Positions 1 through 64,000 of a stretch of DNA of 64,000 nucleotides are shown here, in pieces (positions within the stretch are counted from its first letter, which is position 1; every line of letters starts with the position of its first letter). The stretch is from the IMG/VR virus record IMGVR_UViG_3300036790_000468, positions 32,001 through 96,000 of that record; one strand, 5' to 3'. Source of the stretch: a virus. The position numbers and the translations under genes were made by a program. A model generated the notes under the pieces. The model was given only the letters and a program-made list of their open reading frames with translations. It had not been told where the DNA came from and did no database searches.

Positions 1-176
1 TAGAACAACCCATGCCGAGGTTCCGCGTCCGGGTCGCGCGGGGGCGGTGGCACGTACTGCGGCCACGTGACGACCGCGTGATGGTCGCCGTCGTGGCCCT
101 TCGGCAGGTCGCATTCGACGGTGAGCCCTTCGTAGGGGTCGCCTTCGAGGTCGCCGCAGAGCTCGGGCTCAGCCAC
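1..176 (-). CDS. Small phage protein with CxLxxGHxGxH motif, runs off the window
   Basis: Read manually: GTG start, AEPELCGDLEGDPYEGLTVECDLPKGHDGDHH. Confidence 0.55.
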   Translation of the reverse strand, partial: MAEPELCGDLEGDPYEGLTVECDLPKGHDGDHHAVVTWPQYVPPPPRDPDAEPRHGLF

Positions 177-330
177 GACGCGGCCTCTTCCCACGGTGGA
201 TGAGCACCACGAGCATCCCCGTCCACCAGCACAGCGTGAAGCCGCACAAGCCGTGTCCGGGATTCCAGGCGCGGCCGATCGGCAGCCAGCGGCGTTGCGT
301 CGGCTTGACGCGGATCACCTCGAGGTACAT
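169..330 (-). CDS. Small hypothetical protein (53 aa)
   Basis: Fills the gap in a tightly packed operon; MYLEVIRVKP... Confidence 0.45.
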   Translation of the reverse strand: MYLEVIRVKPTQRRWLPIGRAWNPGHGLCGFTLCWWTGMLVVLIHRGKRPRRG

Positions 331-331
331 G

Positions 332-691
332 TTAGGCCGCTGCTGTGATGGCGCGCTGCCCGGTGGTCAGTTCCGCGTCCTCGACGATCTCAGCGTCCAC
401 CACGTCATCGGTGGGGTGTGCCGCGTCCCATGCCGCCAGGTCGTCCCCGAAGCGCTTGATCTCCTCGACGACGCTCATGGGCACGTCGGTACAAACGATG
501 TGGGTGAACGCGAGCGGTGAGCGCCACGTCGTGAGCGTCATATGGGTGGGGATGGCCGCGAGCTCTACCTCGCCGATCTCGATCTGCTGCTCGCCTGTGC
601 GTGCGATCAGGATGCCGATGATCTGCTGGAGCGCTTGGATGCGCTCGTAGGGATCGGGTGCGTTGAGGAGGCTGGCCACGTCACCCGCCAC
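332..691 (-). CDS. Hypothetical phage protein
   Basis: Operon packing; globular composition. Confidence 0.7.
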   Translation of the reverse strand: MAGDVASLLNAPDPYERIQALQQIIGILIARTGEQQIEIGEVELAAIPTHMTLTTWRSPLAFTHIVCTDVPMSVVEEIKRFGDDLAAWDAAHPTDDVVDAEIVEDAELTTGQRAITAAA

Positions 692-1085
692 CCATCTGTG
701 GGGGTGTGTTGCCGTTGCCGAGGATGATGCCGCTCGCCGTGCGCCCCGGGATCACCGGCCCGTTCTGCAGCTGCAGATGGCAGCGTGCGAGGGAGCGGCC
801 TTCGACCACGAACTCGGCCGGAGTGATGGCCGGAAGCAGCTCGCCGGGGATGCCCTGCTGCTCGGCCTGGATCCGCTGGAGCACGCAGCCGAAGCAGGAG
901 AGGCCCGCGACACCCGGTTCGGCGGTGACGGCCGCGCCCATGGAGTCGACGAACGCGCGGATCTGGTCGAGCGACGCGGCGAGCGTGACGTAGGGGCGTT
1001 CGCTGGTGGAGGCGGCGGTGACGGCGTTGCGCAGCGCGGTGGAGATCTCGGCGAGCGCGCCGGTGAACTCGGCCGGGGTCGTCAC
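681..1085 (-). CDS. Hypothetical phage protein (CxxC...CH)
   Basis: GTG start overlaps the upstream stop. Confidence 0.65.
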   Translation of the reverse strand: MTTPAEFTGALAEISTALRNAVTAASTSERPYVTLAASLDQIRAFVDSMGAAVTAEPGVAGLSCFGCVLQRIQAEQQGIPGELLPAITPAEFVVEGRSLARCHLQLQNGPVIPGRTASGIILGNGNTPPQMGGG

Positions 1086-1345
1086 GAGCGCTCCACCTCC
1101 CGCGCACTGACCTGGCCGCCCCGTTCGATCGCTTCCACCAGATGGGAGCGGATCATCAGGACGGTGCCCTCGACGTCGTCGAAGATGTAGCAGCCTTCTG
1201 ACTCGCGGAAGGCCGCCGCCTCGACGGTGCGGCACTCGCGACCGAGGGTCTGCGGCTCGGAGAGGGTGCCGTCAGGCATCAGCCACGGCTTCGGGGGCGC
1301 GAGGTCGATGCGGTACCGGTAGACCGGGATGCGCGCAGTGGACAT
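1082..1345 (-). CDS. Hypothetical phage protein
   Basis: C-terminal part of the 1082..2041 ORF; start at 1345 or 1381. Confidence 0.6.
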   Translation of the reverse strand: MSTARIPVYRYRIDLAPPKPWLMPDGTLSEPQTLGRECRTVEAAAFRESEGCYIFDDVEGTVLMIRSHLVEAIERGGQVSAREVERS

Positions 1346-1377
1346 GATTCGAACCTTTGTTCGGGTGGCTGGTGGAT

Positions 1378-2640
1378 TCACGATACCGCCGCGAGCGGAC
1401 GGCGCAGAGTGCCTTCCCACGCGTTCCTGGTCGTGTACAGGCCGTACCTGAGGGCGTCCGCGCCGTGGTCGTTGACCTTCAGCGGCTTGTCCTCGCCGAG
1501 CTTCTGCGCGGCCGCGTCCCACGAGTAGCCGGCCAGCTCCCCGATCAGGTGCGGGCACGCGCGGGAGATCCGCAGCTGGTCGTTGGACAGCAGCGTCGCC
1601 ACCGTGCGGATCCCGTCGAGCACGTCGTTGAGCGCGGCCCACGACGCCATCCCGTCGCGCTGCAGCTGCGCCCGGAACGAGGCCGCGGAGGGGTCGACGA
1701 CGATGTACTCGACTTCTGGGCCCGTGTACTCGGTGCCGGGGATGGGGATCGTCGGCAGCCATGCGCGCAGGGCGGCGGAGTACTCGGCGTCGGTCATCTG
1801 CCGGTGCGCGGTCCTCGAGTCGTGCCGGTACTCGGCGAGGACGTACAGGCGCTTGTCGACGCCGACGCCGAGCAGGACGGCGTGGCAGGGGTTGCTGGTG
1901 CCGTAGTCGACGCCGACGCACAGCCAGCGTTCGATGAACGGCAGATCCTGCGGCTCGAGGGTGTGGACGTCGAGGTCGAACATGTCGTAGATCGCGCCCT
2001 CCGCCAGGACCCACAGGCCGTCTACGAACCGTTTGCGCCACAGGCCCGTGTATTGGCGGCGCAGGTAGGCGACGTAGGAGGGGTCGAGGAAGGGGTTGTC
2101 GTCGAGGGTGAAATGCCAGGATCGGATGTCGGGGTCTGGGCGGTCGAGCCAGTCGCGTTTGAGCCAGTGGTTCGGGCCGTCCGGATTCGTGGTCGCGTAC
2201 AACTTCGCGCCGCGCACGGACATGCGGGCCACGAGCTGCTGGAACGTGCTCTCGGGCAAGATCGTCGCTTCGTCGACGAGCGCGCCGGCCACCGTCATGC
2301 CACGGACTTTCGCCTCGGACTGGATGTCGTTGGCACCGAGGACGTGGACCTGGCGCCCGAGGATGGTGGCGGAGTTGGCGCCGTCGGTGTAGGCGACGGT
2401 CTTGGCCAGCGCCCCGTAGAGCAGAGGGTCTTTCAGGACGTTGATGACGTTGCGGGCGATGGTTTCTTTGGTGCGGCCCATCATGACGAGTTCGCCGGAG
2501 GGCGGGGCGTGGCGGATGTGGTTGAACCAGGAGAAGTTCGCGCCCACGGATTTGCCGGAGCGGACGGCGCCTTCCCAGATGTTGATCCGCGCGCTGGCCT
2601 CGTCGATCGAGAGGGTCTGCTTGTCGGACAGGCCGCTCAC
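1378..2640 (-). CDS. terL: Terminase large subunit, PBSX-like (copy in the early region)
   Basis: Walker A INIWEGAVRSGKS, Walker B ALVDEA, ATTNP motif, nuclease motifs GVDYGTSNP and NDHGADALRY. Confidence 0.92.
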   Translation of the reverse strand: MSGLSDKQTLSIDEASARINIWEGAVRSGKSVGANFSWFNHIRHAPPSGELVMMGRTKETIARNVINVLKDPLLYGALAKTVAYTDGANSATILGRQVHVLGANDIQSEAKVRGMTVAGALVDEATILPESTFQQLVARMSVRGAKLYATTNPDGPNHWLKRDWLDRPDPDIRSWHFTLDDNPFLDPSYVAYLRRQYTGLWRKRFVDGLWVLAEGAIYDMFDLDVHTLEPQDLPFIERWLCVGVDYGTSNPCHAVLLGVGVDKRLYVLAEYRHDSRTAHRQMTDAEYSAALRAWLPTIPIPGTEYTGPEVEYIVVDPSAASFRAQLQRDGMASWAALNDVLDGIRTVATLLSNDQLRISRACPHLIGELAGYSWDAAAQKLGEDKPLKVNDHGADALRYGLYTTRNAWEGTLRRPLAAVS

Positions 2641-3131
2641 GTAGTGTCGCGGATCTCGGCCGCGCGTTCGGCGACGGCGTCCATGAACCCGTCGAGGACC
2701 GAGACGGCGTCGGACAGGCCGCCGTCGGAGTCCTGCGCGACCAGGCGCAGGTGCGTCGCCATGAGGGACGAGAGGGCGCCGGAGAACTGGCGCATCTCCC
2801 CGGCCGGCGGGAGGGGGTGGGTGCGATGCCGGTATTCGCCGTCCTTGCCGAACCAGCCGAAGCTCAAGTATTCGCTGCCCATCCGGTCGGCTAGTTGGTC
2901 GACGATGGTCAGGAGGCGCTCGCTGATCGCGGCCCGGCGTGCCGCGGCGTCCAGCTGGTGGGCTTGGACGGCCGCGGCCGTCTGTGTGCGCTCGAACGAG
3001 CCGGGGCGCGCGTATTTGTGCACAGTGGAGGGGGAAACGTGCAGTTCGCGGGCGATCGAGGAGAGGGATCGGCCGTCAGCGGCGAGGTGCCGGATGGTCT
3101 CGATCTTCTTCGCGCTGAGCGCGCTGGGCAT
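2637..3131 (-). CDS. terS: HTH protein, probable terminase small subunit
   Basis: N-terminal HTH (GRSLSSIARELHVSPSTVHKY), helical C-terminus, 4-bp overlap with terL. Confidence 0.75.
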   Translation of the reverse strand: MPSALSAKKIETIRHLAADGRSLSSIARELHVSPSTVHKYARPGSFERTQTAAAVQAHQLDAAARRAAISERLLTIVDQLADRMGSEYLSFGWFGKDGEYRHRTHPLPPAGEMRQFSGALSSLMATHLRLVAQDSDGGLSDAVSVLDGFMDAVAERAAEIRDTT

Positions 3132-3181
3132 CCGGCCTCCCGTGCGTCCAGGCTGGCGAAGGTTCGAACATTTGATCGATT

Positions 3182-3634
3182 CTACGTCGTGGCGGTTGTC
3201 GGTGGCTGCCGTTGTCGGGGGCTTTCTGGCGTCTGACTGGCTGCGGTGGACGCTGGCGGTGTGTGCGCGCCGTGGCGGCCTGTCTCCGGGCCGTCCTGGG
3301 GGTGTGGTGGCGGATCGGCGGTGAGCGTGTCGCCGTCGAGCGCATGGAGGACTTGCGCGATGGTCCAGTTGGTGTTGTCGAGCTGGTTGATCGCGGCCTG
3401 GTGCCAGTCCTCGGCGACAGCGCGGACGGCCGTCAGCGTGCTGCGTGCCTCGTCGAGTTCGTGGAGCACCTCGCGCAGGTCGGCGTGCGTGAGTTCGAGC
3501 CACGACGGCCCTTCGAGCCCGAGCCGGGGTTGGGTGACGATGGGGATGGCGAGCAGTTCCGGCTTGTCCCAGCGCTCTGCCCACTGTTCGCGGATGTCGA
3601 GGTATGCGGTGATGCGGTCTGCGGCGGTGGTCAC
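3182..3634 (-). CDS. Hypothetical phage protein
   Basis: GTG start coupled to the upstream stop. Confidence 0.6.
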   Translation of the reverse strand: MTTAADRITAYLDIREQWAERWDKPELLAIPIVTQPRLGLEGPSWLELTHADLREVLHELDEARSTLTAVRAVAEDWHQAAINQLDNTNWTIAQVLHALDGDTLTADPPPHPQDGPETGRHGAHTPPASTAASQTPESPRQRQPPTTATT

Positions 3635-4002
3635 CGGCCACCGGCCCGGGTGAGGTTGCCGATGTGCTCGACGGCGAGGCCGAGTTTCGCCTTCAGGTCG
3701 TCGATCTCCTTGAGGGCGCTGTTGAGCCGCAGTTTCGTGTGGCTGAGTTCTCCGAGCTGGCGCCCGACGATGCGTGTCGCGTCGGCGAGTTCGCGGTTGA
3801 GCCGCTCGACTTCGGCGACGTTGGCGCGATACCGCTCGGAGACGATCGCGAGGGCTTCGGTGTCGTCTTGGATCCGCTTGTTGAGCCGGCCGATCTCGTC
3901 GAGCAGCTCGGCGCGCTGGACGAGCAGTTCGACGCGGGTAACGGTCCAGGGGTCTGTCGCGTGAATCTCGGCGATCCGCTGCCCGCTGATCGGCGCGGTC
4001 AC
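3631..4002 (-). CDS. Coiled-coil phage protein
   Basis: Heptad-rich sequence; coupled start/stop. Confidence 0.65.
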   Translation of the reverse strand: MTAPISGQRIAEIHATDPWTVTRVELLVQRAELLDEIGRLNKRIQDDTEALAIVSERYRANVAEVERLNRELADATRIVGRQLGELSHTKLRLNSALKEIDDLKAKLGLAVEHIGNLTRAGGR

Positions 4003-4397
4003 GACGCACCACCAGCGGCGGCAAGGCGCGCGATCCGCTGGTACTTCTCGGGAGTGGTGTGGCCATCCCAGATGGTGGAGTCGTCGCGTTCGACGTGCTC
4101 GAACAGGCTCAGGTCGTTCTCGCCGACGTGCCACGAGCACTGGCCGGTGGGGAGCTCGACGTAGACGACGACCCAGCCGGGCTCGCTGGCGTCGCCGTAG
4201 TTCCAGGTCGACGGGTAGAGCGCGGCGAGCAGCGCGACGAGGTGGGCGCGCTCGCGGTAGGCGCCGTTCGTGGCGTTGATCTGCTGGCCGAGCTCGTCAT
4301 AGGCGGTCTCCCACTCCCCGTACCAGTATTCGATCTGCTGGTCGGGGGTCTTGATGTCGTGGGGTTCGAGGGCGAGTCGGTCGGCGTGGTCGGTCAC
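3999..4397 (-). CDS. WDGH-motif phage protein
   Basis: YRERAHLVAL...LPTGQCSWH...WDGHTTPEKYQRI. Confidence 0.7.
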   Translation of the reverse strand: MTDHADRLALEPHDIKTPDQQIEYWYGEWETAYDELGQQINATNGAYRERAHLVALLAALYPSTWNYGDASEPGWVVVYVELPTGQCSWHVGENDLSLFEHVERDDSTIWDGHTTPEKYQRIARLAAAGGAS

Positions 4398-4648
4398 GGC
4401 TGATTCCTGTCGGTGTCGGGGGTGGTTCGCGGGTCGCTGACGAGCCAGTATCCGCGCAGCCCTCGGTGGTTGTTGTGGCTGATCTTCAGGCCGAAGACGA
4501 CCTCGGTGGCGGGATCGTCGGCGCAGGTGACGACGGTGCAGTAGGCGTGCCGGGTGTCCGTGCGCTCGATGCGGATGGTGCGGCCCTTGTTGCCGGTGTG
4601 GGTGTCGGCCCAGATCTGGCCGCGGCGGACGCCGTCGGGGGCGTTCAT
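4394..4648 (-). CDS. Small SH3-like hypothetical protein
   Basis: VRRGQIWAD...GRTIRIER; coupled start/stop. Confidence 0.6.
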   Translation of the reverse strand: MNAPDGVRRGQIWADTHTGNKGRTIRIERTDTRHAYCTVVTCADDPATEVVFGLKISHNNHRGLRGYWLVSDPRTTPDTDRNQP

Positions 4649-5070
4649 GCCCGGTTCCCGCCGTTGGTGTCGTGCTCGGCCAGCCATGCGCGCGCTTCGG
4701 CGGTGCCGCACTTGCCGGGCTCGCTGCCAGCGGTGAAGTGCGCCTGGCAGTCGCCGCGGTAGAACACGCAGTCGTCGTCCTGGTGGTCGACGAGGCGGCG
4801 CAGGTGCGTGAACGCCTCGACGAGGTCGCCCGGCCGCACCCGGAAGGTGCCGTCTTCGGCGCGCTCGATCCAGTCGCCCGGGTTGGCGGTAGCGGTGCCC
4901 ATGGGGGTCTTGATGAGCATGATGGGGGTCGCGTACATGAGCATGACGGGGGTCGTGTACATCACCTCGTTGGCGAGGGCGTAGGTGTCGCCGCAGGCCT
5001 TCATCCACGCGAGGATCTCGAAATAGTCCTCGACGGTGCTGAACTGCATGGCGCCGGTCTGGCCGGTCAT
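4645..5070 (-). CDS. Hypothetical phage protein
   Basis: IKTPMGTATANPGDWIER motif typical of small phage proteins; GGAG RBS. Confidence 0.65.
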   Translation of the reverse strand: MTGQTGAMQFSTVEDYFEILAWMKACGDTYALANEVMYTTPVMLMYATPIMLIKTPMGTATANPGDWIERAEDGTFRVRPGDLVEAFTHLRRLVDHQDDDCVFYRGDCQAHFTAGSEPGKCGTAEARAWLAEHDTNGGNRA

Positions 5071-5081
5071 GCGCTGCTCCT

Positions 5082-5118
5082 GTCGGTGGTCGGTGGTCGG
5101 TGGTCGGTGGTGTCGGTG
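5082..5118. repeat. Intergenic 7-bp tandem repeat (GTCGGTG)x4 plus one offset copy
   Basis: Read directly. Confidence 0.8.
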
Positions 5119-5127
5119 CGGCCGGGG

Positions 5128-5601
5128 TCAGCCGGCGGCGCGGGCGTTGTCGCGTTCGATGAACGCGGGGTCGTCGAGCCGCCTGAGCCACGCGGCTTTC
5201 GTGCGGACGGCGGTGACAGAGCGGCCGAACTCTGCCGCGGCCCGCTCCCACCGCTCCCGGGTCAGCGGGCCGGCCGTCGCCTCCTTGAGCCGCGCAATCT
5301 CCTCGGGCGTCCAGACGCGGCCCTGCTGCGGGTGGTGCGCGCGCCGCTGCCTCAGCCACTCCGCGAACGTCGGGCGGTCCACGAACCAGGCGTGAGTGCG
5401 GTAGTAGCAGCGCTCGAGCCGGAACACCTCCTCGTCGCCGACGAGGAACACGACCGCGTCCGGCAACTGCGCGACCGTGTCGGCGCGCAGGATCAGCTCG
5501 CCCTCGGTCAGCGCTGGCTGGCTGGTCTGGGCCGTGTCGGTCAGGCGCACGCGCACCCAACTGCGGGTGCCGGCCTCGGCGGCCCGGGGCTTAGGAGCCA
5601 T
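5128..5601 (-). CDS. Hypothetical protein with C-terminal Myb/HTH-like domain
   Basis: WTPEEIARL...AAEFGRSVTAVRTKA. Confidence 0.6.
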   Translation of the reverse strand: MAPKPRAAEAGTRSWVRVRLTDTAQTSQPALTEGELILRADTVAQLPDAVVFLVGDEEVFRLERCYYRTHAWFVDRPTFAEWLRQRRAHHPQQGRVWTPEEIARLKEATAGPLTRERWERAAAEFGRSVTAVRTKAAWLRRLDDPAFIERDNARAAG

Positions 5602-6112
5602 CGGTCTCTCCCTCGGGGGTCGGGACCTGCGGGGCGACCCAGGGGCGCCCGGCTGCGGCGAGGCGCACCAGGAGAGCGATGGCGTCGTTCAGCTCGTGCT
5701 GGGTCTCCGCCTCGGGTCGGGTCTCGTCGATGATGCGGGTGACGAACGCCTGCCAGATGCTGAAACGCAGCTCCTCGTCGTCGTTGAGAGTGGCGGTCAG
5801 AAATCGGCTGACGAACGCGGCCGCGGGGTCGGTGTCGATCGGCACCGGCCGGGGCGGCTCCCCGGCGGTGATGATCGGGGTCCAGGTCGCGCCAGGCTTC
5901 GCCTCGTACTGCACGGCGGCGAGCGCGAGGTGCGCGAACACTGCGGTGGCGGCGTAGACCTCCGGTTCGCTCAGCTCGCCCAGGCCGCGGATCGCTGCTG
6001 TGGCGCGGTCCTGATCGCCTTCGGCGGTGGCGTCGACGGCGTCGAGTGCGAGGTCCGCGCCCTTGAACATCTCGGTGATGCGCTCGGGACCTGTTGGGGG
6101 GTCGATATCCAT
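5591..6112 (-). CDS. Hypothetical phage protein
   Basis: Operon packing, RBS. Confidence 0.65.
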   Translation of the reverse strand: MDIDPPTGPERITEMFKGADLALDAVDATAEGDQDRATAAIRGLGELSEPEVYAATAVFAHLALAAVQYEAKPGATWTPIITAGEPPRPVPIDTDPAAAFVSRFLTATLNDDEELRFSIWQAFVTRIIDETRPEAETQHELNDAIALLVRLAAAGRPWVAPQVPTPEGETDGS

Positions 6113-6128
6113 AGAAGGATCCTTGTAA

Positions 6129-6377
6129 CTAGAAAAGGGGTATCGGGGTGAACCAGGCGCAGGCGGGGGTGGCCGGCGGGAGGTTCGGGCCGCCGCGGGG
6201 TGGCTTTGCCGCGGCGCACTTCGTGCGCATGGTGCCGTCCGCGCGGGTGCGGGTCTGCAGGAGGGCGCACTGGCCGCAGTGCGCGTCGGGCAGTATCGGC
6301 GCGAGGGTGGAGGGGTGGGCGCCGGTGGCCAGGACGCGGGTGAGGCGGTGGCCCAGGGGTATCGGGGAGGGGATCAT
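6129..6377 (-). CDS. Small Cys-rich phage protein
   Basis: CGQC...KC...PACAW. Confidence 0.55.
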   Translation of the reverse strand: MIPSPIPLGHRLTRVLATGAHPSTLAPILPDAHCGQCALLQTRTRADGTMRTKCAAAKPPRGGPNLPPATPACAWFTPIPLF

Positions 6378-6841
6378 CGGGCAGCCGCCGTTCGCGGGAC
6401 CTGGCGGCGCCGAAGAGTGATCAGGCCGACGTTGAAGCCGATGCGTACCGCGTGGGCCCGCGAGCGCGCGCCGAGTGTTTCGCAGGCCAGGCGCAGGTGT
6501 GTCTTGACCGTCCAGGTGCTCAGGCATAGCCGCTCAGCGACCTGCGCGTTCGTCAGGCCGAGGGGGAGCAGTACCACGACCTGGCGCTGCCGGGGCGGCA
6601 GAGGCGTGCCGAGATCCTGGTGCTCGGCGACGAGCTGGCCGGTCTTGTACGCGTAGCCGACCAGTCCCGCGCGCGTGGCGACGCCGGCCTCGGCGAAGAG
6701 GGTCTTGAGCCGGGCCTTGACGCAGTACTCGGTCATGCCCAGGCGCACCCCGATCTGGTGGCTCGTGAGGCCGTCAGCGATCAAGTCGGTGATCTCAAGG
6801 TCAATGGCTGCGAGGCGCGGACCCGCACTGGTCTGGATCAT
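6374..6841 (-). CDS. Tandem LuxR-type HTH transcriptional regulator
   Basis: Two LuxR HTHs: LIADGLTSHQIGVRLGMTEYCVK and GLTNAQVAERLCLSTWTVKTH. Confidence 0.85.
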   Translation of the reverse strand: MIQTSAGPRLAAIDLEITDLIADGLTSHQIGVRLGMTEYCVKARLKTLFAEAGVATRAGLVGYAYKTGQLVAEHQDLGTPLPPRQRQVVVLLPLGLTNAQVAERLCLSTWTVKTHLRLACETLGARSRAHAVRIGFNVGLITLRRRQVPRTAAAR

Positions 6842-7194
6842 CTGGTCGCGTCCTTCGCGGCAGCACTGTCCTTGATCAGCCTTCTGCGCTGGCGCCAGGT
6901 CAAGCCGCCGAAGATCCCCCACGGGAGCTGCGCGGCCACGGCCTCGCGCAGGCACTCCAGACGTACCGGGCAGCTCTCGCAGATCGCCTTCGCCAGTTCG
7001 GCGTCCGGGTTGAACCTCCGGCGCTGGCTCTTCGCCGGCAGGCTCGCCGCGCGCCGGCCGTCGAACCACATCTCCGGGTCGCGGCCGCGGCAGGCGGCGC
7101 GGGTGACCCAGTGCGCGCTCTCGGAGGGGCGCCGCTCGTTGTCGGCTCGCAGCGCGTTCTTGCCGGGCCGCGCGGGCATGACCGCGGCGGTCAC
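6838..7194 (-). CDS. whiB: WhiB family transcription factor
   Basis: WVTRAAC...AKAICESCPVRLEC...WGIFGGLT: four Cys plus G-I-(F/W)-G-G turn. Confidence 0.92.
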   Translation of the reverse strand: MTAAVMPARPGKNALRADNERRPSESAHWVTRAACRGRDPEMWFDGRRAASLPAKSQRRRFNPDAELAKAICESCPVRLECLREAVAAQLPWGIFGGLTWRQRRRLIKDSAAAKDATR

Positions 7195-7604
7195 TGTTCG
7201 GCTCCAATCCGCTCGCCGCGCATGATCCGGGTGATGCGAGGGATATCCGCGGGGCGCCAGAGCGCGGCCTCGGCGCCGCAGGCCGCGAGGGCGGTGAGCC
7301 ATTCGACCTGGGCGGGCGAGACGGCGCCGGTCTCGGTCTTGAGCTCGGCGTAGATGATGCGGCGCTGGAGCGGGTTGACCAGGACAAGGTCGGGGAATCC
7401 GCGCTCGGAGTTGCGCGAGTCGTGGGTGTGGTAGGTGAACCAGCCAGTGAGCTGGGCGATCTGGCGGACCTGCTCGAGGAACTGGGCCTCGGTCAGGTGC
7501 CCGGCCAGGCGCGCGCGGACCGTGGCCGGGCTGCGTCGGCCGCGCGGCGCCGGCTCCTGCGGGGGCGCCGGCGCCTCGGCGGCCGGCGGGGTGTCTGCCT
7601 GCAT
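7191..7604 (-). CDS. VRR-NUC domain nuclease
   Basis: TEAQF...GFPDLVLV...YAELK...SPAQVEW. Confidence 0.88.
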   Translation of the reverse strand: MQADTPPAAEAPAPPQEPAPRGRRSPATVRARLAGHLTEAQFLEQVRQIAQLTGWFTYHTHDSRNSERGFPDLVLVNPLQRRIIYAELKTETGAVSPAQVEWLTALAACGAEAALWRPADIPRITRIMRGERIGAEQ

Positions 7605-7605
7605 G

Positions 7606-7884
7606 TCAATGTCCTTCCTGGGTGTGGCGGATGTTCGCCCGGGCGAGCACGGCCCAGTCGGTGGTCTCCGTGGTCGGTGCCGGTCGCTGCTCGGGCGGCA
7701 GCTGCCACTCGTTGGCGACCGGCTCGTCGGTGAAGGTGGGCCGGGTCAGGCTCACCCCGTGGGTCTTGGTGACCGCGGCGAGTTCGAGGGCGACGGCGTG
7801 GCACTTGGAGCGTGGGACGCCGTTGAGCTCGAGCACGCGCTCCCACGCGGCGATGACCTCGGTGCGTATGTCGCGGGTGCTCAC
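7606..7884 (-). CDS. Hypothetical phage protein
   Basis: GTG start coupled to the upstream stop. Confidence 0.55.
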   Translation of the reverse strand: MSTRDIRTEVIAAWERVLELNGVPRSKCHAVALELAAVTKTHGVSLTRPTFTDEPVANEWQLPPEQRPAPTTETTDWAVLARANIRHTQEGH

Positions 7885-8513
7885 GGGCCGTCCTCGGGTA
7901 TCGGGCGCCAGGCCTCGACGCCGTCGCAGATCACGAGGCTGTCCAGGGCGTCCTCCCAGCCGGGCCCGAACAGCCCGATGCCGGGGGTGCCGCGGTAGGA
8001 CTCGGCGAGCATGCAGTGGCGCTCCTCGGCCCAGCGCATCGGCGTCGGGTTGTCGTAGACGAGTCCGAGGATCTCGGTGCCGTCCTCGGGCGCGGTGCAC
8101 ATCTGGCGCCACGGCCCGGGCTGCAGGGAGTTCCACGCCTTGTGCAGCTGCTGGCGGCACGCGGCGCAGTTGCCCTCGTGCCGGGTGGCCGCGTTGCAGC
8201 ACGGGCACGGGTGGGGTTTGCCGGTCGGGTCGAGCGGGGTGTCCAGGGCGAAGGACTGGCGGCAGCCTTCGCACACGCCCTCGGGCAGCGTGGGGCCGCG
8301 CACCTCGATCGGCGCGTCGGGTACGACCGCGAGCCGGCCACAGCCGGTGCCCGCGAGGGTGCCGGGCCGCGGCGGCTGGCCGCCGAGCAGCAGCAGCACC
8401 GGGAACAGGTGGCGGGTCTCGGGGTCGGCGTCGGCGAAGGGGCTGTAGGGGTTCGGGTCCGCCGGCTCGTCGGCGGCCGGCGCGCCCGGGGCGGTGTCGG
8501 GCTGGGTCTGCAT
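7881..8513 (-). CDS. Cys-rich hypothetical phage protein
   Basis: Several CxxC motifs; C-terminal WRQMCTAPEDGTEIL...AWRPIP module. Confidence 0.65.
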   Translation of the reverse strand: MQTQPDTAPGAPAADEPADPNPYSPFADADPETRHLFPVLLLLGGQPPRPGTLAGTGCGRLAVVPDAPIEVRGPTLPEGVCEGCRQSFALDTPLDPTGKPHPCPCCNAATRHEGNCAACRQQLHKAWNSLQPGPWRQMCTAPEDGTEILGLVYDNPTPMRWAEERHCMLAESYRGTPGIGLFGPGWEDALDSLVICDGVEAWRPIPEDGP

Positions 8514-8552
8514 GGGTGTGCTCCAGATGGCCAGGGTTCGGGGGTGGGGCGG

Positions 8553-9095
8553 CTATGCCGCGGCGGCGGCCGCGACCGGTGCGGCCTCTGGGTCCTGCGG
8601 TGCCGGCAGTAGGCGCAGGCCCTCGGCGAGCGGGAACGAGGGGTAGACCGTGCCGTCGGGCATCGTGATCCGCCACGGCGCCGGGATCGGCTCGTAGGCG
8701 GTCCACTCGCAGCCGCGCACGGCGGGAGCCGGGGCCGGGCCGGTCGCGTCGTCGTTCTGCTCGGTGCCGGTCTCGGGCGTCTCGTCGGGCGCCCCCGGCT
8801 CGTCGTTGGGCTTGACCGCGGCGAGGTACCGGCCGAGGCACTCCTGGCCGACCCGGGAGCGCTTGTCGCGGGGGAACTCGGCCGCGGTGGCCACGTCGCC
8901 GCAGTTCGGGCAGGCGAACGCCCACTGCATCGGGTCGTCGCCGAACCTGCACCAAGCCTCGACGGCGAGCTCGGCCTGGGTCATCTCCCGGACCGCGACC
9001 GGCCGGCGGCGCGTGCCGGATCCCGTGGCCGGGACGGCGGCCGCGGTTTTGGCCGGCTGCTGGCTGCGTTGGCGGATCCTTGCCTTCGAGCTCAT
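8553..9095 (-). CDS. VVA0879-like phage protein
   Basis: RFGDDPMQWAFACPNCG...GQECLGRY...GCEWTAY. Confidence 0.7.
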   Translation of the reverse strand: MSSKARIRQRSQQPAKTAAAVPATGSGTRRRPVAVREMTQAELAVEAWCRFGDDPMQWAFACPNCGDVATAAEFPRDKRSRVGQECLGRYLAAVKPNDEPGAPDETPETGTEQNDDATGPAPAPAVRGCEWTAYEPIPAPWRITMPDGTVYPSFPLAEGLRLLPAPQDPEAAPVAAAAAA

Positions 9096-9096
9096 G

Positions 9097-10155
9097 TCAA
9101 ACCTCGGATTCGGTCGGGGAGGGGTGGTGCTCGTTGTCGGCGTCGAAGAGCTCGGCGGCGAGGATGTACTGGGCGGTGACGGTCGCGTGGTAGCCCTGGT
9201 CGACCAGGCGCTGGCAGGCGTCGGCGAGCAGGGCGCGGGCGCGTTCGGGGTCGATGGCGGCGAGGTGTTTGAGGGCGCGGCGGTAGGCGCCCTTGTCGTC
9301 GTAGCCGGCAGGAACCGGGTTCCGCGGGGCGTCGCCCTCGGCCCCGGCGCGCACCTCGGCGAACGGGGCGTGGGGGGAGGGGGCCGGGCGCGCAGCGCGC
9401 CAGGCGTCGGCGAGGGCGGGCAGGTCGCCTCGCTCGGCGACGGTGCGCCACCACTGGCCGCTGCCGGGCCGGCGCGTCTTCATGATCCATTCGACGAGGT
9501 CTCTCTCCTCGTCGGGGGCGACCACGCGCGCACTACGGATGAGCTGGATAGGAAGAGAGAGATTTTGAGATTGAGGGGATTGAGGAGAGGGGGTCCCGTA
9601 AACCGGGACCCTGAAACCGGTAAACCGGGACCCTGAAACCGGTAAACCGGGACCCTGAACCTCGGGTCCGGATCGTTCAGGGTCCTGTAAACCGGGACCC
9701 TGAATCCCGTTCAGGGTCCTAGCTTCCGGGACCCTGAACGCGTGTTCAGGGTCCTTGCTTTCGGGACCCTGAACCTCGGGTCCGGACCCTTCAGGGTCCT
9801 GTAAACCGGGACCCTGAGGAGCCGGGTTCAGGGTCCCGGTTTCCGGGACCCTGAGGGCCACGGGCGCCATCGGCATGATCACGTAGTGCGCCTGCTGGCC
9901 CTTCTGCCCGCGCACCGTCACCTTGATCGCGCCCTTGGCGACGAGCGACTTGATCGTCTCGTAGAACTGCGAGCGCGAGCAGCGCACCCGCGCGCGAAAG
10001 CGCACCGAGCGCTCGGAATCGCCCTCGTACCCGTGCCAGCCCTCGCGCGTGCCGTCGTTGGCGTTCTCCGCCAGCAGCGCCAGCACGTACCGCTCACGCC
10101 ACGTCAGCGACGCCGGGGCGTAGTCCGCCACCTCGTTGAAGAGCTTGATGCCCAC
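9097..10155 (-). CDS. Replication initiator (HTH N-terminus, internal iterons)
   Basis: LTWRERYVLALLAENAND...SRSQFYETIKSLVAKGAI winged HTH followed by a repeat-encoded linker, lambda O-like layout. Confidence 0.8.
   Translation of the reverse strand: MGIKLFNEVADYAPASLTWRERYVLALLAENANDGTREGWHGYEGDSERSVRFRARVRCSRSQFYETIKSLVAKGAIKVTVRGQKGQQAHYVIMPMAPVALRVPETGTLNPAPQGPGLQDPEGSGPEVQGPESKDPEHAFRVPEARTLNGIQGPGLQDPERSGPEVQGPGLPVSGSRFTGFRVPVYGTPSPQSPQSQNLSLPIQLIRSARVVAPDEERDLVEWIMKTRRPGSGQWWRTVAERGDLPALADAWRAARPAPSPHAPFAEVRAGAEGDAPRNPVPAGYDDKGAYRRALKHLAAIDPERARALLADACQRLVDQGYHATVTAQYILAAELFDADNEHHPSPTESEV
9591..9854. repeat. Iteron array, probable replication origin
   Basis: 8 direct copies of GGGACCCTGA and 5 inverted copies (TTCAGGGTCC), flanked by an AT-richer tract near 9550-9590. 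Confidence 0.85.
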
Positions 10156-10235
10156 AGCGCTACCGCTTCCCAGGCCGCCAGCGGCGCGCATCGCGCACGT
10201 GCAGCTCCTCATGGCTCGAGTCATCGGAAACCCCC

Positions 10236-10496
10236 TCACTCACGCCGCGACGGGCCCGGGCGGCCCACGGCGGCCCCGACCGCCGCTCGCGAGCGGCGTG
10301 CAGGAAGAGCGGGCCGGGCGGCCAGAGCCGCGCGCAGGCGGTCGTTCTCGGCCACCAGCGCCTCCCACCGCTCGCGCAGCTCGTCCGCCACGGGGGTGGG
10401 CAGTTCCGGGTCCAGGCCGGGATGTCGGGCCGGGGCCTGCGCGGGCGCGACCACGCCCGGTTCGCTGCGCCGGCCGCGGAACGTCAACCACCTCAT
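10236..10496 (-). CDS. Small hypothetical protein
   Basis: Operon packing; short coiled coil. Confidence 0.5.
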   Translation of the reverse strand: MRWLTFRGRRSEPGVVAPAQAPARHPGLDPELPTPVADELRERWEALVAENDRLRAALAARPALPARRSRAAVGAAVGRPGPSRRE

Positions 10497-10500
10497 TCAG

Positions 10501-10992
10501 TCAGTCCTTTCCGTCCTCGTCGGTGAACTCGCCGTCGCGGGGGTCGAGCCCCAGCGCGTCGAGCAGGTCCCACAGGTCCTGCGCGTCGCGGGCGACCTGC
10601 CGGTTCAACTTGCGGATCAGCTTCTGGCGCGTGACAAGCTCCGTGCGCGGGAGGTGGAACCGGGCGCAGTTCACGCCCTCGACCGGCGGATCGCGCTCTT
10701 CCTTCGGCGCCGGCTTCGGCTTGGCCTTCCGCTTCGGCTTCGCAGTGCTCTTCTTCGCCGCCTTGCGCGGCTTGGCGGTGCGCGCTTCCATCACCGCCCG
10801 CGCCTCGGCCGGATCGCCCAGTTCGAGCAGCAGCTCCCGGTAGCGCCGGTCGCGGCCGCGTTCGGAGTGGTAGGCGTTGTTCGCCTTGTTGCACGCCTCG
10901 CACGGGTCCTCGCCGTCGTCCAGGTGCCGCTGGTAGCGCGAGCGTGTGCCGTGGCGGGCCTGGGAAGGGCGCGCGGTCCTGCTGGCGGGCAT
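10501..10992 (-). CDS. Phage protein with HGT...Y..H...PC..C metal-binding motif
   Basis: HGTRSRYQRHLDDGEDPCEAC; strong RBS. Confidence 0.7.
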   Translation of the reverse strand: MPASRTARPSQARHGTRSRYQRHLDDGEDPCEACNKANNAYHSERGRDRRYRELLLELGDPAEARAVMEARTAKPRKAAKKSTAKPKRKAKPKPAPKEERDPPVEGVNCARFHLPRTELVTRQKLIRKLNRQVARDAQDLWDLLDALGLDPRDGEFTDEDGKD

Positions 10993-11227
10993 CTCGCCGC
11001 TCCCTTCAGGTCAACTCGGTGGAACGGCCGTCGCGCCGGTGTGCGGTCCCGGCGCGACGACCGGCCTGGCACCCCCCGTGCGTGTCGCCGGAGGGCAGTT
11101 CGTGTGTGTCAGGACCCGTCATCCCGGGCTCGCCGACGGACCGGGCGGATCCAGCACCACCCGAGCAGGGCGCCAGCCCCGGCCAGCAGGCACAGCGGGC
11201 CCCAGGCCGAGCCCCAGTCCGCGCGGA

Positions 11228-12034
11228 TCACCGGGTGCCGCCCCGCTCGTGGGCGCCGACGGCGCGCACGGTGAACGGCGCGGCGGTCTCGGCGAGGCCG
11301 AGCACGTCGTTGGAGCCTGCTGAGATCTCGAAGGGGGCCGCGCCGAGCACCCACAACAGCGTGGGGAACTGGCGGTCCGGCTGCCCCGGCCGCTGCTGGA
11401 TCCTGGCGCCCACCTGGTAGGCGTCGCCCTCGTCGCCGCTCAGAATGGTGCCGATGGGAAGCCGACGCAGCCACACTCCGAGCGCGGCAGCGTCGACCGG
11501 CGAGCACTCGCCGATCCACGGCGCGGGTCTGCGCGCGGGCCGGGCATCGAGGGGCAGCTCGTCCCAGTCCAGCAACGCGGCGAACCTTGCGGCGTCCACC
11601 TCCTGGACGACCAAGGTGGCGCACCACTCCTCGTACCAGTCCTCGTCACCTGCGGCGCGCAGCACGGCCTCGGCCGGGGTGGTCAGGTCGGGGCCGGAGA
11701 CCTGCGCGCGCAGGTCGTGTTCCGCGGTCCAGATCGCCCAAAAGCGGCGCGGCGCCCCCAACTCCTCGTCCTCGTCCTCGGTCTCGGGCGGGATGGGCGC
11801 GGTGACGGAGACAGCCTCTTCCCACACGGCGAAGTCCTCCTCGGACATGTGCTCGGCGTTGAGCGCGGTGGCGCCAGCGAGCGCGAGCACGGCATGGGTC
11901 AGGCCCGCGAGCAGGTCGGGCATCGCGTAGCCATTGCGTTCCTGCAGGCTGTAGTGCCCGTCGCGGTCCATCCAGTACTGGCCGCGCTCGACCAGGCGCG
12001 CGGCCTCGTGGTAGTGGTCGATCGATGTATCCAT
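11228..12034 (-). CDS. Hypothetical phage protein
   Basis: RBS, plausible globular ORF. Confidence 0.65.
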   Translation of the reverse strand: MDTSIDHYHEAARLVERGQYWMDRDGHYSLQERNGYAMPDLLAGLTHAVLALAGATALNAEHMSEEDFAVWEEAVSVTAPIPPETEDEDEELGAPRRFWAIWTAEHDLRAQVSGPDLTTPAEAVLRAAGDEDWYEEWCATLVVQEVDAARFAALLDWDELPLDARPARRPAPWIGECSPVDAAALGVWLRRLPIGTILSGDEGDAYQVGARIQQRPGQPDRQFPTLLWVLGAAPFEISAGSNDVLGLAETAAPFTVRAVGAHERGGTR

Positions 12035-12135
12035 GGGAGACTCCAGCTGTTGTTTAGCGCCGACCGGCCCGGATCAACCGCGAGCCGGTCGGCAGTCCTG
12101 AGAGGCAGCCCTAGTCGGCTGCCAGGTCACGCTGT

Positions 12136-12336
12136 TCAGGCCGGAACGCGCCACGGGTCGAGGACTCTCGGCGCGGCGCCGAGCGCCGACATCGGCGTCC
12201 GCGGCAGCCACGCGGGGTCACACGGCGCCGGAGGCGGCTCGTCCTGGGCAAATCGGCGCAGCAGTGCGTTCGCCGCGAGCGCCGCGGCTATGCCGGCCGC
12301 GAAGCACGGCCCGAGCCACACGCTCAACCCGCTCAC
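12136..12336 (-). CDS. Small membrane protein
   Basis: N-terminal hydrophobic helix; coupled to the YqaJ stop. Confidence 0.5.
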   Translation of the reverse strand: MSGLSVWLGPCFAAGIAAALAANALLRRFAQDEPPPAPCDPAWLPRTPMSALGAAPRVLDPWRVPA

Positions 12337-13415
12337 GTGACGCCCTCCGGACCCTCAGCAGCACTGAGCCGCTTCGCCTTCCAGCTCTGGCGGAAGGCGT
12401 GGCCGATCTCGAGCCGGCGCGGGGAACTCGGAGCCGCGCAGTCGTCGTAGGCTTCGGGCCAGCGCTCGGCCAGCCGGTCCGGGTCGATATAGACGCGCTC
12501 CACCGGGCGGTAGGTGTAGGCGGCGTGCTCGCCCACCACCGCGGTGTCCGCGTCGCCCAGGGCGCCGATCATCGTGGCCCGGGCGCGCTTTTTGCGCTCC
12601 TCGGCAGCGCTCTCCTCGAGTCCCGCCTCCATGTACTCCTGGAGCGCTGCGCGGACCGCGGCATGGGCGCCGAGGACGGCGACGCCGTGGCGCACGGGGT
12701 GCAAGGCGTCGTAGAGCCCGGCGAGAGCGGCGGGGTTGCCGGCCGGGTCGGGGGGTCGGCGAGCGACGACGTTCTCGTGCCAGAACCGGTCGGCCTCCGC
12801 GGTGATCTCCCCGATCAGCTGCTGGTGTTCGCGGGTGAACACGGTGAACTGCCGGTAGTCGCTGCCGCCGATCAGCACCGCGCCGTGGATGTGGTCGTAG
12901 CCGGTGACCAAGGCCTGCCAGAGCATCTGGATCAGGACGTCATCAGGGATGCGGCGCTGCCAGCGCTCGCTGGTGTACGCCGAGCGCACCTTGACCTTCA
13001 AGGCGCAGGCGGTATGCTGCTCGCCGCCCAGCGGGCACTGGCCCACCCGGCGATCGAGCGTGCACATCCGCCACGGGGCCTCTCCCTGGGAGATCAGGCC
13101 GACCCGGCGGATCGTTGTTCCGTTGCGCTGCGCCCAGACCCGGGCGACGCTCGCCGCGTGGGTGCGGCTCCAGAAGGCGTCCTGGTCCGCAGTGGGATCA
13201 GGGGGAAGCTCGCCGATCTTCTCGTGGTAGACGTGGGAGGAGGTGCCACCGCGCTCGTAGTCGTAGATGCCGAACAGCGCCGGCAGATCCGAGGAGCAGG
13301 TCCCGAGTCGGCGCGCGGCGAGCCACGCCGGCTTCGGCGCCGTGGCCGGCAGTACCAAGCGCCCGGCCGGGGTGACCCGGCGCCCGGCCACGGGGCGGGA
13401 ATCGAGGGCCGTCAT
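12333..13415 (-). CDS. YqaJ/lambda-exonuclease family protein with altered catalytic residues
   Basis: WLAARRLGTCSSD, PWRMCTLDR, ALKVK, IQMLWQALVTG, AVLIGG. Confidence 0.85.
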   Translation of the reverse strand: MTALDSRPVAGRRVTPAGRLVLPATAPKPAWLAARRLGTCSSDLPALFGIYDYERGGTSSHVYHEKIGELPPDPTADQDAFWSRTHAASVARVWAQRNGTTIRRVGLISQGEAPWRMCTLDRRVGQCPLGGEQHTACALKVKVRSAYTSERWQRRIPDDVLIQMLWQALVTGYDHIHGAVLIGGSDYRQFTVFTREHQQLIGEITAEADRFWHENVVARRPPDPAGNPAALAGLYDALHPVRHGVAVLGAHAAVRAALQEYMEAGLEESAAEERKKRARATMIGALGDADTAVVGEHAAYTYRPVERVYIDPDRLAERWPEAYDDCAAPSSPRRLEIGHAFRQSWKAKRLSAAEGPEGVT

Positions 13416-13693
13416 CGCGCGGCCCCCTCGGCGTGGGCGCGCTCGACCCAGCCGACCACGGCCTGGACTGCCTCGGGCGCCCAGTCGGCCAGGCGCGCGA
13501 GGATGTCGTGGTCGAACGCCGCGAGCTCCACCCCGGCCGCGCTGAGCGCGCTGCCGAGGACTGCGTGGTTGACCTGCTCGGCGACGCCGGCGCGGCGCTC
13601 GGCCTGGCTGGCGCGGTAGACGCCGATCGCGTCGTGGACCGCGGCGGTCTGGGTCGCGTACGGCCCGTGCACGCTGGTTGTCAGGGTGCTCAT
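13412..13693 (-). CDS. Hypothetical phage protein
   Basis: GVELAAFDHDILARLADWAPEAVQAVVGWVERA; coupled start/stop. Confidence 0.65.
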   Translation of the reverse strand: MSTLTTSVHGPYATQTAAVHDAIGVYRASQAERRAGVAEQVNHAVLGSALSAAGVELAAFDHDILARLADWAPEAVQAVVGWVERAHAEGAAR

Positions 13694-14382
13694 GCGGCGA
13701 TGCCTCCCGCGTGCGGCCAGCCCCGGCGCACGACCTCGCAGTCCTCGGTCTGCCAGGGCGACGGCGTCGCCCGGGCCGCGGCGAGCGCGGACGGGGTCGC
13801 CCGCACCTGCGCGTGCCCGCAGCTCTCGCACGACGCGGAGTCGGGCGCGTCCGGGTAGAGCACATCGAGCCGGGCCGGCGCGAGCTGGCCGCGGCGCCCG
13901 GCCCAGTGCACGGTCCAGCCCTCGGACCCGGGCTCGACCCACTGGTCCAAGGTGCCCTCCGCCTGCGCCAGGGCCCGGGCGAACGGCGCGACCTCGGTCG
14001 AGGGGACGTCCTCGAACACGACGGTGACCGCCGCGCCCGCGCCCTCGGGCAGCTCCATCTCCGCGAGCGCCTCGGCCAGCTGGCGCAGCCGCTCGACCAG
14101 CGGGTTGCTGGTGACCTTCCGGGCGAGCTCCGGGCCGAGCAGCAGGTCGCGCTCGCCCCGTCCGAAGGTCGTCGCCGGGCGGTTGCGCACGTGTACGACG
14201 TCGGCGTCATCGAGGTGGAGCACGAACCAGACGAGCTGGCCCCCGCTGTACGCGGTGGCGGCGTGGCTGCTCGCCGCGGCGATCTCGGCGTCGGTGTCGC
14301 TGAGCTCGAGCTGCGCGACGTCCGTGCGCGGCCCGTCGAGCCCGCTGCGCGTGAACCGCGTCCAGGTGTGTGTGTTCTTCAC
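13690..14382 (-). CDS. Hypothetical phage protein
   Basis: Coupled start/stop; N-terminus similar to the upstream gene. Confidence 0.65.
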   Translation of the reverse strand: MKNTHTWTRFTRSGLDGPRTDVAQLELSDTDAEIAAASSHAATAYSGGQLVWFVLHLDDADVVHVRNRPATTFGRGERDLLLGPELARKVTSNPLVERLRQLAEALAEMELPEGAGAAVTVVFEDVPSTEVAPFARALAQAEGTLDQWVEPGSEGWTVHWAGRRGQLAPARLDVLYPDAPDSASCESCGHAQVRATPSALAAARATPSPWQTEDCEVVRRGWPHAGGIAA

Positions 14383-15278
14383 GGCTTGAGCCCCTCCCGG
14401 GCGATGCGGAACGCGTCGAGCAGTGCGGCGAAGTTGTCCTCGTCCAGCCTGACGGCCAGGTCGGTCAGATCCAGCTCGGTGGCGCGGCCGAACGCACACG
14501 CGGCGAGCGCCCGGATGCGCGCGCTCTGGCTGGCGCCGACCGCGAAGGCCTCCAGGGCGCCCCAATCGATGCGCACCGGGTGGATTGCGGCGCGCCACCC
14601 CGGGTCCTTGACCGTCGCGAGGATCCGCAGCGCGGCCGCGCACCAGGGATCGCGCAACATCACCGGCTCGATGCGGGCGGCGACCTCGGACGGCAGGAGG
14701 GCGAGCAGGTCGCGGTCCGAGCCGATGTCCGAGTCCAGGACGAGTGCGGGCCGTGCGGGCGCGCTGGCCTCGGCTGCACGCTGTTCGAGGACAGCGAGGC
14801 AGCCGGAGCACGTCACCTCCCCGGGCGTCGTGGTCGCGTGGGTACCCACGGCCCAGCCGGCCGGGCACACCACAGCGCACGTCTCGTTGCGTGCGTTCCA
14901 CGCTGCGGCCGTTTGCGTCGCCTTGACCAGGGGGTCCCACAGCACCACGCCGGGGGCAGCGAGGTGCACCGGAATGTGCGGCATGAGCCCGAAGCGGCGG
15001 ATCAGCGCGGCGCCGAGCAGGCCATCGCGCTCCTGGCGCCCGGCGTCGCTCACCGGCTGCGCCCGGACGTACTCGACCGTGTTCGGGGAGGCCCCGGGGC
15101 GGCTGGTGATGACGACGAGCTGCGACTGGCCAGCATCGCGGACTGAGAGCCGGTAGCCCTGGATCGGGAGCCGCTCGGCGAGCGTGTCTGCGGCCGCGTC
15201 GGTCAACTGCAGGGTCTTGGCGTCGATCCGCTCGCCCGCCGGTGTCCGGGTGAACCGGATCCAGGTGTGCGTCGTCAT
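14379..15278 (-). CDS. Hypothetical multi-domain phage protein
   Basis: Coupled start/stop; internal C...CxxC. Confidence 0.7.
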   Translation of the reverse strand: MTTHTWIRFTRTPAGERIDAKTLQLTDAAADTLAERLPIQGYRLSVRDAGQSQLVVITSRPGASPNTVEYVRAQPVSDAGRQERDGLLGAALIRRFGLMPHIPVHLAAPGVVLWDPLVKATQTAAAWNARNETCAVVCPAGWAVGTHATTTPGEVTCSGCLAVLEQRAAEASAPARPALVLDSDIGSDRDLLALLPSEVAARIEPVMLRDPWCAAALRILATVKDPGWRAAIHPVRIDWGALEAFAVGASQSARIRALAACAFGRATELDLTDLAVRLDEDNFAALLDAFRIAREGLKP

Positions 15279-15619
15279 CGGGTCTCACCCGCCGTCACGA
15301 GCTCTGGGGTGGCGCGGCGCGCGGCGCCGCAGCGGCACTCCAGGCAGCCGAGCCGTGAGAGGTGGTCGGCGAAGCGGTGCCCGCAGTCGCACACGCAGGC
15401 CTCCAGCCGCTGGTGTGCGATCGCGGAGGAGTGCGCGACGAGCTCGGCCAGCTGCTCCTTCGACGGGGTCGGGGCGCCGGGGGCTATGGCGCTGGCGAGC
15501 TGCGCGAGCAGGGTCTCCTCGAACACCTCGGCCAGCGTGTTCGCCTCCCGCCCGCGCTCGGCACGCAGGTGGAAGCGGGTGTCGGCGACGCGCAGGGCCG
15601 GGAACTCGTGGACGCTCAT
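15275..15619 (-). CDS. Hypothetical protein with C-terminal Cys/His cluster
   Basis: CVCDCGHRFADH...CLECRC. Confidence 0.6.
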   Translation of the reverse strand: MSVHEFPALRVADTRFHLRAERGREANTLAEVFEETLLAQLASAIAPGAPTPSKEQLAELVAHSSAIAHQRLEACVCDCGHRFADHLSRLGCLECRCGAARRATPELVTAGETR

Positions 15620-15798
15620 CGCGCACCGCCGTCCCGCGCCTCGGCGCCCTCGTACACGGGCGAGCCGGCAAGCTCGTGCGTCGGAGCCTGGGGGCGCCAC
15701 AGGTCGGACTCGCGCGCCTCCGCGGCTTCGGCGATGCTCCAGGCCCGGGCCTGGAAGAGCGGGCGCACGGCCTGACCGGCGCGCTCGACGGCGCGCAT
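15616..15798 (-). CDS. Small hypothetical protein
   Basis: Stop coupled to the next start; start uncertain. Confidence 0.4.
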   Translation of the reverse strand: MRAVERAGQAVRPLFQARAWSIAEAAEARESDLWRPQAPTHELAGSPVYEGAEARDGGAR

Positions 15799-15926
15799 CA
15801 GGGTTCGTGCGCGGGGCGCCGCGTGACGCCCCCTGGTAACCTGACTGAACACTCAAACCTCACATTCGTGAGTCGGCGGCCTCCTGGTGGCTCAGGGGGC
15901 CGCAACCTTTTTCTCCTGGTGGCGGC

Positions 15927-16223
15927 CTATTTCCTACGGCCGTGAGTGCGCGGATGCTTGGGCCGTCCGTAGAGGCCGAGCGCGTGCTGCTTGATCAGGC
16001 TTCGGATGTCCTCGGCGGAGAACCAGAGGGTCCGCGCGATCGGAGTGCGGTCGATGTTGCCGAGGGCGGCCTGGCGCTTGAGCCAGTACACGGTCGGACG
16101 CACATCGTCCGCGATGTCCGGGCCGAACATGATCTGCCGCACTTCCTGCGGGGAGTACAGGCGCATCGGCTGCTCGGCGAGCAGTTCCTCAACGGCATCG
16201 ACGACGGCCGGGCCGGTGCTCAT
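15927..16223 (-). CDS. Excisionase-like winged-HTH protein
   Basis: RLYSPQEV...TVYWLKRQA...IARTLWFSAEDIRSLI; second gene of the early operon. Confidence 0.7.
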   Translation of the reverse strand: MSTGPAVVDAVEELLAEQPMRLYSPQEVRQIMFGPDIADDVRPTVYWLKRQAALGNIDRTPIARTLWFSAEDIRSLIKQHALGLYGRPKHPRTHGRRK

Positions 16224-16555
16224 GCGGGGACCAGCGCCGTGTCGGCGGCGCAGTTGCAGTCGGCGATCTCGATGCGCTCGCCGTTCTCGTCGAATACGTC
16301 GAGGATCTCCGCGGCCGCGTTCCACGAGCCCTGCGAGGCGACGAGGGCGGTGATCACCTGGAGGTTCACCGGGAGGCGGCCGTTGACCATCTTGTTGAGC
16401 GTCCCGGGGGTCGTGTGCAGGTACCGGGCGATCGCGGAGATGTTGGGACGCCCGTTTGCGCGCTTGCGCAGCAGCCGGGGGTTGCGGGAGGCGACGATCA
16501 CCATGGCGTCGGGCTTGAAACAGGCGCGCGGTCCCGGGAGGTGCTCGTTCGGCAT
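16220..16555 (-). CDS. Cro-like HTH protein
   Basis: NISAIARYLHTTPGTLNKMVNG; divergent from the repressor. Confidence 0.7.
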   Translation of the reverse strand: MPNEHLPGPRACFKPDAMVIVASRNPRLLRKRANGRPNISAIARYLHTTPGTLNKMVNGRLPVNLQVITALVASQGSWNAAAEILDVFDENGERIEIADCNCAADTALVPA

Positions 16556-16837
16556 GGAGGCTCCTGGATTCAGCGACAGAAAGAATTGCCGTCGCGAACG
16601 ACAGTAGTCCTGTCCTTCAGGAAAGTGCAAGACCTCAGTGTCGCGAGCGTGTCACGGCGCGCGAAGTGAGAGAGGGGAGTGTGCATCGTTGCACGCCACC
16701 AGCGGCGATGCCGTTCGGACATGCTCGAGGCCTGAGGCCGTTTGCCGACAGGACGTCCGGGGAGGCAACCAGTGCCAGTCATGGTGCGGATAGGATTTGT
16801 TCCTGACAGAACAACCCTCGGCGCTGGAAGGCGACCC

Positions 16838-17332
16838 GTGGCAAGTGACGCACAACCGCAGGAACCGGTGGACTGGGCCACGTGGCTACGCACCGCCCTG
16901 AACACCGCCGGCATGACCGCCGCCGACCTCTCGCGCACCGGCGTCGTCAAGTCCGAGTCGACCATCTCGAAGTGGCTGCGCGGCCCAGGCACCCCCGATG
17001 ACGCCGACACCGTGATCGCGGTCGCGCACGCGGTCGGCCAGCCCAACGCCATTGCCGCCTTGGAGGCCTCCGGGCGGCTCGCCCTGGCCGATGCGATCCG
17101 CAGCCAGATCCGCCAGGCGTACGAGGACGAGGCGCTGGTGAAGATCCGCACAAGCCCCGGCCTCGGAGAGCGTGAGCGCAAGTCGATCGCCGAGAACTAC
17201 CAGCGCCGGCGCGCGGACGCGGTGCGCATGATGGAGTACGAGATCGCCGAGGCGATGGCCAAAACGCGCCGCGGCCAGGACGGGCGCATCTCCCTAGCGA
17301 CCGACGACCTCGAGGACGCTGCCGAGGCGTAG
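16838..17332 (+). CDS. Immunity repressor (XRE-family HTH)
   Basis: WLRTALNTAGMTAADLSRTGVVKSESTISKWLRG; same strand as int and upstream of it. Confidence 0.8.
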   Translation: MASDAQPQEPVDWATWLRTALNTAGMTAADLSRTGVVKSESTISKWLRGPGTPDDADTVIAVAHAVGQPNAIAALEASGRLALADAIRSQIRQAYEDEALVKIRTSPGLGERERKSIAENYQRRRADAVRMMEYEIAEAMAKTRRGQDGRISLATDDLEDAAEA

Positions 17333-17496
17333 CGGCACTGATGTGCGGAATCATCACTCTTTCCAGTGAAAACGCCACCGTCCGGCACAGGGTCGTCCTA
17401 ATGTAAATAGCCTCAGAGGCCCGGGGCTCGGGCGGCGCAAGCCGCACGCCCGCGAGGCCGAGCGGTACGGAGGATACGGCGGTCAGGAGTCGCGAC

Positions 17497-18180
17497 ATGA
17501 TGTCAGCGGGAGAGTGTTCACCTAAGGTGAAAGCGACCAGCATCCTGGTGCGTGCAAGCCTCACGGTAGCCGTGCTCTCCTGGAGCGCGGCAACGGCACT
17601 GATCTGCCTGGATGCGGTGGGCAACGGGTATCTCGGCGTTTCGGTCGGGATTGTGACCACATGGCTGATGGGCGTCGGCGCCCTGTTCCTGATCCTGCCG
17701 ATGGCCTCTGGCGGCGACCAAAGGATCAATACGCTGATCTCCGAGGGGCTTCCCCTCGGCGACCCCGCACTCGACACCCTCCTCGTCGGAGGCACCCCGC
17801 GCCGTTGGCGCGCGATCCCCTGGGTGGGGACCGCCCTGACCGCCCTCGCCACCACAGCATGGACAGTAAGCCTGATCTACTCGATCCAGCTCGGCCTCGG
17901 CGTCTACCACCTTCCCCCCGACATCAGCCTCGGAGTACTGCGTCTGCTGATGGCCACCGCCGTCTGGCCCACCGTCGGACGCGTCGCCGGCACCGCCGAC
18001 GCCCGCCAGCGCGCCGTCTACGAGGTCGCCTGCGACGCCCACCACGCACTGCGCGGAAACCTCGCAGCCTGCGAACGCGACGTGGCCGCCTCCCTGCGCG
18101 TCCTTGAAGGCGGGGGCGCGCGCAGCCCGTGGCGCTCCCCCCGAAACGGTGGAAACGGTCGCGTGGCTCCCGGAGCATAA
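17497..18180 (+). CDS. Membrane protein (about 4 TM), possible lysogen-expressed exclusion protein
   Basis: Four hydrophobic segments; between repressor and integrase. Confidence 0.6.
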   Translation: MMSAGECSPKVKATSILVRASLTVAVLSWSAATALICLDAVGNGYLGVSVGIVTTWLMGVGALFLILPMASGGDQRINTLISEGLPLGDPALDTLLVGGTPRRWRAIPWVGTALTALATTAWTVSLIYSIQLGLGVYHLPPDISLGVLRLLMATAVWPTVGRVAGTADARQRAVYEVACDAHHALRGNLAACERDVAASLRVLEGGGARSPWRSPRNGGNGRVAPGA

Positions 18181-18185
18181 GGAGC

Positions 18186-19562
18186 ATGGGATACGCAGAG
18201 CGCTCCGGGAAGTTCGAGAACGGCAAGCCGAAGTACCGCGCGCGCTGGCAGTTGCCCGAGCGCACCGAGAAGGGGCGCCGCAAGGAGGGGCACGAGGACG
18301 GCTTCACCGACCCGGACTCCGCCCGGCAGTACGCGAACGACCAGGAAGCGCTGATCCGCGCAGGGCTGTACTTCGACCCGAGCGCCGGGAAGATAAGCCT
18401 CGCCGAGTACTTCGACCTGTGGCTCCCGATCCAAAAGGTCAAGCCAGGAACGAAACTCACCTACCGGCAGTACTTCAACCGGGAGATCAAACCCGCGTGG
18501 GGCGGCACACCCCTGGTGGAGATCAAGACCATGCGCCTCATGCAGTGGCTCGGCGCACTCAACGACCCGCAATCCCCGCGCAGACTGTCCAAATCGGCGA
18601 TCAACCTCGTCGAAACCATCCTCAACGGCATGTTCGCGCTCGCCGTCTACGAGGACCGCATCCGCAAGTCCCCGATCCCGCCTCCCTCGGCCGGCGGCCG
18701 AGGGGGCGACGGCTACAAGCCGGTGCGTGAGGGGCAGATCTTCACCCGCGACGAGTTCGCAGCCCTCCTGGCGAACCTCGCCACCTGGCACGACGTCGTG
18801 TTCTGCATCACCATGCTCTTCCTCGGCACCCGCGTCTCGGAGACCGCGGCTGTGTGCCGCAGCAAACTGAAACTGCAGGTGCCCAGGTTCCCCGGCGAAC
18901 TGTTCGAAGGCACGTATCTGCTAGATCCACTGACCGGCCAGCTCGCCAAGGACGAGTACTACGTCCTCGACTTCGCCTCACCGAAGTCAGGCCCCGGGCG
19001 CCTGCTGGACCTGCCACCCTTCCACGTCGCCCTGCTCGCCGACTGGATCGGGCGCATTCCGAAAGATCGCGACCGGCTCTTCGCCGCGCCGATGGGCGGC
19101 ATGCTGCGCGTGAACGAATGGAACGCCCACGTCTTCCGCCCGGCCTGCGACGGACGTGAGGCGTACGCCAGTCCGCACGGGCGCAACTTCCACCCGGCCA
19201 TCGCGCCTGCCTGCCCGGGTAGAGTCACCCACGACTTCAAGCACACCGCAAAATCGATCATGGCCGACGCTCGCGTGAACGAGATCATGCAGAACTACTC
19301 GCTCGGGCACCGCGAGCAGGGATCCTCGGCCCCCTACAAGCACCCCACGCCCAAGATGCGCCAGGAGCGGCTCGACGCCCTCCAGGGGATCTGGGAGGAG
19401 TGGGCCATCGAGCTCACGGAGCTCCCCGCGTGGCACGCCAAGGACGGCCCCGGCACGCGCCGCTCGGAGCTCCCGGCGCCCCGGTTCGCGGACCCCGCCA
19501 CCGTGCTTCAGTCCGTGTCGACTCCGGTTCTACTCCAAGTCGATCAGCCGACGCTTTTCTAG
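18186..19562 (+). CDS. int: Tyrosine integrase
   Basis: Arm-binding N-terminus (KYRARW...DGF), GTRVSE, SPKS, HDFKH, LGH, APYKHP. Confidence 0.92.
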   Translation: MGYAERSGKFENGKPKYRARWQLPERTEKGRRKEGHEDGFTDPDSARQYANDQEALIRAGLYFDPSAGKISLAEYFDLWLPIQKVKPGTKLTYRQYFNREIKPAWGGTPLVEIKTMRLMQWLGALNDPQSPRRLSKSAINLVETILNGMFALAVYEDRIRKSPIPPPSAGGRGGDGYKPVREGQIFTRDEFAALLANLATWHDVVFCITMLFLGTRVSETAAVCRSKLKLQVPRFPGELFEGTYLLDPLTGQLAKDEYYVLDFASPKSGPGRLLDLPPFHVALLADWIGRIPKDRDRLFAAPMGGMLRVNEWNAHVFRPACDGREAYASPHGRNFHPAIAPACPGRVTHDFKHTAKSIMADARVNEIMQNYSLGHREQGSSAPYKHPTPKMRQERLDALQGIWEEWAIELTELPAWHAKDGPGTRRSELPAPRFADPATVLQSVSTPVLLQVDQPTLF

Positions 19563-19839
19563 CGTCCGGACGATGGCAAAGTGGCACGTTGTACCTATCA
19601 ATGCCATACCGTGGTGTCTCGCTCAAAGTGGAACGACTACTTCACGAGGGCGGCGATGCCCGCGCTGCGGGTGGCCGACTTCAACATGTCCTCGGTGTCT
19701 CAGGCGAGCTGACCCGGTCTCGGCCTGCGGGGGAGGCTGTGCCGCTTCCTGTTCGATCGGTGCGCTCCGGTTCGTTAGCGTGCGTTCGCGTGCGTCCCGG
19801 GGCGTCCGCGCGCCATGATCCACTCCAAAATCACTCCAG
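19520..19839. promoter_or_regulatory. Putative attP with paired arm-type sites
   Basis: Two tandem ACTCC(A) pairs, each at 11-bp spacing (19521/19532 and 19822/19833), flanking a non-coding region after int; core not identified. Confidence 0.55.
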
Positions 19840-20049
19840 ATCTTGGCCGAATCACGGGGCTGCGACCTGCGGGAAATCGCGACGCGGACGGACGCCCGCT
19901 CCGGCGCATCCGAGGTCGGTGATCTTCGACGAGGGGGCGGCGAGCGCCGTGCCTCCACCCCTGCTGCGCCCGTTGCCCGATGCGCCACCGATCTCGACCA
20001 CGGCGGCGTATCCTCCCCGTGTACCGGCCGTCACAGGTAGGAGGGGACG

Positions 20050-20505
20050 ATGACCGGAGGGGACGGCATAGTCATCGGCGCCGTGGCCACGTTCGTGGCG
20101 ATGCGCTACGTGATGGGGGTCAGGGCTCATCGCCGCCGCCAAGAGCGTCTGCGCCGGGCCCGAGCCGAAGGGCGCGGGCTCCTCGCGGCCCAGGCCTCCG
20201 CGGCGGCGAGCCGGTCGCCAGCGCTCGCCGTGGACCTGCAGCGCCCGCAGCCTCATCCACCGACCGACGCGGTGCCCCCCGAGTATCTGTTGGCCCAGGC
20301 AGCGAAGCTCGTGGTCCAGACGCAGTACGGGTCGGTGAGGCTGCTCGAGCGCAGGCTGCGCCTGGACCGGTCCGAGGCCGAGTCCTTGATGGGCAAGCTC
20401 GAGTCGCGCGGGATCGTCGGGCCCGGCGAGGGGCGTGCGGCGCGCGACGTGCTGGTGCCGCCGGACGGATGGGAGGAGCTGTGCGGTGCCTTGGAGCAGT
20501 CCTAG
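20050..20505 (+). CDS. Membrane-anchored FtsK gamma-domain protein
   Basis: N-terminal TM; LLAQAAKLVVQTQYGSVRLLERRLRL...MGKLESRGIVGPGEGRAARDVL matches the FtsK gamma consensus. Confidence 0.85.
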   Translation: MTGGDGIVIGAVATFVAMRYVMGVRAHRRRQERLRRARAEGRGLLAAQASAAASRSPALAVDLQRPQPHPPTDAVPPEYLLAQAAKLVVQTQYGSVRLLERRLRLDRSEAESLMGKLESRGIVGPGEGRAARDVLVPPDGWEELCGALEQS

Positions 20506-21065
20506 ACCGCGCCGCACTCCGCAGCCATGCGTGAAATCGCGGCCTCGACCTCGTCCCACGGGTAGATCGGGACCCCCGTGCGCCCGTCCGGGCCCGGGAT
20601 CCGCGTCGAGGGGTGGCCGAAGCCGCCCGTGAACCTCACACCGGCGCCGCGCAGGGTAGCGATGCTCGCTGCGGCGGCCGGGTGCTGGGCGAGGGGGGCG
20701 TTGACCCAGGGCACCGCCGTGATCGGCACGCCGGAGCCGAGCCCTTCGTTGATCAAGCCCATGGCGAGGGTGTCGGAGATCCCGGCCGACCACTTGTTCA
20801 AACTATTGAACGTCAGCGGGCTGACAAGGAATGCGTCGGCGGCTGGAAGCGCCTCGGTCTCCTCCGGGCGCCGGTAGTCCGATCTGACCGGGAATCCCGT
20901 GGCTGCCTCGACCTGCGCCACCTCGCCGATGAACCGCACCGCCATCGGGGTCGGCACGACGCACACCGCGCTGAAGCCGGCCGCCGTGGCCATCGAGACG
21001 GCGCGCGGCGCCTCTCCCGCGGCGCGCGCTCCGCATACCACGACGTACAAGCACCGCTCCGCCAC
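20502..21065 (-). CDS. HFCD-family flavoprotein
   Basis: LYVVVCGA...VVPTPMA...ADAFLVSPLTFNSLNKWSAGISDTLA...PWVN. Confidence 0.85.
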   Translation of the reverse strand: MAERCLYVVVCGARAAGEAPRAVSMATAAGFSAVCVVPTPMAVRFIGEVAQVEAATGFPVRSDYRRPEETEALPAADAFLVSPLTFNSLNKWSAGISDTLAMGLINEGLGSGVPITAVPWVNAPLAQHPAAAASIATLRGAGVRFTGGFGHPSTRIPGPDGRTGVPIYPWDEVEAAISRMAAECGAV

Positions 21066-21141
21066 AATTCCTCCGAGAGCCGGGTCCGTTTGGACGCTCG
21101 GCGTGACACTATCCCGGTAGAGACCTCGAGTGCGAAAGCTG

Positions 21142-22350
21142 ATGTCGATGCCTGAGATCCTGTTTCAGGAGACGCCCGGCGACCGGGTCAAGATGCTGCG
21201 CAAACGCGCCGGGCTGACGCAGCAGGAGCTCGCGCTGCAGGTGGACCGCACCCAGGGGTGGGTATCCCAGGTCGAGCGCAGCAAATTCGATCTCGATCAG
21301 GTCTCCATCGTCAACTCGCTCGCGCGCGCGCTTCACGCCCACCCCCGCGAGATCCTCGGCGAGCCCGGCGTCGAGGACGGCGGGCACCGCGGACTCGAAT
21401 CGGCCAACGAGCTCCTGCGCCGATTGCGCCGGTTGGATCTGCCCCCGAACACCGACCTGCATCGGCCGCTCCCCGAGGTGGAGAAGGACTCGCACAAGGT
21501 CGCTGCTCTGCGCGGGGCCGCGGAATACACCGCGATGGGGTCACCGACCGTGGCCCTCTTCGAGGACCTGCACGCCGCGTGCGCCGATCCGTCGCCGAAA
21601 ACGCGCGAGCAGGCGTTCAGGCTTCTGACCTTCGCCTGCAAGGAGGCGCACTCCTTCGGGTACGGGCTGAACCATCCGCACCTGGTCGAGGTGGCAACGC
21701 TGCGGGCACGCTGGTGCGCGCAGCAGTCGGACGACCCGCTGCTCTCGGCGCTCGCCGACTACATGGCAGCGCGCGACGCGTGGACGACAGCGGACTGGGA
21801 GGATGCGAACCTGCTCGTCGACCGGGCCTTGTACACGGTGGAGTCATCGGACGCGGGGCGCGCCGCACGCGCGTCGATGGCCGGCGCGCTGCACCTACGC
21901 GCCGCGATCACCGCTGCGCGCACCGGTAACGGCGACGAGGCCTACGCCCGGCTCGACGCCGCGGCCGACGCCGCGCACGAACTCGACAACCAGGCCGACC
22001 CGTACCTCAACTGCTTCTCGACAGGCAACGTGCAGATCCACCGAGTCGCGGTCGCCGTCGAGCTCGGCGACGGCGCCGAGGCGGTGCGCGCATCGAGAGG
22101 CCTGGTCATCCCGAAGGATCTGCCGCGTTCGCGCGCCGCGCACCACTTCCTCGACACCGCGCGCGGCTGGGTGTGGGTAGGGGAGACGGAGCGCGGCCTG
22201 GCAGCGCTCGAGCGCGCGGACCGTCTCGCACCTCAGTTCGTGCGCAATCACCCGATGGCCAGGGCCACCGTGCGTTCGCTGCTGCGGGCAGAGAAGCGCT
22301 CCACTCGTGAGCGGCTGCGGAGCATGGCGACGCGCGTGGGTGTCGCCTGA
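21142..22350 (+). CDS. XRE-family HTH regulator with helical (TPR-like) C-terminus
   Basis: GDRVKMLRKRAGLTQQELALQVDRTQGWVSQVER; typical actinomycete architecture. Confidence 0.88.
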   Translation: MSMPEILFQETPGDRVKMLRKRAGLTQQELALQVDRTQGWVSQVERSKFDLDQVSIVNSLARALHAHPREILGEPGVEDGGHRGLESANELLRRLRRLDLPPNTDLHRPLPEVEKDSHKVAALRGAAEYTAMGSPTVALFEDLHAACADPSPKTREQAFRLLTFACKEAHSFGYGLNHPHLVEVATLRARWCAQQSDDPLLSALADYMAARDAWTTADWEDANLLVDRALYTVESSDAGRAARASMAGALHLRAAITAARTGNGDEAYARLDAAADAAHELDNQADPYLNCFSTGNVQIHRVAVAVELGDGAEAVRASRGLVIPKDLPRSRAAHHFLDTARGWVWVGETERGLAALERADRLAPQFVRNHPMARATVRSLLRAEKRSTRERLRSMATRVGVA

Positions 22351-22444
22351 TCAGAGGAATCTGACTCCGTATTAGCCCGGCTAATATTTCGCGCCTCCTG
22401 CGGTTCTACGGTGCCAACAGCACCTGCCGAAGGAGGCGCGCTCC

Positions 22445-22861
22445 ATGGCACTACCCGCCGAACGCCGCACACTGAAGTCGAGCGACGACGCCGCCGCGCT
22501 TGCGCAGTGGGCCGTCCACGCCGCTCAATCCCTCGACCCCGCGCTGCCGGCCCAGGCCGTGCGCGATGTCGGAGCCGTGGTGCACGCCCTGGTCGAGAAC
22601 GCGCAGCGCCACGGCACGCCGCCGATCACTGTCGAGGTGGCGGTCGCCAGCGTTCTCGTCGTCGAGGTGAGCGACCACGGCCCGGGGGCCCCGGTGATGC
22701 GCCCAGACCGAACCGGGGCCCTCGCCACCGTCGTCGATGTCCTCGCCATCCAGTGGGATGTGCTCGAGTTCGAGGGCGGCAAGACCGTATTCGCCGCCGT
22801 CGCGATCCCGGAACTCTCCTCAGCCCTTCCTGCCGCACGCACACCGCGGAGCCACCCGTGA
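22445..22861 (+). CDS. HATPase_c anti-sigma-factor-like protein
   Basis: LVENAQRHG (N box), VEVSDHGPG (G1), WDV...GGKTVFA; G2 box degenerate. Confidence 0.8.
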   Translation: MALPAERRTLKSSDDAAALAQWAVHAAQSLDPALPAQAVRDVGAVVHALVENAQRHGTPPITVEVAVASVLVVEVSDHGPGAPVMRPDRTGALATVVDVLAIQWDVLEFEGGKTVFAAVAIPELSSALPAARTPRSHP

Positions 22862-23235
22862 GCGAATACACCAACCTGAACAACCGATACCTCGAGCCCG
22901 TCTGGATCGAAGGGGAGTGGGCCTGCGTCCACGCCCCCGGCGCCCTCGACTACCTGACCCAGGAGCGCGCCCGTTCCTACCTGATCGCCGCGGCGGCCAC
23001 GTCGCCGACGGGCAACCTCGCCGTCTACCTCGGCAACACCGCCTTCTGCGACTCGGCGGGCCTCGGGCTCCTTATCGGCGCGCGCAAACGCGCAGCAGCG
23101 CGCGGCGCCCGGGTCGCTCTCGTCGCGACGCCGCCCCTCCTGCTGGAGCGGCTGGCGCTCACGGGACTCAAGGATTGCTTCGAGCTGGTGCAGAGCATCG
23201 CCGAACTCACCGACGCGTCATCGAGGAGCTCCTGA
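22858..23235 (+). CDS. STAS-domain anti-anti-sigma factor
   Basis: GALDY...FCDSAGLGLL...LALTGL with the conserved phospho-Ser position. Confidence 0.88.
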   Translation: MSEYTNLNNRYLEPVWIEGEWACVHAPGALDYLTQERARSYLIAAAATSPTGNLAVYLGNTAFCDSAGLGLLIGARKRAAARGARVALVATPPLLLERLALTGLKDCFELVQSIAELTDASSRSS

Positions 23236-23624
23236 TGGCGTTCGACGTTACCGGCGCCTCTCGCGGCGCCGCATCCGAGGGCCGAGGCCGGCCCGATGTC
23301 GCTGCGCCGTTGACGGCCCCCGAGCTCGCCCAGGCGCTGCGCGAGGCCGCTATGGTGGCGCACGGCGACCGGCGCCACGATCTCCTCACCGTGCTGAACG
23401 TCTTGGCAAGCGACCATCGCCCCGACCTGCGCGAACTACCCACGCTCTGGCAGATCACGGACGCCGTCCGAGCCGTCTCGCTCTCGCCTGGCGCCCCGTA
23501 TGCAGGGTCTGCGAACGCCGCGCAGCGCTGGTGCTGGCAGCACGGGAAGAGTCTCGCTGACCTTCTCCTGGAGGCAGCGGTGCGGATCGAAGGCGGCGCA
23601 ACTGGCCGTGAGGGCGCCGGATGA
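23235..23624 (+). CDS. Hypothetical protein
   Basis: TGATG coupling and GAGGAG RBS. Confidence 0.6.
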   Translation: MAFDVTGASRGAASEGRGRPDVAAPLTAPELAQALREAAMVAHGDRRHDLLTVLNVLASDHRPDLRELPTLWQITDAVRAVSLSPGAPYAGSANAAQRWCWQHGKSLADLLLEAAVRIEGGATGREGAG

Positions 23625-23639
23625 ACGGGCGCCTCGCGG

Positions 23640-23894
23640 TCAGTCCCGTTGTCGCCGGCGCGCGAGGCGGTTGGCGGTCATCACGTTCATCGGCACCTGC
23701 TTGGCGACCGCCCGCTCGGATTCCCCCGTCTGCTCACGCTGCGCTCGGATGGCTGCGCCGATCGAGTCCCTGACTTTCGGGAGCGCGTCGAGCAATTCGC
23801 GCTCCAGTGCGAGCCCCGCGCGCGCTCTCTGCAGGGGATCGGGAATCGCCGCGACCTGCTCGATCCACGACGCGAGTTCAGATTCCCGGGACAC
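23640..23894 (-). CDS. Small HTH protein, candidate repressor of the transfer operon
   Basis: SERAVAKQVPMNVMTANRLA; divergent from the DUF2637-traB operon. Confidence 0.6.
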   Translation of the reverse strand: MSRESELASWIEQVAAIPDPLQRARAGLALERELLDALPKVRDSIGAAIRAQREQTGESERAVAKQVPMNVMTANRLARRRQRD

Positions 23895-23933
23895 AAGAAA
23901 AGAGATTAGCGCCGCAGAGCGCCGATCCGTGCA

Positions 23934-23947
23934 TAACACCCCTGTTA
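23934..23947. promoter_or_regulatory. Inverted repeat TAACA-N4-TGTTA, candidate operator
   Basis: AT-rich palindrome in the short divergent promoter region. Confidence 0.4.
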
Positions 23948-23973
23948 CACTGCGCCGCTCGAAGGAGGACACC

Positions 23974-24867
23974 ATGGCCACACCATCCAGCACCACCCCG
24001 CAGCGCGTCCTCGCCGTGGCGCGCATCGGCGGCGGCCTGTCCCTGGTCGCCGCCGCCATGATCAGCTTCGAGGGCCTCAACGGCCTCGGCGCCCTGATCG
24101 GCATCCACCCCTCGTGGCTGCTCCCGCTCGCGATCGACATCTACGCCGTCACCTGCGCCGTGGTCGCGCTGAACCTCCCCGCGGGGCACGCCGTGCGCGG
24201 GAGCGCCGTGGGCAACGCGGCACTCGGCCTGCTGATGTCGATGGGCGGCAACTCCACCTACCGCGGCATGACCCACGGCTGGTCCGGTCACAACATCATC
24301 CTGATGGTCGCGGACGCGTGCCCCAGCCTGATCGTCGAGAGACTGATCCACCTCGTCGGCGTCCTCGCGCGCGGCGCCGCGACCACCGAGACACGCGACG
24401 AGGCCGAGGCAGCCGCGCCCGCGCCAGTCCAGGCGCGCCGCGCCCAGCACACGCCTGTCGCTACCGCGCCGCGCCACGCCGCCAACGCCCAGCCGCTACC
24501 GGGCCCGGCGCCGCAACCGACCGCTACCGCTACCACCGCGCCCCCGACTGCTACCGAGCCCGCGCCCACCGCGCCGCCGCCCACCCCCACTACCGCGCCC
24601 GCGACCACCACCGCGCCCACCGCGCCCGGCCGAACGACCTTGAGCACCCCGACCGCGCGCCAGCAGAAGATCCGCAACCTGATCCTCGAGCGCGGCCGCG
24701 AGAACGTCGACGGCGCCATGGTCGGCGAAGCCCTCGGCGTGCACCGCTCCAACGGCCGCCTCGCCCTCAAGAAGTTCCTCGAAGACCTCGACGCGGGCCT
24801 CGTCTCGCTCAACGCGTCGTCGTCGTTGTCGTCGTCACCCGCAGTCGTCCCCGCGGCAACGCCGTGA
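23974..24867 (+). CDS. DUF2637/Spd-type membrane protein with C-terminal HTH
   Basis: ISFEGLNGLG...SWLLPLAIDIYAV...SMGGN; P/T/A linker; GAMVGEALGVHRSNGR. Confidence 0.8.
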   Translation: MATPSSTTPQRVLAVARIGGGLSLVAAAMISFEGLNGLGALIGIHPSWLLPLAIDIYAVTCAVVALNLPAGHAVRGSAVGNAALGLLMSMGGNSTYRGMTHGWSGHNIILMVADACPSLIVERLIHLVGVLARGAATTETRDEAEAAAPAPVQARRAQHTPVATAPRHAANAQPLPGPAPQPTATATTAPPTATEPAPTAPPPTPTTAPATTTAPTAPGRTTLSTPTARQQKIRNLILERGRENVDGAMVGEALGVHRSNGRLALKKFLEDLDAGLVSLNASSSLSSSPAVVPAATP

Positions 24868-24937
24868 CCGGCCAGAACCCAGGCGACGACACCCGGCGAC
24901 GACAACGACGACGCACGACGACAAGGACGACGACGAC

Positions 24938-26365
24938 ATGAGCAGCGACACCACCGGAGCCGCGGCCCCCGAACCGAAACCGGGCCGGGGCCCCCGGCAC
25001 CGCACCACCCGGCACGTTCTGGTGCACGGCACCGGAGCCACCGGGGTCTCTGCGCTGGCCGCCGCCGGCCACGCCTTCGGCCCGGCCGGGATAGCCGCAG
25101 CCGCCGGAGGCGGCGTGCTCATAGCCTGCGGCGGATACGCGCTGCGCCGGACCTCGAAGTCCCGCGGCCGCAGCCAGCGTCCGGCCCCGCGCCACCGCGT
25201 GCGCCGCCCGCAGACCGCGACCGGCGCACGCACCTCGGCGGGACTGCGTCGCGACCCGGGCGCGACCCCGCGACGCCCCGGCACCTCCGCGACCGGGGCG
25301 TCGCGGGGTCGCGCCGTACCGGCCGCGACCGGGTCACGTCGCGTCGCGGGACTGCGTCGCGCACAAGCCCCGTCGCGCACCGACGCGACGAAGGGCGGCC
25401 GGCGGGTTGCGACCACCGTTCGGCGACCGCGACCGATCTCGACCGCGCCCCGCGCCGCCGGTTCCTCGCGACGCGGCAAGAGCGCGACCGCCACGCGACC
25501 CGGTCGCGCCGGCGGAACCGGGCCCGTCTCGACGCGCCGGGCCCGGGAGGCCGCGACGCGCACCCGCGTCCGCCGCGTCGCAAAGCGCCCCGCGCCGCGC
25601 ATTCCCGCGCCTCCAACCGGAGCGCCGCGCGCTACCGCGGGCCGCCGCCCGACGCGACCCCTGGCCAGCACGCCACGCGGGCGCCGCGCTGCCCGGCGGC
25701 TGCGCCGGCGCGCCGCCCGCGCCTGGCGCTTCACCTCGGCTGGCGCCAAGGCCTCGCGCCCATACCTGCGACTTCGCCCGCCCGCCCAACACGGCAAGCC
25801 GCGGCTGAAAGCGGCCGCACGCCGCCAGCCGGCGCCGGGCGCCAAGAAGCCCCCGGCGAACAAAGATACGAACACCCCGCGCGCGAACAAGGCCCCGGCC
25901 AGCGCCACCGGCAGCCAGAAGGCAGCCAGAGTCCCTGCGCCGCGCCGCCCTGCAGCCAAGCCCGGGCGCCCCATCACACCCCCCGGCCGAGAGAAGGCAA
26001 CCGTGTCCGAAGCTGATATTTCGCCCGGCGGCATCACCGCCATCATCGACTCGATCCACCAGCACCTCGACGGCTTCGAACCCGACTCCGCGCTGGCGAT
26101 CCTCGGATTCCTCTCCGGGTTCGAGTCGCTCTACACCGAGCTCGGCGGCGCGCTGCTGCGCCTCGGCGACCGCCTGGGCAGCGACTACCCGATCGACCGC
26201 TCCGTCGTCGAGCACCTCCACGACATGGGCGCACACACCCTCACCCTCGGCGCGTGGGGCGCCCAGACACACCACCTGGCCCGCGCTGCCCACGAGACCG
26301 AAATCCAGCGCATCGAGCAGCCCCGCCCGCGCGAAGGCATGTGGGACGTGGACCGCTACAACTAG
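24938..26365 (+). CDS. Transfer-associated protein: TM, Arg/Thr-rich repeat region and C-terminal TraA-like domain (possible internal start at 26003)
   Basis: C-terminus ...YPIDRSVVEHL...HETEIQRIEQPRPREGMWDV, typical of genes preceding actinomycete traB. Confidence 0.7.
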   Translation: MSSDTTGAAAPEPKPGRGPRHRTTRHVLVHGTGATGVSALAAAGHAFGPAGIAAAAGGGVLIACGGYALRRTSKSRGRSQRPAPRHRVRRPQTATGARTSAGLRRDPGATPRRPGTSATGASRGRAVPAATGSRRVAGLRRAQAPSRTDATKGGRRVATTVRRPRPISTAPRAAGSSRRGKSATATRPGRAGGTGPVSTRRAREAATRTRVRRVAKRPAPRIPAPPTGAPRATAGRRPTRPLASTPRGRRAARRLRRRAARAWRFTSAGAKASRPYLRLRPPAQHGKPRLKAAARRQPAPGAKKPPANKDTNTPRANKAPASATGSQKAARVPAPRRPAAKPGRPITPPGREKATVSEADISPGGITAIIDSIHQHLDGFEPDSALAILGFLSGFESLYTELGGALLRLGDRLGSDYPIDRSVVEHLHDMGAHTLTLGAWGAQTHHLARAAHETEIQRIEQPRPREGMWDVDRYN

Positions 26366-26427
26366 CCACCCGAGCCGGCCGGGCGCGTCAGAGTGCGCGC
26401 GGCCCCAATCTTCGAAGGGATGGGCGG

Positions 26428-28422
26428 ATGACCCAGAAGGAAAGCTGGCTCGAGGTCGAGTGGCGCCACCACGACCTCTCGACCCCGGCCCTGACCGCAG
26501 TGAGCCTCTACGCGCTCGAGGCCGCCGCGAGCCTCGTGCTCCACGATGGCCAGGTCGACGGCATCGCGGCGATCGGGGCGCTGGCTACCGCGAGCGTGGT
26601 CTGGACGCGCTCGTGCGCCTTCTGGATGGCGGTCTACCTCACCGCCGCCACGCTCGTGACCCTTGCCTGGATCCTCTACGCGGAGCACGCCAGCCCGTTC
26701 ACCGCCCGCGCCCTGACGTTCGCGGCCGGCGCGGCCGTCGGGCTCGGCGTGCTCTACCAGGGTGCCGTGCGCGCCGAACGCGCGGAGAGGCAGGAGACGG
26801 ACCGGCGCCTGGCTGCGCGTGCTGAGGCCGGGGAGTGGCCCAGCGTCTTCGCCGCCCTCGGCATCCCCGGCGTGGAACTCGTCGAGGAGAGCGAGTTCCG
26901 TGCCGGGCGCACCGCGACGCTGCGCCTGCCCGCCCACGGCCGCGCCACCTTCACCAGGGTCGCAGCCCTGGCCGAGCGGCTCGAGACGGTCCTGGACCTG
27001 CCCGGCGGGTCGGTGAAGTTCCGGCAGGGGGAGACGGCACGCGGGTTCCATGTGGACATCCACACCCGCGATGTCCTGGCCGAGGACCTCCCCTTCGAGT
27101 TCGAGACCAGCCCAACGAGCATCAGCGAGCCCTTCGACATCGGCCGCGACGTGTTCGGCGAAGACATCATGGTCCTGATTCGCGAGATCCGCGCCGCGAT
27201 CTTCGCGCCGCCCGGATCCGGCAAATCCAACCTGCTCAACGTCCTGATCGCCCGGCTGCTGCGGTGTGTCGACGTCGTGATCTGGGCCATCGACTTCAAG
27301 GGCGGCCGCATGATCAAACCCTGGCTGCAGCCCTGGTTCGAGGGCGTCACCGACCGGCCAGTGATCGACTGGGTCGCCACCACCCCCCGCGAAGCCCAGC
27401 TGCTGCTCCAGGGGCTCAAGGACGTGATCGAGCATCGATCCGGCCGCGGCGTCGGCGAGAAGATCACCCCCAGCGCGCGACAGCCCGCGATCATCCTGAT
27501 CTCGGACGAAGGGTCCTCTGTCGTCGGGCTGGACGCCGTTGCCGGGCGCGCCCTGGCAACCCTCGTGAAGGACATCATCGCCCTGGGCCGATCCGAAGCC
27601 GTCGACGCGATCCTCTGCTTCCTTCGCGCGAGCGTACCCATGACCGGCACCAGCGACCTCAAGGCGCTCTCCAAGCTGCGCATCACCCTCGGCGCCACCA
27701 GCGCGGCCGACGCGACCGCCGCCACCGACAACCCCGGCATGGGCGGCGAGGTCACAGCGTTCGAACACCCGGGCACGATGCTGGTGCAGAAAGGGCGCAA
27801 GAACGTGCGGATCGGCAAGTCCCTGCGCATGGAGGATCCCGACGTGCCCTACGTCGCAAGGATTTACTCCGACCGGCGCCCGGCCCTCGAACCCGACGCC
27901 GAGCAGGCTCTGGGAGCGGTCTACGCCGAACGCTGGAGCCTGGCGCGCTGCGGGCACCTCCTGCCGTTCGAGCGGCAGCAGGAGCTCGGATTCGATCCGA
28001 AGACGGCCGCGGCCGCCGTCGCGCAGGAGGCCGCCGCGCACCCCGCAGCGCCGGCCGCCCCGCTGACGCTGCCAACGATCCCGCCGCCGCCGGCGAACGC
28101 ACGCCCCGCCTACAAGACCGTGCAGGGCGAGCCGATACCGCGCGCGCTCGACGACCAAGCGGTCGAGGACCTTTTCGCCGGCCTGCGCGGCCAGGTCGAC
28201 GAGGCTCTGAGTTCCGTGCGCATCGGGCCAGAGCGGATGCTCGCGCTCGTGCGTGCGGCCGGCCGAGAGGGGATCTCCCCGAAGTCCTTGACCGAGCAGC
28301 TCAACGCGGAGGACATCGGCGTCGGGCGCCAAGCCGTGCACGACTGGCTCACCGAGGCAATCAAAGACGGACTGATCATCCGGCGACTGCGCGGCGAGTA
28401 CGTGGCGGCCGAGTATGCCTGA
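26428..28422 (+). CDS. traB: TraB-like FtsK/SpoIIIE conjugative DNA translocase
   Basis: N-terminal TMs, Walker A APPGSGKS, WAIDFKGG, Walker B IILISDE, GRSEAV, C-terminal winged HTH. Confidence 0.88.
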   Translation: MTQKESWLEVEWRHHDLSTPALTAVSLYALEAAASLVLHDGQVDGIAAIGALATASVVWTRSCAFWMAVYLTAATLVTLAWILYAEHASPFTARALTFAAGAAVGLGVLYQGAVRAERAERQETDRRLAARAEAGEWPSVFAALGIPGVELVEESEFRAGRTATLRLPAHGRATFTRVAALAERLETVLDLPGGSVKFRQGETARGFHVDIHTRDVLAEDLPFEFETSPTSISEPFDIGRDVFGEDIMVLIREIRAAIFAPPGSGKSNLLNVLIARLLRCVDVVIWAIDFKGGRMIKPWLQPWFEGVTDRPVIDWVATTPREAQLLLQGLKDVIEHRSGRGVGEKITPSARQPAIILISDEGSSVVGLDAVAGRALATLVKDIIALGRSEAVDAILCFLRASVPMTGTSDLKALSKLRITLGATSAADATAATDNPGMGGEVTAFEHPGTMLVQKGRKNVRIGKSLRMEDPDVPYVARIYSDRRPALEPDAEQALGAVYAERWSLARCGHLLPFERQQELGFDPKTAAAAVAQEAAAHPAAPAAPLTLPTIPPPPANARPAYKTVQGEPIPRALDDQAVEDLFAGLRGQVDEALSSVRIGPERMLALVRAAGREGISPKSLTEQLNAEDIGVGRQAVHDWLTEAIKDGLIIRRLRGEYVAAEYA

Positions 28423-28600
28423 GATCTCCTACGCCGCGGCCGCGCGTGTTGGGCTGCTGCTGCGGGCCGTCCAGGCCGGCGACAGGGCATTGGTGGCTGA
28501 GATGCTGCTCTCCATCCCCGAGGCCGAGGTCGGGGCGGTCGAGGCCCGGCTGCGCAGATTCGGCGCCGACCCCGCGATACTGCTCGCTCCCACTACGTAG
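28415..28600 (+). CDS. Small hypothetical protein
   Basis: Overlaps the traB stop. Confidence 0.5.
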   Translation: MPEISYAAAARVGLLLRAVQAGDRALVAEMLLSIPEAEVGAVEARLRRFGADPAILLAPTT

Positions 28601-28629
28601 TGTCCGCGCGAGAGTGCTACCGTAGAGCC

Positions 28630-28709
28630 TTGCTCCCCGGCTTGCCGGGGATGAACCCGGAGCGGTTGTTGCTTCCCGCTCTCTCCCCGCCTCGCGCGGG
28701 GATGGCATA
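28630..28709 (+). CRISPR. Two type I-E CRISPR-repeat-like units with a 21-nt spacer, no cas genes
   Basis: TTGCTCCCCGGCTTGCCGGGGATGAACCC and TCTCTCCCCGCCTCGCGCGGGGATGGCATA versus the canonical I-E repeat GTGTTCCCCGCGCCAGCGGGGATAAACCG. Confidence 0.6.
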
Positions 28710-28793
28710 CGACTTCGAGCCCCTGCCGAGGACCATCCGGCAGGGGCTTCGTCGTGAGCGGTGACGAAGGCGTAGCCCAGGCACGACGAAAGC

Positions 28794-28817
28794 GGCCCCA
28801 CCCCGAAGGGTGGGGCC
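28794..28817 (-). terminator. Intrinsic terminator of the late operon
   Basis: GGCCCCACCC-CGAA-GGGTGGGGCC hairpin followed on the minus strand by GCTTTCGTCGT. Confidence 0.75.
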
Positions 28818-28833
28818 ATCGCTCTGCCGGGGC

Positions 28834-29643
28834 TCAGTGCCGACGACGTCGCCCTCCGCGCCGCGACCGCCCGGGGCGCCGCCACCGCCGGCCACCAGTC
28901 GGCAGCGCCCGATGATCGCGTGCGGGCACGAGCGTCGCCAGCGCCACGGAGACCAGTGGCAACGACGGCGCCGGGTGCAGCGGCGCGTCCGCTCCGCTCG
29001 CTCCCCCCGTCGGCGTGCCGCTCGCACCCGAGGGCGACGCGCTCGCCACCGGGGTGCACGCGTAGTTCGGCGCCGGCTGCTGGGTGTCGAGCGGGCACGT
29101 GTAGACGTTGCCCTGCGGATCGGTCAGCGAGAACCCGGCCGGCGGTGAACCCGGCGCGCCGCTCGGGCCGGGCGCTCCCTGCTGGCCCGCCGGTCCCTGC
29201 GCGCCTTCGGCCCCGGCCGCGCCGGGTTCGCCGGGGGATCCCGGTGCGCCCGGTGATCCTGCGGCGCCCGGGCTCCCCGGCGGTCCCGCCGGGCCGCTCG
29301 GCCCGCTCACGCCGGGGCCGCCGATGGCGCCGGGCGAACCGGCCACGCCGCTCGCGCCCACCGCACCCGGAGCGCCAGCGGCTCCGGCCGGCCCGGCCGG
29401 TCCGGCCGCGCCCTGGATGATCTGCGCCGGCGCCGGGGGAACCGGGGTCACCCCGTGCGCGCGCAGCTGCGCCTCAGCCGTCGTCAGATTCTCGGCCAGC
29501 GCATCGATCGCCCTGCCCTGCGTGTCGATCGCGGCGTGCTGGGAGGCGAGCGTCGAGATCACCCAGACTCCGAGGGCGGCCGCGAGCACCGCTGCGAGCG
29601 CCACCCACCACTTGCGCAGCACCACGCCGGCATGTCGCATCAC
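28834..29643 (-). CDS. Membrane-anchored collagen-like protein of the lysis cassette
   Basis: TM, coiled coil, long Gly-X-Y run, two C-terminal Cys. Confidence 0.8.
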
Positions 29644-29645
29644 GA

Positions 29646-30092
29646 TCAGTGGCCTCCCTGGCCGAGCAGCGCGATGAGCACCGCGGCGATGGTGCCGATC
29701 GCGATCACGGCCGCGATGATGTTCGCGGTGCGGCTGCTGCCGTTGCTCTCCTCGGACCGCGAGCGCTCGCGCTCAGCGGCGAGCTTCCCGTCGAACTCCG
29801 CGACGATGGCGTCCAGGCGCCGCAGGAACTCCTGGCGCATGCTCGCGAGCGCAGCCTCGAGCTCCGCGTTCTTCGCGATCAGCGCGCTCTTGCGCTCCAG
29901 GCTCGTGGACTCGACCTGCGCGAAACGCGCGAGCATATCGGCTTTGAGATCGGCCACGACCGCGGCCAGGGCGCGGTGCTGGGCGTCCCACAGCTCGCTC
30001 GGCACCATCGAGCGGGCCAGCTCCATCAGGCGCATCTCGTGCCGGTCGAGCGTCCTGCGGATCTCTCCGGCGCCCATCTCCTCCTCAGCCAC
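29646..30092 (-). CDS. Coiled-coil protein with C-terminal TM (lysis accessory)
   Basis: Follows the endolysin; C-terminal hydrophobic helix. Confidence 0.7.
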
Positions 30093-30140
30093 GTGCGATC
30101 TCCGGTCTCTCGGCCGAGGGCGACGGCAGACGATCTCAGG

Positions 30141-31133
30141 TCAGGGGTGGATCTTGAGCTTCGCGCTCGTGCGCGGCCCGACGATCCCGTCGACCAGCAG
30201 CCGCGACTCGCGCTGGAACGCTGAGACCTCCTGCGCGGTGAGCGGACCGGCCACCGAGTCGGTGCCCCCGGCACCGAGGTGCTCGGCCGCGAGGGCCCGC
30301 TGGACCACCAGGGTCCGGGCGACCAGCGCGCCCCACGTGTGCTCGCCGACGATCCCGTCGACCAGGAGCGCCGCCGCCTTCTGATACGCCTTGACGGCAG
30401 CGAGGGTGTCGGGCCCGAACCGGGCGTCGACGCCCTTCGGATCCTGCCCGCCGAGCATCAGCGAGCGCTGCAGCACCTCCACCCAGTACCCGGACTCCCC
30501 GAAGGACACCGTCGGCCGGCCCGCCGCGGCCGCCGACGGCGCGGGGGCCGGGGGCGACGGCATCCACAGCCCCGCGGTGGAGGCGGCCTCGTCCAGGTCG
30601 ACGTCGACCCCGCCGAGAGTCGTGCCGTTGAGCACCTGCCGGATGGTGTACGCCGGCGCCCACTGACCCGAGGACCAGGCGTAGGTCTGCCACAGGTAGT
30701 CGTAGCCCGCGGCGTGCGCCGCCTCGATCACCTCGTAGTCGCCGTACACCCCGACCAGAGCCTTGGAGCCCTCGGCGTCCGAGGCTCCGTGCAGGTAGTC
30801 GAGCACCGACCCGATCTGGCCCGTCGTCGCATCCAGGTCGACCGCGAAGTAGATCGGCAGGCCGGCCGGGAACCCGAGGGCGCTGGCCTGGGCGCGCGCG
30901 GTCCCCGCCTCCGCCAGGCCCTGGGCGTACCCGGCGAGCGGGGAGACACCGGTGGTCTCCCACACCAGCCCGATCCCGATCCCGACGGCGTGCAGGCCGT
31001 CGCGCTCCGAAGTGGTCAGGTTCTTGCTCGGGTCGGCGCTCACGTAGCGCATCGCGTAGGCGATTCCCGCGGCCTTGAGAGCGGCGGTGGACGGAAGGTC
31101 GAAGGCGTAGTCGACGCCGCGAACAGTGGTCAT
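30141..31133 (-). CDS. Endolysin: DUF1906/Rv2525c-like glycoside hydrolase plus two peptidoglycan-binding domains
   Basis: GVDY...RYVS...KNLT...LVWE...PIYFAVD...GVYG...WQTYAWS; DGIVGEHTW and DGIVGPRT. Confidence 0.9.
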   Translation of the reverse strand: MTTVRGVDYAFDLPSTAALKAAGIAYAMRYVSADPSKNLTTSERDGLHAVGIGIGLVWETTGVSPLAGYAQGLAEAGTARAQASALGFPAGLPIYFAVDLDATTGQIGSVLDYLHGASDAEGSKALVGVYGDYEVIEAAHAAGYDYLWQTYAWSSGQWAPAYTIRQVLNGTTLGGVDVDLDEAASTAGLWMPSPPAPAPSAAAAGRPTVSFGESGYWVEVLQRSLMLGGQDPKGVDARFGPDTLAAVKAYQKAAALLVDGIVGEHTWGALVARTLVVQRALAAEHLGAGGTDSVAGPLTAQEVSAFQRESRLLVDGIVGPRTSAKLKIHP

Positions 31134-31622
31134 CTAGCTCTCCGGGGGATTGGTGGTGTCAGCGGACTGTGCCTTTGCGATCTCGGCGCGGGCCTTCGCA
31201 GCGACCTGGTCTACGTCCACGGCGAGCCGTTCGGCGACCGCCGCGATCACGGCGTCCTGGACGGCGAGGTGGATGGCAGCTTCGTGCTGGCCGTGCAGGA
31301 TCGCCTCGGTGTCGGCGAAGGCCTGGATGTTGCGCCGCTCGGCCGCCCGGCCGAGGACCACGGCGCCGACCATCAAGAGCGGAAGACTCCACAGCTGGAT
31401 CCAGTTGGACCAGTACAGGAGCGTGGCCTGCTCCGTCGTGAACACGGCGCCCAGCGCACCGTAGATCACGAATACGTAGGTGCACCACATCGTGCCGAAC
31501 ACGATCGTCGCCCGCGCCGCTACCCGGTCGTTGACCGAGACGCGCGTCTGCGCGAGGGTGACAGGGCCCTGAGCCGTGCGCCTCTCGACGTGCGGGTGCG
31601 GCGCGTGCTTGTAGAGGGTCAC
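31134..31622 (-). CDS. DUF1003-like membrane protein, candidate holin
   Basis: NDRVA...FGTMW, two TMs, [11 protein letters not shown]; abuts the endolysin. Confidence 0.7.
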
Positions 31623-32149
31623 TTCGCCGCCGCCCTCAGCATATGCGTGTGGATCACATCGACGCGGGCGCGCGCCTCGGCGGCGACGTGCGCGTCGCGG
31701 ATGACGGTGAGCTGGTTGTCCTGCAGCGACTCGCCGCTCCGCGACCAGTTCGTCGACCCGGTCACCACGTCCAGGCCGTCGACGATCACCAGTTTCATGT
31801 GCATGATCGCGCCGCGCTCGCTACGGCCGGTGGCGATCGAGTTGCCCGGGAAGGAGGACTTCGCCAGGAGCGCGCGCTCGTGAACGCCCCCGGCCTGCGA
31901 GGAGTCGAGGGTGAGCTGCACGAAGCAGTTCTCCGCGTCGAGCTGCTCGTGCAGCGCGGCCGCGAGCTCCTCGTCGTCGAACCCGTACATCGCGACCACC
32001 AGCGAGCGCTGCGCGGAGGCGATGAGTTCCACCAGGACGCCGTGGACGTCGTCAACGGGGCTGTAGAAGGTGCGCGTGGCGGCCGGGTAGCCTGGCGCGA
32101 ACCCGCCGGCCTTGTGCTTGTCGAGTGCGGCGAGGTCAGTGAGCGGCAC
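31619..32149 (-). CDS. Phospholipase D/Nuc-family protein (single HKD motif)
   Basis: FYSP...VAMYGF...MHMKLVIVD...TGSTNWS...QDN. Confidence 0.9.
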
Positions 32150-32180
32150 GTGCCCGCCCTCCCTTCGGTGTGGGGCGCTG

Positions 32181-32705
32181 CTAGAGCGACGCCCAGATCA
32201 GCTCGAAGTAGTTGTTGTCCGCGGGGCTGTCGTTTGCCGTGGTGAATCCGGAGGCGAGGAGCTGCACGGCGAGCAGGTCGCCGGCGTTCGCCCGGACGAA
32301 GCCGGCGGCGGCGATGCCTTCGAAACCACCGATGGAGGCCGCGTTCGCGGAATGCAGGAGCGCTGTGGTGCCCGCCGCGCCGCCGTTTACTACGAGGCTC
32401 GGCGGCGTGCTGGGAAGAGCGGAAGACCCCCACTTGAACTGGGTGAAACAGAGGTACAAACCGCCCCAGGTCGGAGGGACGACCCAGTTGTGGTTGGTGC
32501 TGTTCCAACCTGAGTAGTTGTCCTCGACGGTGGGATAGTTGATGTTCGTCGCGGTGGTCACGGCGGTCGCGGTGGTGATCGAGCCTTTGAACCGCGGCGG
32601 CTGGATCATGGCGTTGATATAATCGCGGACCGAGTTCAAGAAGGCGCCGGTCTCGGTCTCCGAGACGGAGAACGTGCGCGGGTTCGGCTGCGAGAGGGCC
32701 ACCAT
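32181..32705 (-). CDS. Minor tail protein
   Basis: Beta-rich; follows the large tail protein. Confidence 0.7.
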
Positions 32706-32726
32706 GGGGCTCGGACTCCTCCGGTG

Positions 32727-35700
32727 CTAGTAGGCGAGCCGCGTCGTGGCGGCGACCGTAGTGGGGTTGGTGACGCCGGCCGGCAGCGGGTCACACACGT
32801 AGTCGCCGGCCGAATGGTTGTGCGCCAGGTTCGCGCTCAGCGTGATCTGGCAGCTGGTGTAGTTGGGGAACGTGGTGGCTACCGAGGAGATCGTGGCCGC
32901 CTCGAAGTTCGAGGTCCCGGGGGAGAGCCAGATAGTGTCGCCCACGTTCCAGTTCTGACCGAGCGCGTTCACCTTCGAGTCCGCCAACGGGTTGACGGTG
33001 ATCGTGTTGGTCCCCGAACCGCCTCCGGAGGCGACGGTGGTGTAGGCGGCGCCGAGGACTGAGGAGGCGTCCCACGTGGTGGGGTCGGTGTAGCCGGCCG
33101 GCAGCGGCTCGCACACGATGGAGCCGGCAGCGTGGGTGAAGGCGAAGTTGGTCGCGAAATTCAAGGTCGCGCTCGTATAACCCAGGCTCGTCGACGGGAT
33201 CCCGCCCGCGGCCAGCGCCAGTGTCTCGGCCCGCGGCGTCCCGGGCTCGAACGTCAAGGAATAGCCGACCGGCAGCGACTGGCTCAATTTATTGACAGCC
33301 GCGTCGGGCAGCGCGGCGATCGTGGCGTGGCTCTGGCCGGAGGCGGCCTGGGCAGTGAGCGTGGTGTGCAGCGCCGCGAGCGTCCAGTACGTCGAGAGGT
33401 CGGCCGGCGAGAGCTGGAGGGTGACCTTGATCGAGCCCGTCTTCGGGTCCAGCGCCCAGGCGACCGACTCGATGAACCCGTCGACCGTGATGGGCGGCGC
33501 GCCGCCGTTGGGCCGGCGCATCAGGCGCACCCGCATGCCGATCTCCAGCTGCAGGCACATGTTGATCATGCCGGGGACGGCGGAGGGATGCAGCGTGACG
33601 TTGGGGATGCGCTGGCGCGCGACCGAGTAGCGCCCGGTGAGGTAGGCGGCCGCGGCCTGGGTCTCGGTGTACTGCGCCTGATTCATCGTCAGCTGCTGAA
33701 TGCGCGAGGAGGCGTACAGTTTCGCCGCGGCGGCCGAGTTCGCAGCGGTGATCTGCCCGGTGGAGTACTGGGTTACCTCCACTCCGGTGTAGAGGTGCGC
33801 CGGGTCGAAGTCGGTCTTGGCTACCTCGTACGGCCATTCGCCCAGGTAGTCGTGCTCGCCGAACACGAACATCGGGACGGTCTTGTCGTAGCGGTCGGTG
33901 CGCGCGGTCACCGTGATCGCCCCGGCACCGGACACGTAGCAGTTGCCTGATTCGGTCTGCGTGATGGTGTTGAGCGCCTGCAGCCCCGAGCCGCCCTGCG
34001 AGGCCACGCCGGCGGGCAGTGTCGCGGTGGAGACGGTGATGGCGGTGGCCCCGGCGATGTCGGTCGCCGGGCCCATGTCGGTGGTCGCGCCGTTCTCGAT
34101 CGCAGCAGCGCCGGTGTAGCCCATCCAGTCAAGGACCCGCTGCGCGCGCTGGCCGGTGGAATCCCCGGTGCTCGCCGTGCGCCACGAGTTGTAAAGGTTC
34201 GCGATCTGCGCGGCGGTGAGCGCGACCGGGAATTCGATCGCGTGGGCGAGGTTGCCGACGAGGCCGCTGTAGGCAGCGTTGGCGCCGTACACGATGAAGG
34301 CGCCGAGCACGTCGGAGGAAACCCCGGTCGGAGTCGGATTCGCCGCGACAGTGTGGGTGGCGACCTGGACCCCGTCGACATAAAAGTCGATCTCGAACGT
34401 GGTCCCGTTCACCACGATGCCCGCCTGGTGCCAGTTTCCGTCGCAGATGTTCACCGAGCCGCCGTAGCTGGCCCCGATCGTGTTATTGCTGACAGCGAGG
34501 GCTAGCTCACCAGTGGTGTTTCCGATCATGAAAAAGAACAGTGTGACAGACGACTGCGAGTTCGGCGGGTAGGCCATCCACAGCGTGTATGCGTCGAAAG
34601 TCGGAGGGATGGCCGACGCCTGGAAGGAGATCAGCCTCGTCCAACCGCCGGCGGTCGGCGGCCCCGGGGTCGCGCTCGTCTTCGCGATGTTGACGAAGGT
34701 CTCGGGGAACTGCAGGGGCGGAGTCTGGTTCGGGTCGTTGGCGAACGCGGCGCACGTGCCGGTGCTCCCCAGCACGCCGCCGCCCGCGACCGCCGCGGAC
34801 ACGGAGGTGCCGAGCGTGATCGAGCCGGCGCCCACCGCGCTGATCTCGATCGGGGCCGGCACCCGGTTCCCGCTGGTGTCGGCCACGGATGTACTGCCCG
34901 CCGGGTCAGCGAGTTGATAAAAGAAGTTCGGGCCGAGCGCGAGGACCTCGGCGACGAACGGGCTCGGGAGGATGTCTTGGGCGATCTGCGCGAACGCGTC
35001 CGAGCCGACCGCGACCAGTTTGCCGTAGGTGCCCGACAGCTCCCAGGACTGCGGCCAGCGCTCGACTGCGCCGGTGAAGACGAAATAGGTCGGGCCCGGG
35101 TCCGTCCAGGTACTTGCGGACGAGGCCTGCTCGAACTGCCAGCCGGTGTGGTAGATCGTGTTGCTCGCGGTCGTGGTGGCGGGCGTCGTAATGGTTTCGG
35201 AGATCACGGCCCACACCGCCCCGGCCGGGGCGGTGCCGGTGACGGTGACTCGGGAGGACCAGGAGCCGGCCGGGACGGTGACCGCGGTGCCGCTGGAGGT
35301 CGAGATCACGGCCCCGGCCATCGAGTACCAGGTGATCGCAGGGGTGACTTGGATCGTGGTGTCGGCGGAGGTGGTGCGCATCGTGTACCACGAGCCGGTG
35401 TATGGCTTGAGCGCGGTGACCTGGACGCAGTCCGGCTGGGGCCCGACGCTGGCCTGCCCGAGCCAGTTCCCGGCGTACAGGGTCGCGTTCGAGCTCGTGG
35501 TCCCGGCCGGCGTGGTCCACGCCAGCGCCATGGTGTGCCCGGTGGGTGCGGGCGTGAGGAACTGGCCCTGGGCGAGCGTGCCGGCACTCGTGCCCGCGGT
35601 GACCCAGTAGTTTCCGACGGCGTCGTTGATCAGGCTGATGGACGCGGACCCGGTGGCGATCGCGCGGGGGAGCAGGTTCGCGGAGAGGGTGTGCGGCATC

Positions 35701-36509
35701 TGCCACGGGGTGGGCGTCGAGGAGTTCTCCCACTGCAGCCCGTCGAGCTGCCAGGTGGTCGACGCCGAAAGCGTCCCCGACGCGATCTCGATCTTCAGGC
35801 TGGCCGAATAGGCGTTGCTGGGGGCCTGCCCGGAGACCGTCAGCTCGCTCCAGGTCCCGGCGCCGGAGGTGAGGGTGACCGGGCTGCCGGCGGGGCTCGA
35901 GATGTTGGTGCCGCTCAGGTCGTACCAGAGCACCGAGACGCCGCTCGAGACGCTGTTGCCGGCCGTGATCCGGGCCTGGGCCTGGAAGGAGTACTGATAG
36001 CCCGGGATGACCGGGACCTGCTGGAGCACCGCCACGGTCGTCCCGGCGCCCGCGCCGGAGGGCAGCACGGCCTGGTAGACCTGCGTGCCCTGATGCGCCG
36101 AGCCGCTCGCGACGATCGAGATCGGGTAGCCGGCGTCGTTGACCACGTGCATCCGAGCCGGGATCGTCCCGGAGAACCCGGTGCCCTCACCCGCCGTCGC
36201 CTGATCGACCGACAGGAGGTTCACGCCGGTCATCGCACGGATGCGGCACCCGCGATACGGCTGAATGTCCGGGTAGTACGGGCCCGCGGTGTTCTCCGGG
36301 TCCAGCGCACCGTCCGAGTTGGCGAGCGCGAAATTCCACATCCCGGTCGGGTTGGTGGCCAGCTCGTACTGCTGGCCCCGCTGGACCTTCCACGCCCACA
36401 GCACCCGCGCCGACAAGTCCGTCCACCACGGCGGGGTAAGGCCCTGGTTTGCCGGGGCGTTGAAGGAGAACTCGTAGAAGAGTCCCGCCGGCCACGTGGC
36501 GATAGACAC
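32727..36509 (-). CDS. Large tail tip/hub protein with CBM-like and LamG-like domains
   Basis: Follows the tape measure; NSDGALDP, two DGLQWE/GWQFEQ carbohydrate-binding-type repeats, DGNWHQ...FYVDG. Confidence 0.85.
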   Translation of the reverse strand: MSIATWPAGLFYEFSFNAPANQGLTPPWWTDLSARVLWAWKVQRGQQYELATNPTGMWNFALANSDGALDPENTAGPYYPDIQPYRGCRIRAMTGVNLLSVDQATAGEGTGFSGTIPARMHVVNDAGYPISIVASGSAHQGTQVYQAVLPSGAGAGTTVAVLQQVPVIPGYQYSFQAQARITAGNSVSSGVSVLWYDLSGTNISSPAGSPVTLTSGAGTWSELTVSGQAPSNAYSASLKIEIASGTLSASTTWQLDGLQWENSSTPTPWQMPHTLSANLLPRAIATGSASISLINDAVGNYWVTAGTSAGTLAQGQFLTPAPTGHTMALAWTTPAGTTSSNATLYAGNWLGQASVGPQPDCVQVTALKPYTGSWYTMRTTSADTTIQVTPAITWYSMAGAVISTSSGTAVTVPAGSWSSRVTVTGTAPAGAVWAVISETITTPATTTASNTIYHTGWQFEQASSASTWTDPGPTYFVFTGAVERWPQSWELSGTYGKLVAVGSDAFAQIAQDILPSPFVAEVLALGPNFFYQLADPAGSTSVADTSGNRVPAPIEISAVGAGSITLGTSVSAAVAGGGVLGSTGTCAAFANDPNQTPPLQFPETFVNIAKTSATPGPPTAGGWTRLISFQASAIPPTFDAYTLWMAYPPNSQSSVTLFFFMIGNTTGELALAVSNNTIGASYGGSVNICDGNWHQAGIVVNGTTFEIDFYVDGVQVATHTVAANPTPTGVSSDVLGAFIVYGANAAYSGLVGNLAHAIEFPVALTAAQIANLYNSWRTASTGDSTGQRAQRVLDWMGYTGAAAIENGATTDMGPATDIAGATAITVSTATLPAGVASQGGSGLQALNTITQTESGNCYVSGAGAITVTARTDRYDKTVPMFVFGEHDYLGEWPYEVAKTDFDPAHLYTGVEVTQYSTGQITAANSAAAAKLYASSRIQQLTMNQAQYTETQAAAAYLTGRYSVARQRIPNVTLHPSAVPGMINMCLQLEIGMRVRLMRRPNGGAPPITVDGFIESVAWALDPKTGSIKVTLQLSPADLSTYWTLAALHTTLTAQAASGQSHATIAALPDAAVNKLSQSLPVGYSLTFEPGTPRAETLALAAGGIPSTSLGYTSATLNFATNFAFTHAAGSIVCEPLPAGYTDPTTWDASSVLGAAYTTVASGGGSGTNTITVNPLADSKVNALGQNWNVGDTIWLSPGTSNFEAATISSVATTFPNYTSCQITLSANLAHNHSAGDYVCDPLPAGVTNPTTVAATTRLAY

Positions 36510-36569
36510 GGCTCACCCCCCGCTCGCGCTGTAGAAGTCCCCGCCGGCCGGTCAGCGCCGTCAGGGCGC

Positions 36570-39500
36570 TTAGCCGTAGGCGAGGCCCGAGTAGGAGGTG
36601 CGCTGCTGGAACTGCAGGGTGTCGGTGCGCATCAGGTCCGACAGGTCGCTCTCATGGATCAGACTGCCGTCGATGTGGAAGTGGTTGTGCACCACCGCCG
36701 GGCCCCCGCCCCCCGAACTCGAGCCGAGCGCGGCGTGCGCGGTGACGTACCCGTCGGTAGCCGGGGTGAACTGCTCGATACCCTGCTCCCCCACGGTGTA
36801 GGTGACGCCGCCCTGCACCGGGCCGCCCGACGCGCGCGCCTGCTGCCCGCGCGGGAGGTCCGTCGAGGTGACGCCGCCGGAGGTGTTCTCGTAGATCGTG
36901 ACGGTGCCGGAGGAGGAGTTGATCCGCGAGATCAGCTGCGCGACGGCCTGCTCCGCCGGCCCGGGGTCCGCCGTAATGTCGATCTTCAGGTCCGAGAGGT
37001 TCTTGACCCCGAACAGCTCCAGGTTGAGCTGCTGGATCTGGCCCGCGGTCAGATGGGCCTTGCCCGCGGCCGTATCGAGCTGCCCGGCCATCTTCTGCAG
37101 CGCGGCATCGGCCTGCTGGGTCGATCCGGTCTGCTGGTAGATGTCCCCGGCCACCGTCAGCGCCTGCTGCGAGACGCCCTGAAACGCGGTGATGTTCTTC
37201 GCGCCGGCCGCGGTGTACTGGTCGACCGCGTCCTTCCCGCTCGTGATCGTCCCCGCCAGCCCGTCCAGGTCGGTCGTGAACGTGGCCTCCGCCGCGGTGG
37301 TCGAGCCGTACTGGCCGTACAGGGCGTTGAGCGCGCCGGTGTACGCGTTGGTCGCCTGCTGCGCCTGGGTGTAGGCAACCGAGGCGTTGATCGCGGCCTG
37401 CGAGATCATGCTCTGCCCGGCCAGCCCCGCGTTCAGGGCCTCGGCGTTGATCCGCGCGGTGACCGTGTTCGCACTCAAGGCCTCGCTCGCGGACTGCACG
37501 GCCTGGACGTACTCGTCGGTGCCGGGCACGAGCAGCGCCAGGTACTGCTGCTGCGCCGCAGCCGAGATCGCCTGCTGGCGCGCCTGGTACTGCAGGCTGG
37601 TCGCGCCCTCGTACACCGCCTGGGAGTACGACAGCGTCCCCGGAATCACGGTGTTGAGGTAGTTCTGCTGCGCGTCCGCGGTCACCAGCGCCTGCTGCGC
37701 CTGCTGCTGCATCTGCACCGTGGCGGTCTCCACCGCCGTCGAGAACGCGTTGGTGCCGGGCACGTCGTCGAGGATCGCCTGACGCTCGGCCTCGAGCTGG
37801 ATCTGCGCGTTCTGCACCTCGGTCGTGTACGCGCCCAGGTCCGAGGCGATCTGGCTGGCGGACATCCCCTGCGCCTGCATGGACTTGGTCAGCGCGTCGA
37901 ACTGCTCGGCGGCGAGTTCCGGATCGCTCTGGTAGAGCTGCGCGAGCGCGGTCCCGATGTCCTGGAGGCCCTGGGACCAGTGGCCGCCCGAGATGTTCGA
38001 GAGACCCACGAGCCCCGCTTCGAGCACCTGCAGGTTCGTCCCGCCCGTGAGCGTCGTGTCCGACAGGCCCAAGATCGCGGCCTCGACATTGCCCACACCC
38101 AGCGCCGTGTGGTCCCCCACCCCCGAGAGAGTGCTCAAGCTCGAGATGACCTGCGGGAGGTAGCCGATCAGGGAGAACGCAGCCATCTGGAGCATCCCCA
38201 TGTGGCCGCCCAGTCCGCCCACGCTCGCACCCGCGTGCGCGGCTGCAGCATCCACCCCCTCGATGTCGGAGGCCGCCTGCTTCAACGGGGCACCGGTCGT
38301 GCCGAGGTTCATCGCGAGCAGGTCTTGGCCCTGGAGCGAGCCCATCGACCGGGCGAGCGCCGCCGCGGCCTGATCTCCCTCAGCCTCCAGGGTGGCGAAG
38401 AACAGCTGCCACTGTGCGAGCTCCTGGGCGGTGAACGCGCTGGTGTCCGCTTCGATGCCGGTCAGAGCCTGGGTCATGGCCGTGGCCAGGTTGTCGGACA
38501 GGAACCGGCCGCCCTGGGAGATCGACTGGAACAGGACGTAAGACACGTCGGCCGAGCCCGCCTGCTCGGCCGCGGCGGCTTCGGCGGCCGCCAGGCCGGC
38601 AGTGAGCTCCTGCTCGTACGCCTCGGTCGCCTGCGCTGCGGCGAGCTGCAGCTGAACCTCGAGCTGCTGCTCGACGGCCTGCGCGAAGCCTTCGCCTCCG
38701 GCATCCGAAAGGACTGCCAGGCGTGCCTCGAGCTGCGCGACCATGCCCTCGGCGAACTCGACGCCGGCCGCTGCGCCGGCCGCGGCCGCGGGGTCTTCGG
38801 CGAAGACCGCGAGCGCCGCAGCCGCCGCCCCGGAGAAGAACCGGCCGAACGCGTTGCCGGCCGCGGCGCCTTCTTCGGCCACGACAGCCTGGGCGCCGCC
38901 GAGCTCCGTTTCGAGCTGATCGACCACTGCATTGGCGTAGTCGCGCCCGGCCTGCGCCCCTTCCTCCGCCGCGGCCTCGGGATCCTGGCCCAGGACGAGA
39001 CGCACCCCGGCGACAGCCTCGGAGAAGAACTGCGCGAACCGCCCCCCGGCCTCCGCGCCCTCCTCCCCGGCCTCCACCGCCAGCTCGACGAGCTGCTCGG
39101 TCACGGCCTGGCGCGCCTCGACGATCCGGGCGATCAGCCCGTCCGCTACCGGGGACCCGGTGGAGGCGACCAGCGCCTGCATCTCTTCGACCGCCGTCGC
39201 GGTCTGCTCCACCTGCTGCGCCAGCGCCTCGGCGACCTGCTCGCTCTCCGCCTCCACCGCCGAGGCGACCGTCGAGGTCAGCGTGCCGCGCATGGCCGAC
39301 GAGAGCGCGTCCACCTGGGCACCGGTGAGGCTGCCCCAGTCCAGCCCGACCATGCCCATGGTGATCGCGTCGGCGAACGCGGAGACGAACCCCGCGCCAG
39401 AGACCTCGGCCTGAGCCCTGACCTGTTCGGTCCAGCCCTCGATCCCGGCATCGGTGAGCGCTTCGAACTGCTCAGGCGTGATCACCAGGGCGGTGAGTTC

Positions 39501-40943
39501 CTCGCGGTACGCAATCCACGCGGCCTCTGCGGCCTGCTGAGCCCCGAGTTTCGACGCCCGAATCCAGGATGATCCGTTGCCCTGCAGGATGTTAGGGATC
39601 ATCGGGTCAGGGGGTGCCTGTGCCTCCTTGCCGCTGGCGAAGTCCTCGTAGTCCTGCTGCGTCTTGGCGACATTCGCACGCCAGTCGACTGAGGACGTGC
39701 TCATAGCCTCGGAGGCTCGTGCCGCAGCAGCCTCGACGCCCTGCTCGAGCGCATCGCCAAGGCTGGCCCCGACCTCCTCAGCGACCTGCGGAGCCTGCAC
39801 CTTGACCTGCTCGACGACCTCGGCAGCCACTGAGGCGCTGGCAGATCCGGCCGACGCGGCCACACGCGACTGGATCGAAACAGCCACCGCATCCAGTTCT
39901 GAACTTCCCGCCTCCAAGGCAAGCGCGAACTGCTCGATCAGCTTGCCGCCGGCGGCGGACCCGACGGCGCTCATCGCGTTGCTCAGCGGCTCCCCGACCG
40001 CGTCCGCGGTCCGGGCTGCAGCAGCCTCAGCGCCGCGGACCGCGCCGATGCGCACCGCGTCGATCAGCGCGCCGCCACCGCTTGTCCCCTGCGCGGCGAT
40101 CGCTCCCTCGAACGGCTCCCCGATGCTCTCAGCGATACTCGCCGCCGCCGCCTCGCCGGTCCCGGTGCCTCCGGCCTGCACGCTCGCGGTCAGCATCGCC
40201 CCGGCGATACGCCCTGCGCCGCGCAGAGCGTTGTTCAGCGGCTCGGCGATGGCCTCGGAGATCCTGGCGGCCGCGCTCTCCGCCTCTGAGACCCCGCCGA
40301 CACCGATGGCGGCCGCCAGCGCGGCCCCTGCCGCTATGCCCTCCGCCGGCAGCGCGGCGAGCCCCGCGGCGATCCCGGCCGCCAGGGCGTGCCCGGCCCC
40401 GGCCCCTTCAGCACCGGCCTGATCGTGCACGGGCGCGAGCCCGCCACTGATCTGCTCGCCGACCTCGGAGCCGAGGCTGCCGAGCTCGGAGGAGAAACCC
40501 TCCTCCAACGCCGCGGCCGCCTGCGCGCCGGCGGCTTCGAGCGAGTCGGCAAGCTGGTCGGGGCGCACGAGGTCCTGCGCGAGCACGTCTCCCGCGGCGC
40601 CCGCGCCCTCCGCGATCCCCTCGGCCAGCGCCTCCCCGCCCCTAAGGCCCGCGGCCGCGAGGCCCGCGTCGAGCTCGGTGCCCACGTCCTCGGCCAGAGC
40701 GGCACCGACGCCGCCCATCTGCTCGCCCAGCGCCTGGGCGATCTCGTCGGAGTTGAGCGAGCCCAGGTCCGCGCCCGAGAGGGACGCGGAGAGCCCGGCG
40801 CCGAGGTCGAGGGAGGCGAGGATCGACTCGATCTCGGCGGCGCCGGAGCGCACCGCGGCGATGTCGCGGTCCCACATCGACAAGAAATCGTCGTCGTTGC
40901 CGTCGAGACGGGCGACGACGGGGGGAAGCTGCTCGCCGGACAC
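36570..40943 (-). CDS. Tape measure protein
   Basis: 1457 aa Ala/Gly-rich helical protein; C-terminal ARASGGPV...YTVGEQGIE motif. Confidence 0.88.
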   Translation of the reverse strand: MSGEQLPPVVARLDGNDDDFLSMWDRDIAAVRSGAAEIESILASLDLGAGLSASLSGADLGSLNSDEIAQALGEQMGGVGAALAEDVGTELDAGLAAAGLRGGEALAEGIAEGAGAAGDVLAQDLVRPDQLADSLEAAGAQAAAALEEGFSSELGSLGSEVGEQISGGLAPVHDQAGAEGAGAGHALAAGIAAGLAALPAEGIAAGAALAAAIGVGGVSEAESAAARISEAIAEPLNNALRGAGRIAGAMLTASVQAGGTGTGEAAAASIAESIGEPFEGAIAAQGTSGGGALIDAVRIGAVRGAEAAAARTADAVGEPLSNAMSAVGSAAGGKLIEQFALALEAGSSELDAVAVSIQSRVAASAGSASASVAAEVVEQVKVQAPQVAEEVGASLGDALEQGVEAAAARASEAMSTSSVDWRANVAKTQQDYEDFASGKEAQAPPDPMIPNILQGNGSSWIRASKLGAQQAAEAAWIAYREELTALVITPEQFEALTDAGIEGWTEQVRAQAEVSGAGFVSAFADAITMGMVGLDWGSLTGAQVDALSSAMRGTLTSTVASAVEAESEQVAEALAQQVEQTATAVEEMQALVASTGSPVADGLIARIVEARQAVTEQLVELAVEAGEEGAEAGGRFAQFFSEAVAGVRLVLGQDPEAAAEEGAQAGRDYANAVVDQLETELGGAQAVVAEEGAAAGNAFGRFFSGAAAAALAVFAEDPAAAAGAAAGVEFAEGMVAQLEARLAVLSDAGGEGFAQAVEQQLEVQLQLAAAQATEAYEQELTAGLAAAEAAAAEQAGSADVSYVLFQSISQGGRFLSDNLATAMTQALTGIEADTSAFTAQELAQWQLFFATLEAEGDQAAAALARSMGSLQGQDLLAMNLGTTGAPLKQAASDIEGVDAAAAHAGASVGGLGGHMGMLQMAAFSLIGYLPQVISSLSTLSGVGDHTALGVGNVEAAILGLSDTTLTGGTNLQVLEAGLVGLSNISGGHWSQGLQDIGTALAQLYQSDPELAAEQFDALTKSMQAQGMSASQIASDLGAYTTEVQNAQIQLEAERQAILDDVPGTNAFSTAVETATVQMQQQAQQALVTADAQQNYLNTVIPGTLSYSQAVYEGATSLQYQARQQAISAAAQQQYLALLVPGTDEYVQAVQSASEALSANTVTARINAEALNAGLAGQSMISQAAINASVAYTQAQQATNAYTGALNALYGQYGSTTAAEATFTTDLDGLAGTITSGKDAVDQYTAAGAKNITAFQGVSQQALTVAGDIYQQTGSTQQADAALQKMAGQLDTAAGKAHLTAGQIQQLNLELFGVKNLSDLKIDITADPGPAEQAVAQLISRINSSSGTVTIYENTSGGVTSTDLPRGQQARASGGPVQGGVTYTVGEQGIEQFTPATDGYVTAHAALGSSSGGGGPAVVHNHFHIDGSLIHESDLSDLMRTDTLQFQQRTSYSGLAYG

Positions 40944-40946
40944 GAT

Positions 40947-41366
40947 CTACCCCCCGAACGCCTGGCGCCAGGCGGCCGCCATCTCTACCCCGATCGCATC
41001 GAGGGACGCGTCGATCGCGGGCTGAACATATGGCCGTTTCGGAAGGAAGGACTTGTGGTCCTTGCCGGCCCACCCGGAGAGCTCGTGGATGCGCGCGTAC
41101 ACCGTCGAGGGCCAGATCTCCGCGCTCGCCCCGGTCTCGGTCTCGAACGCTTCGGCGTAGACCTCGTCGTGCAGCAGCCCCGTGCGGTACGCGGGCGGCT
41201 CGCCCTGCGGTGCGACCGGCGGGTAGTGCAACCGATCAAGGTTGCTCTGAATCGCCGGCTTTACGATCTCATCCCCGCACCGCTCGACCCCGGCTACCGT
41301 GGCCGCGCGCACGCGCTCGCGCAGCGCCTGCATCGCCGCGATCGTCTCGAGATACTCGACGCTCAA
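40947..41366 (-). CDS. HK97 gp10-like tail completion protein
   Basis: PPAYRTGLL...VYARIHELSG...LPKRPYVQPA; TTG start. Confidence 0.75.
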   Translation of the reverse strand: MSVEYLETIAAMQALRERVRAATVAGVERCGDEIVKPAIQSNLDRLHYPPVAPQGEPPAYRTGLLHDEVYAEAFETETGASAEIWPSTVYARIHELSGWAGKDHKSFLPKRPYVQPAIDASLDAIGVEMAAAWRQAFGG

Positions 41367-41596
41367 CCCCCGTGCACCTCCCTCAGCGACTTCACCACGG
41401 AGTCCCAGGTCGGGCCCATGCGCCGGTACTGCTCGGTGGCCCACCACGGCTGCGCGTCGACCACGGTCGCCGGCATGTTGTAGATCTTGAGCCACCACAG
41501 GTACTCGCTGATCTCCTCCTCGGGGGTCACCGGCCCGTCGTAGTCGACGGGGATCCCGGCCAGGCGCGCGGCTAGTCGCCGGCGCCCGCAGTAGGG
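41363..41596 (-). CDS. Tail assembly chaperone -1 frameshift extension
   Basis: Open -1 frame from CCC-TAC: PYCGRRRLAARLAGIPVDY...YLWWLKIYNMP...REVHGG*. Confidence 0.7.
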   Translation of the reverse strand, partial: PYCGRRRLAARLAGIPVDYDGPVTPEEEISEYLWWLKIYNMPATVVDAQPWWATEQYRRMGPTWDSVVKSLREVHGG

Positions 41597-42309
41597 GAGG
41601 TCGGATCACCCTCCTGCGCTTTGATCTCCTCAGGGGTCTTCGGCAGCGCCGGCGGGAACAGCGCGCGGCGGGCCGGGGCGAGCCCGGCCTGCAGCGCCAG
41701 GTCGTCGCCCCACGGCAGCTGCTCGAGCGAGTCCTCCCCGCCGTGCGCGTTCGGCAGCGCCAGCGGGTAGGACCAGTTCGTCACGAGCAGGGAGAGCAGC
41801 CCGGTGGTCAGGTCGTGCCCGGCCGTCGTGCCGTCGCCCGGCCTGATCGCCGAGTAGACGGTGCGCTTGTCGCCGCGGTTGAGCTCGTGCCAGTCGCGCA
41901 GCGCGATCCACGCCCCGGACGGCGTGTGGACCGTGGCGGCGCCGGTACTCGCATCGGCCTGCGCGCCCTCGTCGGACGCCGAGCGGAACAGTGCCTTGCG
42001 GATCGGCTCCACCGCGGACTGCAGGACGCCGTCATCGGCCCAGGAGAGCCGGTCCAGGGCGTCGGGAGCGGCGCTGGGCAGTGGGAGGTCGAAATCCCAG
42101 TAGGTGATCAGCAGGGTGAGCAGGCCCGTGCACGTCTCGAAGGCGGAGGTGCCTCCGTCTTCGCGGCGCGGGCAGTGCTCGAGCACCGCGCGCTTGTGGC
42201 CGCGGGTGAGCGAGCCCCACTCGCCGAGGGTGACGTGGTGGCCGGATGGGAGTGTGATGGTGCGCTCCGCGGTGTCGATGGCCGCCTCGGGCCCGCTCTC
42301 CTGCGTCAA
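41572..42309 (-). CDS. Tail assembly chaperone (internally duplicated)
   Basis: Between tail tube and tape measure; ends DPTSPT at the slippery site. Confidence 0.8.
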   Translation of the reverse strand: MTQESGPEAAIDTAERTITLPSGHHVTLGEWGSLTRGHKRAVLEHCPRREDGGTSAFETCTGLLTLLITYWDFDLPLPSAAPDALDRLSWADDGVLQSAVEPIRKALFRSASDEGAQADASTGAATVHTPSGAWIALRDWHELNRGDKRTVYSAIRPGDGTTAGHDLTTGLLSLLVTNWSYPLALPNAHGGEDSLEQLPWGDDLALQAGLAPARRALFPPALPKTPEEIKAQEGDPTSPTAGAGD

Positions 42310-42322
42310 ATCAGTATCCTTA

Positions 42323-43585
42323 TCAGTAGGTGTTGGGTGCGACGTTCGTCGTGATCGTGATCTTCAGCGGCGAGGAGCCGCCCGAGCCGCCCGCGTTGGT
42401 CGTGTTGAGCACGCACTTGAACGTGGTCTCGTAGCCCACCGCGGTCTTCGAGGTCTCCGGCTCGGCCGTCTCGAACGCCGCGAGCGCGATGTCGAACTGC
42501 ACGGCCAGCAGGTTCGTGCCCGACAGGCCGTTCGAAATCACGTACTGCAGCTGCGGCTGCGTATTGTTCAACATGTAGAGCAGCGCCGTCTCGTCCGGCG
42601 CGGCGGGAACCGTGATCTTCCCTGAGGCCGACAGGCCACCGCGCTGGATGATGTACGGCACCTGCGAGTTGTTCGCCGCGTAGTACACCCCGAGCTCGCG
42701 CTTGATGTCGATCTGCGCGTCCCCGGTCCAGCCCACCAGCGTCCCGCCCGAGGCCGGTCCGCCGATGCCCACCGCCGTCTGCCACGCCGGGATCGGCTTG
42801 ATCGACGTCCCGTTCGGGGTCGGCAGGGAGCCGAGCGTCACCGACGGGAAAGCCGTGGCCTGCCCGGTCCAGTTCAGCAGCGCGTTCTCCGGCTTGATCA
42901 TGAACGACATCTGCGAGAGCGACGCGCCAGGGTACTGGCGCGCGCCGGAGGTCGCGGTCGGGCCCAGGTAGTGCGTCAGGGTGTGCGACGGCGGCTGCGC
43001 CGGCGCCCCGGCCGTGTTGAGCAGGCTGAAAGCGTACTGATACGGGCCGGTCACCGGCACCACCGCGGCGGCGGACGCCTGTGCGAAGGCCAGACCGGAG
43101 GCCGGCGCGGAGATCGGGATCGTGTACGGGCCCGAACCGGTCGGCGAACCGGTCGTCACCACCACCGCGGTGGCGCCGCTGCCGATCTGTACGAGCGTCG
43201 ATGCCGGGATGGAGGCGACCGTCGAGATGCTCGTCGCGCCGGCCGCGGCCGCGGCGGAGAGAGTGGTCGACCCGGACCCGGTCGGGACCCCGGTGACGGC
43301 GAGGTCGCCCATCAGGTTGCGCAGGAAGAACCCGAGCCCGTCGACGAACACCGGGCCGCCGAGAGACAGGTTGCTCTTCTTCGTGCCCTGGATGATGTTG
43401 AACGCGTCGACCGCCATGCTCCCGCGCCACGCCTTGTCGTCCTCGAAGACGGGGACGTCCTTAGGCTTGAACGAGTCCAAGAGCTGGGTGAAGGTCATCG
43501 CGGTCGGGTTGCCCTGGAAGCTTTCGGCCCCGGAGATGCCGACGAACTGCTTGGACGGCGCCCAGGTGATGGGAGTGCTCGTCAT
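42323..43585 (-). CDS. Major tail tube protein
   Basis: Position; beta-rich tube fold with an inserted domain. Confidence 0.82.
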   Translation of the reverse strand: MTSTPITWAPSKQFVGISGAESFQGNPTAMTFTQLLDSFKPKDVPVFEDDKAWRGSMAVDAFNIIQGTKKSNLSLGGPVFVDGLGFFLRNLMGDLAVTGVPTGSGSTTLSAAAAAGATSISTVASIPASTLVQIGSGATAVVVTTGSPTGSGPYTIPISAPASGLAFAQASAAAVVPVTGPYQYAFSLLNTAGAPAQPPSHTLTHYLGPTATSGARQYPGASLSQMSFMIKPENALLNWTGQATAFPSVTLGSLPTPNGTSIKPIPAWQTAVGIGGPASGGTLVGWTGDAQIDIKRELGVYYAANNSQVPYIIQRGGLSASGKITVPAAPDETALLYMLNNTQPQLQYVISNGLSGTNLLAVQFDIALAAFETAEPETSKTAVGYETTFKCVLNTTNAGGSGGSSPLKITITTNVAPNTY

Positions 43586-43586
43586 C

Positions 43587-43925
43587 TCAGGCCTCCTGCA
43601 CCGCTACCAGCGGCGCCTCGTTGTCCTTGGCCTGGTTGACCGGCAGATCCGTCGGCCGCCACCGTCCGTCCGGCGCCCCGTCCGGGAACGCGAACACGGT
43701 CGCCGGGAGTGCGGGGATGGCCGGGGACGCGAATACGCCCGGAGCCGCCTTGACCTCGGGGACCGCCGGGCGCGGCGGGTAGGCGGTGAGCGGAATGTGC
43801 GGGTACTGGGTCGGATCGCCCCAGGTGTACTCGTAGCGGTCGGTCGGCTCGGGCTCGCTCGCCGGCTCGGCGGCGGGCGTCTCGGTCGGCGCGGGGGCCG
43901 GAGGCTGGGACTTGGTTGCGGCCAC
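43587..43925 (-). CDS. Pro-rich small virion-region protein
   Basis: AGGAGG RBS, GTG start. Confidence 0.6.
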   Translation of the reverse strand: MAATKSQPPAPAPTETPAAEPASEPEPTDRYEYTWGDPTQYPHIPLTAYPPRPAVPEVKAAPGVFASPAIPALPATVFAFPDGAPDGRWRPTDLPVNQAKDNEAPLVAVQEA

Positions 43926-43953
43926 GATGGGCCTCCTGCCGGTCGGCGACCGG

Positions 43954-44460
43954 TCACGCGGTGATGATCTCCGTGCTGTAGAACCCGATCTCGGCGACCG
44001 CGCCGAGGGTGCCACCGCCGAGGGTGACGGGCTCCGACCAGTGGTAGTCCAGGTTGTACGGCGCCTCGCCGGCTGAGAGGATCGCGTCCGGGCGACCGAG
44101 GGTGCGGCCGCCCGAGCGGATCTGATCTAGCGTCGCCTCGAAGATGCGGTCGAAGTCGTCCTGCGCCCGGAGCCAGTCCGCGTCTCCGGTAGGGCTCGGC
44201 GCCCAGAAATTGAGGATCAAGCTAATCGGGTGGTCGATCTGTTTCTCGCCGCTCTCGGCCCCGCCGAACGCGAGGCGCTTCTCCCGGCCGCGGGCCCGGA
44301 CGTCGAGCAGTACGTAGCCCATCGCCCGCGCGGCGTTGTTGGAGGCGGTAAATTGCGGTGTCTGGAACGCCAGCTTGGCCGGGTAAACCTTGACCAGGCC
44401 TGGGATCTCGGCGGCCGTCAGCCAGTCGGCGGCCGCGTGGCGCACGAGCTCGCGGCTCAT
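43954..44460 (-). CDS. Tail terminator-like protein
   Basis: Position between adaptor and tube; about 170 aa. Confidence 0.65.
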   Translation of the reverse strand: MSRELVRHAAADWLTAAEIPGLVKVYPAKLAFQTPQFTASNNAARAMGYVLLDVRARGREKRLAFGGAESGEKQIDHPISLILNFWAPSPTGDADWLRAQDDFDRIFEATLDQIRSGGRTLGRPDAILSAGEAPYNLDYHWSEPVTLGGGTLGAVAEIGFYSTEIITA

Positions 44461-45359
44461 TATGCGACCCGGATGTAGTCGCCGCGCACCAGGAACTGCT
44501 CGGCGGTCGCCAGGTCGCCGCCAGCGCCCAGCGGGTCCTTCCCGACCTTGACCGGCTCGGTCGAGTTCGCGATGATCGCGGCGTTCCCGCGCATTTTGCC
44601 CAGGGCCTGCACCGCGAGGACGACGGCCTCCTCGACGTCCAGCGGCAGCCCGGTGACTGCGGCCCCGGTCAGGTGGTTGTTGGCCAGCGGGGTCGCGAGC
44701 GTCAGGGTGTTGCCGGAGACCGAGGCGACGTTGAGCTGCTCGCTCGGGGCGCCGTCGCGCAGGAACACCGGGGTGAACCCGGGCAGCACCCCGATCGCCG
44801 AACCCACCGTGACGCTGGTCGCGCCGGCGGCCGCGGGAGCGGCGAGGGTGGTGACCGGGTAGCCGTTGCCGTAGCTGTACCTGATGAACAGCGGATAGCC
44901 GGGGGGCCCGAAGCCGCCGCCGAACTGCAGCGGACCCTGGCTCGACATAACCGGCACGCCTCCGGCCATCACCACGATGCGGGTCGGCTCGACGCTGCAG
45001 CCGGCCAGCGACGCCATCTCAGCCATGGTGGCCGGCGCTGTGCCTGACCAGAAATCGGTCAGCTCGATCACCGGGTGGTACCGCGGCCGGAAAATGATCT
45101 GCCCGTACTGATTCATTGCGGCCTGGCGCTGCTCGGTGTCGATCGTCGCGGCCAGCACCTGCATGCAGATCGAGTCCACCCACGTCGAGGCGCGCCCGAT
45201 CAGCTGGGTGAGCTGGTCCTCGCACTCCTGCGGCGTGCCTCCCGCCACGAGCGCGTCCCAAGGCGTGGGGGTGGGCGCCAGCTTGAACTGCTGGTTCGTC
45301 AGGTACGGGACATGCCGGGTCTGGGTCGTGAGCGTCGTGATGGCGGTCGGGGTCGTCAT
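44460..45359 (-). CDS. Head-to-tail adaptor
   Basis: PYLT...LIGRASTWVDSIC...YSYGNGY...LPLDVEEAVV. Confidence 0.78.
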   Translation of the reverse strand: MTTPTAITTLTTQTRHVPYLTNQQFKLAPTPTPWDALVAGGTPQECEDQLTQLIGRASTWVDSICMQVLAATIDTEQRQAAMNQYGQIIFRPRYHPVIELTDFWSGTAPATMAEMASLAGCSVEPTRIVVMAGGVPVMSSQGPLQFGGGFGPPGYPLFIRYSYGNGYPVTTLAAPAAAGATSVTVGSAIGVLPGFTPVFLRDGAPSEQLNVASVSGNTLTLATPLANNHLTGAAVTGLPLDVEEAVVLAVQALGKMRGNAAIIANSTEPVKVGKDPLGAGGDLATAEQFLVRGDYIRVA

Positions 45360-45724
45360 CAGCTCACCACGATCGTCCCGGCGGGACGGATCACTGTCTC
45401 GGTCGCCGTGGCGATCGAGAGCCACACGTAGTAGGCCCCGGCCGTCAGCGCCGTCACGCCGCCGGTGCCGATCAGGCACTGTGCGACGTAGGAGCCGATG
45501 TCCGTGGTGTCCCAGGACGCCGCGACCCAGTCCCCAGTGGCCGGCGCGTTGATCCCGGCCTCGAACGCCATCCGCACCGTATAAGAGGTCGGATTGACCG
45601 GCTGTCCGCCGGACGCGGCGAAAACCGGCACCTGCAGGTACTCGGTGGACGCGCTCGAAAGCCTCTCCTGCACCACGCCTCCCACCTGCCACTTCGCGCG
45701 CGGCTGCCCGACGTCGATGAGCAT
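45359..45724 (-). CDS. Virion-associated beta protein
   Basis: LTAGAYYVWLSI...ETVIRPAGTIVV. Confidence 0.6.
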   Translation of the reverse strand: MLIDVGQPRAKWQVGGVVQERLSSASTEYLQVPVFAASGGQPVNPTSYTVRMAFEAGINAPATGDWVAASWDTTDIGSYVAQCLIGTGGVTALTAGAYYVWLSIATATETVIRPAGTIVVS

Positions 45725-45727
45725 CGG

Positions 45728-45991
45728 CTACTCGGTCGCGGCCGGGATGAAGGCCTCCGGCCAGTCCGGGCCGAGGACCACGGGGGCGCCGGCCGTGACG
45801 GGCCCTCCGACGGCGAGCGGCGCGGCGTACCAGGTGCCGTGCTCGCACCCGGCGCTCGCCGCGCCTTCGGGGAGTCCGCCCGGGAAACAGCCGTGGCAGT
45901 ACTCCGGCTCGGCCACGGCTGCGGCCGTAGGCGCTGGGGCCGGGGCCGGGGCCGGGGCCGGGTCAGTGCTCTTGTGTGGACGCGGCGGCAT
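45728..45991 (-). CDS. Small hypothetical protein
   Basis: CHGC...GCEHGTW. Confidence 0.55.
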   Translation of the reverse strand: MPPRPHKSTDPAPAPAPAPAPTAAAVAEPEYCHGCFPGGLPEGAASAGCEHGTWYAAPLAVGGPVTAGAPVVLGPDWPEAFIPAATE

Positions 45992-46250
45992 CGTTGCCCT
46001 CCCTGACGCACTCGCTCCCGCACCGGGAGCAGGACTTGAAGAAGGACCCGAAGCCGCAGGACGTGCAGCGGTAGCCGTTCTGGCGCCGGAACGCGCCGCG
46101 GAATGCCTGCCAGGAAGCCGGCAGGTTCGCCGACTTCGAATGGACCTTCGCGTCGGCCTCCGGCATCTCGAAGAACCCGTCGCGCGCGGCGTACTCGCGG
46201 CCGTTGATGACGGTGGCGACCTGGCGGCGGTCCTCGGCGGGCACGCGCAT
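45963..46250 (-). CDS. Small zinc-ribbon protein downstream of the capsid gene
   Basis: GYRCTSCGFGSFFKSCSRCG; AAGGAG RBS. Confidence 0.7.
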   Translation of the reverse strand: MRVPAEDRRQVATVINGREYAARDGFFEMPEADAKVHSKSANLPASWQAFRGAFRRQNGYRCTSCGFGSFFKSCSRCGSECVREGNDAAASTQEH

Positions 46251-46268
46251 GCTGCTCCTTCGGGTACG

Positions 46269-46304
46269 GCGAAGGGCCGCACCTGTCGGGGTGCGGCCCT
46301 TCGC
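46269..46304 (-). terminator. Strong hairpin after the major capsid gene
   Basis: GCGAAGGGCCGCACC-N6-GGTGCGGCCCTTCGC perfect 15-bp stem. Confidence 0.75.
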
Positions 46305-46312
46305 GGTGTCGG

Positions 46313-48004
46313 CTACTCCACTCCGACCAGCGCGCCCATCCATGCGGGGGCGTAGTGGACGAGCGTGCCGTACTGGTAGGTGCTGGAGTCGTACGTCATC
46401 TGGATGTCCGGCCAGTCAATGGCCATGTACTCCTGCACGTTGACCGCCGCGACCGGCGCCGGGATCTGCGCGTCCGGGATCGGCAGCGAGACCGACCGGA
46501 CCATCGCGCACCCCGCCGGCATGTAGCGGTGCACCCGGATGTCCACCACGCGGCTCGTGGCCGGGTTGACGTACCCGGTCACGGTCGTCGACATCGTCAC
46601 GCCGGCATCGCCCGTGACCACGTTGGTGCGGTAGCCGGACGCGGCGCCGTTGGTGCCGCCGATCCGCATCAGCTGGTTGAGCTCGGTGCGGATCGCCGCG
46701 GTGAGCCACAGCTCCTCGGGGTCGGCGCCGTTGGCCGTGAACATCGTCGTGAACATCGTGTCGAACTCGACGCCGGGGTTCGCCGTCGAGAGCGTCCCGT
46801 TGATGCGCTTGAAGTACCCGGACTGAGCCGGGTCCGTCAGGATGCTCAAGAAACCGTCGTAGCCGTTCGGGTTCGCCGAGGTGTCGCTCGTCGACGGGTT
46901 GGCGCCCGAGGTGCCCGGCGTCGTGGTGATCGTGACCGAGTTGCCGATGAACGTGCCCTGGAAGTGGGCGTTGGTGGGCCCGGTGGTCGTACCGACGTAG
47001 TACGCGTAGCCGAGCGACCCGGACGGCTCGGTCCCGACCGTGATGGTGATGGCCGACGCGCTGGTCGTCGCACCGGTGTTGACCACGGTCGAGGGCACCG
47101 ACTCGAGTGACCCGCCGCCGGTCGAGGGGCCCGACAGGGCCGTGACGTACACGTAGTACGTCGCGTTCGCGATCGTGGCACCCGAGCCGGAGGCCACCGC
47201 GGTGATGGCGCCCGGCGCGGCGATCGCGCCCTCGTACCCGGTGCCAGAGCCGCGCCCGTAGAGCATGGCGCGCTCCTCGCCGAGCAGGTGCGCCCACAGC
47301 AGCGCCGTGCGGCTCAGCGCCCGCAGGTCGTCGAACCCGAGGCCGGCGAAGAAGGAGACCCAGTCGACCGCGTCGGAGAAACCGAGCTCGACGTAGCCGA
47401 CCGAGTGGGCGTCACCGGTGTAGGTGATCTTCGGCGGCCGGTTCAGGCTCAGACCGCCCCACGTCGACGTGGTCGAGGTCGACGAGAAGAACGGCAGCGC
47501 GCTCGCCGCACCGCCGGCGATACCGGCGTTCGTGTACGACAAGATCCGCTTGAACTGCCGGGCGTTGCCCTGGCCCTTGGGCCGCGGAATGCTGTTGCGC
47601 AGCGGCGTGTCGTGCGGCACCAGCTGCTTCGCCGGCGCTTCGAGGTCGTAGGGCACCAGGCCCTGGACCGTGGCGCCAGAGATGGCGTTGACCGGGCTCG
47701 TCGGAGTCCAGTCCTTCGTGATGTTGGACTTGAGCAGCTCCAGGTCCGCGGCCATCGCCGCGGCCTGGTCCCCGGTCAGGGACTTGGTCAGCGACTCGAG
47801 CGCCGCCGCCATCCGGTTCGGGTCCGCGATCGCCTTGATCAGCGTCTTGGAGTGCCGATCCCAGTGCAGGCGACCGGAGTCGGTCATCGCGAGCGACTCG
47901 GCCATCGCGCCCTTGAAGGCCTCCAGGCGCATCGCCTGCTCGGCCGGGCTGAGGGCGTCCGCGAACATCTGCTCGAGGATGCCCGCCGTCATACGGGAGG
48001 ACAT
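46313..48004 (-). CDS. Major capsid protein with an inserted Fn3/Ig-like domain
   Basis: PYDLEAPAKQLVPHDTPLRNSIPR; EERAMLYG; follows the protease. Confidence 0.85.
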   Translation of the reverse strand: MSSRMTAGILEQMFADALSPAEQAMRLEAFKGAMAESLAMTDSGRLHWDRHSKTLIKAIADPNRMAAALESLTKSLTGDQAAAMAADLELLKSNITKDWTPTSPVNAISGATVQGLVPYDLEAPAKQLVPHDTPLRNSIPRPKGQGNARQFKRILSYTNAGIAGGAASALPFFSSTSTTSTWGGLSLNRPPKITYTGDAHSVGYVELGFSDAVDWVSFFAGLGFDDLRALSRTALLWAHLLGEERAMLYGRGSGTGYEGAIAAPGAITAVASGSGATIANATYYVYVTALSGPSTGGGSLESVPSTVVNTGATTSASAITITVGTEPSGSLGYAYYVGTTTGPTNAHFQGTFIGNSVTITTTPGTSGANPSTSDTSANPNGYDGFLSILTDPAQSGYFKRINGTLSTANPGVEFDTMFTTMFTANGADPEELWLTAAIRTELNQLMRIGGTNGAASGYRTNVVTGDAGVTMSTTVTGYVNPATSRVVDIRVHRYMPAGCAMVRSVSLPIPDAQIPAPVAAVNVQEYMAIDWPDIQMTYDSSTYQYGTLVHYAPAWMGALVGVE

Positions 48005-48046
48005 TTCGGGGTGCTCCGGCCGCGTGGCACGCGGCGTCGGGCTACG

Positions 48047-49846
48047 TCAGGAGGAGGATCCGGCCGTCTCTTCGGCCAGCGCCATGTAGGCCCGCCGGAT
48101 CGAGGGGTCACCGGTCTGCTGGGCGACGGACCGGTAGTAGGCCGCCTTGGTCAGGGTCTCGGGCTCCCGGCTCGGCGCCGTATCCGGCGCGATCAGCACG
48201 GGTCCGCCGGGAATCGGCGTGTCCAAGACCGTCTTCAGCTGGGTGCTGAGCGCCTCGATGCGCTCCTCCTGCTCCCGCTTGGTCTCGGTCAGCGCGGTCA
48301 CCGACTTGCTGAGGTCTGCGACCATCTTCACCAGATCGGTACCGCTCTGATCACCGATGGTAGCGCCGGTGGGGTCTACGGGGGAAGTACCTGCCGCCTT
48401 GGCCGCTGTGGCGGCTGTGGTGACGGCTTCCGCGTTGGGCTGAGCGCCACCGCTCATCTTCTTCGCCTTCTTCCGTGCCGCCTTCCGGGCGGCCTTGTCC
48501 CGATCGGCCTGCGCGGCATCGGCGATCGCCTGCGCGCCGTCGCCGGGCCCACCGGGCATGTTCTTGATGTCGTCGCCCCCGGAGTCCGGAGTCGGCGCGG
48601 GCCTGGTCGCGGTCGCCGCACCGATAGCACCCGCTACCCCGGACGGGCCGCCCGAGGCTCCCTTCGCGGTGTCCGAGCCGCCGGCCCAGTCGTCCGGCAG
48701 GAGGTTGGTGGCGCCCAGGGCCTTGGCGCGGGCGATGAGGTGTGCCTTGGCCTTGGCCTTGTCGCCGGTGTAGTTGCCCAGCCGGCCGACAGCCGAGCGC
48801 AAGTGGTCCCTGTCCGGGATTGGGAAATCACCGTTGGGCATGGCCACGCCCGACTTCGCGTATGCCCGGCGCTGCGCTGCGGTGAAGCTCTTGAAAAGGT
48901 CGGCTTCGACGTCCAGGCCGATGTAGACGATCGGGGCGCCGTCCTCGTCGAAGTCGTAGGGCTCGTCTGGATCGTCCGCCGCGGCCTGCTCGTTCTGCAG
49001 CCAGCACGTCACCGCGCTCACGGCCTGCAACAGGATCCGGATGTCGCAGGCCTCGTCCAAATACCCGGCGGCGAGCTCCTCGGCCTCGTTGCAGATGAGC
49101 TGACCGAGCAGCCGCATCACGGCCTTCCCGCCCGCGATGTCCGGCGCCTCGTCCTGCAGCCCGTCGGGCGCGACGGCCTTGATCGCGTCCTGGGGCAGGA
49201 GCGCGATGGCGCCGGCCCGGTCGCGCACTGCTGCCTTGCCGGCGACGGCGAGCGCGAGCTCCCGGTCAAAGGCTGGCGCGGTTGGCTCCGCGCCCTGCGG
49301 GTCGTCGACCATGGCCGCCTTCGCGAGGTCCCCGGCCTCGGCCGGCTCCCCGCTCTCGGGCTCGGCCTCGACCGGGGCCAGCTCGCTCGAGCCCTTGGCC
49401 GCCTTGGCGATCGCGACAGTAGCGGTCGGGTTGCACGGCCGGTCGACCAGGCTGAGCTCGACGATCGTGCCACCGACGATCCGCCCGCCCGGCGCGTCCG
49501 CGTCCTTGACCACGCGCGCGTTCCGGATCCCGATCGAGTAACCCTTGTACGTGCCGGTCTCGACCTTGTGCGCCGACTCGCGGTCGGTGATCAGGGACTT
49601 GACGAACCAGTCCTCACCCGACTGGCTCGTCTCGATACCGACACCGGCAGCGACGGGCCCGTGCATGGCGCGAAGGTTGCTCCAGCGGGCCCAGTCCGGC
49701 ATCGCCGACTTGAGCCACCCCGGGTCGCACACCTGCTCGTCCAGGTCAAGGTCCGGGCCCGTGGCCTTGCCGAACACCACGAGGTCGCCCTCGTCGGTGC
49801 GCTCGAACTTGACGATCTCGCCGGCAAAGGCGTGCACAAGCGACAC
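48047..49846 (-). CDS. Prohead protease/scaffold fusion
   Basis: DLDLDEQ...NLRAMH...YKGYSIG...ELSLVDRPCNP; acidic and coiled-coil scaffold region. Confidence 0.88.
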   Translation of the reverse strand: MSLVHAFAGEIVKFERTDEGDLVVFGKATGPDLDLDEQVCDPGWLKSAMPDWARWSNLRAMHGPVAAGVGIETSQSGEDWFVKSLITDRESAHKVETGTYKGYSIGIRNARVVKDADAPGGRIVGGTIVELSLVDRPCNPTATVAIAKAAKGSSELAPVEAEPESGEPAEAGDLAKAAMVDDPQGAEPTAPAFDRELALAVAGKAAVRDRAGAIALLPQDAIKAVAPDGLQDEAPDIAGGKAVMRLLGQLICNEAEELAAGYLDEACDIRILLQAVSAVTCWLQNEQAAADDPDEPYDFDEDGAPIVYIGLDVEADLFKSFTAAQRRAYAKSGVAMPNGDFPIPDRDHLRSAVGRLGNYTGDKAKAKAHLIARAKALGATNLLPDDWAGGSDTAKGASGGPSGVAGAIGAATATRPAPTPDSGGDDIKNMPGGPGDGAQAIADAAQADRDKAARKAARKKAKKMSGGAQPNAEAVTTAATAAKAAGTSPVDPTGATIGDQSGTDLVKMVADLSKSVTALTETKREQEERIEALSTQLKTVLDTPIPGGPVLIAPDTAPSREPETLTKAAYYRSVAQQTGDPSIRRAYMALAEETAGSSS

Positions 49847-49880
49847 GGTCGCCTCCTCGCCGCGCTCGGCGGCCGATGGG

Positions 49881-50657
49881 TCAGGGTCGTGCTGGGTTGA
49901 GCACCGGCAGCAGCGCGCACCGGTCGTTCGGGTGGATCGGGGGCGCCGCGTCCCCGGACGGGAACGCCATGCCAACCTGGATGGCGCCTGCGGCCGCGTT
50001 CTCGTCGCAGGCCTTGCACACCCGCTCGTCCTCCGCAGTGGCCCAGAGGTGCTCGCGGATCCCAGCGCGCTGGTAGGCCGCGACGGTCGCCGCGGACTGC
50101 GCGGCGACGAGCTCGGTCAGCGCGAGCCGGTAGGCGCGGTCCGGATCCTCGAGGAACGCGTAGAACCGCGCCTTGATCTGGTCGGCGCCTTCGCCGCGGG
50201 CGACCGCGTCCGCCATGATCCGCGCCAGGGCCCGCAGGCGGGTGTTGGCGAGCTGCGCGGCCATGCTCTCCGCGCGGGCCTCGAACTGCCGGTACGCCGC
50301 GTCGTCCCCGATCGACTCGAGCAGGCGCCGGGTGACGCCCTGCTCGGTGCCCGGGCGCCACCCGCCCCAGTTCACAGAGTTCACCCCGTCGAGCGCTGCG
50401 GCCGCGGAGCGTACCCCGATCCAGTAGCCGTCCGCGTAGATCGCAGCGAGCAGCGGGGCGAGGATCGCGGCCAGGTGCAGCGCGACGCCGTGCGAGGCGA
50501 GAAACATCCCGAACGAGGCGATCCGCCCGCCCTCGAACGCGGGCCCGGGGACGGTCGGCTGGCCGAGCTCGGCGATCGCCGCGCCGGTGAGGAATCCGAG
50601 GTCGAGCGCCGCGAGGGCGGCGGTGATCTCAGCTGCCCAGTGCTGGGCGGCCTTCAC
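49881..50657 (-). CDS. MuF-like minor head protein
   Basis: WATAEDERVCKAC...FPSG...PPIHPNDRC. Confidence 0.85.
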   Translation of the reverse strand: MKAAQHWAAEITAALAALDLGFLTGAAIAELGQPTVPGPAFEGGRIASFGMFLASHGVALHLAAILAPLLAAIYADGYWIGVRSAAAALDGVNSVNWGGWRPGTEQGVTRRLLESIGDDAAYRQFEARAESMAAQLANTRLRALARIMADAVARGEGADQIKARFYAFLEDPDRAYRLALTELVAAQSAATVAAYQRAGIREHLWATAEDERVCKACDENAAAGAIQVGMAFPSGDAAPPIHPNDRCALLPVLNPARP

Positions 50658-53254
50658 ATCGACGCTGTGGCCGGCCCATCGCCGGCGCCCGCTTTTGGGC
50701 CCGGATCAGCGTCCTTACCGAAGACCGCGGTCACACCGACCGCGTCGGGCGCGACGATCCCCGCGTCCAGCGCCTGGTCGGTGAGCAGGTGCTCGAAGCG
50801 GAACGCCCGCTCGTGCGCCGCGGCGCCGCCCTTGGCCAGCCACCGCTGATAGGTGCTCGCCTCGGCCCAGCCCTCCGGGCTGATCGCCTTGTGGCTGGCC
50901 CGGGTGTCCTCGTCCTCGGTGGGGTGCTTGGGTTCGGGCCCGGAAGGGCTCGTGAGCTGCTGGTTGTGCAGCGTGTCCCACGGGCCGATCTCGGCATGGA
51001 CCTGGCCGACCCAGGCGAGCGCGGGCCGGCCGAGGTTGCGGAACGCGCTGGAACGGTGGTGGCCGTCGACCACGATGTCCTGCTCGCCGTGCGGGGTGCG
51101 CACGAGGATGATCGGGCTCTGTTTGCCCCTCTTGATCCGCTTCTCGAACCGGGCGACCTTCTCCGGCTCGTGCGCGGCCCGCCACGTGTCAGCGTTAGAA
51201 AAATCAATCTGGCGCAACGGCACCTCGACCGGGCCGCGCCAGTCCGCCTTGAGCACCCACCCGAGCGCGGAGCGCGGGTAGTCCGCCAGCAGCTGGTCGA
51301 ACACCGCGTGCGCGGCCTCGGCGCCGGACAGTACCTGGTCAACGGTGGCGCCCTTCGCTGCGGCGGAGGCCTTGGCCGGCTTGCCCTTCCCCGCCTTCGC
51401 CGGCTTTCCCGGCTTCGGCGCCTTCGGGCCCTTCCCGGTAGTGGGAGCGGCGTCTGACGACGCGCCAGCGCTGCGGGTCGGGGCCGGCTGGGCGGGCTGC
51501 CCGGGGTTGTCGCTGGCCGGTGGGGCGCCGGGGGTGTCCTCCTCCGGGCTCGCGCTGCCGGGGGCTGCACCGGCTTCGGGGCCGCCGGAGCCGGGGGGTG
51601 CCTGGGCAGGCTCGATGAGCATCCCGGGCGGCGCGGTCTCCGACGCGCCCTCCAGGAAAACTACGCCGCGTGCGGTCTGCAGCTGAGGCATGTCAGCCTC
51701 TTTAAACGCGTAGCGTGGCTTGCCCTGCCGGTCGCGGTCCTCGTTAATCGTCAGGCGCCCGGATTGGACCCGGTTCTGCGCCACCTCGTCCTGCGCGGCC
51801 TCGTCCTCGGACTCGAGTCCGAGGAATCGGAAGGTCAGCTCGGACGGCGCGTTGAGAAACGCCTGGGAGAGTTCGACGATGATCTCTTGGAGGGCCTCGG
51901 TCGTCGGCCTGGTGCCGATCCGGTACTGGATGTCCTCCTGGCCCTCGTGGAAGCCCGTCGAGCCCAGGCCTCCGGGCTCCTGGAACCCGAGCTCGGAGCT
52001 CATCAGGTCAAAGAACCCTGCGACCATTTTGATCAAGTGGAGGTCGTAGTCCGGCTTGTACTGCGACTCCAGGCTCGACGGGAGGACCGGCTTGAACCCC
52101 TTCGGCGGGATGACCACGCGCTGGCGGGCCGCGGTGTTCCCGGCCAGCTCGTCGTTGAGGTCCGCCTGCCACTGCCTGCGCTGGAGCAGGGTCAACTGCT
52201 CGCCGTTGTAGTCCGGCACGAGCCACGCGCGCGGGATCACCCCGTCGTCGTACTCCGAGAGCATCCAGCCCTGCCGGCGCAGGTACAGGCGCGCGGAGAC
52301 CAGCGCCTGCTCGACCGGCGGAAGCCCGTACGGCGACCCCTTCGGGCGCGGGTTCTCCCGGTGGTAGTAGAGCTGGTCGCCGATGTACGCGTTCGGGACG
52401 ACGATGCCCTGCGCGGTGCGCTCGAGCGTAGGTGTGAACTCGCCGCGGGGGAATCCGTAGAGCTCCTGCTGGTACGCGGGGTGCGGGGCGACCGGGAGCG
52501 CGCCGCGGTTGTCGCGTAGCGGCTTGATCGTGTCCCCGGAGATGATCTCCAGGTCGGTCACCGTGCGCCCGTAGGTCATCCGCGGGTAGACAGCGACCGC
52601 GTCCAGGGCGAGGTGGTCTTCGAGCAGGGCGTTGACCCACACGCCGAAGCTCATGTTGTTCGACTTCCAGGGCTTGCGCCAGAACTCGGTCAGTCGGCCG
52701 ATCTCCGGCTGCAGGCGCTGGCGCAGCTCGTACTCGACGTCGTCGCGAGAGGCGGTGCCGCGCGGGTGCGCGCCCATCGCGACCTCGATCGCGTCATCCG
52801 AGATCACCCACGCCCACCGCAAGCCTCGGATGTGCTTTTTGCGCAGCTGAATGCACCTGCGGATGATGTCGACATTCATCGACGCGCCGCGCAGCACGTG
52901 CCAGGGCAGCGGGCGCCCGGAGCCCGGGAGGTTGGCTCCGACGTCGTACTCGTCGATGCGCGGCTCCGGCCGCCCCGAACCGTCCGGGCGCGCCGGGTCG
53001 AGCGGCGCCGGAATCAGCGGGTGCATCGGGCCGAACGGCACGAGGTCCATCGGGTCGCGCGGCATCGCGCGCATCCCGTACATGCCCTCGCGCGGGATCT
53101 GGCCGGCGCCGGTGAGCGTGTTGATCGCGTCGAGCGCGCTCATCATCGCCGGCGCCGTCGCCGAGCGGTGGCTTGCGGCCGCGGCCCGCTGGGCGAGCGC
53201 GGGCGAAACCGACTTCCCCGCGATCCGGCTGCGGACCCGCGTGAGCACGCTCAT
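50654..53254 (-). CDS. Portal protein with a C-terminal ParB/Srx-like domain
   Basis: DIIRRCI, LDAVAVY, SGDTIKP, PYGLPPVEQ, LTINEDR; C-terminal PIILV...VVDGHHR. Confidence 0.88.
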   Translation of the reverse strand: MSVLTRVRSRIAGKSVSPALAQRAAAASHRSATAPAMMSALDAINTLTGAGQIPREGMYGMRAMPRDPMDLVPFGPMHPLIPAPLDPARPDGSGRPEPRIDEYDVGANLPGSGRPLPWHVLRGASMNVDIIRRCIQLRKKHIRGLRWAWVISDDAIEVAMGAHPRGTASRDDVEYELRQRLQPEIGRLTEFWRKPWKSNNMSFGVWVNALLEDHLALDAVAVYPRMTYGRTVTDLEIISGDTIKPLRDNRGALPVAPHPAYQQELYGFPRGEFTPTLERTAQGIVVPNAYIGDQLYYHRENPRPKGSPYGLPPVEQALVSARLYLRRQGWMLSEYDDGVIPRAWLVPDYNGEQLTLLQRRQWQADLNDELAGNTAARQRVVIPPKGFKPVLPSSLESQYKPDYDLHLIKMVAGFFDLMSSELGFQEPGGLGSTGFHEGQEDIQYRIGTRPTTEALQEIIVELSQAFLNAPSELTFRFLGLESEDEAAQDEVAQNRVQSGRLTINEDRDRQGKPRYAFKEADMPQLQTARGVVFLEGASETAPPGMLIEPAQAPPGSGGPEAGAAPGSASPEEDTPGAPPASDNPGQPAQPAPTRSAGASSDAAPTTGKGPKAPKPGKPAKAGKGKPAKASAAAKGATVDQVLSGAEAAHAVFDQLLADYPRSALGWVLKADWRGPVEVPLRQIDFSNADTWRAAHEPEKVARFEKRIKRGKQSPIILVRTPHGEQDIVVDGHHRSSAFRNLGRPALAWVGQVHAEIGPWDTLHNQQLTSPSGPEPKHPTEDEDTRASHKAISPEGWAEASTYQRWLAKGGAAAHERAFRFEHLLTDQALDAGIVAPDAVGVTAVFGKDADPGPKAGAGDGPATASM

Positions 53255-53433
53255 GCGGGCCTCGCCGTCGGCCGGGTCGTGCGACCGGCTTCGATCGGCC
53301 GGCGGGCCCCCCCGCAGGCCGGGCACACCCAGACCACCGGGCCGCCGGTGCGCGAGCGCCGGGCCTCAGGGGCCTGCTGGGACGGGCAGTGCTCGCAGTA
53401 TGCGAACCACGGCAGGGGGCTCTTCTTCGCCAT
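53251..53433 (-). CDS. Small zinc-ribbon protein
   Basis: CEHC...WVCPACG; fills the terL-portal gap. Confidence 0.55.
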   Translation of the reverse strand: MAKKSPLPWFAYCEHCPSQQAPEARRSRTGGPVVWVCPACGGARRPIEAGRTTRPTARPA

Positions 53434-53436
53434 CGG

Positions 53437-54981
53437 TTACCCGCCTCCCTTACTCGCGGCCAGCTCGCTCATGTACTCGTCGGTCTCGGCGAAGTGGACG
53501 TAGAACCTCGCGAGCGCCTGGGTGGTCGCATCGACCCGGTCGTCGTGGCTCGCCCGCGGGAAACTGCAGAGCTCTTCGACGTAGTCGCCGATCCAGGGCG
53601 CCAGGGAGGGGTGCGGGAGGTGGACGTTGCGGGCCTCGAACAGCGGGCTCACGGCGTGCGCGCGGGCGAGCTTGGAGTCGACCGGGGTGATCGGGATCAG
53701 GCCCGGCACTTTGCGCCTCAATGTATTGATGACGGCGGGGCCGTTGGCCTTGTCCTCTACGAGGATCGCGATGGACTGCGGCCACTTGTGGTGCAGGGCC
53801 TCTGTGGCCTGGCAGGTGCTGGTGAAATCCAGTCGGTCATAGACCTGGTCGAGCAGGAAGCAGTCCGCGCCCCGCCGGCCCCACACCTGGCCGCACACGA
53901 AGTCCGAGCCATCGGTGTCCTTGAACGCCATGTCCCAGCTGGTGATCACCGAGTCCACGCCGAGAGCGCGCCAGGCTCCGTCCGGCATCTGGACGCAGCG
54001 CGGCTCCTCGTAGAACACGATGTGCTCGCGCTTGAAGACCGCGCCCTCACCCGGCGAGGGGCGGCCCTGATACAGCGCGTTGAAACCGCGCGCGCCGACC
54101 TGCCGGCGGATGCGCTCCCACATCCGGCGCGTGCGCAGCCGCGCGGAGCGCAGCCAGGTCCCCGGTTCCCGGCCGAGCGGGTCGGACTCGCCTTCCTCCG
54201 GCTTGTGGTCGGCCAGGGCCGGGATGTTGATGTGCGTCCACTCCTCGGCGGATTCCGAGGCGAGCAGTCGGCCGGCGAGATCATCCTCATGCCAGCGGGT
54301 CATCAGCAGCACGACGGAGCTGCCGGGGCCCAGCCGGGTCGCGCCGACCTCGGTCCACCAGGCCCACGCGTTCTCGCGGTAGGTCTCCGAGTCGGCCTCG
54401 GCGCGGCCCTTGACCGGGTCGTCGATGATCATGACATCGACGGGGCGCCCCGTCAGGGCGCCGCCGATGCCGACGGTGACGACGCCGCCCTGGTGGCCTT
54501 CGAGCTGCCACTCCTGCGCCGCGGAGGTGTCGCGCCGCACGGACAGGCCGAGCTCGGGGTGGCTCCAGATGTCGTTGCGGATCGCCCGGCCCCAGCGGCG
54601 CGCGATCCCCGCCTCGTAGGAGACGATCGCGATCCGCAACTCCGGATTGTGCAACAACAGCCACAGGGGAAAGGACCTTGATACTCTCTGGCTCTTGCCC
54701 TCCTGCGGGGGCATCGTCCAGATCAGCCGGTCCAGCGATCCGTCGTGGACCTTCCGGAGGTGCTCGTCGAGCAGTTCGAGCGCCTCGGTCTCGATCATCC
54801 GGAAATCGAGCCGCTTGGCCAGCGCGCCCGGGGTGGGCAGCGCGGCCGCCGAGCGCCGGCGCGCCTCGTCGCGCTCCCGGGCCCGCAGGACCCGGACGGC
54901 CTCGAGCTTCTGGAGGCGGCTAGGCTTCGGGCTCGCCGTAGGCCGCGACGAGGCGGGCGTACTCAGCGTCGAGGGCGTCAT
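53437..54981 (-). CDS. terL: Terminase large subunit (virion operon copy)
   Basis: LIWTMPPQEGKS, LTGRPVDVMIIDDP, MTRWHEDDL, SWDMAFK, HDDRVDA. Confidence 0.93.
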   Translation of the reverse strand: MTPSTLSTPASSRPTASPKPSRLQKLEAVRVLRARERDEARRRSAAALPTPGALAKRLDFRMIETEALELLDEHLRKVHDGSLDRLIWTMPPQEGKSQRVSRSFPLWLLLHNPELRIAIVSYEAGIARRWGRAIRNDIWSHPELGLSVRRDTSAAQEWQLEGHQGGVVTVGIGGALTGRPVDVMIIDDPVKGRAEADSETYRENAWAWWTEVGATRLGPGSSVVLLMTRWHEDDLAGRLLASESAEEWTHINIPALADHKPEEGESDPLGREPGTWLRSARLRTRRMWERIRRQVGARGFNALYQGRPSPGEGAVFKREHIVFYEEPRCVQMPDGAWRALGVDSVITSWDMAFKDTDGSDFVCGQVWGRRGADCFLLDQVYDRLDFTSTCQATEALHHKWPQSIAILVEDKANGPAVINTLRRKVPGLIPITPVDSKLARAHAVSPLFEARNVHLPHPSLAPWIGDYVEELCSFPRASHDDRVDATTQALARFYVHFAETDEYMSELAASKGGG

Positions 54982-55432
54982 CGCTGATCCCCCCTGCAGC
55001 AGCCGGCTCCGTTCCCGGGTTGAGCTTCGCGACCCGCTCCTGGATCTTGACCATGCGGTCGATAGCGGCGTACCGCGGCGCGTAGTCGATCTTGAATGAG
55101 CCGTCCGGGTTCAACATCAACTTCCCGGCCTGGCTGTGCTCGTAGTGCACAGCCTCGAGAGCCTCCATCGCTTTCTCGGTCATGATCTCGAGTTGCAGCA
55201 TCTGCACCGCGCGCAGATCCTCGGCCGCCTCAGCCGGGATCGCGGCCAGCGCCGCGTTCACCGCCCGGCGGGCGTTGTGCCGGTCCCCGTACCCGAGCTC
55301 CTCGGCAATCCGCGGATATGAGATGCCGCGCGCCTTCATCCGGCAGGCCTCGGCGTCGCGCTCGGCGCTCTCCGGCGTGCGGGTATAGCGGCCGATCGAG
55401 TCACGGCCTTTGAGACCGCTGGTCTCGGTCAT
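54920..55432 (-). CDS. terS: Terminase small subunit (HTH)
   Basis: GISYPRIAEELGY; AIDRMVKIQERVAKL; overlaps terL. Confidence 0.8.
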   Translation of the reverse strand: MTETSGLKGRDSIGRYTRTPESAERDAEACRMKARGISYPRIAEELGYGDRHNARRAVNAALAAIPAEAAEDLRAVQMLQLEIMTEKAMEALEAVHYEHSQAGKLMLNPDGSFKIDYAPRYAAIDRMVKIQERVAKLNPGTEPAAAGGISDDALDAEYARLVAAYGEPEA

Positions 55433-55481
55433 GGCTGCCTCCCTCTCCGGCGGGGATGACGACGTGCGTGCCAGACGCTCG

Positions 55482-57485
55482 CTACGGGACGAGGGTCCAC
55501 GCCCAGGACGGCGTCCCGGAGTACGTCAGGGTGATCGAGTGGCCCGAGGGCACCGTGAAAGCCCCGGACGTCGAGAGTTGGTTGACACCGTCGATGGCGA
55601 CCTCGGTGACGGTGCCCCCGGCGAGGTGGATCTGCGCGTTGCGCCAGAACGGATTGAGCAGCGCAGTTCCGCTCGACGGGATGGTCGGTGGTGTGACGGG
55701 CCCGACGGCCTGGTCCAGGTTGGTGATCTCCAGGGCGATCGTGCCGTTGACGACGTCGACGGCGGTGGCGCCCGAGCTCATCGCGGCGCTCAGGCTCGCG
55801 CCGGAGTTGCCGTTGCTCGCGATCCCGATGCGCCCGACTGCCGGGGTGGTCGAGACGTCTTTGACGATCGCGCCGGAGCCCCATTCCACGTCGAGGCAGT
55901 TGATGTCGAGTTTGTTGAATCCGCCGTTGAGTACGACGAGGTTCACGCAGTTCTCGATCGAGACGTAGTCGAAGTGGTTGCGGTGCGGGAATCCCGACCC
56001 GGAGAAGGCGACGAGGCCGTCGTAGCAGTTGATCAGCCGTACGTTCGCGCCCTGAACGTGCTCGTAGACCTGCAGGCCGATCACGAGGCCTTCGCAGGAG
56101 AAGTTCCCGATGTTGCACTGGTCGTTGTTGCCAGGCAGTGGCATGGCGACCCCGAAAGCCCAGTTCGGGTCGGGGATCTGCGGGGCGCCGGTGGATGCGG
56201 AGAGCGCGAGCACCGCGGCGTTCGGCAGGTTGGCCGAGCCCATGCAACGGAAGTCCGCGCCGCAGATCTGCGGGTTCGTCGGCACCTCGATCGAGACGCC
56301 GTCCATCACGACCTGCACGTTCGACCACGAACTCGGGGGGTCGCCCATGAAGTGCGGGCTCGGACCGCCGATGACACTGACCTCACCGGTGGCCGGCAGG
56401 CTCGCTCCGGCCGCCCAGGTCGAACGCAGGACCGCGCCGGCGCGCTGCGGCGTGGTCTGCTCCCAGTTGTACAGAGCCGTCTGGTCGCGGGTGCCGACGA
56501 ACGCGAGGACGAGGTGCTGCGCCGACTGCGGCTGTGCGGGGATCGGCAGCTGCGCGGAGCCGAGGAACGTCGCCCCGTTGAAAGCCGCACCGGTGATCGG
56601 TGCCGAGGCCAGGAGGTAGGTGGCCGGGTCGAGCAGGATCTCGGCGTAGCCGTGGTTGGCGACCGCGTAGTTGAACGCCGCGGCGACCGCGGCGCGGATC
56701 GCGGCGGTGTCGTCCGTAGCGTTATCGCCCGCGGCGCCGTAGGCCTTCACATAGAACTGCCACGGCTCGTAGGGGTGGGTGTGGCCGCTGTCAGCGGCCA
56801 GCCCGAGAGAGCCAGCCGCCCCGACACCGACCGGCTCGATGTGCGCGGCGGTCCCGTCGATCTGGATGACGCCCGCCGCCGAGGTGGAGGCGCCCGGGGG
56901 AGCCGATGGAGTGCCGTGCTGGTGGTCCCCGCGCGAATAGGCACTCGCAGTACCCGGCGCTGACCCGATCCCGTAACTGGTCGCCGCCTGCACTGTCGAG
57001 GAGGGCGTTCCGCCGCCGCCTCCGCCGGGCTCCCAGCTCGCCGTCGACGAGCTCGTCGCTGTGAGCACGTTCCCGGCCTCGGGCGTCCCGGACGCGGCGA
57101 TCGGCGTGGTGGTCGTGATGACCGTCGATGCCGGCGGCAGCGGGGAGGCGGGGGAGAATTTTGAGACGTCGACGCTCTCGCCGAGGGTGGAGGGCAGCAG
57201 GACCGGGAACGCCCGGGTCGGGATGGGCCCGGTGAGGTACTCGGCGAAGTTCCAGACCCAGCCTGTCGGGATGAGGTTCTCGTTATCGGTGCACGGCAAC
57301 ATGATCGAGAATTTGCCGCCGTCGAGGTTGACCGTGACCGGGGCCGCGCGCAGGATCACCAGACCGGTCTGGTCGGTCAGGTCGTTGCTCGGGGTGAAGG
57401 TGACGCACCCGCCCATCGGGCCGCCGGCGCCGGTGGGGTAGGTGCCCGTGACCGTGATCAGTGTGAGGTCGTCCGGCAGCAGCAC
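55482..57485 (-). CDS. Tailspike/depolymerase-like beta-helix protein
   Basis: Virion-anchor N-terminus; VKAYGAAGDNATDDTAAIRAA pectate-lyase-superfamily entry motif. Confidence 0.8.
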   Translation of the reverse strand: MLLPDDLTLITVTGTYPTGAGGPMGGCVTFTPSNDLTDQTGLVILRAAPVTVNLDGGKFSIMLPCTDNENLIPTGWVWNFAEYLTGPIPTRAFPVLLPSTLGESVDVSKFSPASPLPPASTVITTTTPIAASGTPEAGNVLTATSSSTASWEPGGGGGGTPSSTVQAATSYGIGSAPGTASAYSRGDHQHGTPSAPPGASTSAAGVIQIDGTAAHIEPVGVGAAGSLGLAADSGHTHPYEPWQFYVKAYGAAGDNATDDTAAIRAAVAAAFNYAVANHGYAEILLDPATYLLASAPITGAAFNGATFLGSAQLPIPAQPQSAQHLVLAFVGTRDQTALYNWEQTTPQRAGAVLRSTWAAGASLPATGEVSVIGGPSPHFMGDPPSSWSNVQVVMDGVSIEVPTNPQICGADFRCMGSANLPNAAVLALSASTGAPQIPDPNWAFGVAMPLPGNNDQCNIGNFSCEGLVIGLQVYEHVQGANVRLINCYDGLVAFSGSGFPHRNHFDYVSIENCVNLVVLNGGFNKLDINCLDVEWGSGAIVKDVSTTPAVGRIGIASNGNSGASLSAAMSSGATAVDVVNGTIALEITNLDQAVGPVTPPTIPSSGTALLNPFWRNAQIHLAGGTVTEVAIDGVNQLSTSGAFTVPSGHSITLTYSGTPSWAWTLVP

Positions 57486-57525
57486 GCGTCACCGCCCCGG
57501 CCGCCAGGCTGCGGCACGTCTCGAG

Positions 57526-58020
57526 TCAGCGCGCGGGTGCGAGGCGAGCGATCTCGCTCGGCGTCACGTAGCCGGCCCACCTGCCGTCATTGAACAACTG
57601 CCACCCGCCGCGCCGCGCCGCCTCGTCGACCCACTGCGAGCAGATCATGTGGTGGGTCGAGCCGATGTAGGCGCGCAGGCCGGGGGCCGGGATGTGCAGC
57701 CGGTGCGCGGCGAGCGCCCCGTAGTCAAGGTACGAATACGGGGTGCCGAGCATGGCCCGGGCCGCGGCGACCACCGCGGTGCGGTACTCATCGGGGCACG
57801 GAACCCAGATGATGGACGCTGGCACATACTCGTCGAGGTCGAACTCCCGCGCTCCTCCGGGCTGCGCCTCACCAGCCCGGCCGCCCCCGAACGCCATGAG
57901 GCAGTGCTCGGCGGTGGTGAACCCGTCTCCGTTGGCCCACTCCAGGAGCTCGATCACGTGCCCGGCCTCGCCGCGGATCTGCGTGCACCCGATGTCGCCG
58001 GGCTGCGGGTCGTACGGCAT
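57526..58020 (-). CDS. Permuted papain-like (YiiX/YaeF, NlpC/P60 superfamily) enzyme
   Basis: PQPGD...EH...GTPYS...ICSQWVD...VTP; His precedes Cys. Confidence 0.8.
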   Translation of the reverse strand: MPYDPQPGDIGCTQIRGEAGHVIELLEWANGDGFTTAEHCLMAFGGGRAGEAQPGGAREFDLDEYVPASIIWVPCPDEYRTAVVAAARAMLGTPYSYLDYGALAAHRLHIPAPGLRAYIGSTHHMICSQWVDEAARRGGWQLFNDGRWAGYVTPSEIARLAPAR

Positions 58021-58455
58021 CTACCCGTCCCCGCTCCCGGCCGGCGCCGGCTCCCCGACTCGCATCTCCGCCACGAGGTACCGGTGTCGGACAGTGCGGT
58101 ACCGCTCGCCGGTGAATTCGGCGTCCATCCGGTCGAGTTCCACTGCCTGCGCCGGGGTGAGGGTGCCTTGGTTCCCGAGCGAGCGGCGGCCGCGTTCGCA
58201 GTGCGCGCGGTACTCATCGGTTGGCACCGGCGTGAGCGGAGTGCCACGCAGCGGTTCTCCGCTCTCGTTGCAGAACTCGACGAGCTGACAGTGAACGAAC
58301 GTGTCGATACCCGCGTTCATGTGCAGCTCGAGCGCGCCTGGTAGAGGTTCGCCGCTGTCCGCGTCGACGATGCTGATGGCGCTCGTAGGGAGCAGTTCGC
58401 TGGGCGCGGCTGGCCATGTGATGATGACCCGGCCGTCGAAGTCCATCCGGCTCAT
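58021..58455 (-). CDS. Hypothetical protein
   Basis: Operon packing. Confidence 0.6.
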   Translation of the reverse strand: MSRMDFDGRVIITWPAAPSELLPTSAISIVDADSGEPLPGALELHMNAGIDTFVHCQLVEFCNESGEPLRGTPLTPVPTDEYRAHCERGRRSLGNQGTLTPAQAVELDRMDAEFTGERYRTVRHRYLVAEMRVGEPAPAGSGDG

Positions 58456-58456
58456 C

Positions 58457-59080
58457 TCAGGCCGATTCATCGTTGGTGACGACGTACCAGTCCTCGGCGA
58501 GCACATCGCTTTGGGATGCGAGCCACGGCACGAGAGAGCCCTGCGCCGTCATGATGTCGATATGCGGCTTGTAGACGACCTGCTGGCCCACGAGCTCGGG
58601 GGCAGCGAGCCCCAGCGGCCGGTCGGCAATGACCGTGATCGTCGAGCCCGGCACCAGGATGAGCCACTGGCCGGGAGCGTTGAAGCCCTCGCGAGAGACC
58701 CGAGCACCGGCCCGCAGTGCGGCGACGGCGCGCCCGAAGTCCATCAGGCGACTGCTCTCAGTGAGGAAGTTGCCGATGGTCGCAGCGAGGGGGTGGGACG
58801 GCTGGTAGGCGACCGTACGGTAGCCGTTCTTGTTGGCCGCGGACCAGCGCTCGAGCTGCTCGGGGCTCGGCCGGTCCGCGAAAAGCGCGACCGAGGTGAG
58901 CCACAGTGTCTCGGCGCTGTCGCCGTGCACGCGCAGGTTCACGGGCTGCCGCTCGACTCCGTCGAGCTCGAACGGGTCTCCCCACGTCCTCACGACCAGC
59001 GCTGGGGCGATGTCGGAGCCGTTGTTCTGGCTCGGGTCGAGCAGGACGTGGACGACCTCGCCGATCCGTGCACCGTGCAT
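58457..59080 (-). CDS. DUF2829 (Tad2-like) domain fused to an N-terminal phage domain
   Basis: MDFGRAVAALRAGARVSREGFN...PWLASQSDVLAEDW. Confidence 0.82.
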   Translation of the reverse strand: MHGARIGEVVHVLLDPSQNNGSDIAPALVVRTWGDPFELDGVERQPVNLRVHGDSAETLWLTSVALFADRPSPEQLERWSAANKNGYRTVAYQPSHPLAATIGNFLTESSRLMDFGRAVAALRAGARVSREGFNAPGQWLILVPGSTITVIADRPLGLAAPELVGQQVVYKPHIDIMTAQGSLVPWLASQSDVLAEDWYVVTNDESA

Positions 59081-59082
59081 GC

Positions 59083-59349
59083 CTAGGCCTCCGGCGCGGC
59101 CGCGGGTGCCTCGGCCGGCACTGAAGGATCTGGTGCCGACGCCACGGTCACGCCGGTGACGGCGGTCTCGACGTCGTGTTCGGCGTCGGCTGCGACCTTC
59201 TCACCGTCGGCCTCAGCCTCGGTCTCGACGGCCGGAGCATCGCCCCTGAGCCTGTCGAAGACGGACCGGAAGGCGTCGGCGAGGTTGTGCTCCTCGTCCT
59301 CGAGCATCGAGATCAGCTTGTGCAGCTCGGTGAGCGCGGCGTTTGCCAT
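59083..59349 (-). CDS. Small acidic protein
   Basis: GGAG RBS; operon packing. Confidence 0.65.
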   Translation of the reverse strand: MANAALTELHKLISMLEDEEHNLADAFRSVFDRLRGDAPAVETEAEADGEKVAADAEHDVETAVTGVTVASAPDPSVPAEAPAAAPEA

Positions 59350-59352
59350 GAG

Positions 59353-59556
59353 TTACTCCAGTTGGGAGAGGGGTTCGATGTCGCCGACACGGCGCAGCAG
59401 CACCTCAAGGCGCTGTCCTTGCCAGGACCCGGACATCAGGACGGTGCGGCCGTTGTCGATGACGGAGTCGAGCTGGACCTGCTGCTCGGAGCCGTATGGG
59501 TCGTTGCTGCGTACGGCGATGAGATCGCCGACGCGGGGAGGCCGGTAGAAAAGCAT
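59353..59556 (-). CDS. Small hypothetical protein
   Basis: Operon packing. Confidence 0.5.
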   Translation of the reverse strand: MLFYRPPRVGDLIAVRSNDPYGSEQQVQLDSVIDNGRTVLMSGSWQGQRLEVLLRRVGDIEPLSQLE

Positions 59557-59964
59557 CTGGCGGTCCGCGGTGTGGGTCGGCTGCTCAGCCCGGATCGGTG
59601 CGAGGGTGGCGGTCGGGCTGATCTCGTGCTCCTGGTGGCGCGGGTCGTCGTGTGCTGTACGGGGGTTCCGGCGCGCTGCAGTGTTCCCTCACGAAACCGC
59701 GCCGGAAGAATGGGGGTGAGCGGTGCCCGGGCCGGTGTCGTTGGCTTTTCCGGGCCCAGTGGGCCCTCCACCTCGGCCGACCCGGGCAGCGGGGCGTTCA
59801 ATGCGTCGGCGGTTTCGCGTGATCGCTGCCGTCGGCGTCTCTGTGCGGTCCGCCCAAGGCCGCGGCGAGATCTATATCAGAAGTTTGAGGATGCCACGCA
59901 CATTTCAGCAGCCAGCGGGCCTGCAGCGCGGGTGCTGCTCCCGGAGCGTGGCCGCACCGTCCCG

Positions 59965-60037
59965 TAGCCGCTGATGGGTTCGAACCACCGACAGCCTCTT
60001 TGTAGGAGAGGAGCTCTGCCAGCTGAGCTAAGCGGCC
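59965..60037 (-). tRNA. tRNA-Val (anticodon TAC), C at position 33
   Basis: Cloverleaf GGCCGCT/AGCGGCT, D arm GCTC/GAGC, loop CCTACAA, TTCGAAC; no encoded CCA. Confidence 0.85.
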
Positions 60038-60065
60038 GTGCCGACCGGTTCCGTCGGCCGGCGGG

Positions 60066-60138
60066 TGGACCAGCGCGGATTCGAACCGCGAACCTGTTCT
60101 CTGCCGAAGAGCCGCTCTGCCGTTGGAGCTACAGGCCC
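60066..60138 (-). tRNA. tRNA-Ala (anticodon GGC), C at position 33
   Basis: G3:U70 Ala identity pair, loop TCGGCAG, TTCGAAT; one mismatch each in the acceptor and anticodon stems. Confidence 0.82.
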
Positions 60139-60143
60139 AGGAG

Positions 60144-60217
60144 TAGCGGTTGCCGGCTCTGCCCCGGCGATCTCTGGGTTATGAGCCCAGCGAGATGACT
60201 AGCTTCTCCAAACCGCG
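60144..60217 (-). tRNA. Initiator-type tRNA-Met (CAT) with a non-canonical T loop
   Basis: C1:U72 mismatch, GGG/CCC anticodon stem, loop CTCATAA, T loop GGCAGAG. Confidence 0.78.
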
Positions 60218-60366
60218 TAGAACGATGGTACGGCGCACCCGCCCAAGATCGCATCCGAATATGCGAAGAGCCGCCCAGCGGCGGGCGGCTCATGCATTGC
60301 GGCGACTACTCACTGATTTCGGACGCACTGCTCCAGGGGCAGCATACGACGCCCGAACGGCGAGTA

Positions 60367-60636
60367 TCAAGTGGGACCCTCCGTCCGCCGTGGCCTGCCG
60401 AGGCGGCGCCGGATCCTGTCCCAGTTCTCGAGCGCGGCGCTGTGGCGTTCGGACTCGACGTTGACCACCTCGAACTCGTTGAACACCGCGCGTCCGGAGA
60501 CCGGGTCGATATAGCGAGGGAGCCGGCCGGCGGCGATCCAGCGTTCGATGGTGCGCCGGCTGCGGCCGGTGATCTCGATGACTTCGGCGAGCGTGAGGGG
60601 CTTGAACAGCGGGTCGTCGGCCGGCGGCGGGATCAC
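60367..60636 (-). CDS. HTH DNA-binding protein
   Basis: LTLAEVIEITGRSRRTIERWIAAGRL. Confidence 0.8.
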   Translation of the reverse strand: MIPPPADDPLFKPLTLAEVIEITGRSRRTIERWIAAGRLPRYIDPVSGRAVFNEFEVVNVESERHSAALENWDRIRRRLGRPRRTEGPT

Positions 60637-61175
60637 GTCGAGGCCTTCGTCGAGACGTAGGTGAACGGGCCGCGCACTCCGGCGCTGAACCGCTCGGCCG
60701 CTTCCATCGCGGTGCGCAGCCGGGTGCGCGCGGGCCTGCCGAAGGTGGCGTGTAAGGCACCGAGGGCGTAGTCCTGGCCGCAGCCGATCGCGGTGAACGG
60801 CTCGGTGCCTTCGCCGACCGCGTAGTCGCTCCAGAGCTTGAACAGGCGCCCGTGCACTCCGATCAGGAGGATCATGTCGCCCGACTCGACCTCGTTCTCG
60901 CGCCTGGCGTGGCCTCCGTCCTTCAGGCAGGTGCGCGCGGCGTCGACGAAGTCGGTGGCCATGAACCGGGCCAGGTCGTCCTCGGGTTCTGGTACGTCGA
61001 AGGCGTACTGCAGGAGCTGGGCGGCGCGCAGGGACCCGGAGACGCCGAACACGTACGGCCCGTTGGCGAAAACCTTCCCGCCGGGACGCAGGTCCAGGCC
61101 CCAGCCGCTGGTGACGGCGGAGTCCCCGGCGAGGTGGACGCGTCCGGCGTGGATGAGTCCTGCGATGGCGGTCAC
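60633..61175 (-). CDS. HslV/proteasome-beta-like Ntn hydrolase
   Basis: (M)TAIAG...AGDS...KVF...GVSGS...AIGCGQDYALGAL. Confidence 0.82.
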   Translation of the reverse strand: MTAIAGLIHAGRVHLAGDSAVTSGWGLDLRPGGKVFANGPYVFGVSGSLRAAQLLQYAFDVPEPEDDLARFMATDFVDAARTCLKDGGHARRENEVESGDMILLIGVHGRLFKLWSDYAVGEGTEPFTAIGCGQDYALGALHATFGRPARTRLRTAMEAAERFSAGVRGPFTYVSTKAST

Positions 61176-62026
61176 GCGACCTCCCGCAGGAACGGCGGGA
61201 CGTCGTTGCCGAAGACCTCCGCGATCATTGCGGGCGAGACTTTGCCGCGGTCGCGCGCGGTGAGGGCCTGCTTCACCGTCTGCGCCTTGTACTCGGCGGC
61301 GGGCATCGTGAACTCGGGGCGGCACACGCGGCACCGAATGTACCCGGTGGGCACGCCGTGCTTGTCGAGCTGGTACTCGAGCGAGAGCTTGTCGCACTCG
61401 GGGCAGCGCACGCCCAGGCAGCGCTCGGGTTCGACCGGCTGGGTCTTGGTCATCAGCTGCAGACGCCGGTAGAGGGTGAGCAGCGTCTTGCCGATTCCGA
61501 GGCGCGCGTCGTGCTCTGGGTGCTCGGCGAGCACCCACGCGAGGTGCCGGCGCAGGAAGATGCTCGAGCGGAGGACCGTATGGAGCGGGTTGATGTGCGG
61601 CTCGCGGTCCGGCAGCGCGCGCGCCTTGCGGATCTTGTCCTCCCACTCGGCGACCCACTCGGCGAGCTCGTCCAGGGCGAAGGTCGCGGCCTGGTGCTCG
61701 TGCACGGCGCGTTCGCGGGTGCCGGCGACGATGCCCTGCGCCTCGGATGCGGCCGCGCCGATCCCGGAGTTGATCTCCATGCTGAGGCGCACCGCGAGCT
61801 CCGGGAGGTCTTGGAGGGCGCCGCGGATCGCGGTCGCGCACGGCGGGCACCACACCGGCTGCCCGTACCGGGGTGCGACCTCGTGGGGCTTACCGTCCTC
61901 GGCCTGGGTCCGCTCGGCGGCGCGGTATCCGGCGTTGCACCGGCCCGGGCACGGCTGGGAGTCAGGATGCTGGTATTCGGCCGGGGTGAGCGGGGGCGGG
62001 GGCGCGTTGCGGTAATCGCGTGGCAT
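61172..62026 (-). CDS. Zinc-finger phage protein, possible late regulator
   Basis: CPGRCN, WCPPC, RCPECD, RCRVC. Confidence 0.7.
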   Translation of the reverse strand: MPRDYRNAPPPPLTPAEYQHPDSQPCPGRCNAGYRAAERTQAEDGKPHEVAPRYGQPVWCPPCATAIRGALQDLPELAVRLSMEINSGIGAAASEAQGIVAGTRERAVHEHQAATFALDELAEWVAEWEDKIRKARALPDREPHINPLHTVLRSSIFLRRHLAWVLAEHPEHDARLGIGKTLLTLYRRLQLMTKTQPVEPERCLGVRCPECDKLSLEYQLDKHGVPTGYIRCRVCRPEFTMPAAEYKAQTVKQALTARDRGKVSPAMIAEVFGNDVPPFLREVA

Positions 62027-62127
62027 CGCACGACTCCAGGGTGAGGGCGGTACTGTGAGGAGTCGGCAACGATCACGCGAGGCCGTCGCAGTGACCGGCT
62101 GCGGCGGCCGAGATCGTTCTGCACATC

Positions 62128-62706
62128 GTGCGCCGTCGAGCCCTCCATACGCAAGTGCGCAAGGGGATGCGTGGCCAGGTGTTCACACGAGTGCGGAGGA
62201 GCGCCGTGAGCGAGGCAGCCGGCGCCATGGACGCGACCGAGCGGGCGTTCGCCGACCCGCGGCCGGGCGACACCTTCCAGGAGTTCTACAACCACCTGAT
62301 TTACATCGTGCGGGCCCAGGAGACTCTGGTGGCCGTCGTCGAGGCGTACCTGCCGTGCCGGCTGCCGCAGGACGGTCGGCTGCGGGTGTTCGCCTCGCGC
62401 GCCGAGTTCCGCGCCGCCTACAGCCACCAGGCGGGCCCGCGGCGCGACCGGCCGTTCATCCGCCTCACCGGCCGCGGAGCGGACGTGCACGGCTGGTACG
62501 AGGAGCTCGTCCTGCGCGCGGCGCCGGAGGCCGGCGAGGTGCTCGCGGCCGCGACTGCGGTCGACGTGGTCGAGGTGCTCGGCGAGCAGTTGCAGCGCTG
62601 GTTCGAGGCTGACGGGCTCGGGCGGATGGCGCCGGACCGGTGCCGCGAGCGTGCCCGCGAACTGCTCGCCCTGGTGGAGGGCGCGGGCTACGCCGCTGCG
62701 GCGTAG
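62128..62706 (+). CDS. Hypothetical protein (start uncertain)
   Basis: Globular-looking ORF opposite to its neighbours. Confidence 0.55.
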   Translation: MRRRALHTQVRKGMRGQVFTRVRRSAVSEAAGAMDATERAFADPRPGDTFQEFYNHLIYIVRAQETLVAVVEAYLPCRLPQDGRLRVFASRAEFRAAYSHQAGPRRDRPFIRLTGRGADVHGWYEELVLRAAPEAGEVLAAATAVDVVEVLGEQLQRWFEADGLGRMAPDRCRERARELLALVEGAGYAAAA

Positions 62707-62714
62707 CTGATGGT

Positions 62715-63059
62715 CTAGCGCGTCATGGTGCCCTTGATGACGTCGCGGTACCAAGGGCTGAAGCCGACCTCGAAGGCCTTGGCCGAGACGTCCCTGCGTG
62801 CGTGCCGACGACCGTCGGCGCCGCGAACCATGATGTTGTAGCGCGGCGCCTCGGCGATGATGGCGAGGTCTTCCGCTTCTTCGGCCGCTGCGCGATCGTC
62901 GTGCCAAGCGAGGTCGACTCTCGCTACCTCGCGCCACCATCGCTTGCTGCCGCGGTGGGAGGACAGGCGTTCTTCCGGCCTGTTTGCAACGCCGATGTAG
63001 AGCAGCTCATCGTGCTCGTCAAAGAGCCGATAAACCGCAACTGGGCCAACGTGCGGCAC
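62715..63059 (-). CDS. GIY-YIG nuclease-domain protein
   Basis: AVYRLF...LLYIG...RLSSH...AEDLAI..EAPRYN. Confidence 0.85.
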   Translation of the reverse strand: MPHVGPVAVYRLFDEHDELLYIGVANRPEERLSSHRGSKRWWREVARVDLAWHDDRAAAEEAEDLAIIAEAPRYNIMVRGADGRRHARRDVSAKAFEVGFSPWYRDVIKGTMTR

Positions 63060-63284
63060 TCACTTCTCCCCTTTGTCGATGCTGGTCTCGCCCGGTTCGG
63101 AATCCACCTTGAGGGCTCGAGCAAGCATTTTGCGGATTCCTTCCGGGGTCATGCTGGCGTACGACGCGATCTGACGCAGTGACCTGCCGTCCGCGTGAGC
63201 CTCGAGCACAAGCTGCTCCAAAGCTTCCTGGCCAGCGGTGTTCTTCAACGCCTGCTTCTTGATTCGGCTGCCCACGTCCTCCAC
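63060..63284 (-). CDS. Small HTH repressor-like protein
   Basis: GRSLRQIASYASMTPEGIRKML. Confidence 0.72.
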   Translation of the reverse strand: MEDVGSRIKKQALKNTAGQEALEQLVLEAHADGRSLRQIASYASMTPEGIRKMLARALKVDSEPGETSIDKGEK

Positions 63285-63310
63285 GCCTTAGATCATCTCA
63301 GGGACGAGGC

Positions 63311-63407
63311 CGTCAAGCCAGTGGACGGCGAGCGGAAACCGGCTGCGTCAACTCGGTTGACAGGCTCATCGTGCCCGGGCACACTCGGACTGTCAACTCA
63401 GTTGACA
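63311..63407. promoter_or_regulatory. Three 17-bp palindromic operators containing TTGACA-like half-sites
   Basis: TGTCAACTCAGTTGACA (63391), CGTCAACTCGGTTGACA (63346), degenerate CGTCAAGCCAGTGGACG (63311). Confidence 0.75.
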
Positions 63408-63432
63408 CTCCGAGCCAGCCTGAGGAGCAGCG

Positions 63433-63864
63433 ATGGACCCCCTCGTCTTCCCGGCCCCGCAGGACCGCCTGCGCCGTGGCGCTAACCGGCGCACGCCGAC
63501 CGGCCGCGCTGCTCGCGTCCGCGTCGGCCGGCACGACTCGGTGGCCCGATACCGCGCGGTGCTCGAAGCGACCGCGCGCCGGGCTAACGGAATCAGGGCC
63601 ACCGCGGCCGCGTACCTGACCGGCCTCGGCGCCGACGCGGAGTTCATCCGCCGCTTTGCCTCCCAGTTCGGCAAGGCCGCCACCCGCATCCACCGCGACC
63701 GCCTGCACGCCGAGCCCGCGCTCGACGGGCTCGCGATCATCAGCGCCCGTGGACGCCACGGCGCGCGCCACCCGCGGCTGATCGAGGTCAACACCTATCC
63801 CGTGGCGATTTTGGCGCACGCCGCACGCTCCTATCCGCGCACCGCCACACTCATCGGAGCCTGA
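63433..63864 (+). CDS. Hypothetical basic protein
   Basis: GAGGAG RBS; divergent from the HTH gene. Confidence 0.65.
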   Translation: MDPLVFPAPQDRLRRGANRRTPTGRAARVRVGRHDSVARYRAVLEATARRANGIRATAAAYLTGLGADAEFIRRFASQFGKAATRIHRDRLHAEPALDGLAIISARGRHGARHPRLIEVNTYPVAILAHAARSYPRTATLIGA

Positions 63865-63915
63865 CGGGCCGTCACCGCCCGTCACGCCCCGCAACCTCCC
63901 GAGAGGAGCACGGAA

Positions 63916-64000
63916 TTGCCCGCACCATCGTCCAAGGCGGCCACCGTCCTGCTGCCCGTGCGCATCGAGCCGCCCGGCAACGACCAGGTGCTGACCTCGT
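63916..64000 (+). CDS. Partial ORF running off the window
   Basis: GAGGAG RBS then TTG; open to the end. Confidence 0.4.
   Translation, partial: MPAPSSKAATVLLPVRIEPPGNDQVLTS

Follow-up and report, generated by a model that had tools for sequence, protein, structure and literature searches.

The Streptomyces element pZL12 was reportedly first described, as a plasmid-phage with a functional tra locus, by Zhong et al. in 2010, J Bacteriol 192:3747. [quoted passage not shown] In TraB-clt systems, as outlined in PMC4447253, the pump is a hexamer with a C-terminal DNA-recognition domain, accompanied by coupled Spd-type membrane helpers and a divergent regulator gene, and the published clt is an array of 8-bp repeats, specific to each plasmid, to which the cognate TraB binds; Spd homologues on actinophages were suggested there to spread phage DNA (Thoma et al. 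2015). Several Streptomyces phages with records of 81-129 kb (Hiyaa, Spocter, Keanu, Galactica, Gilgamesh) also have annotated FtsK-like translocases, as do Saccharomonospora PIS 136 and Thermobifida P1312.

Here we analysed a window of 64,000 nucleotides (positions 32,001 to 96,000 of IMG/VR record IMGVR_UViG_3300036790_000468), in which a block with a TraB-like translocase lies in the genome of a tailed phage, called phage X below. The pZL12 locus has the same layout as this block (membrane protein, large protein, FtsK-like gene), and pZL12 and its relative pSLE1 (86 kb) likewise combine, in one replicon of ~86-90 kb, a full tailed-phage gene set with an FtsK-like tra gene. The proteins are nevertheless distant, since the TraB-like protein shows 27% identity to pZL12.71c across 48% of its length and ORF1 and ORF2 are without a match in the pZL12 locus. 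Unlike pZL12, phage X has a tyrosine integrase and looks integrative. Integrases are also described for pSLE1, and whereas ParA/ParB and RepA occur in both pZL12 and pSLE1 (PMC4487206), none was found by a Pfam scan of the genes called on the present contig (73 window ORFs and 67 from the remaining contig together with the end of the window), a home-made calling that may miss small genes. With pSVH1, pIJ101, pSG5 and AICEs of the pSAM2 and SLP1 type, the block appears to share a single membrane-anchored FtsK-like pump, and with Streptomyces TraB-clt plasmids and AICEs it further shares predicted Spd-type helpers in a coupled operon and a divergent gene, along with a candidate counterpart of their element-specific short repeat array; it differs from them in having no Rep or NUDIX and in being carried by a tailed-phage genome. 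Among the features that define AICEs, an integrase and an FtsK-like Tra protein are present, whereas an own replication gene, NUDIX and flanking att repeats were not found.

Results

The operon that the initial annotation had placed between a lysis cassette and an integrase was confirmed, in five parts and with all the features described, at 23640..28600 (Table 1). The tyrosine integrase stands on one side of the block; on the other, a late operon with the complete virion and lysis genes ends. This late operon comprises TerL2, portal, MuF, protease/scaffold, capsid-region and tail genes, the tape measure, a 1260-aa minor tail protein, a PLD-like protein, the endolysin and a collagen-like membrane/fibre protein, and gene scans and assembly place its virion genes (TerL2, portal, MuF, protease, tail genes, tape measure) and the endolysin contiguous with the block. 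The perfect hairpin between the two operons (-32.8 kcal/mol, z -3.6; equal folding in 0 of 200 shuffles) is likely a bidirectional terminator. The interval between integrase and TraB operon encodes a stand-alone FtsK-gamma domain protein, a flavoprotein, a 406-aa HTH_31 regulator, an anti-sigma-type kinase, a STAS antagonist and a 128-aa ORF. A flavoprotein/HTH_31/kinase trio lies 3' of traB in the related locus L008 (identities 72/62/52%), and ~400-aa HTH_31 regulators occur downstream of traB in the AICE-like loci L092, L096 and L098.

Table 1. Features of the TraB block and its surroundings (window coordinates).
Feature	Coordinates	Strand	Basis
Tyrosine integrase, sole integrase of the TraB-bearing phage X	18186..19562	+	phrog_1 (2.9e-35); Pfam N-terminal SAM-like domain
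Regulatory/cargo genes between integrase and TraB operon	20050..23624	+ (flavoprotein gene -)	Pfam/PHROG/NCBIfam scans
Small divergent gene, about 90 aa (start uncertain), HTH-like C-terminus	23640..23912	-	ORF list; GC periodicity
ORF1, DUF2637-like integral membrane protein, Spd-type helper	23974..24867	+	TM prediction; phrog_733; ESM Atlas; position
ORF2, 475 aa	24938..26365	+	ORF list; composition; related loci
CGCGAC/GTCGCG array, 21 words, candidate clt (TraB docking site)	25216..25658	.	Word count; simulations
TraB-like FtsK-family dsDNA translocase, 664 aa	26428..28422	+	Profiles; fold model; motifs
ORF4, 61 aa, overlaps traB stop codon	28415..28600	+	ORF list; homologues
GC-rich perfect hairpin between convergent TraB and late operons	28794..28817	.	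Sequence; fold energy
Late operon, same phage	28834..54981	-	Gene scans; homologues collinear in G001

The full TraB-like translocase with transmembrane segments, Walker A/B motifs and a winged helix-turn-helix, as first read from the sequence, was borne out by motifs, profile and predicted fold. Three hydrophobic segments are predicted (residues 20-38, 65-83 and 91-109), the N-terminus of the AlphaFold model (pLDDT 83.1) consists of long helices, and the predicted C-terminus has helices at 599-610, 618-627 and 634-646 followed by strands at 650-652 and 658-660 (pLDDT about 84-92), three helices and a beta hairpin that are predicted to form a winged helix. The Walker A motif GSGKS and the acidic Walker B position are conserved across 24 aligned homologues (identities 39-66%), with G265, K266, S267 and E361 invariant. 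The TraB-family profile matched FtsK in all three of its hits among solved structures in the PDB (best E 9.4e-9), and Foldseek with the model returned the conjugative coupling protein TcpA and FtsK motors as the best matches (TM by target 0.64-0.70). The sole NCBIfam match was plasmid_TraB (NF041214; E 7.3e-9, collinear, residues 60-338), at 34.7 bits against a cut-off of 800, and Pfam FtsK_SpoIIIE (PF01580) scored 12.3 bits against a threshold of 24; these scores mark the protein as a distant relative and not an equivalog. PF01580 is matched at E<=0.001 by 6 of the 24 close homologues. The closest relatives among named genomes belong to Streptosporangiaceae MAGs, Nocardiopsis, Thermobifida, Kribbella and Polymorphospora, not to Streptomyces, and in tblastn the FtsK-like genes of cultured actinophages show 27-32% identity in the motor domain over 28-55% of the TraB query. 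FtsK/SpoIIIE and the clostridial TcpA (pCW3) share the motor fold but differ in their N- and C-terminal domains and in genomic context: FtsK reads chromosomal KOPS, and TcpA is the partner of a relaxase and a type IV secretion system. By its predicted fold, the protein of phage X belongs to the FtsK-family pumps and has its domains in the order of TraB.

ORF1 starts at ATG 23974 (GC3 0.92) and has two to three transmembrane segments (residues 15-33, 51-69 and 111-129 in the numbering of the 300-aa translation from 23965), a Pro/Thr/Ala-rich linker and an HTH-like C-terminal domain. Its initial assignment as a DUF2637/Spd-type protein has indirect support from ESM Atlas and from position, although Pfam DUF2637 (PF10935) does not match it, even at E<=1. 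It matches phrog_733 (E 4.2e-7), all of its 10 best Atlas matches are DUF2637 clusters (score 0.91; structure TM 0.41-0.46), and in 5 of 11 related loci examined (L014, L098, L109, L110 and, weakly, L111) its positional counterpart matches Pfam DUF2637, a count that takes in one match under the gathering score. The Atlas features and positional orthologues together suggest that ORF1 is DUF2637-like. ORF2 has an N-terminal hydrophobic segment, a basic Arg/Ala/Pro/Thr-rich linker of ~300 aa and a conserved 120-aa C-terminal domain (26003-26365), which lies directly 5' of traB in 32 distinct related loci, with an in-frame extension of 305-528 codons in 14, as a stand-alone protein in 14 and cut at contig ends in 4. 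The name 'TraA-like' given to ORF2 found no support, as there is no family match in Pfam or NCBIfam, nothing matching in the pZL12 locus, and ESM Atlas returns unnamed actinobacterial/viral clusters only. The overlap of ORF4 with the traB stop codon may reflect translational coupling, and ORF4 is kept 3' of traB in related loci (72% identity in L109, 55% in L007). The small divergent gene has coding-type GC periodicity that fits the minus-strand frame, but its earlier label as a repressor is a guess, given that no family in Pfam, NCBIfam or PADLOC matches it; no homologue was found among the related loci at E<=1e-4. We regard it as a candidate operon regulator.

Internal repeat arrays had also been reported, and we recovered the one tabulated, which lies inside the ORF2 linker with 13 words on the plus and 8 on the minus strand in all three codon phases, and which contains a perfect 23-nt inverted repeat (25259-25281/25293-25315). 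Its 21 copies exceed those of the CGCGAC/GTCGCG word in all of 2000 local first-order Markov simulations (mean 5.1, maximum 15), and 21 copies of some hexamer were reached in 5 of them, the high GC of a probable coding region making word pile-ups easier here. At the homologous place, the diverged viral contig G001 has 32 TGCGAC words, so that the core GCGAC is common to both arrays. Locus-specific hexamer clusters were seen near traB in 10 of 14 loci examined (up to 4 kb upstream, in one case 2.4 kb downstream), and no specific cluster was found in the other 4. The array differs from published clt loci in consisting of a hexamer in both orientations, 5' of traB and inside ORF2, rather than of 8-bp direct repeats; it could be a DNA-level signal and is a candidate clt.

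The window belongs to a circular-looking contig of 127.5 kb. The complete tailed-phage genome of the initial annotation needs correcting, as the contig looks like two phages: it is probably a composite of the TraB phage (~86 kb) and a second phage (~41 kb), which meet at a repeat whose identical core measures 759 bp, so that size and topology are uncertain for the unit that would transfer. The second phage has its own terminase and serine integrase; the full contig holds this serine integrase and a second structural module, and a second, unrelated large terminase lies in the window at 1378-2640. As first stated, no second integrase or Rep is visible in the window, where one integrase and no Rep match were found. 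Between 16868 and 28600, Pfam, NCBIfam and PHROG scans found no RepSA/RepAM/prim-pol-type replication gene and no NUDIX (Pif) gene; NUDIX occurs in 3 of the 11 related loci. Around the block, direct repeats resembling att sites do not exceed 12 nt within the window; the longest exact shared words (11-12 nt) are at chance level (simulated mean 11, maximum 17), and imperfect flanking repeats are GC-rich, chance-like matches. A 22,092-bp Logan contig from run X1 (depth 43.9; adjoining contig 46.8) spans 12001-31721 with 0 differences, although it is not fully independent because it was built from the same reads.

Co-occurrence of traB with this terminase/tail clade at the same locus, suggested earlier as a check, was found in G001, a separate IMG/VR record with the same integrase-TraB-tail order (identities: TraB 55%, TerL2 52-53%, minor tail 47%, ORF2 C-domain 56%, and 30% for the integrase at the equivalent relative position). 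The divergent gene of G001 is a GntR regulator, whereas that of the window is not. Two larger relatives, G002 and G003, share tail, lysis and early genes and retain DUF2637, ORF2 and TraB at 40% identity, with the module at another genomic place, so that it behaves as a movable cassette; more distant TraB homologues lie in chromosomal loci that resemble AICEs, with NUDIX and GntR genes and an integrase at the boundary. Given the spanning assembly, the absence of att-like flanks, the same order in G001 and the retention in G002 and G003, the module is a resident part of the phage, as first proposed, and neither an assembly artefact, a recent insertion nor a separately bounded AICE.

Discussion

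The module appears to carry every sequence-level hallmark of the Streptomyces TraB/clt system, its clt being a candidate only. On balance, we consider it somewhat probable that 23640-28600 is a dsDNA transfer module of the Streptomyces-plasmid/AICE type that is conserved as a resident of large temperate phages of uncultured high-GC Actinomycetota. In such a system, the phage genome would be present as a double-stranded circle, excised or replicating, and membrane-anchored TraB hexamers could dock on its (C/T)GCGAC array through their C-terminal winged helices. Driven by ATP, TraB would next move the entire genome across septal cross-walls or into an adjacent hypha, with ORF1, ORF2 and ORF4 as Spd-like membrane and DNA-binding helpers, and the integrase would fix the transferred genome in the recipient. 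The operon is opposite in strand to the lytic genes and lies beside the integrase and regulators, which fits expression apart from the lytic programme.

The same machinery might work within one mycelium only, carrying phage or prophage DNA past septal cross-walls to adjoining compartments or spores, as intramycelial spread or segregation and not as passage to a separate recipient. According to PMC4447253, TraB and Spd proteins are also responsible for spreading within the mycelium, and a role in spreading phage DNA has been proposed for the SpdB2 homologues of actinophages; the FtsK-like translocases annotated in large Streptomyces phages agree with such a role. We think this restriction unlikely: sequence cannot separate it from intercellular transfer, the plasmid versions of the same proteins do both, and the integrase link and AICE-like relatives fit horizontal transfer as well. 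Somewhat less probable still is that the plus-strand block at ~18186-28600 is an independent AICE riding in the phage genome and moving itself, not the phage. A tyrosine integrase, HTH_31 and anti-sigma regulators, DUF2637 and TraB do stand together here as in AICE-like loci, all but the flavoprotein gene on one strand between two minus-strand phage arms, and the G002 module adjoins its own integrase, an HTH_17 gene and two tRNA-Glu genes. However, the flanking direct repeats are not above chance, Rep and NUDIX were not found in the block, and its integrase is the only one of phage X. The same placement in G001 at 55% TraB identity implies that any AICE insertion is old and fixed, and because TraB translocates the whole clt-bearing replicon, the phage would be moved anyway.

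That the ATPase module serves defence or superinfection exclusion, or is a silent remnant, and plays no part in DNA transfer is very improbable. HerA-type defence ATPases do appear lower in the Foldseek list, and PADLOC gives a weak match to mad8 (E 1.9e-5), but this covers the P-loop only, no PADLOC family extends past the Walker A region, and structure and profile searches match FtsK and TcpA best; full-length conservation and the invariant motor residues in 24 homologues argue against decay. That the junction of transfer genes and phage is an assembly chimera we disfavour most strongly of all: this is a soil metagenome contig that is probably composite elsewhere, at the repeat, but the Logan contig crosses the block unchanged and G001 repeats the arrangement.

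Returning to the transfer module that we favour, the novelty first claimed for a conjugative phage was overstated, since pZL12/phiZL12 and the Spd-on-actinophage proposal in PMC4447253 precede it. With a TraB-like pump, putative helpers and an array of candidate docking repeats in its genome, this large phage from soil, whose hosts are high-GC filamentous bacteria, may have a second, virion-free route of spread; such a hybrid of virion and cell-to-cell lifestyles has already been reported for the Streptomyces plasmid-phage pZL12.

Results

Residence of the TraB Module in the Phage Genome

The initial annotation had taken the TraB block for part of the phage itself, with no att boundary of a separate AICE visible, and the analysis bore this out. 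In sequencing run X1, which is probably the source sample, one 22,092-bp Logan contig (depth 43.9) spans window positions 12001-31721 with 0 differences, which argues against an assembly chimera at the block, and an adjoining Logan contig (depth 46.8) carries on from 31694. Most of the apparent joints in this comparison had sides of 20-23 letters and were treated as GC-rich noise from other organisms. Run X2, from another study, holds identical scraps of 151-236 bp from the early, integrase, cargo, ORF2 and lysis parts, and no RNA runs containing the sequence were found among the sequencing runs listed. Neither the block nor any part of it is bordered by direct repeats exceeding chance.

The anticipated co-occurrence of traB with this terminase and tail clade at one locus was likewise found. 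Among the candidates scored, 110 TraB homologues had E<=0.001; seven of them (P0003, P0015-P0019 and P0023) lie on long Logan contigs of 44.8, 45.1, 86.3, 40.1, 30.5, 53.3 and 23.2 kb. Searching with the alignment of these homologues yielded 80 loci from metagenomes, 22 from genomes and 15 from IMG/VR. The viral contig G001 (59.6 kb, CheckV 78%) is collinear with the phage in the window, with identities of 52-53% for TerL2, 40% for MuF, 31-57% for the neck and tail genes, 47% for the minor tail protein, 55% for TraB, 56% for the C-terminal domain of ORF2, 72% for ORF4, 30% for the tyrosine integrase, and 53% each for the YqaJ exonuclease and VRR-NUC. Its TraB, ORF2 C-domain and ORF4 genes lie on the strand opposite the tail genes and are followed by a GntR gene and the integrase, then by early genes. 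Two larger viral contigs, G002 (97 kb) and G003 (129 kb, with overlapping ends), have tail, lysis, cargo and early genes in common with the window and have retained DUF2637, ORF2 and TraB, the last-named list at 40% identity; in both, the TraB module adjoins homologues of window 60367-62026. In G002 a tyrosine integrase stands directly downstream of traB, and after it come the homologue of the window's HTH_17 gene and a pair of tRNA-Glu genes (locus L110, 15379-17421). Because the arrangement of HTH_17, tRNA, integrase and traB genes differs between the window and G002, the integrase, excisionase, tRNA and TraB parts have been shuffled among relatives. Within the window, tRNA-Val and tRNA-Ala genes adjoin an HTH_17 excisionase-like gene (59964-60139 and 60367-60636).

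More distant TraB homologues (27-38%) occur in chromosomal, AICE-like settings, for example in Kribbella, Streptosporangium and Thermobifida, with NUDIX, GntR and integrase genes and with chromosomal-type genes (PEPCK, luciferase-like monooxygenase) about 2 kb beyond the integrase. Assembly continuity, the lack of flanking repeats and the relatives together place the module in the phage: it is an AICE-type cassette that one family of large temperate phages has carried for a long time, with an occasional change of position.

Organization of the TraB Operon and Its Neighbors

Genes were called by GC content at codon positions and annotated with Pfam and PHROGs (see table), and the gene calls reproduced the previously proposed block limits, 23640-28600, exactly. 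The integrase is followed by a regulatory and cargo stretch encoding an FtsK-gamma domain protein, a flavoprotein, a 406-aa HTH_31 regulator, an anti-sigma-type kinase and a STAS protein, and then, on the plus strand, by the TraB operon.

Features of the window and record, in window coordinates unless noted
Feature	Position	Strand	Remarks
TerL1 (set 1; phrog_2)	1378-2640	-	Second large terminase, unrelated to TerL2
HTH small-terminase-like gene, beside TerL1	1378-3131 (pair)	-	
Iteron-like arrays	9598-9774 (spread ~9591-9990)		In or beside unannotated 352-aa ORF (9097-10155, minus)
Tyrosine integrase	18186-19562		
FtsK-gamma protein, 151 aa	20050-20505		Between integrase and TraB operon
Flavoprotein to STAS set	20502-23235		
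Small divergent gene	23640-23912	-	GC periodicity of coding type
ORF1	23974-24867	+	Two to three TM segments, HTH-like tail
Imperfect inverted repeat, 47-48 nt	24802-24951		Across ORF1 stop and ORF2 start
ORF2	24938-26365	+	One hydrophobic segment, long Arg/Ala/Pro/Thr-rich linker, 120-aa C-terminal domain
CGCGAC/GTCGCG array	25216-25658		
TraB-like gene	26428-28422	+	
ORF4	28415-28600	+	Overlaps traB stop codon
CRISPR-like repeat-spacer-repeat	28630-28709		Directly 3' of TraB operon
Collagen-like protein (set 2)	28834-29643	-	Pfam/PHROGs
Endolysin (set 2)	30141-31133	-	Pfam/PHROGs
PLD-like gene (set 2)		-	Pfam/PHROGs
Minor tail protein, 1260 aa (set 2)	32727-36509	-	Pfam/PHROGs
Tape measure (set 2)	36570-40943	-	Pfam/PHROGs
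Protease-like gene (set 2)	48047-49846	-	Pfam/PHROGs
MuF (set 2)	49881-50657	-	Pfam/PHROGs
Portal (set 2)	50654-53326	-	Pfam/PHROGs
TerL2 (set 2)	53437-54981	-	Pfam/PHROGs
Tad2-like protein	58457-59080		Thoeris anti-defence 2 domain, E 2.6e-20; upstream of late operon
Serine integrase	contig 6826-8271		Outside window

The small divergent gene had no family match in Pfam. ORF1, described initially as a DUF2637-type protein, has no Pfam match to that family, but ESM Atlas groups it with DUF2637 and the gene in its position is a Pfam DUF2637 member in 5 of 11 loci examined (L014, L098, L109, L110 and, weakly, L111). The label "TraA-like" for ORF2, in contrast, found no support in Pfam, NCBIfam or a comparison with the pZL12 locus. 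The ORF2 linker shows no clear codon periodicity, and the C-terminal domain is well-behaved; this domain precedes traB in 32 distinct related loci, carrying an in-frame extension of 305-528 codons in 14, standing alone in another 14 and cut by the contig end in the remaining 4.

Several neighboring features were noted. The inverted repeat between ORF1 and ORF2 consists of GTC/GAC triplet runs, and the CRISPR-like mini-array stands with a strong hairpin between the TraB operon and the convergent end of the late operon. The stand-alone FtsK-gamma protein, whose domain is a KOPS-reading winged helix, has a 44% homologue in the related locus L117, some 1.4 kb downstream of the match to traB, and may be a second DNA-recognition factor of the TraB module. 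The set running from the flavoprotein (CoaC-like) to the STAS gene travels with the module: the flavoprotein, HTH_31 regulator and kinase are present at 72, 62 and 52% identity in locus L008 (7009-9323), the flavoprotein, regulator and STAS gene in G002 (23862-26900), and AICE-like loci have similar HTH_31 regulators, about 400 aa long, after traB. Rfam gave no match in 15500-30500 and thus no clue to a tRNA-like attP, and a scan for promoter and terminator consensus sequences found nothing exceeding shuffles.

Relationships of the TraB-Like Protein

The TraB-like protein was barely detected by Pfam FtsK_SpoIIIE (12.3 bits) and matched phrog_31069, "FtsK/SpoIIIE-like," at E 2.6e-43, while its only NCBIfam match was plasmid_TraB at E 7.3e-9, far under the cut-off. 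A profile built from 24 TraB homologues retrieved only FtsK from the PDB, and the AlphaFold model (pLDDT 83.1) matched TcpA and FtsK motors, its C-terminus of three helices and a hairpin forming a predicted winged helix. PADLOC returned only a match at the P-loop level. In a DNA search with 23400-28700 no phage was matched, and two short matches fell in FtsK genes of small Nocardiopsis and Actinomadura plasmids. Single-protein pattern scans of genome and viral collections with TraB gave no matches; alignment-based scans succeeded.

Composition of the Record

The record comprises 127,504 bp at 70.5% GC, of which the window covers bases 32001-96000. The two ends share a 133-bp overlap, which falls within a coding tandem array of 12-bp units in a DUF6745 gene (G000:C1:1-400 and 127285-127504), and because this gene reads through the end junction the record behaves as a circle. 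It carries two unrelated sets of virion genes. Set 1 starts with the TerL1 pair, which the initial annotation does not mention, and extends beyond the left edge of the window with portal, HK97-type capsid and tail genes. Window 3954-4829 and contig 122511-123383 are the two copies of an 876-bp direct repeat (identity 99.1%, rising to 100% over a 759-bp core), and cutting there yields two circles, each with one terminase, virion set, lysis gene set and integrase: X (~86.5 kb; 4830 through 90510 in window numbering), with the tyrosine integrase, TraB block, virion set 2, tRNAs, glycosyltransferases and a DDE transposase, and Y (~40.8 kb), with the serine integrase and virion set 1. We infer that the contig rather likely represents two phages, joined as a cointegrate or as an assembly chimera; the aligned Logan contigs leave the 876-bp repeat uncovered and say nothing on this question.

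Genes common to G001-G003 and the contig lie mostly in X. Matches to Y genes comprise G26, G6, G10, G20 and G15 in G001 and a 54% antirepressor in G003; G6 and G20 match places also matched by the X genes G61 and G83. No homologues of the Y terminase, portal, capsid or serine integrase were found in G001-G003. The contigs with TerL1 relatives reach 64 kb, and several measure 42-56 kb. Of the gene matches in 55 such loci, 177 fell on phage-Y genes, 6 on repeat genes and 2 on phage-X genes; the early regions of these loci are too diverged to settle the X/Y junction. A contrary hint comes from the TerL1-type locus L182, where a VRR-NUC homologue (62% identity) lies upstream of TerS, as in the contig, a placement that mildly favors the order as assembled. 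Composite or otherwise, the TraB block, tyrosine integrase and virion set 2 belong together.

The iteron-like arrays consist of a 22-bp unit repeated 2.8 times at 100% and a 35-bp unit repeated 2.9 times, with GGGACCCTGAA and its complement at ~11-13 copies in 400 bp. They are a candidate origin of replication for the TraB phage. The Logan contig of run X1 stops nearby, at about window 9630.

A Hexamer Array Within ORF2

An unbiased k-mer scan placed 20 of the 158 CGCGAC/GTCGCG words of the window within 25150-25600, and the full array holds 21 sites, 13 on the plus and 8 on the minus strand, distributed over ORF2 codon phases 0, 1 and 2 as 2, 10 and 9 and including a perfect 23-nt inverted repeat. 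When the local sequence (82% GC) was simulated 2000 times with a first-order Markov model, CGCGAC averaged 5.1 copies and never exceeded 15, and 21 copies of any hexamer were reached in 5 of the 2000. At the homologous place in G001, TGCGAC occurs 32 times, in clusters of 13 and 19, against simulated means of 0.57 and 0.74, counts equalled by some hexamer in 4/2000 and 0/2000 simulations, respectively. These statistics cover the window and G001; of 14 loci examined, 10 showed a locus-specific hexamer cluster, which lay no more than 4 kb upstream of traB except for one case 2.4 kb downstream, and the other 4 had generic GC-rich words only.

GACCCGG, which we take to be part of the pSVH1 TraB recognition word, was rejected as the recognition word here: it forms no cluster near traB, and although the window holds 51 copies where 31 are expected, just 3 of them fall in the array region. 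The CGCGAC array looks as element-specific recognition repeats for TraB should, and is a candidate for such a site. It differs from the repeats described by Thoma et al. (2015; PMC4447253) in being a hexamer, present in both orientations and located within the upstream gene.

Discussion

We consider it on balance probable that TraB docks on the CGCGAC array and transfers double-stranded DNA of the circular phage genome, with ORF1, ORF2 and ORF4 serving as Spd-like helpers. The same machinery could instead be used only for intramycelial spread or segregation, an unlikely alternative. A nested AICE moving itself seems somewhat less likely again; the distant homologues in AICE-like chromosomal settings speak for it, and the lack of repeats around the block speaks against it. 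A role in defence, or a mere remnant, is very improbable, given the P-loop-level PADLOC match and a module conserved among relatives, and a chimera at the block is more improbable still in view of the contig that spans it.

A wider and more tentative reading goes beyond TraB-driven transfer of this one genome: among the large, integrative, tailed phages that filamentous Actinomycetota harbor, one lineage would have merged for good with a backbone of AICE type (one integrase with its regulators, DUF2637, ORF2 and TraB), making the whole 60-130-kb genome conjugative. TraB would then read a (C/T)GCGAC address array within the coding sequence of its partner gene and pump the double-stranded phage genome into neighboring hyphae.

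The principle of a phage with conjugation genes has a precedent in pZL12/phiZL12, a Streptomyces plasmid that doubles as a phage and carries a tra locus, according to its record and to papers citing it (PMC3583192, PMC4487206). It has also been proposed that SpdB2 homologues on actinophages might spread phage DNA (Thoma et al., 2015; PMC4447253), and several cultured Streptomyces phages have annotated FtsK-like translocases. The searched passages of a phage-plasmid survey (PMC7969092) make no mention of Streptomyces. Among the matches listed by a full-text search, an integrative tailed phage carrying a TraB-clt module appeared in none of the titles or abstract openings, which is a weak negative. 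What is new here is an integrative, AICE-like element without partition genes, from a different host group and with the array embedded in a gene; its value is that of a well-supported additional lineage, the concept itself being already known.

The CGCGAC array of the window and the TGCGAC array of G001 form a pair that offers a direct test of address reading by TraB-type pumps. A module that functioned as its plasmid counterparts do would give temperate phages of mycelial actinomycetes two routes of transmission, virions and direct pumping of double-stranded DNA, the latter unstopped by receptor mutations or anti-adsorption defences; mobilization of host DNA would be possible, and the line between prophage and AICE would be blurred in genome annotation. 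Should the fusion of phage and AICE-type backbone hold for the lineage, it would provide a second infection route without receptor or lysis, and temperate phages and AICEs would form a continuum in filamentous Actinomycetota.

Follow-up and report, generated by a model that had tools for sequence, protein, structure and literature searches.

A phage-borne, crRNA-like type I-E mini-array as a candidate RNA anti-CRISPR in a large soil phage

The mini-array occupies a convergent intergenic gap in a tailed phage genome

The DNA analyzed here (the window) is a 64,000-nucleotide stretch that comprises bases 32001-96000 of a 127,504-bp IMG/VR virus record (IMGVR_UViG_3300036790_000468), which is rated complete by CheckV; GC content is 67-77%. 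The DNA is a tailed phage genome, which corrects an identity as a plasmid or ICE, and the carrier of the mini-array is a large soil phage of high-GC bacteria. The nearest relative contig for the capsid is 83% identical, and tRNAs occur only at 59964-60139. An identical phage was seen in the source sample, and 151-nt pieces were seen in two other soil studies.

The plus-strand operon upstream of the mini-array contains an FtsK/SpoIIIE-like gene and ends with a small 61-aa ORF (Table 1). The FtsK-like gene, which had been named traB in an earlier note on this DNA and connected there with the protection of DNA entering a recipient, is a gene of a phage lineage on a phage record, and that proposal is not supported. 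Its match to DUF87 in Pfam is weak, and the protein has 69 homologues, the best of which, other than itself, is 66% identical. Because a called homologue (P0001) contains 664 amino acids, the true start of the gene lies later than that of the 722-aa ORF. The coding GC pattern of the 61-aa ORF fits (GC by codon position 0.76/0.52/0.85), a homologous ORF follows the FtsK-like gene in related loci (L203, L124, L123, L125-128, L130 and L205), and the ORF is kept in relatives that lack the mini-array. From the other side a minus-strand virion and lysis block converges on the operon, with genes for a collagen-like tail fibre, an endolysin and large tail proteins, and the mini-array sits in the 233-nt gap between the two. 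Overlapping ORFs at the site (54 aa on the plus strand; 136 and 240 aa on the minus strand) lack the genome's coding GC pattern and were rejected as genes. The module stands among terminator hairpins, between convergent genes.

Table 1. Positions of genes and sequence features at the locus, numbered along the window.
Feature	Position	Strand	Remarks
FtsK/SpoIIIE-like gene	26254..28422	+	phrog_31069, E 2.6e-43
Small 61-aa ORF	28415..28600	+	overlaps end of FtsK-like gene; last gene of plus-strand operon
Possible extended -10 element, TGC TACCGT	28615..28623	+	putative; 7 nt 5' of unit 1
Module inserted relative to L203	28630..28787	+	~158 nt here, 29 nt in L203
psiR1 (unit 1), full-length type I-E repeat mimic	28630..28658	+	29 nt; hairpin 28634-28651
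psiS, guide-like spacer	28659..28679	+	21 nt
psiR2 (unit 2), repeat mimic	28680..28709	+	hairpin 28685-28701
Terminator-like hairpin of the cassette	28719..28755	+	10-bp GC-rich stem 28719-28747, then TTCGTCGT
Conserved hairpin common to L203	28794..28817		16 nt past tail-fibre stop; probably a bidirectional terminator
Collagen-like tail-fibre gene	stop 28834-28836	-
Endolysin	30141-31133	-

The mini-array consists of two repeat-like units that flank a guide-like spacer, with a period of 50 nt, in the arrangement that had first been noticed (a 29-nt unit, a 21-nt spacer and a second, degenerate unit). Unit 1 forms a hairpin with a 7-bp stem and a tetraloop, which is followed by the 8-nt handle ATGAACCC. 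Unit 2 shares a CT...stem...ATG frame with unit 1 and is conserved through the hairpin and the first 3 bases after it; its loop of 5 nt is one base longer than that of unit 1, and degeneration affects its last 5 bases. Self-folding of the guide involves 7 bp, in which its 5' end pairs with the 3' end of the spacer and with the first 3 bases of unit 2. Pairing of the spacer's 5' end with the start of the second repeat, as proposed earlier, thus holds for those 3 bases, and the rest of the pairing is with the spacer's own 3' end. As the same note had stated, there are no cas genes: Cas6e, Cse1, Cas7e and Cas3-HD were not found anywhere in the 127.5-kb record.

A -10 element has the consensus TAnnnT, and a possible extended -10 element lies just upstream of unit 1; its core, GCTACNGT, is conserved in an alignment with L203 and L124. 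A scan for consensus promoters of the sigma-70 type returned 0 sites. Within the 250 bp upstream in which a Racr promoter is expected, the conserved TGC-TACCGT element is a candidate, and the operon may also supply transcripts by read-through.

Comparison with relatives of the phage shows that the module is an insert. The closest relative retrieved, L203 (55% identity over the FtsK-like protein), shares the FtsK-like gene, the small ORF, the motif GCTACNGTNGAG and the final hairpin, and lacks the module between these conserved flanks; the module therefore brings its own terminator, positioned upstream of a pre-existing one. Alignment-based scans yielded 102 related loci (80 metagenome and 22 viral), and a unit with an ATGAACC tail is present in none of them. 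Similarly, none of 50,697 phage records matched 27800-29000 in a blastn search, a single-protein viral scan retrieved no close relatives, exact copies of unit 1 in viral contigs numbered 0, and no att-like direct repeats were found flanking the module on the plus strand. A reading of the module as a homing or PAM-erasing element was discarded, as neither the empty site in L203 nor the 191 phage loci searched contain a counterpart of the guide.

Unit 1 resembles the type I-E repeats of Streptomyces

The similarity of unit 1 to type I-E repeats was assessed using a frame, TGCTCCCCG-N6-CGGGGATGAACCC, derived from a real Streptomyces I-E array (L233). Unit 1 has 0 mismatches to this frame and fits the I-E repeat frame of two Streptomyces genomes at 22/22 fixed positions, in agreement with the I-E hallmarks claimed for it earlier. 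Elsewhere in the 64-kb window the frame is absent even when 3 mismatches are allowed, and it was matched in 0/100 shuffles. The looser pattern CTCCCCG-N3-9-CGGGGATG occurs twice in the window, both times at the mini-array (shuffle mean 0.01; 0/100 shuffles with two), and in the whole 127.5-kb record there are 2 forward and 0 reverse occurrences, with 0 in the control. Hairpins of the form CCCCG..CGGGG number 10 in the record, and only those of the two units carry the CT and ATG flanks.

The comparison with host-type repeats that the earlier note had called for gives 22/29 identities between unit 1 and the repeat of Streptomyces locus L091, with differences confined to the tetraloop, one flipped (top) stem pair and position 1. 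When bacterial genomes were scanned with the unit 1 core, at least 120 loci were returned; of the 120 listed, 109 are of the canonical 29-nt type and mostly belong to arrays whose period is 61 nt. Among the bacterial loci listed, the repeats closest to unit 1 in the bases that flank the hairpin belong to two named Streptomyces records, and both Streptomyces genomes with unit-1-like repeats encode Cas6e beside them. The likeness is to a minority type of repeat: the handle ATGAACCC is the commonest in 2/44 Streptomyces loci with an array of at least three repeats, and the unit 1 frame is present in 3/381 class-level genomes. Eight Rfam matches were obtained around the site at E<=10, all far below gathering scores and none CRISPR-related, a result that is uninformative because a genuine Streptomyces array also lacks a match to a CRISPR family.

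Unit 1 has all of the features of a type I-E repeat (29 nt, a 7-bp stem, a tetraloop and an 8-nt 3' handle), and unit 2 has the stem and the cut site only. The pair is not a canonical CRISPR array, which would contain at least three repeats with a period of ~61 nt and spacers of 32-33 nt near cas genes. We hold it to be very probable that the mini-array is genuinely repeat-derived, and the comparison supports the central claim of the earlier note, namely that a crRNA-like, repeat-derived mini-array is present on a mobile element without cas genes.

Similar mini-arrays occur in Streptomyces type I-E loci and in other viral contigs

We searched for native mini-arrays in Streptomyces, the candidate host genus (that of genome G001), in which type I-E is common, with Cse1 present in 166/401 sampled genomes. 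The search covered 122 loci totalling 763 kb, made up of the regions upstream of cse1 or cas3-cse1 for 120 listed matches and two further loci. It revealed 11 distinct mini-arrays with spacers of 18-22 nt (15 rows, 4 of which were dropped because they were opposite-strand readings of the same arrays). For seven of these mini-arrays, the locus itself contains an AAC-flanked target that the guide matches at 9-17 PAM-proximal positions. Mismatches in the four shown with 12 matches (L354, L356, L360 and L366) fall at positions 6 and 12, a pattern that, judged from the sequences, is the signature expected of Cascade-bound regulatory guides (CreR). The native psiR2 units have a degenerate tail, and in two of them (L354 and L366) the loop is one base longer, as it is in unit 2. 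From these data, regulatory mini-arrays that target their own locus and involve an AAC motif seem to be common in the type I-E systems of Streptomyces.

The core pattern of unit 1 was also found at 89 viral loci. Nine pairs with 20-23-nt spacers occur in 5 of these 89, as compared to 0 of the 120 listed bacterial loci; a sixth viral case, L263, was missed by the regular expression because its second repeat ends in GGGGTT. A guide of 20-21 nt is thus usual in native Streptomyces I-E and viral I-E-like mini-arrays, whereas the spacers of ordinary arrays measure 32-33 nt. Two of the viral cases, L263 and L243, are phage contigs of high GC content. In L263 the period is 50 nt, the psiS measures 21 nt, the tail of psiR2 is degenerate and the terminator ends in GGGGCTTCGTCGT, like the one in the window. 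When the L263 sequence was aligned with the whole cassette the local score was 38 (shuffles 18.6 +/- 2.4, maximum 30, n=300), and alignment with the downstream part only gave a score of 28 (shuffles 14.9 +/- 2.4, maximum 26, n=300); no gene homology was seen between L263 and the phage. L243 shares terminase-region genes with the phage and carries its mini-array at a different site, and its second repeat has CCTTGCTCCCCG...CGGGGATGAACCC in common with unit 1. When the L243 psiS is compared with the native L360 mini-array, it agrees with the guide at 13 PAM-proximal positions and with the AAC-flanked target at 12, and is therefore a Streptomyces regulatory guide copied by a virus. These matches point to the copying of such a guide by at least one uncultured phage.

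Searches for the target of the guide and for the host

The earlier note had proposed that the spacer be compared with cas promoters and with other mobile elements, taking account of a PAM; no target emerged from the Streptomyces loci or the phage loci searched. Among AAC-flanked matches in the 122 Streptomyces I-E loci, the best PAM-proximal run is 8, which 59/200 shuffles also attain, and the native psiS most similar to the 21-nt guide in these loci has a run of 2; the method recovers the target of the viral L243 guide, and the Streptomyces loci searched may not be those of the host. In the 401 Streptomyces genomes, a pattern of PAM plus guide gave 3 matches compared to 4 for the control. A pattern of handle plus guide matched the Streptomyces genomes with 2-3 mismatches at each of the ~150 places listed (65 further matches were returned), and many of the listed matches are strings that recur in several genomes. 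No target was found in the loci of G001, G002, G711 and G904, or in the loci of the three genomes that share the unit 1 frame. The guide could pair through positions 1-5 and 7 with the 5' end of a host-type repeat, with a mismatch at position 6. Because the first bases of the guide are the reverse complement of the repeat's 5' end, many of the matches in the search that recovered the L243 target are artefacts; every repeat of a host array likewise presents a seed-only match, whose flank is CGG and not AAC.

Viral sequences were searched in a similar manner. The exact guide occurs 0 times in IMG/VR viral contigs, and within its own phage genome it has 24 weak matches as compared to 26 for the control. 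In 191 phage loci (1.52 Mb) the best match is 17/21; 15 sites match at 16/21 or better, as compared to 6 for the reversed control, and none has an AAC PAM.

Evidence on the host comes from homology of the FtsK-like protein. Its tblastn matches, all with less than 60% identity, are to phage records of Streptomyces (9), Saccharomonospora (1) and Thermobifida (1), and weak homologues are present in 4/401 genomes of a phylum sample. Comparison of 728 Streptomyces CRISPR spacers with the phage gave no convincing match (best 25/28), nor did 3955 other spacer-like queries, for which the best match covered 22-24 nt.

Relation to published RNA-based systems

Four published systems resemble the mini-array. 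The mini-array is built like the viral Cracr arrays (Liu C. et al., 10.1101/2024.10.29.618823), for which that report describes viral I-E members with a psiS of 24 and 21 nt and anti-CRISPR activity, RNAs that compete with crRNAs and tighten cas autorepression, and predicted target hosts that include Actinomycetota. The mini-array shares with them a psiR-psiS-psiR structure on a virus or plasmid outside a CRISPR-cas locus, the I-E mimicry, a short guide (21 nt here) and a degenerate last repeat. It differs in having one guide and in being carried by a high-GC soil phage. As described there, the defining property of a Cracr is a guide with 9 or more PAM-proximal bases in common with the guide of a host CreR/CreA, or with the promoter of cas genes or of creT (10.1101/2024.10.29.618823). 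Because no such link between the guide and a host regulator was found in the Streptomyces loci and genomes searched, we file the mini-array as a candidate Cracr and not as a proven one.

Racrs are RNA anti-CRISPRs that derive from solitary viral repeat units, and two I-E Racrs are reported to be active by competition (Camara-Wilpert et al. 2023, PMC10651486). Like them, the mini-array is a virus-borne repeat mimic located away from cas genes, resembles in sequence and fold the repeats of the CRISPR type of its candidate hosts, and would bind Cas6 and Cas7 and compete with crRNAs. A Racr as described there is a solitary repeat, whereas here two units surround a guide-like spacer, and the promoter is a candidate only. 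In CreR-type mini-arrays, psiR1 keeps the bases of the 5' handle and psiR2 keeps the hairpin part and not the last bases (Shmakov et al. 2023, 10.1101/2023.03.03.530964; Liu et al. 2023, 10.1101/2023.03.10.532045). The architecture and conservation pattern of the mini-array are identical to those of CreR/CreA as described in these sources; however, CreR and CreA lie inside cas loci and target their own cas promoter, whereas the mini-array is on a phage. Finally, interviral mini-CRISPR arrays are repeat-spacer-repeat elements on viruses that rely on the Cas proteins of the host, and their spacers match related viruses (Medvedeva et al. 2019, PMC6858448). The 21-nt spacer, in contrast, has no viral match in the contigs and loci searched.

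Proposed mechanism and alternative explanations

We propose that the mini-array and its terminator form a phage-borne, crRNA-like candidate RNA anti-CRISPR of the Cracr/Racr class, a reading suggested by the sequence comparisons and to which we assign a probability of about 0.6. From cleavage by Cas6e at the 3' base of the repeat stem, as is known from work on E. coli and Thermus, we infer the following course of events. Transcription of the cassette would start at the -10-like element immediately 5' of it or continue into it from the FtsK-like operon, and Cas6e of the host would cut at the base of both hairpins. Cleavage would release an RNA with an 8-nt 5' handle (AUGAACCC), the 21-nt guide and a 22-nt 3' hairpin; its predicted length of 51 nt agrees with the earlier estimate of about 51 nt. 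This RNA would assemble a shortened Cascade with approximately two Cas7 subunits fewer, in line with the finding that shortened guides assemble Cascades with fewer Cas7 (Kuznedelov 2016), and Cas6e and Cascade subunits would be drawn off the crRNAs that target the phage. A PAM-flanked site in the host, for example the promoter of cas genes or of a safeguard toxin, would also be repressed if it is matched in part by the guide. That repression would occur without cleavage, as had been suggested, is not a safe conclusion from the length alone, as in E. coli interference is still supported when spacers are longer than 20 nt (Kuznedelov 2016).

Several features count against an anti-CRISPR function: neither a target nor a parent CreR of the guide was found in the Streptomyces loci and genomes searched, none of the CRISPR spacers compared matches the phage convincingly, the 102 related loci lack the element, no promoter was found by the scan, the loop of unit 2 is longer, the guide is self-folding, the handle is of a minority type, and terminator hairpins and convergent genes surround the module. 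A one-base change in loop size has been linked to poor processing by Cas6e (10.1101/2024.10.29.618823).

Among the alternatives, it is unlikely that the mini-array is a neutral relic, i.e. a piece of a host array or regulatory mini-array that the phage acquired by recombination and that now decays, without a role, in an intergenic gap that tolerates it. Decay would account for the degenerate second unit, for a guide whose target was not found in the Streptomyces loci and genomes or phage loci searched, and for the lack of the element from all 102 related loci; in addition, the phage sequence is identical wherever it was seen and so gives no sign of selection. However, the degeneration is not random, as the parts kept in both units are exactly those that are in, or are needed to make, the 51-nt crRNA-like RNA. 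Moreover, the 21-nt spacing is that of functional-looking native and viral mini-arrays and not the 32-33 nt of ordinary arrays, and the element has its own terminator in a cassette that resembles the L263 cassette of an unrelated phage contig.

We consider it distinctly unlikely that the mini-array is a portable RNA module, passed among high-GC phages that are unrelated, with a guide aimed at a site in the host, a defence system or a rival that is not a cas promoter, such that host Cascade is reprogrammed as a repressor in the service of the phage. If this were true, the guide, being slightly longer than 20 nt, might even allow nuclease action, and the seed-only match to the repeats of a host array could be relevant.

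It is very unlikely that the mini-array is offensive, with a guide that directs host Cascade-Cas3 to attack or silence a rival phage or plasmid. Virus-borne mini-arrays that act in interviral conflicts have been published (PMC6858448), and the interference supported by >20-nt spacers in E. coli is compatible with such a role. Against it stand the results of the IMG/VR and phage-locus searches, with no exact match and no AAC PAM beside the best ones, and a spacer shorter than any ordinary spacer in the arrays examined.

A chance or purely structural origin, in which the operon ends in two GC-rich hairpins that serve as terminators or attenuators and happen to resemble I-E repeats, is highly improbable. 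A single look-alike could be due to luck, because very many windows were viewed by the model that first read the sequence and some look-alikes are to be expected; indeed, 11 of the 120 listed loci of the genome scan are single matches with other, non-canonical loop lengths that look like chance. The site also lies between convergent genes and adjoins two further strong hairpins, and a 236-nt stretch containing the site and the neighbouring hairpins folds unusually well (z -4.4; 0/200 shuffles). The concern about luck is removed because the architecture is paired and typical of the class: the two units share their flanks at the class-typical 50-nt period. Furthermore, the similarity to I-E repeats continues beyond the stem, for 5 bases on the 5' side and for 8 on the 3' side, where it takes in the non-palindromic handle, and L203 ends the same operon without the units. 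Neither unit is followed by a T-run or was called by an intrinsic-terminator scan. Actinobacterial terminators often lack T-runs, and because of this the T-run test is a weak one.

A clt-like cis-acting site with recognition repeats for the neighbouring FtsK/TraB-like translocase can be dismissed as extremely improbable: the site is directly downstream of the translocase gene, and the tail of unit 1 and the start of the spacer contain ACCCGGA, which we take to resemble the 8-bp TraB recognition motif of Streptomyces plasmids, but no direct-repeat family with more than 2 copies exists in 28000-29400 and relatives with the same translocase lack the module.

Implications for phages of high-GC bacteria

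The principle of counter-defence by a candidate RNA anti-CRISPR of this kind was already described in 2023-2026, and the mini-array is a new example of it and not a new principle. It adds an example from a soil actinophage to RNA anti-CRISPRs that are known mostly from Proteobacteria and Firmicutes. Cassettes of this type are candidate off-switches for the engineering of Streptomyces phages or for genome editing with native I-E systems, and the present cassette, for whose guide the Streptomyces and phage sequences searched contain no target, offers a way to discover which other sites are silenced by phages by means of Cascade.

Mini-arrays in bacterial type I-E loci

Native type I-E mini-arrays with guides of 20-21 nt are present in seven loci of the genus Streptomyces (L354, L356, L360, L366, L385, L399 and L401). 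All seven guides have their targets within their own cas locus, each with an AAC flank, and in four of the loci (L354, L356, L360 and L366) guide positions 6 and 12 are the sites of mismatch. As judged from these pairings, the targeting of the own locus looks like autoregulation of the type exerted by CreR, a regulatory crRNA-like RNA of host cas loci. Three papers on CreR and on its viral counterpart, Cracr, make no mention of Streptomyces in their main text.

Two other features of I-E loci were observed. For many of the Streptomyces Cse1 matches, the open frame is about 1450-1800 aa long, and the frame in locus L233 holds the Cas3 HD, helicase and C-terminal domains together with Cse1, which makes it a Cas3-Cse1 fusion, a kind of fusion with precedent in Streptomyces. 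In L488 (G711:C15), three repeat-like units at spacings of 36 and 25 nt form a cluster next to an I-E locus with ATGAACCC-handle repeats; this cluster differs from the mini-arrays with 20-21-nt guides.

Mini-arrays on other viral contigs

The guide of the mini-array on viral contig L243 matches that of the native L360 mini-array at 13 PAM-proximal positions, and it matches the AAC-flanked target of the L360 mini-array at 12 PAM-proximal positions. L243 is an in silico case of a Streptomyces regulatory guide copied by a phage. Two further viral contigs carry mini-arrays: L263 (IMGVR_UViG_3300044691_000429) has a cassette of the same build as that in the window, and L241 (IMGVR_UViG_3300045988_157337) has 20-nt guides between its four repeat-like units. 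The sequence GCTAACT begins both the L263 guide and the stretch 3' of the last L241 repeat; no target of either was found in the first 62 Streptomyces loci.

Immediately upstream of the mini-arrays in both L243 and L263 lies a short hairpin, CTCCGC-GCGA/GCAG-GCGGAG, which resembles the repeat stem with one apparently compensatory C-G to U-A change. Only a fragment of this hairpin (TCCGCGCGAGAG) is present in the window.

Genomic setting in the phage lineage

In more distant relatives (L123, L125-L128 and L205), the small ORF that overlaps the end of the FtsK-like gene is followed by another + strand gene, starting MMGKTHA or MLGRTHA. The window phage, its closest retrieved relative L203 and L124 have an intergenic region 3' of the small ORF in place of this gene.

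Positions of features in the window and in the compared loci
Feature	Position	Strand	Remarks
+ strand block	window 16742-28600	+	family matches only: repressor-like genes, tyrosine-type integrase match (phrog_1), FtsK-fragment-like ORF, FtsK-like gene
Fragment of upstream hairpin	window 28603-28614		TCCGCGCGAGAG
Motif GCTACNGTNGAG and final hairpin	window 28618-28629, 28788-28817		
Motif GCTACNGTNGAG and final hairpin	L203 7190-7262		
L243 mini-array	IMGVR_UViG_3300049164_000073, locus 3108-3367	minus	
Cas3-Cse1 frame	L233 5497-10113		
Cluster of repeat-like units	L488 3838-3927		

The window phage and L203 share a conserved motif, GCTACNGTNGAG, and a conserved final hairpin; the filling between the two elements varies, that of L203 being 29 nt long and including a small hairpin of its own. 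The site between motif and hairpin may be a general slot for the expression of small RNAs in this phage lineage.
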